A DNA stretch of 63,999 nt, filler included, from Sanchytrium tribonematis (lineage: Eukaryota), in NCBI GenBank assembly GCA_018985235.1. It is 6 parts of 6 records of this genome, joined end to end, with 100 filler letters (N's around TTAATTAATTAA, not from the genome) between each part and the next. Parts side by side here need not be neighbours in the genome. Positions count along the whole stretch, not along the records: positions 6,789 to 13,459 come from JADGIG010000506.1; 5 more parts are not named here. One strand, written 5' to 3'. The notes under the pieces are model-generated. The model made no database searches. It was not told the origin of the DNA and worked only from the letters and a program-made list of their open reading frames with translations. Numbering within the stretch: the first letter of the stretch is position 1; every line of letters starts with the position of its first letter. Below, in pieces: positions 1 through 63,999 of the stretch. Both the position numbers and the translations under genes were made by a program.

Positions 1-64
1 CAACAATGACAACATCGTCGTCAGACTGAGAACTTATAGACTTGGCAATTCTATTGAGAGACAT
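1..64 (-). CDS. 5' fragment of a probable 3-ketoacyl-CoA thiolase (runs off window start)
   Basis: Manual translation MSLNRIAKSISSQSDDDVVIV; DDVVIV is the typical thiolase N-terminal motif; only 21 codons visible. Confidence 0.45.
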   Translation of the reverse strand, partial: MSLNRIAKSISSQSDDDVVIV

Positions 65-90
65 TGTTCCAAAGCACCCCTCAAAATGAT

Positions 91-2149
91 TTATTCATGA
101 GATTTTTTTCTAAATTTGAGTTTATCGCTTTTGGCACGCTGCTCATGCATATCTTCTATATTATTAAGTGAAAATAACGAGGGACTGGGTATAAAAAAAT
201 TATTGGCAATAGCCTGCTTTGCTGTTAATCTCTTTTCAGGTTCAACATGCATAAGCCCTTTAATTAGTTCAATTTGATTTGATTCGAGCTCTCTCATCGC
301 CAGTTCTTTAACTTCACGTCGTTTTGATTCTCGACAATGTTCCGCAGAGTACAATAAAAACGACCAAGGGTAATCACATTTCTTTAAATAGCCAATATTT
401 TCGTCGGAAAAAAAATCTAAAAAATTACCGACAAGTTCCAGTTCTGAATTTCCTGAGAATGCGGATGTCATTAATAAGAGTTCATACAAGATGCACCCCG
501 CGGACCATAAATCAATTTCAATTCCATACTTAGTTGTTCCAAGAACAAGTTCTGGAGCACGGGTCCACAGGGTTACAACTCTGTTGGTAGCATTTAATTC
601 TTCAACTCCTAAAACATCAGGATTTTGTTTTCTTAAAACTTTAGCAAGTCCAAAATCTCCTATTTTTAAAATGCCACTAGAGTCAACCAAAATATTAGAC
701 AATTTCAAGTCCTATATTAATATTCATTACCCTATGTACAATGCCCTTGCAGTGGATATAATCAAGTCCTTGTAAGAATTGAAACATTATTGAACAAATC
801 AAATCTAGAGGCATTCTTTTTTCAAACGAATGCACCAAGCCTACTAGATCAAAATTGCAATAGTCTAACACTGAATAAATGGAGCTAGTACCAGCACCAA
901 TCTCATGCTGTTTACAGATATTTACGTGGTCGAGTTGCATTAGAAATTTTGCTTCGCGCATCGTAGTAGTTGGTATATGTCCATTATTCCGATTCGTTCG
1001 TTTCAATGCGACTTTTACTAGCTCGGAATCAAATGTTGGATAGGCTTTCCATACCTGGCCATATCTTCCTTGACCAATACAAGCCTCCCGCTTATATTTA
1101 CTTCCGAAAGTATTAGATGATTTGCCTTCATATTGTGGAGATGTCGGTGTGAATTTTGATTCTACATTGGTATCTTCTTTGATGTCGGAATCGTTCTGCT
1201 TCTTTATGTCAGTGGATTCTTTTCTTTTCTTACTAGGTTCTTCTACTTCGGCTTTGCGTTTGCTATTTTGAACTGGTGTTGAAAACTCTTTGCTAGACTC
1301 CACTTCAAGAGTCTCGACGTGACTTTCGTTTGCCTTGTGCATAATCGAGTTCTTTGACCATCCAGATTTAGATCTTGGAGCTCTTGGTTTTCGATAACGA
1401 CTGGCTGGTCGCGAATTTTGCTTGTTATCTTTACTTTCACTGGCATTATCTTTAAACGAGTCGACACTGAAATATTTTTGAGTCGTGACTTTCTCCGGTG
1501 AGATTTTGTTTTCCATCTCTGAATTTTCTAGCTTTTCTGTGTATTTTTCGTCTTTTGATCGAGCAACCGGGCTTTGAATTTGACGAGTCTCGTTTGGTAG
1601 CGTTCTTAAGTTCGATTCTATTTGATTTCTAATAATTTCTCTAGCTTGGGATCTTAAATTTGGTTCGAATCGCCTCCTACCACGCTCGTTTGAATATGAA
1701 TTTTGATTTGGTCTATTATTAGTTTGTCGGACATAATCTATACTCTCTTCAAAATATCTATCGTGGGGCCTATTGTTAGTATGCCTATTCCTCTCGTCCC
1801 TTAAATAAGTACTTCTATTGTCGCGACCACCTCCACCCTCTTCGTACCTTAATCTACCTTCATTGTTTCGATTATATCCAGATCTATTGTCAATGTATCT
1901 GCCTCTTCCTGGCGATTCCTCATTTCGACGAACATCCCTAGCCCTATTCTGATTCCGGTCATCATATGAACGGCCCCGAAATAGTCTTTCGCCTCTATCC
2001 TCAAAATACTGTGCTCTATCGCCGCTTTCGCTATAATAGTGAGGTTGTTCATTTGACCTAAGAGAATTGCTTCTTATGTTCGATTGGTTATTGCTAGAGC
2101 CACCAAATCTGCTATTGTAATGTACTCGTCCTCTGTTCCTGTAACGCAT
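91..2149 (-). CDS. CTD-kinase-type cyclin-dependent kinase (CTK1/CDK12/BUR1-like), R/N-rich N-terminus; join(731..2149,91..711), 679 aa
   Basis: GQGRYG loop, PTTTMRE, DFGLAK, TNRVVTLWTRAPEL; removing a 19-nt intron restores HRDLK. Confidence 0.85.
712..730 (-). other. 19-nt spliceosomal intron GTAATGAATATTAATATAG
   Basis: Excision joins CAT AGG | GAC TTG AAA = HRDLK catalytic loop. Confidence 0.93.
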
Positions 2150-2305
2150 AAATTAAAACTCCTTTGTGTAGAATTTATATTTCTGAAAACGAAATTTTCA
2201 GAACCAGTGATGAACAGAATTTACGAATATGTTTGACATTGATAAATGAAGCACTGTAACGATAATTTCATTAATTTATAGGAGTATTCAGAAACATTAT
2301 AATTT

Positions 2306-3979
2306 ATGCTATCGTTGTTGGACAAAGGCAATTTGGCTAGATCATTAAAGCGAAAAATAATATGTCACGTTGGTCCTACAAATTCTGGAAAGACGCACAA
2401 TGCATTGGAACATCTTATGAAGTCCAAGGGTGTCTTTTGTGGACCGTTAAGATTACTCGCATTCGAAAGTTATAAAAAAATGTTAGATCAAAATTGTAGG
2501 GTTAATTTGATTACTGGAGAGGAACGGATCGAAAATTTTAGTCCAGCGCAGGTACACCAAGTTTGTTCCACGGTTGAAATGGTTAATACAAATAGAATAG
2601 TCGATGTTGGAATTATCGATGAGATTCAAATGATTGGGTGTACTCAAAGAGGTCATGGGTGGACTAGAGCATTGCTCAATTTGCCAGCACAATATTTGTA
2701 TCTATGTGGAGAAGAAAGAGCTTTACCAGTCATTAAAAAGTTGGTAAAGAAATATACTGATGATGAAATTACAGTAATTCAGCACGAGCGATTTGGTGAG
2801 ATCAGGTTTGAGAATCAAACCACATCTTTAAGTAAGTTAAAGGCAGGAGACTGTGTTGTAGGTTTTAAAAGAAATGATGTTTTTTATTTTAAAAGAAAAC
2901 TAGAGGAAAGAGGGCATAAAGTTTCTGTCATTTATGGGGATCTTCCTCCAGAATCAAGGGTCGAACAAGCAGAATTATTCAATAGCGGTGTCCATGACAT
3001 AATTTGCGCAACTGATTGTATAGGTATGGGTTTGAATCTAGAGATACAAAGAGTAATATTCGCTTCTAACCTGAGATTTAATGGTGTTTCTGTTATTCCT
3101 ATTAGTGACCCAATGGTTCGTCAGATAGGTGGTAGAGCAGGTCGACATTCTTCCAAGGTAAAAAATGGCATAATAGGCGCATTCCATCCTGAAGTGCTTC
3201 GATTCGTTGAAGAACGCTACAATTCTAAACCTCAAGATATTGAGCAAGCCGTAATAAGTTTCACCCAAGAAGACTTAATTGAACTGAAAGCTAAATACCC
3301 ACTGGATAATGTCAGGCAGCTTTTGAACAAATTTTTTTCGACAAAAATTGATTCTGATTTTATTTGGCAAAACCATGATGGTATAGACAAAATTTCAGAG
3401 ATGCTTTCTACTTTAAACTCAATTTCCGCAAGAGATCTATTTAGTTTTCTGCAAGCTCCAGTCAAGTTGAGATTTAAGACTACCTTATCTGAAATATTTT
3501 TTAAAGAAATCTTGCTTAAATTTAATGAAGGCAAATTCGCAGATCCTTTTAAATTTTTAACAAGCAGTAGTCTAGTTGCACAAGCCAATCTTCTATCTAG
3601 ATCAAGAATTAATTTATGGGAAAAATATGTCGAAGCAAATACGCACAGCATTAGATCCTTTCATGTATTGCCGTTGAATTTAAAAACCGATTTTAATTCA
3701 AATAATTTATGGCAGCTTTTTTTGCCATCTAAAAAATATTATTCAATTCAAAGTGGGCAAATTTTAGAGCAGATTTATACTTGCCTAAATTTATATCTAT
3801 GGCTTAGAAACAGATTTTACTTTCATCCAACGTTTAACTACTCATCCTGTAAAATTCCAACTCAATCGGATATAGAAATCACATCCAGATTTTTAGAAGA
3901 TGGCAGGAAACACATTTCGAAAATGTGCTCATTAAGTTTGAAAAAACCTATATCTATCTCTTTTCAGAGAGCTATGTAG
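2306..3979 (+). CDS. SUV3: Mitochondrial RNA helicase Suv3
   Basis: HVGPTNSGKTH, GPLRLLA, IDEIQMI, IGMGLNL, QIGGRAGR motifs. Confidence 0.92.
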   Translation: MLSLLDKGNLARSLKRKIICHVGPTNSGKTHNALEHLMKSKGVFCGPLRLLAFESYKKMLDQNCRVNLITGEERIENFSPAQVHQVCSTVEMVNTNRIVDVGIIDEIQMIGCTQRGHGWTRALLNLPAQYLYLCGEERALPVIKKLVKKYTDDEITVIQHERFGEIRFENQTTSLSKLKAGDCVVGFKRNDVFYFKRKLEERGHKVSVIYGDLPPESRVEQAELFNSGVHDIICATDCIGMGLNLEIQRVIFASNLRFNGVSVIPISDPMVRQIGGRAGRHSSKVKNGIIGAFHPEVLRFVEERYNSKPQDIEQAVISFTQEDLIELKAKYPLDNVRQLLNKFFSTKIDSDFIWQNHDGIDKISEMLSTLNSISARDLFSFLQAPVKLRFKTTLSEIFFKEILLKFNEGKFADPFKFLTSSSLVAQANLLSRSRINLWEKYVEANTHSIRSFHVLPLNLKTDFNSNNLWQLFLPSKKYYSIQSGQILEQIYTCLNLYLWLRNRFYFHPTFNYSSCKIPTQSDIEITSRFLEDGRKHISKMCSLSLKKPISISFQRAM

Positions 3980-4066
3980 CATTTTTCATAATATAACAGA
4001 CACTAAATAAAGCCATTCAAGTCGATTTTATACCAAGTTTTATTGCAAAATTTATGTTTGTGAAAC

Positions 4067-4915
4067 ATGGAATTTTCAAATGAAATTTATGATTTGTATC
4101 TTAGATCCAAGGAAGTCGAAGAATTTCACAGTTCTACTCTTGAAGAAAACCAGAGACTTCGTACTGAATTAGATGAAGTCAAGTCCGCACTCGCTCACTC
4201 AAAATCTGTCTCTAGTAAACTAAAAGAATTATCTATCATGTTACTTAAGTTTGTTCCCGCTGAATCTCAAGGCAAGTTGCAGCAGATACTCACGCAAAAC
4301 GTAGGCGATGACTTATTGTCGCCCAAATCAACTGGTGATGACTCTGAAAATCAATCTGAAGAATCAACAAGAGTAGATATCGAAGACCTTAATGATCTTT
4401 TAGAAATCAAACCTGCCAAAGCGAAAATTATAGAAACATCAAAACCTGAACCTATAAGACTCATTGGATCAGACGAATTGGATAATGATATTACAATTGT
4501 CGAAAACGATGACATTGTCTTGCTTAAAAAAGATACCCCCACTGCATTCTCTAGGCTTATTGAAGGTTCGAGAAAAGTCAATTGGAAAAAAGCCGAAAGA
4601 GTCCTTACCGAGAAAGAAAATGATAATCAGACATTGAGCAAAAGGAAGCAGCAGTTTCGAAAAGTAAAATCGGGCACTTTTACCAACAAAAAACACAAAT
4701 GCGAAGAAAAAATCAATGAGCCTGTTAGAAAAAAAGAAGAAAGGGCAAAGTTAAATGGCCATCATCAAGGATGTTGCGAAAATTATTACAATGCAATTAA
4801 TGATGAAGATCAAGTGGACCACCATGTGCATGACATATCAAGGCATAGATCTAAATATACCGAACCAAATACGCCACCTGGATTTTGGGATACCACCTTT
4901 CCCCCTACTCAATAA
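4067..4915 (+). CDS. Sae2/Ctp1/CtIP-like DNA end-resection factor
   Basis: N-terminal coiled coil; C-terminal CCENYY...ISRHR...TPPGFW signature. Confidence 0.8.
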   Translation: MEFSNEIYDLYLRSKEVEEFHSSTLEENQRLRTELDEVKSALAHSKSVSSKLKELSIMLLKFVPAESQGKLQQILTQNVGDDLLSPKSTGDDSENQSEESTRVDIEDLNDLLEIKPAKAKIIETSKPEPIRLIGSDELDNDITIVENDDIVLLKKDTPTAFSRLIEGSRKVNWKKAERVLTEKENDNQTLSKRKQQFRKVKSGTFTNKKHKCEEKINEPVRKKEERAKLNGHHQGCCENYYNAINDEDQVDHHVHDISRHRSKYTEPNTPPGFWDTTFPPTQ

Positions 4916-4941
4916 ACTTTAAAAAATACTGAAACATTTTC

Positions 4942-5791
4942 ATGAGTGAAACTAAGACTAGTAACTTTAGAAATCAAGCAATTTCTTTTCTTTCTGGCGG
5001 TGGTGGTGGAGTGGCACTAACTCTAGTGGGCCATCCATTTGATTTGGTTAAAGTCAGGGTACAAAACAGTTCTTCTTCAGTAACTCAAGTTGTTTCGGAA
5101 GCATATAAATCTGGCGGCATTAAAGGATTTTATAGAGGAATATCTGCCCCAATAGTGGGAGTTACTCCAATCTTTGCTGTATGTTTTTGGGGTTATGAAG
5201 TGGGAAAGGTAAAGTTTATTCATATAGGACTTTTCTAGGACTCTGTGGGGAAAACAAGATTTAGACATAAATATGATAATGTTTGCTGGAGGATTTAGCG
5301 CTCTGCCAACCACACTTCTGATGACTCCAATTGAACGAGTTAAGGTAATGTTGCAAACTCAGGCAAATTTAAAAATTGGAGATATATTTAAGCAGACTGG
5401 CGTACGAGGTTTATACAAAGGAACAATGGCCACTTTACTGCGTGACTGCCCAGGTTCAGTTGCTTACTTTGGTGCATATGAAGTAGTCAAAAAATGGCTA
5501 ACTCCAAGTGATGGTACATTAAGCATTCCGGCAGTATTGACAGCAGGTGGTTGCGCTGGTATTGCCAATTGGGCTGTTGCAATTCCGGCCGATGTTCTTA
5601 AAACTAGATTACAGGCTTCGTCCCACTCCTCAATTGTTGCGGTTTTCAATGAGTTAATTGCAGCTGAAGGATTTAAAGGACTTTTTAGAGGTTTGGGTCC
5701 TGCAATGTTAAGAGCATTTCCAGCCAACGCTGCTTGCTTTTTAGGAGCAGAAGTTACCCGATCAGCCTTGAATGGAGTGTGGCCAGCGTGA
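4942..5791 (+). CDS. Mitochondrial carrier, carnitine/acylcarnitine (CRC1/SLC25A20)-like; join(4942..5208,5228..5791), 276 aa
   Basis: Three Px[DE]xxK carrier motifs (HPFDLVK, TPIERVK, IPADVLK), RAFPANAA; frames joined by a 19-nt intron. Confidence 0.88.
5209..5227 (+). other. 19-nt intron GTAAAGTTTATTCATATAG
   Basis: Excision puts exon 1 in frame with the 5273..5791 ORF (15 open codons in between). Confidence 0.88.
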
Positions 5792-5821
5792 ATAATAAAT
5801 CAGTACTGAAACATTCGCACA

Positions 5822-6688
5822 ATGACTTCAATTGATGTTGCGACATTATTATCGAAAGCAACACTAACACTAGACGAAGCACTTTATGAGAAGATTTTAG
5901 ATAAATTACGTACATTACCAAATCCATCTTGGGATATAATCGAAGATGCAATTACCCAAGGGTTGATTTCAAAAAATCCGCAAGTGGTTGCCACATTTAT
6001 TAGATATATCAGCTTATTTGACAGAAAGTTTGAGTTTGTGCCATGGTTATATAACGAAAACATATATGTTCGTTCTGCTGCACTGGATTACTGTATTCAA
6101 AAAAATTCATGTCTTACGGTGGAACAGTTCGAAAATCTTTTTAAAGAAAAGTCTTTGTACAATCAAGAAAAAATCGCTCGCTTGCTACAACTCTCAGACT
6201 TTCCTATGAAAAGGGTTATTTTGCTGCTACAAAATGTGGAAGAATCAGTGATATTGATTAAATATATAGAAATGTATTCAAAATTTGACGACACTCAATT
6301 TCATATTTTGTGTCGTTATTTTTTTGTTGGAGATATGGAATTACGAAGAGAAGTTGCAAATACACTGCTTAGTATTACAAGCAAATGTAGTGTTGATTTT
6401 TTCGAGTTAATATTAAATGCCATTTATATTCCTAGTCAATTTATGAATATTGATAATGAATCCAATTTTTTAATTCTCCAGACATTATTTACTGTTCGAG
6501 GACATCATGAGGAAAAATTGCTAATTTTGAAAAAGCTTTCGTTATCAGTTATTTACCAAATATTTACAAGATTACAGAAAATCGAGTCATCGGTAAAATT
6601 TATAATTGAAACACTTGCCTGCTATTCTAACATAGCATCAATTGAAGTTCTTCCTATAATTCACCACATTAAACTCCCTCACCAATTA
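5822..6688 (+). CDS. Hypothetical helical (HEAT/ARM-like) protein, 3'-truncated at contig end
   Basis: Open frame from ATG 5822 to the spacer; no recognised family. Confidence 0.6.
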
Positions 6689-6788
6689 NNNNNNNNNNNN
6701 NNNNNNNNNNNNNNNNNNNNNNNNNNNNNNNNTTAATTAATTAANNNNNNNNNNNNNNNNNNNNNNNNNNNNNNNNNNNNNNNNNNNN
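6689..6788. other. Artificial contig-joining spacer (N44-TTAATTAATTAA-N44)
   Basis: Same 100-nt layout five times; the core has stops in all six frames. Confidence 0.97.
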
Positions 6789-8231
6789 TCCCAATTTCTG
6801 TGCGAATTGAATGAGATTTGAACAATCTGGGGAAATAATATTCGTCATGGTGCATTTGGTCTTTAATGTAGTCATTTGGTTTAGGTACATGACGTTATTT
6901 GACAATAAACATTTTGTAGTTGATGTAAAGCCTGTCAAATCTTTAATTTGGATTTCTTTAATTTGCGTATTCACGATTTCAAACTGAGTCATACTCGTAT
7001 TTACCACTAATTTGCCACTTAAAGAAGTGTTGGACATTTGAGCAAGTTTAATTGTGCTTGGAAATATCGGAGTTCCTCCTAAATACGAATTATTATATAA
7101 ATATAAATTCTTTAATTTTGAAGGAAAAAGACCCACTTCTCCACTTACATTGTTATTGGCAATCCCAAATTGAACGAGGGAGTCTGGTAGAAAAGAGGGA
7201 AAAGGTCCATTGATACTGTTAAAAGACAGCAAGATGATCGAGGCATTTTTTGGAATTGCAGTTGAATTTAATTGGCCTGTTAAATTCAATTTTTTAAATT
7301 CAAATTTGTCAACAACAGCATTCGGACCAGTGGTACAAAGTACATAATTGTTGTTATTTGTTGGCGTGGTTGGAGTTCTGTAGTCATAATTACAGCAATT
7401 GCTAGAAAGTCTTGCAAACATTTGGGGCTGTACCTGGTCCATATTCAGACCTCTTGCAAAATTTACTAGATCAGGACAATCATTGCTTAATAATCCTGTC
7501 ATTGTGCACTTTGTAGCAAGCGTAGCATCATAAAATATGGGATTTTTGGATATATCGCAACCTGCTAATGCTGCCATATTTTGAATGTTAAAACCAGTTA
7601 ATTGATTGTCTACCAACTTCAATGTGGTCACCGTACCCACAGTAATGGTTCCATTGAGTTTGTTTATGCTCAAATCCAAATAATCTAAATTATTTGTTAT
7701 TGTAAGATTCGTGCCAGTCAAACTATTGTTCTTCACAGTAACATAGGACAAAGTTGGTGGTAATGCAGGTAACTCACCAATAAAAAAGTTTGATTCTGCA
7801 TTGAAAGTCACGATATCTGTTGGAAGAGCCGGAATAACTCCTTCAAATAGATTGGAACCGATTTGAATATTCTTTAGATTGGGTTGAAATTGGGTTATAG
7901 TCCCATTCAAGAGGTTTTTTGTAGCAATAAACGTTGTTAAGGATGCAGGAAGGGTCGGCCATGTTCCAGTTATAAAATTGCTTCCAATATCTAGACTTGT
8001 GAGGGTTTCTGGGAGAGATGAGAAGTTCATAGGTCCGGACAGTCCCAAGTTATTAAAATTGATGGTCAAAATTGTGGTACCAGAGCAAGTTATTTGTGAA
8101 GCGGAGCAGCAATCGCTTTTCAATTGCGCGTAAATAACTGGTCTTGAGAAGTCCAAATTGACGGACTTGGCAAGACTCACGATATTGGAGCACTCTGCTG
8201 TAATGGAAAAGACTGAAGACCAGAATAACAT
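6789..8231 (-). CDS. Secreted/surface modular LRR protein, 3'-truncated
   Basis: Short hydrophobic N-terminus, LxxLxLxxNxLxGxxP repeats, three Cys-capped modules (ECSNIVSLAK, DCPDLVNFAR, DCSNLIQFAQ). Confidence 0.85.
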
Positions 8232-8703
8232 GACGTTCGAGCGGGTGGCTTTTATTTTTTGAAATTGTTTACTTGTGTTTCATTGGTTAGATCTAATTAT
8301 CGTAATAAATGGTAAGGACAAGGCTTTTTGAAAGTATTAAAAGAAGTTTTTAATCAGTAAATCAAAAATATTGACGCGTTTATTCAATTTTTAAAGGATC
8401 AATTTTCTGAGTCCCATATCGTTTTGAGCCACTTTTTAAAAGCCTTTTCATTACTTTTTAAAACATCTTTACCATTTCTTTCTGTAAACTTCTAAAGATT
8501 CACGCCCTCACACGTTGTCACATTCAGCTTTTATCTTTCACAATCAATTGTCTCAAAAATAGTTTCATTCATTCTATATGGTCCCATAAATCTCCTTTAC
8601 TACCCCATCTCTCTAATTCCCATTCTATCCAATTGATTGGCCAACCCACGTGCATTTCAATCGATCTCTACGCTCAAATGCCCCAGATTGCAATTGTTTA
8701 AAA

Positions 8704-11251
8704 ATGGTCAATTTTACCATTGAACAAATCCGTGAATTAATGGACAAACCCATTAACATCCGTAACATGTCTGTCATCGCCCACGTTGACCATGGCAAAT
8801 CCACATTAACAGATTCCCTAGTTTCCAAAGCAGGTATCATTTCCACTGGTAAATCCGGAGAAATGAGATACACCGACACCCGTGCTGATGAAGCAGAGCG
8901 TGGTATCACCATCAAATCCACTGCTATCTCCATGTACTTTGAAATGGCTAAAACCGACTTGGTAGATGTCCAAGAAAAGACAGAATCCAATGACTTTTTA
9001 ATCAATTTAATTGATTCCCCGGGTCACGTTGATTTCTCTAGTGAAGTCACAGCTGCATTACGTGTCACTGATGGTGCCCTCGTTGTCGTAGATACCATTG
9101 AAGGTGTCTGTGTCCAAACAGAAACTGTTTTACGTCAAGCATTAACAGAAAGAATTAAACCCGTTTTATGTGTCAACAAAGTCGACAGAGCCCTCTTAGA
9201 ACTCCAAATCGAGAAAGAAGAACTCTATCAAAATTTCCAACGTGTCGTTGAATCTGTCAATGTCATTATTTCCACCTATATGGATGAGAAATTAGGAGAT
9301 GTTCAAGTCTACCCAGACAAGGGCACAGTCGCATTTGGAAGTGGTTTACATGGATGGGCATTCACTCTCCGTCAATTTGCCAATCGATATGCTACTAAAT
9401 TCGGTGTTGATTCTGGTAAAATGATGTTGAGATTATGGGGTGAAAATTACTTTAATCCTAAAACTAAGAAATGGACCACTAAATCACAAGATGCAGACGG
9501 TAAGCCATTAGACAGAGCATTTAACATGTTTGTATTAGATCCAATCTACAAATTATTTGATTCCATCATGAATGGTAAATCTGAAATGGTATCCACCATG
9601 TTGGAGAAATTAGAAATCAAATTAAAACCAGATGAGAAAGAATTACAAGCTAAAGCACTTTTGAAATGTGTGATGAAGAAGTTTTTACCTGCTAGTGAAG
9701 CCTTGCTAGAAATGATTGTCATTCATTTGCCATCTCCACATAAAGCACAGCAATATCGATGTGAAACATTGTATGAAGGACCTATGGATGATGAATGCGC
9801 TATTGGCATCAGAAATGTAGATCCAAAAGCACCACTGATGTTGTATGTCTCTAAAATGGTACCAACCACCGATAAAGGTCGATTTTATGCATTTGGACGT
9901 GTCTTTAGTGGCACAGTCAGAGCAGGTCAAAAAGTGAGAATTCAAGGACCTAATTACCAAGTTGGTAAAAAAGATGATTTATTCATTAAATCTGTTCAAC
10001 GTACTGTTTTAATGATGGGTAGAGGTGTAGAAGCCATTGAAGATTGTCCAGCTGGTAATATCATTGGATTGGTTGGAGTAGATCAATTTCTAGTCAAATC
10101 AGGTACCATTACCACCAGTGACACAGCCCACAACATGAAAGTGATGAAATTTAGTGTATCCCCAGTCGTGCGTGTCGCAGTAGAAGCTAAAAATGCAAAT
10201 GATTTACCCAAATTAGTAGAAGGATTAAAAAGATTATCCAAATCAGATCCATGTATTCAAGTCCTTACTAGTGAATCTGGTGAACATATTGTGGCAGGTG
10301 CTGGTGAATTACATTTAGAAATCTGTTTAAAAGATTTAGAAGAAGATCATGCGTGTATCCCAATTAAAGTATCTCCACCTGTTGTCGCTTATCGTGAAAC
10401 GGTACAAGAATTATCAGATCGTACTTGTTTAAGCAAATCTCCCAACAAGCACAATAGAATATTCATGCAAGCAGCTCCAATTACAGAAGAATTAAGTCGT
10501 GAAATAGAAGCAGGTAAAATCACCCCTAGAGATGACCCAAAAACACGTGGTAGAATATTAGCAGATGACCATGAATGGGATTTAAATGAAGCTCGTAAAA
10601 TTTGGTGTTTTGGACCAGAAACCACTGGTGCTAATTTATTAGTAGATTGTACCAAAGCTGTCCAATATTTGAGTGAAATTAAAGATTCTTGCGTGGCTGC
10701 TTTTCAATGGGCTACTAAAGAAGGTGTATTATGTGATGAAAATGTGAGATCTGTCCGATTTAATGTATTGGATGTGGCATTACATGCAGATGCCATTCAC
10801 AGAGGAGGTGGTCAAATCATTCCAACGTGTAGACGTGTCTGTTACGCATCTATGTTGACTGCTAATCCATGTTTACAAGAACCTATTTATTTAGTAGAAA
10901 TACAATGTCCAGAACAAGCCATGGGTGGTATTTATGGCGTATTAAATAGCAGAAGAGGCCATGTGTTCTTTCAAGAACAGAAAATGGGTACACCTCTTTA
11001 TAATATCAAGGCATATTTGCCTGTGATGGAATCATTTGGTATTTTTAATTTATTTAGGATTTAGTGCAGATTTAAGAGCAGCTACGGGTGGACAAGCATT
11101 TCCACAAAGTGTGTTTGATCATTGGCAATTAATGGGAACAAGTGCTATTGAAGAAGGTACTTTGGTGAATAAAGTGGTATTAGGCATTAGAAAGAGAAAG
11201 GGATTAAGTGAGAATATTCCAGGATTGGAGAATTATAATGATAAATTGTGA
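8704..11251 (+). CDS. EFT2: Translation elongation factor 2; join(8704..11038,11058..11251), 842 aa
   Basis: MVNFT start, AHVDHGKST, diphthamide motif [11 protein letters not shown]; intron removal restores ESFGFSADLR. Confidence 0.98.
11039..11057 (+). other. 19-nt intron GTATTTTTAATTTATTTAG
   Basis: Excision gives TTT G|GA TTT AGT GCA GAT and a full-length 842-aa eEF2. Confidence 0.95.
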
Positions 11252-11278
11252 GAGAAATAAATTTTATAAGAGTGATTT

Positions 11279-12343
11279 TTATTGAATTTGACGACTTGAA
11301 TGAATTGCGGCTGATTCTGCATTCTCAAATTCATCAGAAAATTCTAATTTTTTAATGATTTCCAATTCCATTTGTTTAAATTGTACATCTTTAACCCCAC
11401 TCACAATTAAATCACCAATTTGAAATGCTGTATTATCTAATGACCAGATATTGACAAATATTTTATAATATTCACGATTATTTATCACAATATATATAGC
11501 AGTTGTATCACCTGTATCACCGTATCCATTGTATCCACTTAAAACACCAATATATGCATACATTTGATTTGGATGATTTTCACCCAATGACTTTAAGAGT
11601 GGTACGGGATTGCCAAATGGATCCAAATTAATTTCAAATCCATAGTCATCTTTTTTGCCATAAATCTGCAGTTTATTCGGAATAGTGATTTCTTTATTCT
11701 GTACCCTTCTTACATCAAAATCATGGCTATAACAACTTACAACTGTACTTCCATCATCATGTGAAATTCTATTAATAAATTCCACCTTCTTTCGCACGCA
11801 ACCATTTGGAGCAGGCATTTGTGAGCACATTTCGATATAAGAATTGAAATCTGTGGATTCTAATCTTAAAATCTTTCCAAATGAATTTCCATTTTCAGAT
11901 TGGGGACTAAAAATAACCTTGGACGAGGTATATTGTCCATCTGCTAATTCACGACTAGCACACATCCAATTTAGTTGCATAGATAGCATCTTTTGAATAT
12001 AGCATTGGACCACGACTTTATTGCCTTTTTTTAATTTGAAATTTCTTTCATGAATAGTAGTTTCATATTGCGCATCAACATCACTAACTTGACCAAATGA
12101 GTATTTTTCATCTATCTCGTCGCTATTTATTTGAATAGTCGCTAATTTAATATATGACCCGAAACAATTCAAACAACCAGGCTTTTTATAAACAGACACT
12201 GTTGGTATTTCATCACTTTGAAATTGGACAATGTAAGGTCGCAAATTCATTCCTACATTTTTATTAAAATCATAAAGAAAATTGTATTTTTCTGATTTGC
12301 ATTGTAAATGAATACAAATGAAGATTGCTAAAATAAAAAGCAT
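11279..12343 (-). CDS. Orphan secreted protein, paralog A (probable start MLFILAIFICI)
   Basis: Signal-peptide-like N-terminus; shares motifs with neighbour 12443..13444. Confidence 0.7.
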   Translation of the reverse strand: MLFILAIFICIHLQCKSEKYNFLYDFNKNVGMNLRPYIVQFQSDEIPTVSVYKKPGCLNCFGSYIKLATIQINSDEIDEKYSFGQVSDVDAQYETTIHERNFKLKKGNKVVVQCYIQKMLSMQLNWMCASRELADGQYTSSKVIFSPQSENGNSFGKILRLESTDFNSYIEMCSQMPAPNGCVRKKVEFINRISHDDGSTVVSCYSHDFDVRRVQNKEITIPNKLQIYGKKDDYGFEINLDPFGNPVPLLKSLGENHPNQMYAYIGVLSGYNGYGDTGDTTAIYIVINNREYYKIFVNIWSLDNTAFQIGDLIVSGVKDVQFKQMELEIIKKLEFSDEFENAESAAIHSSRQIQ

Positions 12344-12442
12344 TTCAAGGGGAATCTCCCCAAGTGATCTTTGATTCACTGATAAAAAAGATAGGTAAAC
12401 AGCGTGGACAGCCAATATACGCTGCAGGGATTCATTATCAAT

Positions 12443-13444
12443 TTATTGAAATAAATGAGATAAATAAGTTGCTGCTTCTAATGTAGATGTAAATGATTTG
12501 TGAATATAGGATACAGATACGCTCTTGATCCTTTTATTCAAATCCTCATCACTTCCAATCACCCATTCACCAATTTCAAATATCCAATTCACATGATTAT
12601 ATTCTGTCATTTGAATCCTATAATACTCATTTGGACTTGTCACAATATAAATAGCATTCATTAATTCAAATTCGAAATAAGCACCTATAAATGCATACAT
12701 TGGATTTAAATGATTTGGCAGCAAAGACACCAAATTCCCATTTATATCCAATTTCTTTGAAATCAATGTCAATTGCATTCTACCATGTAATTCCCATTCA
12801 CCTTGCTCTACTCTTTCTGCTCTAAATGGTACATCACTATAATACGCATGACATGACACTACAGAATTGTCATTTTGATGAATAATAGCCATTCTTGAAT
12901 CCATTTTAAATAATTCACGCACTGGCATGGAATTGGATGTCATGATTTTAGCATATAAATGATCATCTGTTGCTTCTAATTTCATATATCGACCATCTAT
13001 TTCCGAATCTTGTGAATAAGTATTGTAATTTGCAATTGAATGAATATATTTCCCATTTTCATATGCACGAATAGAGCATACCCAATTGAATTGTATTAAT
13101 GGTGCTTTGATGATGGTACATTTTAATGATGAGATTTGAAAGGATCTATTTGTAAATGTATCTATTTTCATTGTATATCCATTTAATAGAGATATGATTT
13201 CATTGAATGTATATTTTTCATTCTCTACATCTTTATTAATTGTTAAAATGGCCAATAATTCATGATTTGATTTATAAACATGCAAATGAGTCTCAATTAA
13301 TTTCATTTCGTAATCACCTATACGTCTCATTTGATTATATTGTAAATCAATCATATATTTGCGATTTAATAAATATTGGATTGGATTTTGATTATGAGTG
13401 CATTTCATTAAAATGGCAAATTGGAATACTAACAACAATTGCAT
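12443..13444 (-). CDS. Orphan secreted protein, paralog B
   Basis: MQLLLVFQFAILMKC signal-like; shares NWxC, VVSCxx, MYAxIG and AIYIV...EYY blocks with paralog A. Confidence 0.7.
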   Translation of the reverse strand: MQLLLVFQFAILMKCTHNQNPIQYLLNRKYMIDLQYNQMRRIGDYEMKLIETHLHVYKSNHELLAILTINKDVENEKYTFNEIISLLNGYTMKIDTFTNRSFQISSLKCTIIKAPLIQFNWVCSIRAYENGKYIHSIANYNTYSQDSEIDGRYMKLEATDDHLYAKIMTSNSMPVRELFKMDSRMAIIHQNDNSVVSCHAYYSDVPFRAERVEQGEWELHGRMQLTLISKKLDINGNLVSLLPNHLNPMYAFIGAYFEFELMNAIYIVTSPNEYYRIQMTEYNHVNWIFEIGEWVIGSDEDLNKRIKSVSVSYIHKSFTSTLEAATYLSHLFQ

Positions 13445-13459
13445 TTCGGATTTAAAGGA

Positions 13460-13559
13460 NNNNNNNNNNNNNNNNNNNNNNNNNNNNNNNNNNNNNNNNN
13501 NNNTTAATTAATTAANNNNNNNNNNNNNNNNNNNNNNNNNNNNNNNNNNNNNNNNNNNN
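13460..13559. other. Artificial contig spacer
   Basis: N-run with TTAATTAATTAA core. Confidence 0.97.
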
Positions 13560-13720
13560 TTGTAATAAATGCGGATCCTTGGAATTGATTTGATTGGTTT
13601 TAAAGCTCTGTAAAATCTAAAACACAGACACATTACGCCAATGGGATGCATCTCAATTCCAATGTTGTTCGTGGAGCGTCAAAATTATACAATTCAATAG
13701 AAAATATTCTCAAAAACTAT

Positions 13721-16700
13721 TTACTGTGTGCGTTGTTCATATGCCTTGATCATATCACTTTGTCCCCCACTCTGACTAAATGCATATCCAGATCTCTTTT
13801 TAATTTGAATATGTTTCACTTTCTTGACAATGTTTTGAATACGTTCTCCATTTTGACGTACCCCACTTTGTCCATTTGTTTGCATTTCCTGTATAATATG
13901 ATAACTGTCATATCCATAATGTCGCTTATAATATTTCCATGCAATATCCCGTGACAATGCCAATGCAGGCACAATCACACAAATACTCCAAAATAATCCA
14001 GATCCATATAATTCACTCGATATTCCAAATAATTCCACGCCCATATTCAAAGTAGGCCCTATACTACTAAAAGCAGGTAAAAATAGAATCCAAACAAATA
14101 ATGATCCAAATATAGCAATATAAGCCCAAATCGTCCACCAACTCGTCAACAAGGCTGCTTTTCCAGTCACGACAGTCAATACAACTGTATATAAAGTACA
14201 TCCAATATACCACAACCCACCTACATTATTTTAAATTACTATTCACATTATCCTTTTTACCACCTTGAATATGCTGTGAATTATCATGATAATTAAATCC
14301 CATTAAATAAAATACTGCAAAATAACAAATTAACGAGTGATAAATGCCATTTAATGCAATACCCCAAAAGGATTTAGAATTAAAAAAGTGTTGATGTTGT
14401 CCATAATGGTATAATTGAGGATATTTTAATAAATTATTAGAATGAATAAATTGTTCAAATATACCAATATAAAGGGGTTGAAAAGCCGTAAAAAATAAAT
14501 TATACGCTGCCAATGACCATGATTCATAAATAGTTTGACCTGTAAATCCATTTTGAAATGCAAACCACAATTGCGTAAATTGAAGTGCAATATTCTTGTA
14601 AAAACAATATAAAATTAATTTGGATATTCTGTTGTAGGCCCATGTGCCATGTACGAGTAATAATTTCTGTAAATATCTAAATTGAGCAATAGCCACATCA
14701 CTAGCACGTGCTGCTTGAGTGCCTTCTAATCCATTAATGCCAATTCCAACATGTGCAGCTTGAATCATGCCTACATCATTGGCACCATCTCCAATGGCTA
14801 ATGTGAGTGTTTTCAAGTGCTTCTTGACTAATTTAACCACCAATGCTTTTTGTAATGGACTCACTCTACAACAAATAACAGATTGACACAAACAAGCTAA
14901 TCTCAAGAAATCTAATTCAAATTCACTTTCTAATGCATATTTGAGTGCTTTACCAGTAACTACCAATGCTAATGGTGATTTACTAGTGTCTAAATCATCT
15001 GATTTGTATGGATTACCAGTGAAAAATGAGAATTTAGAAGGGGTAATTTCACTTGGAAATACGGGTAAATTCCGACTTGATTTCACCTTGGTTAATTGCG
15101 TATCTAAAAATGATTTAAATTCTTCTTTTGTATCCACATCACATTGCATTAAATCCATATCTCCATTTAACAATTTACAACTAAATCCAATATTAATGGC
15201 AGTTTCTAATCTGTCTCCTGTTAAGACCCATATGCGAATACCTGCTTGGATTAAATTATAAATGGTATCTGGTACACCATCTTGTAATTTATCTTCAATT
15301 GCAGTACATCCCAATAAAAATAAATTGGTTTCTATTAATTCTGCACATTTATCCAATTCTTCTTGTCGATTTACAAGAGTCGTGGATGCTTTTTCATATA
15401 ATTTAGACCATTCTGTGTATTCTTGTTGTGGTATTTCTCTACTGGCTAAACACAAAGTACGCAATCCTTCATTGGCATATTCACTTAATGCTTGATTGGT
15501 GATTTCTATAAATGGATTCTGATTGGATAATCTTTCTAATATCACAGTATCAGCACCCTTGCAATACACCACTAATTTACCATCTGGATTTCTGACAATG
15601 ACACTCATTCGTTTTCTAGTTGAATTAAATTCATTCACTTGTAATATTTGATATTCTTTTAATTCATTCTTGACTAGGATTTGAATAGAATGTGGTTTAC
15701 GATTCATAAAGATGTAATCTAATAATCTAGCACCCTTGACTAGTGCTGATTCATCTGGACTACTAGCTTGATAAATAATTTGATTGAGTGAATTTGGATC
15801 TTGAATATTTAATTCTGTCCCATCTGGCATTTCTGGAATGACAGTGTGACATGCACTTAATAATAACAAGAATTCATGAACAATTTGACCATGTTTGTCA
15901 TTGGATTTAGAATCTAATTTTAATTGGTCAAAATCATGAATGGGTAAATTGCCATCTTTTTGAGGTCTATCTGAGTAGCATTTACCAGCAATGCATGCTT
16001 GTCTGAATTCCATGATATTACAGGTTAATGTGCCTGTTTTATCACTAAAAATGTACTTGATTTGACCCAATTCTTCAACCAATGAACTGGTTCTACAAAT
16101 TGCATGGGATTTAATGGGAGGATAATACATGTCATTATCACTGTTAATGAGATATGCAGTGACTGCCTTGACAATTTCCATAGTGACCATTAAAGAAATA
16201 GGAATAAGGGAGTTGAATAAAATTAAAAATGTGGTAAAATTCTTGATGAATTCTAATGCGTAATTGGATGGGTCATTTTTGATAAGATTGGCAGGATCTT
16301 GTAGATACCATCTATCATCTGTATTATCTGACTGATTATTACTTGAAATGGTGATTAATAAGCCAATAGAACAGAATAATGACATGAAAATCATCAAAAT
16401 AAATAAAAACACAATTTGGCGATTTGTCTTCTTTTCTACATCTGTTCTTTTGATAGGTGCACTAGTGGCATTTCTCATTAATTTGGTTTCATGACCAGTG
16501 AAGATAATCATGCCTTGGATCCATTTGGTGTTTCTTAATTGACATCCACGTAAAAGCATCTGTTCTGGTCCTAATGGGCATTCCATGTGTCCGTCTCTAT
16601 TATTAGATGGTTTAGATCTATTTAGAGTGGCTATTCTTGGATTATTGTGGCCATCTGGGGTTAATATGCCATGCTCATTAATTTGACCGCCTTCTAATTC

Positions 16701-17384
16701 CTTGTTTAATTTGTATCTGAGGGTACCATCAAATGTATAGAGACTATTATTAGGTAATTCACTCTCAATATATCCATCTATTTCCTTTAATTGAGCTGGA
16801 TTCATCCAGGTGACAGTTTCAGGGCGACATTGCTTGATTTTCAAATTGGTTTCTCCGTCTAAATTGCTGGTTTCTACGTAACATAGACCATCTGGCTCAC
16901 TAGTACTCAATACGATGATATCTGCAGGGAAATAATTGGAATTTTCTACTTTTACGATATCACCCACTTGGCATTCAATCCACTGCTTAAAGACGAATTC
17001 ATTGCCAACCAGGACTTGTACTTTACGGTGATTCACTTCATTATCTGATTTGTGTCTTTTGGAATCCTCAATGGCCTCTTTAAATGCTGCTACACATAAA
17101 ATAAAGATCAATGGACCAATTGTGGTATATCTGCTAGTTGGGGAGATATTTGGGATTTGTTGGAGGATAGAGATGAATAAAAAGAACATATTGGCATATT
17201 TGCTGAATTGTTCAAGCATAAATTTGGGAAAAAAGGATGCTAGGGAATATTTCGAGGTAGAAATTGAATTATCTAAATGCTTAGATGGGTGATTAAATTG
17301 GATTAATCTTGATTTGGGTGCTTCTGTATTTGCACTGGCTGTCGCTTTGTAGCTGCGACCAAGTGTCTTTTTAATATCGACCAT
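13721..17384 (-). CDS. DRS2: P4-type ATPase phospholipid flippase (Drs2/ATP8A-like); join(14240..17384,13721..14220), 1214 aa
   Basis: DGET, DKTGTLT, GDGAND, C-terminal GYAFSQ regulatory motif. Confidence 0.92.
14221..14239 (-). other. 19-nt intron GTAATTTAAAATAATGTAG
   Basis: Excision gives AAT A|GT GGG TTG TGG (NSGLW), joining the last TM segments. Confidence 0.88.
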
Positions 17385-17569
17385 TTTTGAGAGTCGAGTC
17401 GGTGTTTCAGGTTAGAAAAAAAATATTTTGTAAACGTGATTATGGCCTGTGACGACTGTACGTCGTTTTTGACCAATAAAATGGGATAAATTCGAGTATG
17501 AAAACGAGTCATCAAGACCAAAGATGAGTTCTGCTCGATGTTGAATCGGTGGAATATTCTAAATAGAAA

Positions 17570-17592
17570 ATTCTAATTCGATCCCAATCAAA
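17570..17592 (+). promoter_or_regulatory. 23-nt upstream element ATTCTAATTCGATCCCAATCAAA (copy 1, contains CCAAT)
   Basis: Identical to 19504..19526; similar distance upstream of the ATG of paralogous LRR genes. Confidence 0.6.
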
Positions 17593-17635
17593 TTCATTAA
17601 ACAGAGTATAAACAAAAACTAGACCCATTTCTTGA

Positions 17636-19447
17636 ATGTCATCAGAGTGTTCTAGCTTGAGCAATCTAGCAAAATCATTAAATCACCCACAATATGCAGT
17701 ATTTGAATGTCCTCAAAACCAATCCCATTCAAATTATACCCTTTGGAATGCTTTGGGTGTACAATTAAATGTTAACTACTCGGTCATTGCAATAGATTGG
17801 AGCAATAAGGGATTAAATGGAACTATTGCCAACACATTGGGTTCATTGAATCATTTGACCGTTTTGAATTTGAACAACAATCAAATTATAGGGGTCCTTC
17901 CTGCACAAATGCCTCTCTCTTTGGTCACATTGAATATAGGAAACAACATATTACGTGGTTCCTTGCCCAATATGCAGAATATGGTGACTTTGAATATCCA
18001 ATACAACCAATTTTCCGGGTCATTGCCCAATTTCCCAAATTTGGTAAGGCTATACGCAAATTACAACAGTCTAAGTGGAAATATCACAACATTGCCTCTC
18101 AATTTAGCACAATTAGGCATCAGTTTTAACAAGTTTAGTGGTGCATTTCCCGCCATATCTAGCAAATATAATTATTTGCAAAATATTTACATCAATTACA
18201 ATGATTTCACAGGAACCTTCTCACTTGCTTCATCAAATACGCAAGCCATTTCAATAGATAACAATAGGTTCACTTCATTACAGTTGACAGGCTACAATTT
18301 AGCATTGTCACGGCTTTATGGGTTTAAAAATCAATTGACAAATGCGAATTTATTGAGTGCATATAACTTGATAACATTGGATCTTAGTAGCAATTTATTA
18401 ACAACTGCGCCTGAATTACTAACAAACACACCAGTTTCTATCCAATTGAGTAACAACCAAATCACCTATGTTTGGATGCCACCTTCTGCAACGTTTTTTG
18501 ATGCAGGAAACAATCAAATTACATCCATGTCGCCATATATTCCAAGTGGATTACAAAAATTGGTTTTATCCAACAATGCCATTACTCAGAATTTGACAAA
18601 TGTAGTGTTTCCATCATCCTTGACGGAATTATTTTTAACAAATAACTCATTCAGTGGAACATTAAATGTCACTTCAGCTGTAAAATCAATCGATGTGTCG
18701 TATAATCAATTGAATAGCGTCATTATTGGGGATACAAGCAATTTGTTTATTGGTAATTGCAATTTAAAGTTTAATCCACTAGATCCTTCTAAATTGGGAA
18801 GTTTGACAAAAAGGTGTTTATATTCTCCTTTGAAAGCACCAGCTACAACAAGTACAACAGCAGCAACTTTGAGAACTAGTCAAATGTCATCTAGCAGTCA
18901 CTCGGATCAAACATCCTCCTTGATTGCAACTTTCCAAACTACAGCAAATCCTGCAACATCCTCAAAATACCCATTCTCCACTCATTCTACATTTGCGTCA
19001 ACATTTGTCGATGGGCACCAAGTATTATCCATGCTGGATCAATCCTCTTCCAGTGAAACGACTGAGAATTGGTCTTCTGACAATGTTGCATCTGATTCTG
19101 CCAAATTGATACCCACGCGTGTATTATTCCGTCATTCATCAACATTCCAATCTATAAATGATACCCAATCACCATTATGGACTACTGAAATCAATGGTGC
19201 ATTCACGGATACCCCGCTTCCATTACAAACATCTCAAAATGGAAATGACTCGACATTTAACAATCAAAATGCATTTATGGGCATGTTGGGTGGTAATCTG
19301 ATCTATATCCTGGTTGGTTCTGTCATTGCGCTCATGATTATCTTGGTGATATTAGGAAAAGTGATTAAACGACCAAAAATCAATAGTAAATTTGCCAGAA
19401 ATTCAAGCAATGGTACTCTACAAACGACTGCTACATCACAGAAATAA
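17636..19447 (+). CDS. LRR receptor-like membrane protein (LRR ectodomain, S/T stalk, one TM, short basic tail)
   Basis: LRR consensus, Ser/Thr-rich region, TM LIYILVGSVIALMIILVIL followed by KVIKRPK. Confidence 0.88.
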   Translation: MSSECSSLSNLAKSLNHPQYAVFECPQNQSHSNYTLWNALGVQLNVNYSVIAIDWSNKGLNGTIANTLGSLNHLTVLNLNNNQIIGVLPAQMPLSLVTLNIGNNILRGSLPNMQNMVTLNIQYNQFSGSLPNFPNLVRLYANYNSLSGNITTLPLNLAQLGISFNKFSGAFPAISSKYNYLQNIYINYNDFTGTFSLASSNTQAISIDNNRFTSLQLTGYNLALSRLYGFKNQLTNANLLSAYNLITLDLSSNLLTTAPELLTNTPVSIQLSNNQITYVWMPPSATFFDAGNNQITSMSPYIPSGLQKLVLSNNAITQNLTNVVFPSSLTELFLTNNSFSGTLNVTSAVKSIDVSYNQLNSVIIGDTSNLFIGNCNLKFNPLDPSKLGSLTKRCLYSPLKAPATTSTTAATLRTSQMSSSSHSDQTSSLIATFQTTANPATSSKYPFSTHSTFASTFVDGHQVLSMLDQSSSSETTENWSSDNVASDSAKLIPTRVLFRHSSTFQSINDTQSPLWTTEINGAFTDTPLPLQTSQNGNDSTFNNQNAFMGMLGGNLIYILVGSVIALMIILVILGKVIKRPKINSKFARNSSNGTLQTTATSQK

Positions 19448-19503
19448 ATCATTCCATATTTGATGGCTATTTTATATATAGATTATTGGTAAATCGATGG
19501 AAT

Positions 19504-19526
19504 ATTCTAATTCGATCCCAATCAAA
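19504..19526 (+). promoter_or_regulatory. 23-nt upstream element (copy 2)
   Basis: Identical to 17570..17592. Confidence 0.6.
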
Positions 19527-19572
19527 ATGCGCTCATTTGGTTTAAACGTGAAAATAGACCCATTCTTTAGCA

Positions 19573-20229
19573 ATGTCAAACGAATGTGCAACATTGAAAA
19601 ACTTGGCAGTCTCGTTAAACCATCCAAATCAAACTGCATTCAATTGTCCTGCAACAGTTACTCAAATCAATACGGTATGGGTGACTTTGGGGGTGACTAC
19701 TGATTCAGCTGTTGGTAGACCCATTACATCCATTAAATGGTCAAATACCAAGCTATCTGGCTCTCTAACGCAGTCAGCACTCTCAAGTTTCACCAAATTA
19801 CAGATTTTAGATCTCTCAAACAATGCAATAACAGGTCCTCTCCCTTCTTTTCCCTCTACTTTGACCACTCTCTACTTGAACAGCAATCAATTCACTGGTA
19901 CATTACCACAACTCCCATCTGGTATGATCACACTATCTGTTATGTATAACTCATTAACTGGCACACTTCCCTCTCTCCCAGCATCTCTGACCTCTTTATC
20001 CGTCACCAATAACCAGTTTAGTGGTACATTACCACCATTGACATCCCTCACCTACTTTGGTGCCCAATCCAACAATTTTGAGGGTCCTTTACCAAATATT
20101 CCAAATATGGTCTGGTTATATCTCCAAAACAACAAATTAAGTGGTCCTATCCCCAATTTACCATCCACACTCATAGAATTGGGTCTAGCAAATAATGCAT
20201 TCAATGGCACTTTCCCATTGATCAGTAAT
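19573..20229 (+). CDS. Tandem LRR paralog, 3'-truncated
   Basis: MSNECATLKNLAVSLNHP matches MSSECSSLSNLAKSLNHP; regular LRRs. Confidence 0.85.
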
Positions 20230-20329
20230 NNNNNNNNNNNNNNNNNNNNNNNNNNNNNNNNNNNNNNNNNNNNTTAATTAATTAANNNNNNNNNNNNNNN
20301 NNNNNNNNNNNNNNNNNNNNNNNNNNNNN
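20230..20329. other. Artificial contig spacer
   Basis: N-run with TTAATTAATTAA core. Confidence 0.97.
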
Positions 20330-20418
20330 GAGTGGAAAAAGTAGCAAAAGCGGTCGGAATTCGAATTTTTCGAGCCCATTCCTTTGTTTCAAAAATTAAG
20401 CATTATACTAAAAGCAAT

Positions 20419-21943
20419 TTACTTTACAGGTACTAAGGGTGCAACATTTTCATGCAACATATTGTGCTCTTTACCTTCAAATTGATTCAAATATCTTAAG
20501 CCTAAAGTTTTCCATACCTGCTCTACTTTCGAAACTAATTCATCGATTCTTTCTTCTGTATGAAAAGGACTAGGTGTAATTCGCAATCGTTCAGTAGCAA
20601 CTGGTACAGTAGGATGATTAATTGGTTGGACATAGATACTATATTTTTCCAACAGCATATTTGAAGCCTTCAAGGCATGTTTTGCAGAACCCACATACAA
20701 TGGCACAATGTGGCTTGGATTTGGAATTACAGGAATACCAGCAGCAGCGAATTTTGATTTTGTTAATTGTGCATGCTTCTGTTGCAAATAACGTTCTTTC
20801 TGCGATTTTTTCAAGTAATTTACGGAGGCTGTTGCAGCGCAGGCCACAGGAGGGGGTAAACTAGTTGTAAAAATAAATCCGGGTGCGTAAGATCTCACAA
20901 AATCAACACATCTAGCAGATGCCGCCAAATAACCTCCGACACATCCGTATGCCTTTCCTAGTGTTCCAGTAATCATATCAATTTGATCCATAAGATTCAA
21001 ATACTCCGCAACACCGGCACCGGTTGCTCCGTACATACCCACAGCTAAATAAGAATTAATTACCATGAACTTCATCTAGAAAAGTGAGCGCATTGTAACG
21101 CTTGGCCAAATCAAGAATTTCTTGGATTTTTCCAACACTTCCACACATACTGTATATAGACTCAAATGCAATTATTTTTGGAGCTGAAAGAGGAACAGAT
21201 TGTAATAATTCTTCCAAATGAGACATGTCATTGTGTTTAAAAATCTTTTTATGCGCTCTTGAGTATCTGATACCATGAATCATAGAAGCGTGGTTCAAAG
21301 AGTCACTAAAATAGTAACACTCCGGAAGAGAGGAACCGATTGTAGATAAAATTGCATCGTTGGCTACATAACAAGAAGTAAATACAAGCGCAGATTCCTT
21401 CTTGTGCAAATCTGCCAAACTGTTTTCTAGTTCAACATGCAACCTGCTTGTACCTGAAATATTTCGCGTTCCTCCTGCACCAGTGCCATATTTTTTGGTT
21501 GCGTCAATCATGGCGTTTGTGGTTATAGGATGACGTGACATTCCAAGATAATCATTTGCACACCAAACAGTGATTTCATCTCTTTTGTTATATTTGATCA
21601 ATTCAGCTCTAGGGAAATTATCAGCTAGACGAGTAATTGTATTAAAATAACGATAAGAATTGTCATTTTTCTTTTCTTGTAATTTACCGTCATAAAAACT
21701 CTCATAATCAAATTTCATCCATTCAGAGGCGGGACATTCATTAGGAGGTACACCTTTTGATGATTTTAACTGTCCTTCTGATGGATGACCCACTGAGGAA
21801 TTATCTTTTTGTGTTTTTGTTTGAGTTCTAATAAATCTTTTTGCTACAGGACATGCACCAACAAAAGAGTGAAGAAGTCCGGATCTTTGGCTAATATATT
21901 TCAATTCCTTTTTACAAACATTTGTTAAAAATGGGCAAGACAT
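20419..21943 (-). CDS. HEM1: 5-aminolevulinate synthase; join(21064..21943,20419..21044), 501 aa
   Basis: CP heme-regulatory motifs, [25 protein letters not shown]; intron removal restores DEVHAVGMYG. Confidence 0.95.
21045..21063 (-). other. 19-nt intron GTAATTAATTCTTATTTAG
   Basis: Excision gives CAT G|CT GTG = DEVHAV. Confidence 0.94.
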
Positions 21944-22068
21944 TGAGATGATTGAAACGTGTTTCTCCGAGGCTTATTAGAAAACTCTGAAATTTATCAC
22001 ATGAATAGCCATCAGACAATGCAATTCGCCAAAAATCAATGAACCAGATTTAAATGATGTATTGTAAT

Positions 22069-22503
22069 CTAAATTGGTTTTATTTTAAAATGCAAACTCA
22101 TAATGCTTAAAACTAAAGATTTCAAGTCTTGTACCAGATAGTAGTATATCCTCAGTCCTTCTGGATCTTTTGAGGCATTGACTTCATTCAAAGAGCCTAT
22201 CTTTGATGTTCTACCTTTCCAAGTATCTTCGCCTAGTTTTATTACTAATTCCATTTTGCCAATTTTGTCTGGAGACGGCCACAATTTTTCATCTTCTCGA
22301 GTTATCTCAGCATCTTCTATGATACGTAAAAACTCTGAAAGCGTTAGTTTGGACAATGCTACTTGCTTTTTGATGACTTGGTCATTTTTATAATTAGAGT
22401 TATTAGAATATTTAAGAATACCATCCTTTATGGAAAATTGAAAATACTCGTGGCCAAATTCACCTTTATGTCCCGAATAAAATTGCAAATAAAAATCTGA
22501 CAT
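22069..22503 (-). CDS. MAGO: Mago nashi (exon junction complex core)
   Basis: [39 protein letters not shown]-terminus. Confidence 0.95.
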
Positions 22504-22532
22504 TGACTTTCTCAGAAAGTTTCAAAAAATAT

Positions 22533-23042
22533 ATGATATCTGAACCACAAATTCAAGAGATGCTTTTATGGATTGATAAGATTCCTTTATCTAGGCCAAA
22601 GAAAAACTTCAGCAGAGATTTTAGCGATGGAATGCTTGCTGCTGAAGTTTTAAAATACTATTATCCCAAAGTTGTGGACCTCCATAATTATCCATCCACA
22701 TCAAGTGTGCAACAAAAACTTGAAAATTGGAGGATTTTAAACAATAAGGTTTTGAAAAAATTGGGTATAAAGGTGACTGACAATCAAATACAATCAGTTG
22801 CGTCTTGTAGTTTAAATGCAGCAGAAGAGGTAATGGTGTTGATAATGCAAAAAATCAATACAAACAGCCCAAGCCACAGCAACTCTTTTAAAGGTGAACC
22901 AATTGAAGAACTGGCTTCAATGACGAAGATCCCAAACTATGAAGAAACCATTCAAATGCTTCAAACTAAGATAGAAAAACTGGAAACGTTGATCGCATTA
23001 AAAGACAGGAAAATTGAGCAATTGCGGGGTTCAAATAAATAA
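22533..23042 (+). CDS. SPEF1: SPEF1/CLAMP-like CH-domain flagellar protein
   Basis: WIDKIPLSRPKKNFSRDFSDG...VDLHNY...NWRILNNKVLKKL plus C-terminal coiled coil. Confidence 0.85.
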   Translation: MISEPQIQEMLLWIDKIPLSRPKKNFSRDFSDGMLAAEVLKYYYPKVVDLHNYPSTSSVQQKLENWRILNNKVLKKLGIKVTDNQIQSVASCSLNAAEEVMVLIMQKINTNSPSHSNSFKGEPIEELASMTKIPNYEETIQMLQTKIEKLETLIALKDRKIEQLRGSNK

Positions 23043-23057
23043 CAGATCGTTTATTCT

Positions 23058-23340
23058 TTATTGTCCGCCAACTTGCATACTAAATAAGTTAAAATTACGG
23101 CATAGCATCAATAACGTCATCTTCACCCATTCCCAACGAATCTGGAGAATCATCATCCCGAATTTGAACACCATCATATGTAAATTTGAATCCACCTTTG
23201 TCAATACCGTTTTTTTCAGCCCATGCTTTCAAGATTTTTGCGAAAGGTGTTGTTTTCTTAACCTTGAAAGTGAGTTCTCCATGACCATTCGAATTGACTT
23301 TGATATTGATAGTATTATTCTCGCCAGCATTAGTGTCCAT
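23058..23340 (-). CDS. SMT3: SUMO (Smt3); join(23099..23340,23058..23079), 87 aa ending QVGG-Q
   Basis: INIKV...FKVKKTT...F.YDG...LGM.EDDVIDA; the diglycine appears only after splicing. Confidence 0.92.
23080..23098 (-). other. 19-nt intron GTAATTTTAACTTATTTAG
   Basis: Excision gives ATG CC|T ATG CAA GTT GGC GGA CAA TAA. Confidence 0.94.
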
Positions 23341-23430
23341 TCTCAAAAGTTTGTTTCAATTGTATCCCTGGAATGCCATGTCATTAATTTAATTAATGGT
23401 ATATTTATATAAAAATTGCTTCAAACGCAT

Positions 23431-23501
23431 GGGACTTTGGTGTAGTGGTATCATTCATGCTTTGGGTGCATGCGACATCGGTTCGATTCCGGTAAGTCCC
23501 C
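23431..23501 (+). tRNA. tRNA-Pro(TGG), intronless
   Basis: Acceptor GGGACTT/AAGTCCC, anticodon stem CATGC/GCATG with loop TTTGGGT, T-arm ATCGG-TTCGATT-CCGGT, downstream T-run. Confidence 0.92.
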
Positions 23502-23591
23502 TTCTTTTTCTCTTGTTCTCAATTTTAATGTCAGCAATTTCGCATTTTAATATTAAAGCTTATTAAGATTGTGACAGATTGTAAAAAGTAT

Positions 23592-23894
23592 TTATTTTTC
23601 TCTCAAAAATTGCTCCAGGTCAGATGCAATTTTAAACAAAGGTTCTGCATCTTGACGAATCTTTTGTATCGCATACTCGATATTCCCTATTGGGGTCAGT
23701 GGAATTCCCTCAAAAGATTTTATTATTTTTATCCTGTGACCGACAATTGTTATGCCCATCTCTTTCAAGTCTTGGTGATTCAGAAGTTTGTAGTTACGAT
23801 CATCTATTCCATACTCAAGAAATGCCCGTAGATATCTCGTCAAGTTTACGCTTTCCAAAGCTTCCTCCAATAAAACTTGTTTCATTTTAATCAT
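23592..23894 (-). CDS. Small SAM-domain protein
   Basis: LESVNLTRYLRAFLEYGID...DLKEMGITIVGHRIKII SAM consensus; start uncertain. Confidence 0.8.
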   Translation of the reverse strand: MIKMKQVLLEEALESVNLTRYLRAFLEYGIDDRNYKLLNHQDLKEMGITIVGHRIKIIKSFEGIPLTPIGNIEYAIQKIRQDAEPLFKIASDLEQFLREK

Positions 23895-33820: not shown

Positions 33821-35917
33821 ATGTACCGCAACAACAAACGACAAAGAGAAGATGATGGTTTCATCAAAATGAAGAAGCTGGCTTTCATATTGCATGCCAT
33901 GACTAAAAGAGACGAAAATTCTTTGAACGATCAAATTCAGGGTGTGCAAAAAGCAGCCTCAGAGATAAAAGTGTATCCCAAGCAAGCGAATCAGTGTGTC
34001 AAAATGATTTTTGTCGGTGGAATTACAATGCCTCATCGAGCACCACAAATTGCAAATCTTTTATGCTTATTGGATCGAGAACCTGGTTTTGGAATCGAAA
34101 TAAGTGAATTAATAGAAAAAACATGGGTTGAAGTTCTTCTTAATGGAGATGCTCACGAAATTATCAACATGATCTGGTTATATATGCATATGAGTGCAGT
34201 AGGTCTAATCAACAAAGAAGACTTTGAAAACATGTTGACAGAAATAGTGGGAAGATTAAACGGCGACAATATTTTACAAAATGATTTTTATGCAAGCGTT
34301 CTTGAATTTGTTTTACCCGTTTATAAAAAATATAACTCTGGGTTTAGCATAAACTTATCAGATACATTGAAGGAATTCTATAGTTCCAGAAAACGAAAAG
34401 AAAATGAACTTTTCAAGGTTTTGGAAGATTTAAAACCATATAAGGGGTCTGATGAGACTACATCGGTGGGAATAACAAAAATCGATGTTCGCAGGGAGGC
34501 TTTTCAAGCTAGTCTTAAGAATGAAATCTTCAACAAACTCACTTTGGTTGAAGATTTTAAACTCTCTCGTGAAGTATCCGAAAGGCGTGTTTCCTTAGCT
34601 TTGAATCATTTGTCAGGATTAAAAATACGGGATAGCGAAAGCTTTACATACACAGGCTTTGTCACGAGAATATTTGATCAAACTTGCTTAAAAATGGATT
34701 ATTTTAAAAATGCTCCTCCTCGAAAATTTGTTTTGCCAGATATATCTGATCCAATTTACTGGTATTTTAAACGATTTTTGACTGATTGCTCTCAAATTAT
34801 GCACGGTAGTCTTTGGGAAGGAAGTGTACAAACATTGTCTATTCAATGTGCTTTTAAAGATTCCACATTTGCATTAGTAGATAATATATCTGAAATTCTT
34901 ACTTCTGTTAAGAAAAACGAAATATCTCATGAAAGCCCGTTCGTAGCCTGCCACCTTATCACTGAAATTTTTGCTGCTAAATTAATAGATCCTGTTTCAT
35001 CTGTTCATTGGACTTTTATCTCAAACATGTATATCAGGTATTGTACCGAAATGTCAGCATTTTTTCCTCAAGCCATTGGTCGATTCATTCATGCTACATT
35101 TAATCGGATTGCATTTATTGATATTGCAACTGTTTTTAAATTTTCAAATTTTTTCTCACTATTTTTATCAAATTATGAAATGAATTGGGCATTTCAATCT
35201 TGGGTGCCAACCTTAGTTGATAAGCAAAATTTAAAACACATTATTTTTGTCAAGGCCACTTTTGAAAAATGTTCAGAATTACTTACATATGATAAAGTGA
35301 ATGCTAAAATTCCTGAGGAAATTTCAAATTTGGTTGGTCCAGGGCTAAAAATCAACAATTTGTATATTAGCAATGAAAATGAAGACATCAAATCTTATGC
35401 AAGTGGAATTGCATCACAATTACAAAAGAAAGAGATCAAGAAAGAGTCCAATCCGTTCGCCACAATTGAAGGAGAAGAAAAGGTTGATAATGATTTAAAA
35501 TTGAAAATTGAATTTATATCACTATTGGAAAATAGCAATGCTAGCACTACTCACACCTTTGCGATTATTGAAAAATACGATGACTTTTTTAAAACAATCG
35601 ATGCTCAAGATTTGATACTTTGGACTTGGGAAGCTTGGAGAAATAGTACTACTCGTTTTTATCGTCTTCTTCAAAAATATGTTGAACTTAGATTAGTCCA
35701 GCCAGATGATATCATAAAATGGTTTGTTTTAGAAGTTGGTAATGGTCTAGATGAAAATAATTGGCTTCCTGTGCTGCTTGTTTTCAAATTTTTGGAGGAT
35801 CAAGTGACCGGGTTAAATGAAAATTCATTTAGCTATGAGTTGGTAACTCAAGCTTCAAAAATACAGAAAATTACGCCCATACTGAAAAGCTTTGTTCTCG
35901 CAGTAGATTTTTATTAA
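33821..35917 (+). CDS. Nuclear cap-binding protein CBP80/NCBP1-like (MIF4G repeats)
   Basis: N-terminal KRQR NLS, FSLFLSNYEMNW..W, WEAWRN, IIKWF features of CBP80. Confidence 0.65.
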   Translation: MYRNNKRQREDDGFIKMKKLAFILHAMTKRDENSLNDQIQGVQKAASEIKVYPKQANQCVKMIFVGGITMPHRAPQIANLLCLLDREPGFGIEISELIEKTWVEVLLNGDAHEIINMIWLYMHMSAVGLINKEDFENMLTEIVGRLNGDNILQNDFYASVLEFVLPVYKKYNSGFSINLSDTLKEFYSSRKRKENELFKVLEDLKPYKGSDETTSVGITKIDVRREAFQASLKNEIFNKLTLVEDFKLSREVSERRVSLALNHLSGLKIRDSESFTYTGFVTRIFDQTCLKMDYFKNAPPRKFVLPDISDPIYWYFKRFLTDCSQIMHGSLWEGSVQTLSIQCAFKDSTFALVDNISEILTSVKKNEISHESPFVACHLITEIFAAKLIDPVSSVHWTFISNMYIRYCTEMSAFFPQAIGRFIHATFNRIAFIDIATVFKFSNFFSLFLSNYEMNWAFQSWVPTLVDKQNLKHIIFVKATFEKCSELLTYDKVNAKIPEEISNLVGPGLKINNLYISNENEDIKSYASGIASQLQKKEIKKESNPFATIEGEEKVDNDLKLKIEFISLLENSNASTTHTFAIIEKYDDFFKTIDAQDLILWTWEAWRNSTTRFYRLLQKYVELRLVQPDDIIKWFVLEVGNGLDENNWLPVLLVFKFLEDQVTGLNENSFSYELVTQASKIQKITPILKSFVLAVDFY

Positions 35918-36219
35918 TTCAGAATCCATTTTTGCCTTACAATGTATCGGAATTTGACGCCGCGGGGCTTGATAAATTAAAACTTACTTGTTCTGGAATA
36001 TTACAAGTATTTGCAAGAGTTTCAGTACTCAGCTAATAAATGAAGCCAAACCATTTTTCCAAATTCAACTCAATCACTTTGTAATATTTGATTGGGCGTC
36101 AGATTTGATCTGTATTTCCAATGATTGATGGAAATTCAATGAAAATTTGAATACGTGGTTTGGAACCAATCAAGGATAGCCCGAAGGAAATAAAAGGAAG
36201 GCAATCAATTGAGTTCATT

Positions 36220-36852
36220 ATGAACAACAATTGTAAATGGTCTCAATGTCAAGAGAGTTATGCCTCAGCAAAAGAGCTGTTTGACCATATGTGTGAGGTA
36301 CATATCAACGTTATGGGTACTCAAAAATTTACAAGGGAGTGCAAGTGGGACGGGTGTGACGCTAAAGTAGAGAGACGTCATCATTTGGTTAGCCACATTC
36401 GAATTCATGTCAACTTCAAGCCTTTCGTTTGTCAATATTGCGGCAAGTCTTACAAGTGGGCACACGATTCTAAAAGACATGTTCGAAAATGCACAAGCAA
36501 CCCGGACCAAAAGGCGCCACTTTCTGCACCAGCTCAGATGACAATGATGAATCCTTTTAGTCCTCATTCTCAATTGATGTCACCTGTGGATTACATGCGT
36601 AGCCCGTTAGAAAACAATCAACAATGGAATAGATTACCTTTCCCAGCCTTGAACTTTCAAAATATGCAATCTCCAAATCAAATGATGATGTCACCTACCA
36701 CCCCTCCGACTTTGCATCCACAGTTGATGCAAAATTACAAAGACGACATGTCCATGTCTTCGTCTCAAGATTTTGAATTACCTCGAAAAAACGTACCATT
36801 GAGTGTTCAGATCCCAATGCACCAAAAGTTTGAAAACGTGCACTTCTTTTAA
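36220..36852 (+). CDS. PacC/Rim101-like three-finger zinc-finger transcription factor
   Basis: CKW..C...H...H, CKW..C...RHHLVSHIRIH, KPFVC..CGKSYK...KRHVRKC; M/Q/P-rich tail. Confidence 0.75.
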   Translation: MNNNCKWSQCQESYASAKELFDHMCEVHINVMGTQKFTRECKWDGCDAKVERRHHLVSHIRIHVNFKPFVCQYCGKSYKWAHDSKRHVRKCTSNPDQKAPLSAPAQMTMMNPFSPHSQLMSPVDYMRSPLENNQQWNRLPFPALNFQNMQSPNQMMMSPTTPPTLHPQLMQNYKDDMSMSSSQDFELPRKNVPLSVQIPMHQKFENVHFF

Positions 36853-36865
36853 AAATAAAAAGCAT

Positions 36866-38104
36866 TTATGTAAAAAACAGTAGATTTTTGCGAACATGAT
36901 CTTTTTTAGAAGAAAAATTGACTATTCCCATATTTTCAAAATCTCTGATTAGCATTTCAAAAAGTATTCTGGTCTCAGAATTCTGAGGAACATCAATTTT
37001 GAAGCAAAATGCTAGCATCGCGTCATACAGATTGACGTCAATCGGCATTTCCTTCAGTATAGCAAAAAGTTCTGATAAATGGGTCTTGAAATTTGAGTCA
37101 AATTGTTCGTAAAATTTTGGTACTTTACCTACTGTGAGTCTCATCTCCTCGATAACATCCACCATGAAAGTGTTATATAAAAGATCACTCTCCTCTATTA
37201 TAAAGAACTCGTGAAATGGGACGCTATATAAATCTTCTAATGTCTCAATTAACTCAACTATCAATTTTTTTGAAGATTTTAAGGCAGAAGTGCGGCTGAA
37301 TTTTTTCAGACCCTCTATACTAGTACATATTTCAAAGAATCTGTACTCATAGGTCACTCCGAGCTTCAGCTTTAATATTTGAAGATGAATATTTTTGCAT
37401 AAGTGAATTATAGTATCAAATTTTTTGTTTTGTTCGCGCATAGTGCCTTCAAAAAAGGAGGAGACATTCGCTTGCTTTTTAAAACCATGATTTTTGTGAT
37501 TTTTTGAGTAGTATTCAATAAAGGATGGTATCGCCAACAAAAGTGTCAATGATACTTTTTCGCCTTTGTAAACAAAAGAATATTTGTGACTATTTTCTAT
37601 AAACAATTTTAGATATCGATTCATATCAATCAAATTACGTAAACTGCTGGTTTCCTTTATTGATTCTGAAAAGCAGTTCATAGATGTCGATGATGGTAAA
37701 AATCTACAATTCTTATTATTAAAATATTCTGAAGTAAGGTAATAAACAAAGGCCTCGATTTTAAATGAGGAGTCCACATGAACAACACTGAACCATTCGA
37801 GATATTGAGTCAAACATACATTTTGAAACTGCTTTAAATCCGCTTTGCTGATAACAAGTACACGGTAATCTCTGAGACTTAACAAAGCATTTTCTATCTC
37901 TTCTATAGTATAATCTTTTATAAGAATAATGGAATTTTGATCTCGTTTTGGTTTTAAATCACCATAATAACGAACTTTGTAATTAAAATGCTTTTCCAAA
38001 ATTGAGTCTGACACAAAAGCGCTGTCTACCGTCCACCAGATCATATTGTTATTGTCATATTGAAGTGCCGACAAGTCCAATAAATTGTCGACGTAATATC
38101 TCAT
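36866..38104 (-). CDS. Reduced ORC3-like origin recognition subunit
   Basis: C-terminal VNLYD..LAF...FE...RDFENMGIV..SSKKDHV matches the ORC3 winged-helix pattern. Confidence 0.55.
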   Translation of the reverse strand: MRYYVDNLLDLSALQYDNNNMIWWTVDSAFVSDSILEKHFNYKVRYYGDLKPKRDQNSIILIKDYTIEEIENALLSLRDYRVLVISKADLKQFQNVCLTQYLEWFSVVHVDSSFKIEAFVYYLTSEYFNNKNCRFLPSSTSMNCFSESIKETSSLRNLIDMNRYLKLFIENSHKYSFVYKGEKVSLTLLLAIPSFIEYYSKNHKNHGFKKQANVSSFFEGTMREQNKKFDTIIHLCKNIHLQILKLKLGVTYEYRFFEICTSIEGLKKFSRTSALKSSKKLIVELIETLEDLYSVPFHEFFIIEESDLLYNTFMVDVIEEMRLTVGKVPKFYEQFDSNFKTHLSELFAILKEMPIDVNLYDAMLAFCFKIDVPQNSETRILFEMLIRDFENMGIVNFSSKKDHVRKNLLFFT

Positions 38105-38139
38105 AAAGGGGACTGCCGCAAAAATTTTAACAAAACAAT

Positions 38140-39701
38140 TTACTCATCCCAATCCAGGTCGAGGTCCTGCATCTCACTCAAGCCAGTCAGTTTTTCTAAG
38201 TATTTTGGATTTTCTAATACATCTATTATAAATCCTATCCCATCACTATTGATTTTTTTCATTACAATTTCTGAACACGCGGTACATTTATCATATGCAT
38301 TTCCAAAAGATTTCATGTATGTGTTTTGACCCAAAAATAAACGAATTTGTTGAGGTGTCTCTCCTAATAGTTTCTTTGGCTCAGATTGTAGCATTGCAAT
38401 TAGAATTTCTGATATGAGTCCACTTGCTATAAAAGACAACCCTGGTCTAGTCACAGTACACTGTTGATCAAGAGTCCTGTCTTTAAGTGACTAAATGAAT
38501 AATAATTTACATTCACTGGAGCAACCACATCACTACAAAAATAGCATCCTTCTTCCTTAGAGTGCCTCAAAGCCAATAACGAGTCAAAACCTAGAGCTGC
38601 AGTTAAAACTAGTTTTTCCTCGTATCTACCAAGAACTGTAGGAAGCCACCTGGACTCTCTTGAGTCTGTTAATAGAAAAATAGTATCATTTGTTTTTATA
38701 AGTTTCCAAAGCATATCCACATTTTGTTTATCAACCGGATGATCCGGCATGGGTATTCGGAGTGATTCAGTATATATGGTACAATATGGTGCAATTTTAA
38801 GAATGTTTTCTTTTGCTGCAGCAACTTTGGGCTTACCAACATCTTCAACTGTGAACAGTGATTGACGAACAGGATTTGAATACGAGACAAGTCCCGAATC
38901 TACCAAAGTGAATGTAGTCACTCCCCAGCCTATTAGAGCCCGTATCACATTGCAACCCAACGTTCCGACTCCTAAAATAAGGCACCTAAGGCCCTTGTGT
39001 TTTTCCAGATCCAAATCAGGTACTAGCCTCCACTTCATAAGGGAGAGATTTAACATCGAAGCTTCATACACTAATGTTGTAGGGTCTAGTATGGATTTTA
39101 AATCTACAATTTGCAATTTATCAGGGTGTAAAGTTTTTTTGGGTATTCCTGGCTTAATTACTTTGTATGCGATTTGAGGCTGATGACTCGAATAGATGTT
39201 TACTATTTCGCCTTCTTTTGCGATGTTTAAAACATTTTGGACCAATATGGTAAAGTTTGCTTTCAAGGAATTTTTTACGACGTGTGAGTTTCCGTCATAA
39301 GAATGGACTTTCTTGAGATCAGAAAAATTAAATTTCTCAGGCTTAGTTTGCTCAAGTGTATTTTCAAGATTTAATATTTCGATATAGTAGATTTTATATT
39401 CGAAAACATAATTTTTAATATCTGCATAGACATGAAGCTCAAAAAAATTGTCAGCATCGAAAAGCGATTCGTCCGGAGAGCAATTCAGAAACAAATTTTT
39501 GCTGTCATGCACAATGAGTCTGCCAACTACACCATCCTTGGCTTTCATATTAAAATCTTGAATTCGTAATAACTGATTAATCATTTCAGCGTAAATAGTG
39601 ATTTCGGTAGTACGAAGTTTCCATTCATTGATTTTCTTATCGGCTAAGGTTTTGAAAAAAAGCGGATGAATCACAAAATGAAATTTCTTGAAATTGTTCA
39701 T
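38140..39701 (-). CDS. ATG7: Autophagy E1-like enzyme Atg7; join(38511..39701,38140..38490), 513 aa
   Basis: LNLSLMKWRLVPDL, GVGTLGC, SNPVRQ, DSRESRWLP; splicing restores DRTLDQQCTVTRPG. Confidence 0.93.
38491..38510 (-). other. 20-nt intron GTAAATTATTATTCATTTAG
   Basis: Excision gives GTG AAT | TCA CTT AAA GAC AGG, leading to the catalytic Cys motif. Confidence 0.92.
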
Positions 39702-39871
39702 CCCTTGTTTCTAACATTTTTGCTCACTATAATACTAATTCTTGTAACTACCAATTTAAAATCATAGGCTTGGATGTTCTGTTAAAAATGGAGTAATTTG
39801 AACATGAAGAGTTGTCCAATCAAAGATTTTAATATCTTATTTAACAAACTTTGTGTATCTCTCGTTCGAAA

Positions 39872-41983
39872 ATGACCAAAGATGATGTTATGCGTCAGGC
39901 CGAGGACTTACTGAACACAAAGTTGGATGAAAAACTTGGTCTAGTATACTATGTAACCAAGAAAGGCTTTTTAACTGATGTAGCCAGAAGATTAGAGAAT
40001 GATGACAGTGCAACATTTGTCAATAGTTGTCATTTTAGGGGGATAGATTTTATACAAAAGTCACATATAGATAACATATATGAAGAAATATCTATTGTTC
40101 TGGCTGCTTTTAGGAAATTGATTTTATATAATCCCATTGTCAAGGAAAAACGATCGAGTGGTATATTGGAAGCGATAATTAATGATGAAAAACTGTATTT
40201 AAAAGAGCTGCGAAGAAATTTATCTCAACTCGATGCTGAGTTTCCTTCTCATCCAATAAGGCTTTGTAAAAAACATATGATAAGAACCCATTATGAATTT
40301 TACAAGTCACTTAAGGAGTCAGAAAGCGTTCAAGAGATACCTCAACTATTTCACGACTTGTGCAATTCAAAAACCAAGAATATATATGTCAACTACAAAG
40401 CTCATTTGCTGGAGAGTAGAAACTTGTTAATTGATGCTATTACTTATTTTGAGTTGCCGCTGAATCGTTTCAACAAATATTCGGAACTTTTGCTCCAATA
40501 TTTTGAAGACTTAAAAAAACAAGAGTTTCTCTCGATATCCAAGGAGCTGGCCGATTTTAATCTAAAAATCGCTTTAATGAAAAAATTCAAAAAGAAACAG
40601 GAACGCAAAGAAATCGATGAGAATCTATTTGAGCCGGAGCAGACGTTTGCAAAATCGCCATCAAAGGACATTTCCACTGATGATGAAAGCTTCTCCAGTG
40701 ACGATTTGGCCATTGAATCATACCATAACTCAAAGTCTACTTCTAGTAAGGAAGATGTTAAATCTCCCGAAAAGTGGGTAGTATCAACTGTGGCGTACTT
40801 GGAGAATCTGCATGGTGATTTTATTTGTCAAGGATCTGTTTGGGAAATATTAAATAGCAATTTAGTGAAGGAACGCACCATATATTTGTACGAAAAGTCT
40901 TTAGTCATTGCTAAGGATCTCGATAACGGAACTGAAGCATTTGAGGTTCGATCCATCTTGAACTTGCAATCCTTTAGATTAGTCGTTGATAGAGATAGCC
41001 GAAGACGACCACTAAAACTGAAATCGAAAGTGGCAGAAACAATCGATCTATTCAACAGCAATCCCGAAGAAGGTATCGCGCGTGTTTTGGCTGAAGTGAA
41101 CGATTCTGAGAATGAAATTCGACTAATCGTGGCATTTCTACATAAGACTCCCGGTTTGGACCGCAAAATGATTGCGCAGTATTTGGTTACTCGTCAAGAA
41201 ATTTTAAACGCATATATGAAATGGTTTGACACATCACTGCACAATTTAAGAATAGATTTAGCCTTTAGACTTTGCTTGGATCAAATATATCTACCGACAG
41301 ATCAAAAATCAATGGAGATGATCATGCGTTCTTTTTCAGATAGTGTGTCATATCACAATCCAAATGTTTATGAGTCTAGTGAAAATATAATATCTATGTT
41401 AAAAGCCTTTTTAAGCTTTGATGACGATTTATCTTGGTCATTCGAAGAATTTTTCGAGAAATTATCAATTTCTTCCAGCGGTTTGACCTCTGATATCGCG
41501 CACGAAATTTTTGAAGATTTACAAGAGAATGCCCTTTTTTCAGATGCTCCAGAACAGAGGCAGAAAAAAGTTGATATTTCTAAAATTCCAGAGTATCTCA
41601 TGATGGATGATATAGTCACTCTTCAAATTGAGATCCCCCACTCGGACCCAAATCTAAAAATTATAGTTTGCGGGCAGGACATGATTATTAATCCTTCAGT
41701 ATTATATTTTACAGAGTCTAATATCTGCAAGTTTACCGTACTTCCAAGCCGATCTGGTAGGAAGAAAATGTTTTTTGTATTTTATGGGGATTCGTCGTCC
41801 TTTTATGAACCGATTGGACCTCAAACAATATCAGTGGAGCGAGACTTTATGAAATATACTTTTCTATTAAAAGGAATTGACGACTACAAAAAATCACAAT
41901 TTTTATTCGCTGTGGCCACAAAGTCTCAAAAAGCACACTGGCTTAATAATTTAATCGGAGTTGGGATGAGAGTTAAAGGATAA
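39872..41983 (+). CDS. DH(RhoGEF)-like + split PH + Sec7-like domain protein
   Basis: LPLNRFNKYSELL (DH), ERTIYLYEKSLVIAK (PH), FNSNPEEGI...TPGLDRKMIAQYL...IDLAFR (Sec7), terminal FAVATKSQKAHWL (PH helix). Confidence 0.7.
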   Translation: MTKDDVMRQAEDLLNTKLDEKLGLVYYVTKKGFLTDVARRLENDDSATFVNSCHFRGIDFIQKSHIDNIYEEISIVLAAFRKLILYNPIVKEKRSSGILEAIINDEKLYLKELRRNLSQLDAEFPSHPIRLCKKHMIRTHYEFYKSLKESESVQEIPQLFHDLCNSKTKNIYVNYKAHLLESRNLLIDAITYFELPLNRFNKYSELLLQYFEDLKKQEFLSISKELADFNLKIALMKKFKKKQERKEIDENLFEPEQTFAKSPSKDISTDDESFSSDDLAIESYHNSKSTSSKEDVKSPEKWVVSTVAYLENLHGDFICQGSVWEILNSNLVKERTIYLYEKSLVIAKDLDNGTEAFEVRSILNLQSFRLVVDRDSRRRPLKLKSKVAETIDLFNSNPEEGIARVLAEVNDSENEIRLIVAFLHKTPGLDRKMIAQYLVTRQEILNAYMKWFDTSLHNLRIDLAFRLCLDQIYLPTDQKSMEMIMRSFSDSVSYHNPNVYESSENIISMLKAFLSFDDDLSWSFEEFFEKLSISSSGLTSDIAHEIFEDLQENALFSDAPEQRQKKVDISKIPEYLMMDDIVTLQIEIPHSDPNLKIIVCGQDMIINPSVLYFTESNICKFTVLPSRSGRKKMFFVFYGDSSSFYEPIGPQTISVERDFMKYTFLLKGIDDYKKSQFLFAVATKSQKAHWLNNLIGVGMRVKG

Positions 41984-42038
41984 TTCAAAATAAAATTATT
42001 CTGAAAGTTTTGTTTAACTAAATCTTTTGCATTCTCGA

Positions 42039-42995
42039 ATGCATTTAGAGGGTTACCAATTTTTGAAAGAGCTAGGGGAAGGTTCTTTCGGTTTAGTGTA
42101 TAAATGCATTGATAAAAACTCGCAAAAACCAGTCGCGATTAAAGCAGTAAAAAATTCGCTGAATTTTGAGAGCACCAAGATCTTTAAAAGAGAAATAGAA
42201 ATTCTAGATCAGCTTTGTCATCCCAATATTATAAAATTGATTGAATCTAAAAGTGTAGGATACAAATTTTTCCTAGTTTTTGAATTTGCAGAAGAAAATA
42301 TTTTGCAAGAATTAAGTCGATATAAAAATGGAATGGATGAAATCAAGGTGGGCGAAATCGGAATCCAACTTCTCAGGGCAATAGAGTATATTCATGATTT
42401 GGGAATTATGCATCGTGATATAAAGCCGGAAAATATTCTATATCATAAAAAGAAAGTTAAACTATGCGATTTTGGATTTGCCAGAAGATTGATGGAGGGG
42501 ATAAAATACACTGAATACGTATCAACACGCTGGTACAGAGCTCCAGAACTTCTCTTGAGAATGCCTTATGACGAGAAAGTAGACATTTTCTCTTTTGGAT
42601 GCCTTCTATACGAAATGCGAACAGGGCAAGCGCTACTCACCGGAGACAGCGATATAGATCAATTGTATTTGGTGATAGAAAAAATTGGGGGTCTTTGTAA
42701 AGAACAGATTTCTTGGGTCAAAAAGTGTACAATTATTTCAATAGCAGAATCTGATCAGAAAAGAAGAGAGAGATCCGATTACAGTCAAAATGCAAAGTTT
42801 TCATTGATGTTTAAGAGAGTTTTGAAAGATTGTTTGAATACAAACCCAAAATCAAGAAGATCAGCAAAAACTATTAAACATGAAAATTTCTTCAAATCGT
42901 TCATGAACAACGCTGATAGTGACTCCAAACATACAAACAAATTGACTTTAAATATTTCGCCATATTTGAAAACGTCAAGGGCTATAATAAATTGA
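42039..42995 (+). CDS. CDKL/MAK-type CMGC kinase (TEY activation loop)
   Basis: GEGSFG, HRDIKPEN, LCDFGFAR, YTEYVSTRWYRAPELL. Confidence 0.85.
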   Translation: MHLEGYQFLKELGEGSFGLVYKCIDKNSQKPVAIKAVKNSLNFESTKIFKREIEILDQLCHPNIIKLIESKSVGYKFFLVFEFAEENILQELSRYKNGMDEIKVGEIGIQLLRAIEYIHDLGIMHRDIKPENILYHKKKVKLCDFGFARRLMEGIKYTEYVSTRWYRAPELLLRMPYDEKVDIFSFGCLLYEMRTGQALLTGDSDIDQLYLVIEKIGGLCKEQISWVKKCTIISIAESDQKRRERSDYSQNAKFSLMFKRVLKDCLNTNPKSRRSAKTIKHENFFKSFMNNADSDSKHTNKLTLNISPYLKTSRAIIN

Positions 42996-43065
42996 ATTGA
43001 TATTATGTGATTGGCAGTTTTCGAATTTCACAAAATTAATATAATCTAAACCTTGCCTTTCTCCT

Positions 43066-44721
43066 ATGTTCAAAGAAAATGACCTCGTCCAGTTCAACGG
43101 CAAACAAGGATACGTCCGCTACCACGGCAAGGTTCATTTTCGCGGAGGCATTTGGGTAGGGATTGAGCTTAAGGAGCCAATTGGAAAAAATGATGGTGAA
43201 GTAATTTTCAAGGGAACGAAACGTAGATATTTTAAATGCCGTCCCAATTATGGATTGTTTGCCAAAAGTCAAAATGTTGTACGTGTGCAGCAATTGCCAA
43301 GAGATTCCTCTAAACGGTCTTCTTACTCGGCGGCATCCTCCCGAAATCAGAACACTCAGTCCATAGCAAGTGCAAGGGGTTTAAATTCAAGAATCTTAAA
43401 ATCAACACTAGAAGACTATCAATCACAGATCATGGAAAAGGATCACTTAATCGAGGAGAAAGATTTTTTGATAACTGATTTGCAGCAAAAATTGATAAGA
43501 AAGGAACAGGACGTACGGATAATGGAGGATAAGCTTGATAATCTTAGTTTAGACATGAGCAAATTCGAAGAATCCTTCAATCCGAGCTTGGTCAAGGAGC
43601 TTAAATTAGAAAATGCAAAACTCCAGAAGAGTTTAACTGAAGCTGATGGCGAAATTAAATTAATACAAGAACATTATTCTAAAATTATTGAAAGTCAAAA
43701 ATCAGCGTTGAATACACTGAAGAACGAAGATCAAACCGAATCATCCCACTCAGAACAAATGAAGAAACTCAGGTTTCTTGTGGAAGAAAAAGATTCTAAG
43801 ATCCACAACCTGGAACTTTTATTAAGCAAAAGAAACACTAGTAGTGATGTAGAATCAAGGCATTGGGAACTTGAAAAGAGTTTACATGAATACCAAATGA
43901 AGTTGACTGAATTAGAGGTTTCAATGTCCGCATCTTTGTCCGAAAAAGAAAGTCTTGAAAACAAGGTTCATTTCCTAGAAGAAGAGCTAAAGCTCAATAG
44001 AGAAAACCTGCTTGAAATACAGAAAGAAAAGTCAAATCTGATATCGAAATTAAGTGCAATATCTGCTGAGAATATTGAATTAAAGAAGCAATCTAAGATT
44101 GATTCTGATTTCGATCGCAACGAGTCTTCTTTAGAAGAAATTTCGAAAATACAACAAGAGAAGAGATCTCTGGAGGATCTTTTTGATATCAAGGAAAATA
44201 ATTTTGTCACGGAGATCAACATGCTGAAAAGGTCTAATACAATGCTAAAGCAAAAAGTTTCGAGCCTCAACAAAGAGCTGCAATTAAAATCTGATGATTT
44301 GGTGCAAGTTTCTAAGAACATGCTAAATTTAGAAAGTGGTTTTGTCCAAAAAATTGCACAAATAGAAGCAGAATTGGAAGAAATGGTACACCTTAAACAA
44401 GTTGTAGAAAATGATTATAATTCTTCGAAAAACACAGTGGTGAGGCTTGAAAATGAATTGAACATTTTAAAAGAAGAGAATGAACGTTTGGTTAAACACA
44501 ACACACTTTTGAAAAAATCTAGAAAACAAACAATGTCAAGTTATATAGATAATGTCGAAAAATTAATGTCCGATATGAATAAAATTCAGGAGACAGTGGA
44601 TAAAAGAAACTCTGCGACAAGCAATAGATCCAGTCTTTTGGAAACTGAGAACAAGAGAATTTCAAAAGAATCTGCAGTCTCTAGTTCGGCCTATGATGAA
44701 GAATTTAGATTAGAAGAATAA
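43066..44721 (+). CDS. CAP-Gly + coiled-coil protein (CLIP-170/p150glued-like)
   Basis: WVGIEL..PIGKNDG...YFKC..NYGLF followed by a long coiled coil. Confidence 0.85.
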   Translation: MFKENDLVQFNGKQGYVRYHGKVHFRGGIWVGIELKEPIGKNDGEVIFKGTKRRYFKCRPNYGLFAKSQNVVRVQQLPRDSSKRSSYSAASSRNQNTQSIASARGLNSRILKSTLEDYQSQIMEKDHLIEEKDFLITDLQQKLIRKEQDVRIMEDKLDNLSLDMSKFEESFNPSLVKELKLENAKLQKSLTEADGEIKLIQEHYSKIIESQKSALNTLKNEDQTESSHSEQMKKLRFLVEEKDSKIHNLELLLSKRNTSSDVESRHWELEKSLHEYQMKLTELEVSMSASLSEKESLENKVHFLEEELKLNRENLLEIQKEKSNLISKLSAISAENIELKKQSKIDSDFDRNESSLEEISKIQQEKRSLEDLFDIKENNFVTEINMLKRSNTMLKQKVSSLNKELQLKSDDLVQVSKNMLNLESGFVQKIAQIEAELEEMVHLKQVVENDYNSSKNTVVRLENELNILKEENERLVKHNTLLKKSRKQTMSSYIDNVEKLMSDMNKIQETVDKRNSATSNRSSLLETENKRISKESAVSSSAYDEEFRLEE

Positions 44722-44800
44722 ATTTATGTCTTTATATATAAGTTTGATTCAATAAATCTCAAGTTTTGAATTTTTTGATTTTTGAGGCTTGGTCAAATAA

Positions 44801-46640
<1,840 letters not shown>

Positions 46641-46700
46641 ATAAATGTTGTACATTAAATAAAACTTCGCAACCTCAAGCAGGGTCGATACAAAGGAGGA

Positions 46701-47991
46701 ATGTCGAAAACTGCCATTTCATTAGAAGAGCAATTTTCAGCACACAATTACCATCCATTACCGATTGTTTTCGCAAAAGCTAAGGGCGCTAAAGTTTGGG
46801 ATCCGGAGGGGAACGAATATCTGGATTTTCTCTCCAGTTATAGTGCTGTGAATCAGGGGCATTGTCATCCTAGAATTATAAAAGCATTGTGCGACCAAGC
46901 GCAAATCTTGACTCTATCTTCGAGAGCTTTCTATAACGACCAATTTGGAAAGTACGCAAAATTTATTACAGAGTTATTTGGCTATGACAAAGTATTACCT
47001 GTTAATACCGGCGCTGAAGCAGTTGAAACTGCATTAAAACTAGCGCGCAAATGGGGTTACGAAAAAAAAGGAGTGGAGCCAGGTAAAGCGATAATTATTG
47101 CTTGCGCCGAGAATTTTCATGGTAGAACTCTCGGAGTTATATCTTTTTCTACAGATCCTGATGCCTATGGGAATTTTGGACCATATTTGCCAAATATCAG
47201 CAGTAAATGCCCACATTCTGGAGATGTTGTAAAGCACGGTGATACCGCAGCTTTAGAAAAGACTTTCGAAAAACATCATAAGTCAATTGTGGCCTTTTTA
47301 GTCGAACCTATCCAAGGTGAGGCAGGAATTAAAGTTCCGCCACCTGGCTATTTGAAAAAAGTCAGGGAACTATGTACGAAATATAATATTTTATTTATTG
47401 CTGATGAAATTCAAACAGGAATCGCAAGAACCGGCAAATTGTTATGTGTTGAACATGACCATGTACGGCCAGACATGGTTCTTTTAGGGAAAGCTTTAAG
47501 TGGTGGAGTATATCCAGTCTCGGCGGTCTTAGCGGACAATGAGGTTATGGATTGTATTCGACCGGGGCAGTATTTATAACTTATCTAGACACGGATCAAC
47601 GTTTGGTGGGAATCCTCTTGGCTGTCGTGTAGCGGTTGAGGCGCTCCAAGTCGTTATTGATGAAAAATTATGCGAGCGAGCTGAAAACCTTGGAGAAATA
47701 TTCAGAAATAAACTGAAGGACCTCAATTCGCCATTAATAAGGGCTGTTCGAGGTAAAGGTTTACTAAACGCCATAGATATTGATGCTTCTAAGCTCAAAA
47801 ACGGGAAAAAGGCGTGGCATATATGCTTACTAATGAAAAAGTATGGTGTTTTAGCAAAACCAACACATGAGACCATTATTAGACTGGCACCTCCTCTTGT
47901 TATTAGTGAAGAAGAACTAGCTCAAGGTGTCGATAGCATCCGAAGAGCTCTGAAAGACATCGAAACAATCTCTATTTCCGACTTGGAATAA
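46701..47991 (+). CDS. CAR2: Ornithine aminotransferase; join(46701..47569,47589..47991), 423 aa
   Basis: [35 protein letters not shown]; splicing restores [13 protein letters not shown]. Confidence 0.95.
47570..47588 (+). other. 19-nt intron GTATTTATAACTTATCTAG
   Basis: Excision gives GGG CA|A CAC GGA TCA. Confidence 0.94.
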
Positions 47992-48014
47992 ACGGAAATA
48001 AATTCGGGGCTTTA

Positions 48015-48434
48015 TTAATGTTTTCTATTCCTCCAAATTCTTCGGTATTCATAATAATTATTTCTAAACTCGGTAGGCACGCAATCATCGAAAACCATTT
48101 CGAAATTTTTCCCTATTTTCATAAATTGCAACGAGAAAGGCCTTAAAGACTTATTTACAGTATAAATGAAAAAGAAAGCTTGTCTCAATTGCCAATAACT
48201 ATAAAACAGATAGGCGATAGCAGCAAGCAGTAAATATTTCCAAATTAAAATTGACAAAAATAAAATAAATAGAATAATTGAAATATTTTTAAACGCCAAG
48301 CTATACAATGTTCTCCTGTTCATCAGAATGCGTTGCTCAAAAACAAGAAGGTCCTTATTTGAATGAGCTTTCGGCTCAAACACTTGCTTTTTAAAAGGAT
48401 TTGAAGCGTACTGAGGAGACAACAAGTTTTCCAT
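48015..48434 (-). CDS. Spo7/CNEP1R1-like membrane protein
   Basis: KDLLVFEQRI motif, two TM segments, NKSLRPF. Confidence 0.5.
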   Translation of the reverse strand: MENLLSPQYASNPFKKQVFEPKAHSNKDLLVFEQRILMNRRTLYSLAFKNISIILFILFLSILIWKYLLLAAIAYLFYSYWQLRQAFFFIYTVNKSLRPFSLQFMKIGKNFEMVFDDCVPTEFRNNYYEYRRIWRNRKH

Positions 48435-48473
48435 TTTCGAGGTATCAGAAATCTCCGTTAAAACGGATTTGGA

Positions 48474-50181
48474 ATGTGGACACGTTTCTTACTGCAAAGA
48501 AAACCTATTCGAGCCCATCTTTCTCAAAAATTTGATGTCCCCAATGCCCGAAGATTTAATTTTAAAAATTTGTTTGGCGGCCAACGAAATTATGGAACAA
48601 AACAATACCCAATTCATGTTATTCAACAAGAACAACATTCTTGGAAATCAGTTTTCCTTAGTTTGACCAAATTTGGTCTCAGTGCATTTGTTCTTATAAG
48701 TTTGGCTGGTATCATATTAGATCAATATGGAATGAGTAAGCAATTTGAATTTACGGTGCACGAGGCAGATGTGCCTAAAGAAAAGTTTGATTCAGTTGAG
48801 GGCTGTGATGAAGCAAAAGAGGCTCTGATGGAAATCGTGGAATTTTTGAAGTTCCCAGATAAATTTTTGTCACTCGGTGCTAAACTTCCTAGAGGTATAT
48901 TATTACAAGGCAGTCCTGGAACAGGAAAGACACTTTTGGCTAAAGCCCTGGCTGGTGAAAGCAATGTACCCTTTTATTTCATGTCTGGAAGCGAATTTGA
49001 TGAGATTTACGTTGGTGTCGGCGCTAAAAGAGTTAGGGAACTATTCTCTACTGCAAAAAAGAATGGACCAGCCATTGTTTTCATAGACGAATTGGATGCT
49101 GTTGGTGGAAAGAGGAACCCGAGAGACCAATCATATATGAGACAAACAGTGAATCAATTGCTTGTTGAACTAGATGGATTTAAGCCCTCAGATAATGTCG
49201 TAGTTATCGCTGCGACCAATAGCCCCGAAATGTTGGATAAAGCACTTCTTAGACCTGGTAGATTTGACAAAATTGTTGATGTTCCTTTGCCGGATGTTCG
49301 AGGGCGTGAAAGTATATTGAAAGTACATTCTAAAGGCATAAAAACAGACTTCGGAATCGACTATAAATTATTGGCAAAAACGACACCTGGATTTTCTGGT
49401 GCCGATCTGATGAATATGACGAACCAAGCTGCTATCATTGCTGCAAGAAACGGATCTCAAACCATTTCTATAAAAGATTTTGAACAGGCTAAAGATGAAA
49501 TAATAATGGGATCCGAACGTAAATCTGCTTTTATTTCACCTGAGAATAAGAAACTCACTGCTTACCATGAAGCAGGTCACGCTATAGCCGCATATTTTAC
49601 ATCTGGGGCTCTCCCCTTACACAAAGCTAGTATCATTCCTCGAGGCAGGAGCCTTGGAGTGACTGTTCAAGTCCCTGATGATGATAAGTTGAACTATACT
49701 AAAAAAGAATATTTCGCAATGCTAGATGTTTGTTTTGGTGGTCGTATAGCGGAGGAGATTGTCGCTGGACCTGAAAATGTAACAAGTGGTGCATATAGCG
49801 ACTTTCAAAAAGCAACCAAAATTGCTAGACAAATGGTGCTAGAAATGGGAATGTCGAAGGTTATTAGTATTTATTTAGGCCGGGATCAATCATTATTCGG
49901 AAGAAGACCTTTTGAAAATTTCATCTGCAACTAGAAACAGGCTTGAATCAGAAGTCAATGACATTTTAAATAATTCCTATAATAGAGTACAGACTATGCT
50001 CACATCAAAGAAAAAGGAGTTGGACAGCCTAGCTAACGCTTTAATCGATCGAGAAACTTTAACTAAGGATGAAATGATTTTAATTCTTCAGGGCAAGCAG
50101 CTACCTCCTCTAGAAACAAGATCTAAATCCAATATTATCCCAAGTCTTATTGGAAAGACTCCTACACTAATTACACAATAA
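48474..50181 (+). CDS. YME1: Mitochondrial i-AAA protease Yme1; join(48474..49859,49879..50181), 562 aa
   Basis: GSPGTGKT, FIDELDAVG, RPGRFD, HEAGH zinc motif. Confidence 0.93.
49860..49878 (+). other. 19-nt intron GTTATTAGTATTTATTTAG
   Basis: Excision gives GMSK|AGINHYSEEDLLKISSATR, in frame with the 49912 ORF. Confidence 0.88.
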
Positions 50182-50246
50182 ATATTTATTTTTTGCCTTT
50201 CAAAATAGCTCCGAAATTTCGGAGGTGAATTGAAACGGAATTATCA

Positions 50247-50450
50247 ATGGCTTCTTATCGCGAGCAAATAATCAAAGACCAAAAGTTCTGGCAAGCAACA
50301 GATCCAAAGGGCAACCCTTTGACTCCCATTTGGAAGCGTAGACCTGCTTCACGTTTGTTGGTAAGGTTTTATGGAGCTACCTTGGCTGGAAGTTTATTAT
50401 TTGGAGCATTTCTTGCTCAAAAGTGGGTAAGAGGTAAGCACTTGGAGTAA
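50247..50450 (+). CDS. Cytochrome c oxidase subunit VIIa/Cox7-like
   Basis: IIKDQKFWQ...PIWKR followed by a single TM; 67 aa. Confidence 0.6.
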   Translation: MASYREQIIKDQKFWQATDPKGNPLTPIWKRRPASRLLVRFYGATLAGSLLFGAFLAQKWVRGKHLE

Positions 50451-50466
50451 TAAATAATTCTACCAT

Positions 50467-51513
50467 TTATTGTAATTTTTCGATATTTAATTCAAATGCT
50501 GAAATCACAACTGGAATTTTGAAAAAATTTAGCACTTGTGGGTGCACTATACCAAAGATTCCAACTTTAGATACATTAGAACTGAACGCTTTTTCAACTA
50601 ATTGGTTTGGATTTGCTTTCGTTTCCTTTTTAGGTTTGTAATAAATAGCTGCAGATCGACCTGGAAAAAAACTTGGGTACTCTTCGTCTGTAATAGTGTA
50701 TTGATTTTCGTTTAAAGTTTTTGGGTCTACGTTTTCACGAAATTCGATGCCCAATTTGCTAAGCAACGAGTTGACGGTACCATGTATCAGCTATGTAAGA
50801 ATTATTTACCTCTAGCCCACTTTGTTTCCCAGCATACACTGCACTCAAATATCTAAGATTCTCTGACTTTTTGTCATTTTCAGATTGAAAAACAACGTCT
50901 CCAGCTTCGAAAACCCTCATTGGAATACGATGATGGAGATTTTCGGAAATAAATTTTAAGAGTCCTGGTAGCAGAGATGTTCGAAGCTGTTGAAATTCAA
51001 TTGTAGAAGGATTTTCCAGAATGACTGGAAGCTTGGACTGATTTCCATGCTCAGAAAATCGATTTTTGATTTCTGCTTTAAATTTTAGAATATTTTCTGG
51101 GTACTTGAATCTCATATATTCATTAGCGTCCGCGAAACTAACCAAAGTTAAACCCAATGATTCAACATACCCTAAATTTGCCATTTCAATTCTAAGTTTG
51201 TCAGTTAATTCATGCAGATATTGTGGTTTTGCGACTGTCATTGAAAAGTCATCTCGTCTTGGGAGTTTATTAAAACTGAAACCGATTCCAACATCTTCAA
51301 TTAAATCGACTTTGTGCAAAATATCAGTCCGTTGTGGAGGTACAAAAATAACAATATTTTTGCCTTCAACTTGGCTTACAACATCCATTTTTTTCAGTAT
51401 GTCAGGAATTTGTTCAGGTTTCAAATTCAAAGACAAAAACGAGTTAATTTCATCTGTGGTAAGTAACATCTTTCGACCATTTAAATCAGGTGTTACTGAT
51501 TTATGAGATTCAT
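50467..51513 (-). CDS. FRS1: Phenylalanyl-tRNA synthetase beta subunit, 5'-truncated; join(50810..>51513,50467..50790)
   Basis: VPPQRTDILH..DLIEDV, NPSTIEFQ..RTSLLPGLLK, FFPGRSA, GIVHPQVL. Confidence 0.9.
50791..50809 (-). other. 19-nt intron GTAAATAATTCTTACATAG
   Basis: Excision gives SGLE|LIHG, matching the family motif GxExIHG. Confidence 0.92.
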
Positions 51514-51613
51514 NNNNNNNNNNNNNNNNNNNNNNNNNNNNNNNNNNNNNNNNNNNNTTAATTAATTAANNNNNNNNNNNNNNNNNNNNNNNNNNNNNNN
51601 NNNNNNNNNNNNN
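51514..51613. other. Artificial contig spacer
   Basis: N-run with TTAATTAATTAA core. Confidence 0.97.
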
Positions 51614-52032
51614 CCAAAAATATAGAACATGTACGATACAAATAAATGGTGTTTAAGAATTTCTAGAGGGCCAAAATATTCGTTTATAGAGTCACCATAC
51701 AAATAAAAGTTAAGAGCCAACAAAAAATACCAGTTCAAGATTCTAAACCAGGGAAGTTTCTTTTCTTTCGAGGGCACATGCGCAATACTAATGACTTCTT
51801 TGAAAACTACCAGTTGTAATACACTGACCAATGCTATAATGTACAACGGGCCGCTAAGAACAATCACAATAAATGCTCCACTCATGATCAAACTAAGATA
51901 AGTACGAACCCACCAATTTGCCCAGTTTTTTTCTTTCGGGACTACAAATTTTTCCTCTTCAGCTTCACTTTCAGTTGTTTCTCCAATTTCCTCGAATTGA
52001 GACCGAATTTGACGTTTTCTGAGTTGGTCCAT
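51614..52032 (-). CDS. CDS1: Phosphatidate cytidylyltransferase, 3'-truncated
   Basis: WANWWVRT, FKEVISI, LPWFRILNWYFL, HHLFVSY. Confidence 0.88.
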
Positions 52033-52064
52033 CTTCTAAAAATCAGCAAATATGAAGGAGAAAT

Positions 52065-53231
52065 TTATTGTGCGTCAAATTTAAAATCGTGGAGTAATTG
52101 ATAATCTTTCAGATACGGTCCAACACATTGCACAGATACATCTTTTGTAGGTATAGCTAATGTTGGTAGTCCCGATAGAGATGTCGGGACTGTAAAATTA
52201 TCGGTAGTGTAATTCTTGGAAGAGAAATTCAAAGCTTCATTGATTGCAGGGGCCTTCATCAAAGTTGTAGGCAACAATATGTAGTCAAATGTATTAAATA
52301 AGCTGTAAAAAGAATCTCTTATAAGTCTACGAACCTTTGTAGCTTGTTGGAACCAGTTGTCAAATTCGTCTCTACTTAATACAAACTCACCTAATTTTAG
52401 CCTCTGCTGAACCTCATGTCCAAAATGGGACCTGGTAAATTTTCTAATCTGATCATATTTAGAAGAATCATATAATTGTCTCGTTTTGGGGTATAATTCT
52501 CCCGAATATTTGTTGAGAGAACTAAATGCTTCTGCAGTGGCAATGATATAATAACAGGCCAAAGACACTTCAAAATAAGGAATTTCTATCGGAAGAGTCT
52601 CGACTTTAACTTTGTGCCTATTTTTGAGTTTCCCGACTATGTCTGCAACACCGTGAAGGAACTCTTTATTACTAATTTTCATCACCCCTAACTTTAAAAT
52701 AGGGAGTTGAGTTGCACCGCGGTCTCTTAACATATTCGGAATACTTGTAGGGTCTTTATTATCAAAACCTTCTAATAATCGAAACGTTTTGGTTAAGGTG
52801 TCGATTTCTTTTGTGATAATTCCAACAGTGTCTAGCGATTGCGCATACGGAATCACTCCATATCTAGAAATCATTCCATAGCTAGGTTTGAACCCTAATA
52901 AGTTTGTAAATGCTGCAGGTAATCGAATTGAGCCACCTGTGTCAGTACCGATTCCTACTTCACAATGTCCTAATAAAACAGATGCAGCACACCCACTACT
53001 TGAACCTCCTACGGACTTTCCATTGACAGATACAAGTCCGTAAGCAGAGTTTAAACCGAAGGAGCCCATTCCGAATTCATCCATATTCACATGAAGAAAT
53101 TCTCCATCGAGCTTTTCGACAACTGTGCTATTGAAAGAGGATTTGTAATTTTCCAGAAGATTGGAAGCTGCTTGCGTCTTTTTGCCTTTCGCTACGATAT
53201 TGTCTTTAAGGGCATATTTGAATTTTTTCAT
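52065..53231 (-). CDS. Glu-tRNA(Gln) amidotransferase subunit A (Her2/QRSL1), short N-terminus
   Basis: KDNI, NMDEFGMGS, GGSSSG, GTDTGGSIRLPA amidase signature; first in-frame ATG at 53231. Confidence 0.88.
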   Translation of the reverse strand: MKKFKYALKDNIVAKGKKTQAASNLLENYKSSFNSTVVEKLDGEFLHVNMDEFGMGSFGLNSAYGLVSVNGKSVGGSSSGCAASVLLGHCEVGIGTDTGGSIRLPAAFTNLLGFKPSYGMISRYGVIPYAQSLDTVGIITKEIDTLTKTFRLLEGFDNKDPTSIPNMLRDRGATQLPILKLGVMKISNKEFLHGVADIVGKLKNRHKVKVETLPIEIPYFEVSLACYYIIATAEAFSSLNKYSGELYPKTRQLYDSSKYDQIRKFTRSHFGHEVQQRLKLGEFVLSRDEFDNWFQQATKVRRLIRDSFYSLFNTFDYILLPTTLMKAPAINEALNFSSKNYTTDNFTVPTSLSGLPTLAIPTKDVSVQCVGPYLKDYQLLHDFKFDAQ

Positions 53232-53245
53232 ATCTGCTGGCCGAA

Positions 53246-53623
53246 ATGAGAACTTGTAAAACTCCTTTCGAATTAGAAGCAAAATTTTTGAATGATTTAA
53301 CTGAATGCACAACTAAAACCAAAACTTGTCAACTTCTTATGGATGCGCTATATCAATTGGCTAGAATTTCAAGCGATGACACTGTGAAAGAATTTCTTTT
53401 GATATATTTAGAAAATCTAAAGCCTATGCTATTTATGGAAATTTTTACAATAGAAGATTCAGTGGAGACTGCTCTCTCATTTGCGGAACATGTTGAAAGA
53501 GATAGGAAGACCATTGATGAAAAAATGCGGTCAGCTAATCTGGAGCAAATCATCCAGTCTCAATACGATACAATCGTTTCTCTAGAAAAAAAGGTGCTAC
53601 ACTACGAGGAAAAGAATAAATAA
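53246..53623 (+). CDS. Hypothetical coiled-coil protein
   Basis: 125-aa ORF ending in a fused AATAAA; no family recognised. Confidence 0.5.
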   Translation: MRTCKTPFELEAKFLNDLTECTTKTKTCQLLMDALYQLARISSDDTVKEFLLIYLENLKPMLFMEIFTIEDSVETALSFAEHVERDRKTIDEKMRSANLEQIIQSQYDTIVSLEKKVLHYEEKNK

Positions 53624-53671
53624 GAATTGTTTGCAATAATTTGGAGTGTGACTCCTTGTGACGTTAGGTAA

Positions 53672-54848
53672 ATGATGAAATCAGACAAAAATGTTGAAAT
53701 TTACGAATCATTTGATCAGATGCATTTAAAGCCGGAACTATTAAGAGGAATATATGCGTTTAATTTTGAAAAACCATCTGCCATCCAAAAGAGAGCCATC
53801 ATGCCTATCACTGAAGGTAAAGACACTATTGTTCAGAGTCAATCAGGGACTGGCAAGACGGCAACTTTTAGTATCGGAATTTTACAAAGTATAGACACAC
53901 AATTGAGAGAGACCCAAGCTTTGATATTATCACCCACTAGAGAATTAGCCTCTCAAATTCAAAATGTGATTTTGGCAGTTGGTGATTATATGAATGTTCA
54001 ATGTCACTGCTGCATAGGTGGCACCAATTTAGGAGAGGATATAAGAACTTTGGATTACGGTGTTCATTGTGTTTCTGGCACACCTGGTAGAGTTTACGAT
54101 ATGATAAAACGAAAATCTTTGAGAACTAGACATATCAAATTACTAGTTTTGGACGAAGCAGACGAATTGTTAAATCAAGGCTTCAAAGACCAAATTTATG
54201 ACATTTACCGTTACTTGCCGCCAAATACTCAAATAATTGTGGTTTCTGCAACGTTACCTAATGAGGTCCTAGATTTAACCAAAAAATTCATGACTGATCC
54301 TGTAAAAATATTAGTAAAGCGAGATGAGCTGACTCTTGAAGGCATCAAACAGTTTTTTGTATCAGTGGAACAGGAATCTTGGAAGTTTGATACTCTATGT
54401 GATCTTTATGATACTTTAACAATTACTCAAGCTGTCATATTTTGCAACACTAGGAAGAAGGTGGATTGGCTTGCAGACAAAATGAGGGAGAATCACTTTA
54501 CTGTGGCAGCAATGCATGGCGAGATGGCGCAAAAAGAAAGAGATCATATTATGCATGAATTCAGACAAGGTTTAGCCAGAGTGTTAATTAGTACTGACAT
54601 TTGGGCTAGAGGTTTAGATGTTGGCCAAGTTTCTTTGGTTATAAATTATGACTTGCCATTGAATCGAGAGTCGTATATTCACAGGTAAACTTTTTTCATC
54701 TAGAATTGGACGATCAGGACGATACGGTAGAAAAGGTGTTGCCATAAATTTTGTCAAGACAGACGATGTCAAAATACTGAGAGATATCGAACAATATTAT
54801 AGCACTCAGATAGATGAAATGCCGATGAATGTTGTTGATTTGATTTAA
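53672..54848 (+). CDS. FAL1: eIF4A-III/Fal1 DEAD-box helicase; join(53672..54684,54704..54848), 385 aa
   Basis: [44 protein letters not shown]; splicing restores [13 protein letters not shown]. Confidence 0.93.
54685..54703 (+). other. 19-nt intron GTAAACTTTTTTCATCTAG
   Basis: Excision gives CAC AG|A ATT GGA CGA = motif VI HRIGR. Confidence 0.95.
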
Positions 54849-55021
54849 AATTGTATATAATACTCCCTAGCTTTTTATTAATAAATTAATTCAAGTCGAT
54901 ACTTTTTTGCGAAAATAAACGCGTCACCTGATGGCGTTGGACTTCATTGGCCACAAGAGCCATTCATTTACGTGTCTCAATCAAAATTTCGAAGAATCGC
55001 ATATTTGAGATGGTGAATCGC

Positions 55022-55028
55022 TATAAAA
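55022..55028 (+). promoter_or_regulatory. Putative TATA box TATAAAA
   Basis: About 30 nt upstream of ATG 55058; same element at 57013-57019 before the subtilisin ATG. Confidence 0.45.
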
Positions 55029-55057
55029 GCTAATAGTTTCTCTAATTTTAACAACAA

Positions 55058-55357
55058 ATGGCACCAAAGGGAAACAAACAACACCAAAAACCACAGAAAC
55101 AACAGGTTGAGAAAGCTGCTCCAGTTGAAGTAAAAGATGACGCTGAAGCACAACCAAAGCAACAGAACAAAAACAACCAACAGAACAAACAAAAGGGTGG
55201 CAAACAAGGTTCTCAGAAACAGGCTCAACCACAAAAACAAGAGAAACCGCAGGTAGAGGAAGAGAAGGAACAATCTCCTAAACAAGCTAACAAACAAGGT
55301 GGCAAACAACAGAAGGGAGGAAACAAGCAACAGAAAGCTAAACCTCAAAAAGCTTAA
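55058..55357 (+). CDS. Small Q/K-rich low-complexity protein
   Basis: 99 aa with KQQ/GGKQ repeats, strong CAA/AAA codon use, TATA upstream, AATAAA downstream. Confidence 0.65.
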   Translation: MAPKGNKQHQKPQKQQVEKAAPVEVKDDAEAQPKQQNKNNQQNKQKGGKQGSQKQAQPQKQEKPQVEEEKEQSPKQANKQGGKQQKGGNKQQKAKPQKA

Positions 55358-55381
55358 GTTGTTTACTAAATAAATACCACT

Positions 55382-55510
55382 TTATTTTTTATCTTTGTTA
55401 GGCTTGGCTAAACTCTCCAGTCTTTTGAGGATAAAAGTATGATCCCCACAATCCTTGACAACATCTCGAGTGAATTCTTTAGCTGCTCTTTCATTCAGAT
55501 TGCCAGACAT
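55382..55510 (-). CDS. Candidate 42-aa microprotein MSGNLNERAAKEFTRDVVKDCGDHTFILKRLESLAKPNKDKK
   Basis: ACAATG start context, stop fused in AATAAA, fills an intergenic gap. Confidence 0.45.
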   Translation of the reverse strand: MSGNLNERAAKEFTRDVVKDCGDHTFILKRLESLAKPNKDKK

Positions 55511-55591
55511 TGTCAATGTTCGCAGTTTTTTTCGTTTGCAATAATTATCGTTTTAGAATTCTACTTTCCAAATTTGAGACAAAAGGGACTC

Positions 55592-56902
55592 ATGAGATTG
55601 ACGCCACCTACTTTGGTGGATAGAGACTCTACGGATTTACTTGATAGTGAACTTAGCACTATCAGATATCATGTTGTAAAGTATCCAAGTCAAAATTATT
55701 CGTTCCCAAAATCTAAAAACCAACAACCGTCTCGACAATCATACGACAGCACATGGCACTTACAAAAGAATAAAGTACAAGAAGATATGGTTCTGCGAAT
55801 AATCCAGAACATTGAGGCAAAATCAAACGATCTAACGGTAAAAGAGACTGAAAAGGAAAATCAACTTTCGCCGCGTAATAGTATTATTTCGCAATCGCCG
55901 AAGTCCACTCCTCCTAATGTTACTCAAACTCTAAATATCGCAAGACCTGTTTCCGCTATTGATGGTTCTACTGATATTCATGTTCCTCATCAAGCGCAAA
56001 TGCAATTGTCAAATGAACTTCCAAAACTTGAAAAGCAAACAAGCCCTATTGACGCAATGGATATATCTGAGAGCGATGTGAAAATGGATCCAAGGAATGT
56101 CGAAAACAATCAAGATAATATGGAATTAACCTCTAAAAAAGCACCCATAGAGCTCATCACTGACATCCCACCCCCGAAGATAGTCGATTGCGAATCGCAT
56201 ATTTTTGAAAAGCCTTATGATTACTATTTAAAATTAGTGGAATATCATAAGGATGTGTTTCTAGAAATCAAGAAAGATAAGTTGCTAAAAAACAAGTTAT
56301 TTAAAATCAAAATGTCAATAACAAAAATAATTGGACAGATAAAAGATGACGAATTTATGATGAAAAGAGCCTTAATGACTTTGAAACAACATATTAAAGA
56401 GGCTTGCGATTTAAATCAGCCTGTTTTTGTATTTGTTTTAATTGGAAAATTGTTCGTAAAGCAAGCACAAGCAGAATGTGGTACATTTGTAGGGAAGGCA
56501 TTGCCACTTTCCAAAGTACTCATTCAATTAATTGTATCCAATCCATTTCATGATTTCATTATCAGTAGACTCGTTAAAAAGTGCCCTGGATTGCTCACAG
56601 ATCAATGGCTGGATAAGAGTGACACGAATGGTGTTTTTGCACTATTTACAGGATTGTGTATCGAATCTAAACAAACAAGTCTAAGTTGGAAGTGGATTGC
56701 ATTCAACATTAATCAAAATGCATTATTTGATGTGCAGAGTCAGCGACTAAGTACCATCATAGAACTCGCTACCCCCATTATGAAATCTAAATATAAAAAT
56801 CAGTATTCCAAGCTGATTCGGTCTGTTCTAGATTGTTGCAAAAAAGTGAAATCATCGCCTCAAGTGGAACAGTTAATTCTCATGTGTAAAAAATCCATCT
56901 AA
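55592..56902 (+). CDS. GLE1: mRNA export factor Gle1-like
   Basis: KQAQAEC...ALPL, SRLVKKCP, SWKWIA C-terminal Gle1 pattern; start taken at MRLTPP. Confidence 0.7.
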   Translation: MRLTPPTLVDRDSTDLLDSELSTIRYHVVKYPSQNYSFPKSKNQQPSRQSYDSTWHLQKNKVQEDMVLRIIQNIEAKSNDLTVKETEKENQLSPRNSIISQSPKSTPPNVTQTLNIARPVSAIDGSTDIHVPHQAQMQLSNELPKLEKQTSPIDAMDISESDVKMDPRNVENNQDNMELTSKKAPIELITDIPPPKIVDCESHIFEKPYDYYLKLVEYHKDVFLEIKKDKLLKNKLFKIKMSITKIIGQIKDDEFMMKRALMTLKQHIKEACDLNQPVFVFVLIGKLFVKQAQAECGTFVGKALPLSKVLIQLIVSNPFHDFIISRLVKKCPGLLTDQWLDKSDTNGVFALFTGLCIESKQTSLSWKWIAFNINQNALFDVQSQRLSTIIELATPIMKSKYKNQYSKLIRSVLDCCKKVKSSPQVEQLILMCKKSI

Positions 56903-57041
56903 AATGAGAATGGCATATCAGCTGTCAACAGATTTCTTCTCCTATTTGTCTGCAATAAATGACGTCGAAAATGCGATTGGTTTAAATTTCACTCCTGGTA
57001 TCATGTGAAAGCTATAAAACTCAAACAACCCCAAATTTTAA

Positions 57042-58279
57042 ATGTTGCTAACTTTTGTAAGCGCGTTAGCTCCTTTACACACCACCAAGAATATGATTCC
57101 AAACCAATACCTGGTTGTTCTCAAAGATGAGTATCGTTCTGAGATGAGTCAATTTAATGTTCGCCACAAAAGCAGATTTGAATTTGATGATATTAAGGGA
57201 TATACCATGATTTTGAACAACGAGGAACTCCATGATGTTCGATCTCACCCTCATGTTGACTACATTGAACAGGATCAAGAAATGCATCTAAGTGTTTCTC
57301 AAGATGATGCGCCTTGGGGTCTTTCAAGAGTAAGTCATCCTACAATCGTAAAGCCGTACACTTATGACTACCCAGAAAACGCTGGTGCTAACGTCACTGC
57401 TTATGTGGTAGATACCGGTTGCAATGCAGACCACTCTGAATTTGAGGGAAGAGCAACAAGTGCCGTGGATTTTACTGAAGATCAAGACAATGTAGATGGA
57501 AATGGACATGGTACTCATGTAAGTGGCACTATAGCTGGTAAAACTTACGGTGTCGCAAAATTCGCAAAAGTTATATGTGTTAAAGTTCTTAGCGCTAAAG
57601 GAAGTGGCAGCAATTCTGGTGTTATTCAAGGAATCGAATGGGTTATTAAACATCATAAACAAAAAAAAGGAAGAAGTGTCGCAAATATGTCTTTAGGAGG
57701 TGGAAGATCTAAAACACTAGATAGAGTTGTCGATTCTGCTGTCAAAGCTGGTGTACACTTTGTGGTTGCTGCAGGAAATGATGATGCTGATGCTTGCAAT
57801 TATTCACCAGCTGCTTCAGAGCTTGCTATTACTGTAGGCGCAACTACGAATGTCGATAGATTAGCTTGGTTTAGTAATCACGGAAAATGCGTTGATATAC
57901 TTGCACCAGGGAAAGACATTTTGAGTAGTTGGATTGGATCTGAGACTGCAACTAATACGATTAGTGGTACATCCATGGCTAGCCCACACGTTTGTGGTGT
58001 CGCTGCAGTTTACATGGGAGAGCATGATTATACTTACAAAGAACTCAAGGATATCATGGACAAGTATTCCATTAAGGATGCTATTAAAGGCTTGCCAAAT
58101 CCAGACGAAGGAAATGACCCAGACTGGCCATTCCCATGGTAATTTACTTTTATGTAGGCCACCGCGTGGAAGTGGAGGAAAAACACCAAACAAACTTGCT
58201 TTTCATCCCTCAACACATGTTAAAAAGGAAGGTGCATTTAAAAATAGATTTTCGACTAGATCCACACATTTAGAAGATG
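57042..58279 (+). CDS. Subtilisin S8 protease (Prb1/cerevisin-like) with I9 propeptide; join(57042..58138,58158..>58279)
   Basis: Triad VVDTG, GHGTH, GTSMASPH; splicing gives the typical TPNKLAF tail. Confidence 0.92.
58139..58157 (+). other. 19-nt intron GTAATTTACTTTTATGTAG
   Basis: Excision gives CCA TG|G CCA CCG...TPNKLA. Confidence 0.85.
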
Positions 58280-58379
58280 NNNNNNNNNNNNNNNNNNNNN
58301 NNNNNNNNNNNNNNNNNNNNNNNTTAATTAATTAANNNNNNNNNNNNNNNNNNNNNNNNNNNNNNNNNNNNNNNNNNNN
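58280..58379. other. Artificial contig spacer
   Basis: N-run with TTAATTAATTAA core. Confidence 0.97.
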
Positions 58380-60042
58380 CAGTTGCTTATCTTTGTATCA
58401 AGTTGCAATGTGGTCTCACATGTGGCAAATGATCAAAATTGCAAATTTCGAACCAATAGGCAGTTACGGTGTACGGTGGAATAATATTGACTTATCATTT
58501 TGCCAATTACAATTTATTTGATTTGGTCAATTGGTATTGTTTTTGCAGTTATGAATTTAATCATTCATTTCCAAAAGTGTCACACTATTTACTGCAATTT
58601 ATTAATGACCAATTTCAAGACAGTTGCCATCTATGTATCAAGAACAACACGCAATACATCCTGAAGGTGCTTATAGTTTTATGAGATACATTAATGGCTT
58701 ATTAATTCAAAGAAATGTGTGTACGGATGAAGTATTTCTACAAAGATTATTGAAAAACAGATTGCTGTAAACCTGTATATAATAAGAAAAGAGATTTACT
58801 GCTACCAAGCGCGAGAAGATGAAGACATATCCATTGCTTAGTTATGTCAATAAATCTTCTTTTCTTTCTTTTTTCTTGATTGCCCCTCTAAACAATTTGC
58901 CAAATCTCTGCATTTCTAGCAAAACAGAGTCCGATGACATATTAATACCCTCTAGATGACCCACCAAATCACTGATTCTTACACTGTTAATTAAAAATGA
59001 CTCAACTAATGCAACAATTGAATGAAATCGAGTAGGAGTGTAAAAATGAAGCAATTTGGTGCTTAAAAATTGATATTCACGATGAATTTGTTCATTTCGT
59101 CTAATGTAGCCCACAATATGATTCATGTCCTTGATTACATTGCCATAAAACCATGTACATGCGTGCTTTAGAATTAAAATTAATCTATGAGGCACACAAC
59201 CTATCCAATTCCAGTTTGTACGGTTTCCAATGGCCATCATTTCTTTTGCATTATCTGTAAGCAATGTGATTTGCTTTGATTCCAAATTGGAATAAAAATT
59301 TAGTAAAATTTCTTTGATACAATGAATTACATTGTCCGTTGTGTGTTCCACTGTAAAGTCCCAATTTGCAAGATTAATGGTGTAATACAAATTATTATAC
59401 ATCAAATGACAATTGACTCCAATCATTGATGTTTGATCATTTGCTTTCCACAGATCAGTAGTAGAACAAATATGGGTCCAATTTTGGATTATATTTTAAT
59501 GATGTTCATATCTCATCCCTGATGTCACATTGGTAATGACGCGTTGTAGTGGAATCTGGTGCAATGTTGGGATGAAGAATTGCCTGAATATATGGATTTC
59601 TGGAATCCGAAAGAGGTCTAAAATTTATTGCTTGGGAGAGAGCCCACTTTTTGTTGTAGTTAAAATTTGCTCTTCCGATTGAAGAGGCATGGCCTTCAAA
59701 AACAATCCGCGACAAAACACATCTGTGTAGTGGGTCCGCGTCTTTAAAATGTCTAGTCATATTGGTGCATGTGACAGTATTTGTTTGAGTCAAATTACAG
59801 CAATAAACAAGATTACACAATAAACACTTCCATTTCAAGTTGTTATTCACTCTGTAAATTGAAACAAATTGCATTTCAACAAATTTGTCAGTATGAAATC
59901 TCTTTGACGATATACTTAAATTTGCAATTGTACACAATGGATGAGGACCAAATACAAGTTGCAGCTGTTGTGGAGTGCTTGAAGTACGCATTTGTGCCAT
60001 TTGCTGTGATGTCAAAGAGTCATCGCTAAATCTGGTACGCAT
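58380..60042 (-). pseudogene. Decayed hAT-superfamily transposase
   Basis: BED-like CLLC...RHF, TTDLW, TDNAKEM, CVPHRL, PTRFHS; stop and frameshift near 59480-59508. Confidence 0.8.
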
Positions 60043-60456
60043 TGAATTTATTTATTGCAAATCCAGATTCAAATTCGGGAATTTCGATCTATTTAAAAGC
60101 AAATGTCAATAAATTTGAACCTGTTTAAAATTCAAAATGTGCGAATTTAGACCGTCTAATTAAATACCCATTTTAGTCAAATTTGCGTTTCAAAGTCAAA
60201 GTCGGGACCGTTAGCTGCAATTCGTTTGATTCCTCTAAAAATTGTTTTTAAATCATCTTAAAACCCTATGGGTCTTGATATATTGTTCTTTGATTGTCGT
60301 ATGTGGCTTTTCCAGGTAGTGTATTATCGGATTTCACAATTGTACTAATCCATTCAACAGATATCGATGGTGAAAGATCTTAAAACGTTATAGATGGGTC
60401 ATAATGTAAATAGTTACTCAGATAAGTTATAATAAATTCACTCTTTAATTGATTGT

Positions 60457-60900
60457 GTGATTCTAACAATTCGATACATAAATTTTGGTGGTATTGTGCC
60501 TCTGTTGGATTCATATCAGCTGTATCAATGTTATACATTTATTGCAGTGACATACAAGAAAACAGCATTTGTGGTGGATTGTACATATGGTTTATATGGA
60601 TGCACGTGTAATTTCAATGTAACACATCGATTACCGTGTGTACACATCCAATATTTGATTCCAAGGGTGCTGGATAGATTGGATTTGTACAAGGATATGG
60701 TGCCAAGTATGTGGATATTACTCAAGAGGTCCCCAAATACATGTAAATTGAGAATTAAACCGATTGGTGACCAACTTGACATGATTTGTGAAAATGTCCT
60801 TGAAATGAGCAATTCTGTGGTTTTGGAGGATGTGATGAATGTTGTGGCACCAGTGGGGAACAATACACGTGATAAAAAGGATGTTAGGTCTAAATATTAG
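60457..60900 (+). pseudogene. SWIM zinc-finger fragment, probably MULE/Mutator-derived
   Basis: CTCNFNVTHRLPCVH = CxCx(n)CxH SWIM motif in a transposon-rich contig. Confidence 0.6.
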
Positions 60901-62279
60901 CGGGAAATTGATAATTTGATGGACCTAATGGTTGAGGATGTTGGAATGACTGAATTAGAGATGGCAAAGATTCTGGATGTAGCAATGAGTGTGATAAGAC
61001 GACGTGATCAATAAATTAGTGATTGGATAATTCTTTGGCTTGTAATTTGATGTTTAATGCAATGGCAAAAATGAATGAGGGATTGAACCTCATAATACTG
61101 TTTAAGATGCCTAGATGATGTACTGTAATCAAGAGATACAACGACTAGTGACTATATTCCAACAAATAGCAAGTTTGGCACGACTTGCAAAGAGCAGCGC
61201 GTGTCATGTTCATGGGGGTTTCGAGGAGGAATTAGGGAGAAATTCTTTATTTTATTTTATTCCAACGTTAAAACTTAAAAAAATGCTTTTCTATGAATGC
61301 AACCGTGATCTAAAGGGTATATTGTATCTATTTACAAGCATTTTGGGTCTGATTTGTAAGCTATTTGAAATATGGGGTACTAAAATCACAAATTGTGTTT
61401 AATCTACCACCCGTTGATTGCAAATTCACCAATATATAGCAAAATTACTTCTAAAATTGAGAAAATCTTTGTTTATTACTAGAATATACATTAGACAAGG
61501 TTTTGCTGACTCTGATTTAGTATTTTGTTAGTTAGTGCCGAGTTTTTGCCTCATCTGGTGGGCAATAAATGGGGTTTTTGACATTTTTAAAGCAGTACTC
61601 ATTTTAAAGTCAAAATAGAATCATAAACACGCTAAATTTATTCACATGTATTTAAAAAGCGCATCAAATTGGCGTTTAATAGTTTACTACACAAAATTTC
61701 GTTAAATGGCAAACTTTGGGAATCCAAATCAACAAAATGAAGTGATATGTTTTTTAAATCATTTATTTAAGTGATCCCTTCGTTATGCATTCTGACAGAT
61801 ATATACTTTTCAGTTTAATGCTATTTTGATGATTTTATGGCCATTTTAGTAAGTAAATACATCTTTCTATTCGTGTTCTTTATCAATTGTCTTTTGGATG
61901 ATCATATATACTTCTGACATAATCTTTTAATAAGTAATCAAGAGTGACAAATGGGCAACAAATTGACCCTGTTTTTAATCGGAGATCGACGGAGAATTGG
62001 GGAATTTTCTTTCATTAATTAAAAATACACGTGCAAATACATCATGTGCTGATTGCATCATCTTCTTTTACGGTTTACGGTGTGATAATGATCACTCAAA
62101 ATTGTAAAAACTACCATTTTAAGAATAAATTAAAATCAGGAATGACCCCCTTCAGAGGGGGATTCAAGTCACCGGTGGAACTTTGGTGAGATAAATTGAT
62201 TGGCTAAAATTGTGCAACTGTTTGACCATCTCCTTTCATTCTTCAACTTGCAATTCACTTGGGTGAACGGGTGAAGCAA

Positions 62280-63407
62280 ATGTCGGACTCGTCAGATGAA
62301 GATTTAATTATTATTAAGTACCTACATTCCAAGTAACAGAAGCCAAAGAGACAACCAAGGACCCATTATCATTCAATTGTGAAAATTAGAGACTGGTTTG
62401 AAGTGAATGTTCCACAATTATCCGAAAGACGGTATAAATACTTCTTTTGAATGACTAGAAGTCATTATGAGTACTTTAAGCAAACAATACTAAATAGCGG
62501 GTCACCATATCTTGAAAATTTGAATATTGGCAAATTGTAGCTAGATAAACGTATTCATTTATTGTTATATTTTATTGGAAACAACGCGGACACTACAGAA
62601 ATTAGTGATAGATTTAACATTTCAGCAGGAAGTGTAATATATTCTATTGATCAGATGTTACAATTAATAAATGACATTTATGGAATTTATGTCAAATGGC
62701 CAACACAAGAGGAAAAAAGACAAATAAAGCATAGGTTCTGGTTGACGTCATCGTTAGATAATTGTATTGGTGCAGTTGATGGCACTCATTGCAGCATTCC
62801 TGGAATTGGCAAATTCAAGCAAAGTTATGTTACTAGAAAATGCCAGTACGGCATCAATATTACTGCAGTTTGCACACCCAGCAAACAGATTTCTTATGCT
62901 GTGGTTGGAGCACCAGGATCATATCACGATAATTGTGTTTGGGAGTTAAATGATATTTTTAAAAATTCAAACAATTACTTCCAAAATCAAGAATATCTGT
63001 TCGGGGATAGTGCCTATACATTGAATGAGCGCATGATGACACCATATATTGGTAATGTGGATCAAAACAAAAGGAATTTCAATTTTAAGCACTCTCAAGG
63101 ACGAATCATCATTGAAAATACATTCGGTTTATTAAAATGTAGAATTAAGATAATGGGCCAACAAATGAAGTGTATGAAGCTTTCCAAATGTGTGTTAGTA
63201 TCTAAAGCATGTATTACGGTACATAATATAATAATAGAATATGACAAATTGTGTAATTTAGAAACTAATTTTGAAATTGAGGAAGATGACTTATACATTT
63301 CAGATTGGAATGAAATGCAACAATTGAATCAACATGGACCATCAGTAACAGGTGTATCTATCACTGGACATTCAAGACGTGAGAGACTTCATTCTACTTA
63401 TCAATAA
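62280..63407 (+). mobile_element. PIF/Harbinger DDE transposase with three in-frame stops in the 5' part
   Basis: GAVDGTH, PGSYHD, GDSAY, FNFKHSQGRIIIENTFGLLK; upstream frame from ATG 62280 contains F*M where the family has FRM. Confidence 0.88.
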
Positions 63408-63412
63408 ATAAT

Positions 63413-63999
63413 TTATTGTTCTTTTGCTTCTTTACTCAATTTAGCAAATTGCAACGCATCATTCATTCCTGCTTCTTCGAATTTCTTGTAGATATCTGCT
63501 TTCTGTGAAATTAATGCAAGCTCTTTTTCCTCCATTTCCTTTGCAAATTTTTTTTCTTAAAGATTCTCTCATCTTCATCATTTGCATTTGTTTCATTTGG
63601 AGCAATTTCTCCCATCATCTTCACGCTCTTCATCATTATAAATTTATCAAGTAAATCACCACTAGTTAATGGTGTGGAAATGGTTCCTGCTGCTTTTCCT
63701 TTTGGAGTTGTCGATTTCCCGGAATCCATAATCTCCGGCTCTCCTTTTGGAGTCATTGCAATGGCTGACTTGAAATTTTCACAAATAACTTTACAAACAG
63801 CATCATCAATGTCTTTGGCAAATCCTACAATCTTCCAATATGATCCCTCAATTGCTGATGCTCCAGATTGATCAATCCATTCCTTCAATTTAATTCCCCA
63901 CTTCTCAAAATCCTTTTCCTTCGATCTAATGGATTCTATGGATCTAATAAATCCATTTTCTTCTAGTTCTTTGGAAACAATAGCATGAAAATCATGCAT
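63413..63999 (-). mobile_element. Harbinger Myb/SANT-like partner ORF (5' end outside window, frameshifted near 63550)
   Basis: SKELEENGFIRSIESIRSK trihelix-like motif; tail-to-tail with the transposase; alternate frame ends at 63413. Confidence 0.65.

What the first reader, a model, noticed from the sequence alone, without database searches (positions are those of the whole stretch)
11050..11057. Branch point fused to the 3' splice site: invariant T-H-A-Y-N-T-A-G
Seen in sequence: the last 8 nt of the 13 introns are TAATATAG, TCATATAG, TTATTTAG (x4), TAATGTAG, TCATTTAG, TAATTTAG, TTATCTAG, TTACATAG, TCATCTAG and TTATGTAG. T at -8, A at -6, pyrimidine at -5 and TAG (never CAG) are invariant, and -9 is a pyrimidine in 12 of 13. 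This is a YTNAY branch motif at a fixed distance from the AG, with no polypyrimidine tract. It is anchored to the 3' end even in the 20-nt intron. Inference: branch A at -6, a 14-nt lariat loop, and little room for simultaneous U1/U2 binding or U2AF65. Stentor tiny introns are also described with an A six nt from the 3' end, so this would be convergence. Coordinates given are for the eEF2 example.
Basis: partly seen in the sequence, partly recalled or inferred. Interest (0 to 1): 0.8.

Follow-up and report, generated by a model that had tools for sequence, protein, structure and literature searches.

The report
19-base fungal introns, fixed branch site
Thirteen housekeeping genes of this algae-parasitising fungus (a sanchytrid) are each interrupted by a 19-20-base intron ending in the same eight-letter pattern, whose A likely serves as the splicing branch point; such tiny introns appear unreported in this group and would be the shortest known in fungi.

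Summary
Observation confirmed. The 13 introns exist: 12 are 19 nt and one is 20 nt, all GT..TAG. All 13 have T(-8), A(-6), Y(-5) and T(-3), against 9 of 356 AT-rich background AGs. Ten junctions are pinned by homology alone. The eEF2 tree places the window with Amoeboradix (Sanchytriomycota, 100/99). In relatives, gene calls that read into the introns give 20-21-nt introns that keep A at -6 in 7 of 7 informative cases, so the motif follows the 3' end. That A is the branch point is inferred; no RNA data were available. The geometry is known: Stentor has its branch A at -6, and Yarrowia has the same branch-to-AG spacing. The lineage is new: my literature searches found no report, and the published sanchytrid proteomes were called without an intron model. 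The Amoeboradix annotation lists U2AF65/35, BBP, U1-70K and Dbr1 but no Slu7, Prp18 or Prp28, so U2AF65 is not lost. Introns are one per gene and 3'-biased. This scan earlier noted tiny introns in Rozella and Neolecta, none in sanchytrids. Verdict: new member of a known kind.

The parts
11039..11057 (+). 19-nt intron in eEF2, phase 1; 3' octamer 11050-11057, predicted branch A at 11052
   Evidence: best-scoring GT/GC..AG choice against 5 homologues, 408 vs 380; position shared by 5 relatives
712..730 (-). 19-nt intron in a protein kinase, phase 0
   Evidence: Pfam Pkinase positions 1-122 end at the donor, 123 starts at the acceptor
5209..5227 (+). 19-nt intron in a mitochondrial carrier, phase 0
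   Evidence: frame joining; Pfam Mito_carr on both exons; a 28-nt alternative is not strictly excluded
14221..14239 (-). intron in a P4-ATPase flippase; 19 nt with the nearest donor (40 or 43 nt possible); the only one with a purine at -9
   Evidence: DRS2 loop length fits the longer options as well or better
21045..21063 (-). 19-nt intron in 5-aminolevulinate synthase, phase 1
   Evidence: exon 1 ends at residue 217 and exon 2 starts at 219 of 2bwn_A
23080..23098 (-). 19-nt intron in SUMO, phase 2, just before the C-terminal di-glycine
   Evidence: Pfam Rad60-SLD runs to 71/72 at the donor; splicing restores the di-glycine
38491..38510 (-). 20-nt intron in ATG7, phase 0; keeps A at -6 (position 15 from the donor)
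   Evidence: best of all choices against 20 homologues, 345 vs 331
45549..45567 (+). 19-nt intron in a MARK/Par-1 kinase, phase 1
   Evidence: exon 1 ends at 236 and exon 2 starts at 238 of MARK3; same position in P0252
47570..47588 (+). 19-nt intron in a class-III aminotransferase (ornithine aminotransferase-like), phase 2
   Evidence: Pfam Aminotran_3 coordinates are continuous across the junction
49860..49878 (+). 19-nt intron in YME1, phase 0, with a GTT donor; an internal GTATTT 12 nt from the AG would not restore the frame
   Evidence: best of all choices against 25 homologues, 298 vs 282; same position in P0265
50791..50809 (-). 19-nt intron in phenylalanyl-tRNA synthetase beta, phase 0
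   Evidence: exon 1 aligns to residue 509 of 3l4g_B right up to the donor; Pfam on exon 2
54685..54703 (+). 19-nt intron in eIF4A-III, phase 2, inside helicase motif VI
   Evidence: best of all choices against 6 homologues, 415 vs 378; same position in P0243-P0245
58139..58157 (+). 19-nt intron in a subtilase, phase 2
   Evidence: only GT within 14-60 nt of this acceptor; not pinned by homology

Best explanation
These are GT-AG introns of 19-20 nt in a sanchytrid fungus that all end in T-H-A-Y-N-TAG, and the A at -6 is likely the branch point used by a U2-type spliceosome. Shown: the introns, their boundaries, the motif, and that it follows the 3' end in 20-21-nt introns of relatives. Inferred: BBP/SF1 and then U2 snRNA (GUAGUA) recognise the U-rich yUnAy element and bulge A(-6). 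The 5' GU attacks it to form a 14-nt loop (15-16 nt in 20-21-nt introns) with a 5-nt tail. The AG is chosen by position, so no scanning or polypyrimidine tract is needed and Slu7/Prp18 would be dispensable. The weak donor (GTA[AT]T) is likely picked by its distance from the branch site rather than by strong U1 pairing, so U1 and U2 would have to bind in turn rather than side by side.
For: Motif statistics. Homology-pinned junctions for 10 of 13. Relatives: 6 of 11 stop-terminated read-through tails end at intron nt 20 or 21, and all 6 end [LF][IM]-stop, which back-translates to Y-T-N, A-T-N, stop; chance about 1e-6 for 5 distinct positions. P0011 reads through a 21-nt in-frame insert whose last codons fix C(-7) A(-6) Y(-5) G(-4) T(-3). 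A(-6) is the only internal A shared by all 13. The YME1 intron's frame-restoring donor is a GTT at 19 nt rather than a GTATTT at 12 nt. The Amoeboradix annotation lists Prp8, Yju2, Cwc25, Isy1, Prp17, Prp22, Dbr1, BBP and U2AF but has no Slu7 or Prp18 row. Slu7 is dispensable when branch-to-3'SS is 9 nt or fewer (PMC10158995 passage).
Against: No RNA or lariat data. No snRNA lies in the window, so U2 complementarity was tested with the canonical GUAGUA only. The relatives' tails assume that the stop is the intron's terminal TAG; a 25-nt intron with TAA at -8..-6 would also fit each tail, and the phase of P0125 is uncertain. Five tails stop earlier and say nothing about the 3' end. The flippase donor is ambiguous. 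Absences in the annotation table are weak: about half of the proteins are annotated, calls were intron-blind, and the KO/KOG ids are recalled. U2AF65 is present although there is no tract to bind.
Confidence: 0.85

Rival explanations
1. The branch A is placed by a ruler from the 5' splice site (position 14), and the AG merely follows, as described for myxozoan tiny introns.
For: 12 of 13 introns have one length, so position 14 and position -6 cannot be told apart. In myxobolids and Dicyema the putative branch As move away from the AG as introns lengthen (PMC13644364).
Against: In the 20-nt ATG7 intron position 14 is C and the A is at 15 = -6. The 20- and 21-nt introns of relatives keep A at -6 in 7 of 7 informative cases.
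Confidence: 0.05
2. T-H-A-Y-N-TAG is an extended acceptor signal read by U2AF or another protein, like the C. elegans TTTCAG, and branching occurs elsewhere or at variable sites.
For: U2AF65 and U2AF35 are retained in the relative. A second A-rich column lies at -10 (8 of 13). Invariant T(-3) is an acceptor feature.
Against: The pattern matches the yUnAy branch consensus in register, and U2 pairing is best with the bulge at -6. Five introns have no A at -10, and the eIF4A-III intron has no A between -15 and -6. The same -6 A is taken as the branch in Stentor and at the same spacing in Yarrowia.
Confidence: 0.07
3. The segments are not spliced: they are assembly or amplification errors, or pseudogenising insertions.
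For: No RNA holder was listed, so splicing was not seen directly.
Against: All are GT..TAG of one length in essential genes. Breaks occur at the same codon in independent relatives for eEF2 (5), eIF4A-III (3), MARK (1) and YME1 (1). The ATG7 position is shared with 13 of 125 other eukaryote gene calls.
Confidence: 0.02

Closest known systems
Heterotrich ciliate tiny introns: Stentor coeruleus (PMC9505925, parts 1-3 of 6 read) and Fabrea salina (PMC9004412, passages)
   Same: GTA start, AU-rich, nearly one length, branch A at -6 in both length classes, 5-nt tail; the commonest Stentor intron ends in an octamer that fits T-H-A-Y-N-TAG
   Different: 15-16 nt (3n) against 19-21 nt; Stentor's branch region has no strong consensus whereas T(-8) and Y(-5) are invariant here; Stentor introns are 5'-biased (Fabrea is 3'-enriched, PMC13685798 passage); unrelated supergroup, so convergence
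Fixed branch-to-AG introns of Yarrowia lipolytica, Trichomonas vaginalis and Giardia lamblia (PMC2483917, passages)
   Same: No polypyrimidine tract, branch site anchored to the AG; Yarrowia's 2-nt BP-AG distance puts the branch A at -6, as here
   Different: Strong ACTAAC/CTRACA consensus and a C-rich end against degenerate THAY and TAG; Yarrowia introns are long; Trichomonas and Giardia use 4 nt (A at -8)
Mikrocytos mackini 16-17-nt introns (PMC10245619, passages)
   Same: Parasite, uniform tiny length, conserved sequence
   Different: Rhizarian, spliceosome of 17-19 proteins with no U1 snRNA found; the sanchytrid relative keeps U1 proteins and U2AF
Chlorarachniophyte nucleomorph 18-21-nt introns (PMC6009652, passages)
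   Same: Same length range
   Different: No discernible branch A there, and about 3 introns per gene; here a fixed motif and at most one intron per gene in the window
Microsporidian, myxobolid and dicyemid short introns (PMC6349667 passages; PMC13644364 parts 1-2 of 3)
   Same: Opisthokont parasites with introns under 30 nt; Encephalitozoon has a branch consensus
   Different: Longer (about 25 nt in Encephalitozoon; median 22-27 in myxobolids); the myxozoan A is not 3'-anchored

Membership tests
U2-type spliceosomal intron | GT...AG ends whose removal restores a conserved reading frame | tested here: met
U2-type spliceosomal intron | branch motif able to pair with U2 GUAGUA with a bulged A | tested here: met
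   best register at -6 with the canonical U2 sequence; the organism's own U2 was not seen
U2-type spliceosomal intron | removal from RNA through a lariat branched at that A | not testable with these tools
   no RNA holder listed
U2-type spliceosomal intron | organism encodes the major spliceosome | tested here: inconclusive
   no snRNA in the window and no genome held; the relative Amoeboradix has Prp8, U1-70K, U2AF, BBP, Prp22 and Dbr1 rows
Fixed BP-AG introns (Yarrowia/Trichomonas/Giardia type) | constant branch-to-AG distance, no polypyrimidine tract | tested here: met
   13 of 13 in the window, 7 of 7 informative relatives
Fixed BP-AG introns (Yarrowia/Trichomonas/Giardia type) | strong WCTRAY branch consensus | tested here: not met
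   -9 is T 8 / C 4 / A 1 and -7 is T 7 / C 3 / A 3
Heterotrich-type tiny introns | 15-16 nt length | tested here: not met
   19-20 nt in the window, 20-21 nt in relatives
Heterotrich-type tiny introns | A fixed six nt from the 3' end across length classes | tested here: met
U12-type (minor) intron | RTATCCTT donor and TCCTTAAC branch consensus (recalled) | tested here: not met
   donors are GT[AT][AT][AT] with no CC; no such branch motif
Sanchytriomycota (host lineage) | groups with Amoeboradix gromovi in phylogeny | tested here: met
   eEF2 tree, 41 rows, clade support 100/99; eIF4A-III and MARK share 90% clusters with Amoeboradix proteins; single-gene tree only

The most novel reading that the evidence does not exclude
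Sanchytrids are a further independent origin of minimal introns and have the shortest introns in Fungi (19-21 nt). Their spliceosome has dropped the 3'-site scanning factors Slu7 and Prp18, and perhaps Prp28 and U1C, while keeping U1-70K, U2AF and BBP. It defines introns by a fused branch/acceptor octamer plus a 14-16-nt ruler, and the surviving introns sit at the 3' ends of genes, opposite to the usual fungal bias.
Probability: 0.35. Interest if true: 0.75.

Novelty: new member of a known kind. Interest (0 to 1): 0.6.

Why it matters
It adds a true fungal lineage to the short list of organisms near the lower size limit of splicing. It converges with Stentor on the same -6 geometry, which suggests a structural minimum (5-nt tail) for the second step. 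Relatives with 19, 20 and 21 nt give a natural length series in which 5' and 3' rulers can be separated, and the predicted co-loss of Slu7/Prp18 can be tested on existing assemblies. In practice, public sanchytrid proteins are truncated at these introns, which can bias gene-loss and phylogenomic conclusions for the phylum.

Tried and rejected
No whole genome was held, so there is no genome-wide logo or snRNA search. No RNA holder was listed; this is no evidence either way. The Rfam scan of the window found only a tRNA. A pattern scan of JGI metagenomes for the eEF2 junction found 0 stretches; the protein scan returned 80 loci, none above 81% identity, so no sanchytrid DNA was obtained. A pattern scan of prokaryote genomes gave 6 hits, none encoding eEF2/EF-G: chance. 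Selection for a stop codon as the cause of T(-8)/A(-6) was rejected: -7 is A in only 3 of 13 and never G, and a 19-nt insert already shifts the frame. False candidates 23775-23793 and 45527-45545 were rejected. Look-alikes +35812-35832 (21 nt, in frame, cap-binding protein CBP80) and -178..156 (23 nt) remain unresolved. P0256 was dropped as unrelated; P0266 stops without a tail and is uninformative; three tree rows (P0039, P0016, P0013) were skipped by my trimming rule. Literature: the sanchytrid searches and the tiny-intron searches listed no paper on sanchytrid intron length. Galindo 2021's main text has 'intron' once, in a reference title. Its large supplementary PDF and one table could not be read and may bear on this, and subscription journals are mostly not searched.

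Full report
What is in the window. It is gene-dense eukaryotic DNA of about 35% G+C, read with the standard code. A scan for the octamer and an independent frame-joining search locate 13 introns, one per gene: kinase, mitochondrial carrier, eEF2, flippase, ALA synthase, SUMO, ATG7, MARK kinase, class-III aminotransferase, YME1, PheRS beta, eIF4A-III and a subtilase (Pfam; names refined). Twelve are 19 nt and ATG7's is 20 nt. The eEF2 example spans 11039-11057, with the candidate branch A at 11052.

Noticed in passing
window, all 13 intron-bearing genes: One intron per gene, 10 of 12 in the 3' half (mean relative position 0.73), opposite to the usual 5' bias of fungi.
   Followed up: partly
window 53672-54848 (+), 22069-22521 (-), 33800-35917 (+): eIF4A-III, Mago nashi and a CBP80-like MIF4G protein are encoded in the window: exon-junction and cap-binding components are retained.
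   Followed up: no
P0251, P0125, P0266: Relatives are interrupted at positions where the window is not (MARK, eIF4A-III, YME1), so intron positions turn over within the clade.
   Followed up: partly
window 35812-35832 (+) and 156-178 (-): Two further GT..THAYNTAG segments (21 nt in frame in CBP80; 23 nt near the kinase 3' end) of unknown status.
   Followed up: partly
window 11279-13507 (-): Two long ORFs in the same frame are separated by a single stop codon at 12443-12445, with no convincing Pfam match; two genes or one broken gene.
   Followed up: no
window 6741-8279 (-), 17636-19447 (+), 19558-20277 (+): Three leucine-rich-repeat proteins, apparently a local family, without introns in the parts seen.
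   Followed up: no
window 62541-63407 (+) and 24903-26135 (+): A DDE_Tnp_4 transposase-like ORF, and an ORF with a C-terminal Herpes_UL52-type zinc domain, likely PrimPol (name recalled).
   Followed up: no
window 6689-6788, 13460-13559, 20230-20329, 51514-51613, 58280-58379: Five 100-base spacers made of two 44-N runs around a short linker: the window is joined from several contigs, so gene order across them is not meaningful.
   Followed up: no
PMC8371127 Supplementary Data 1, Amoeboradix sheet: No row for Prp28, U1C or Prp39 although U1-70K, Luc7 and Prp40 are listed: possible partial U1 reduction.
   Followed up: partly
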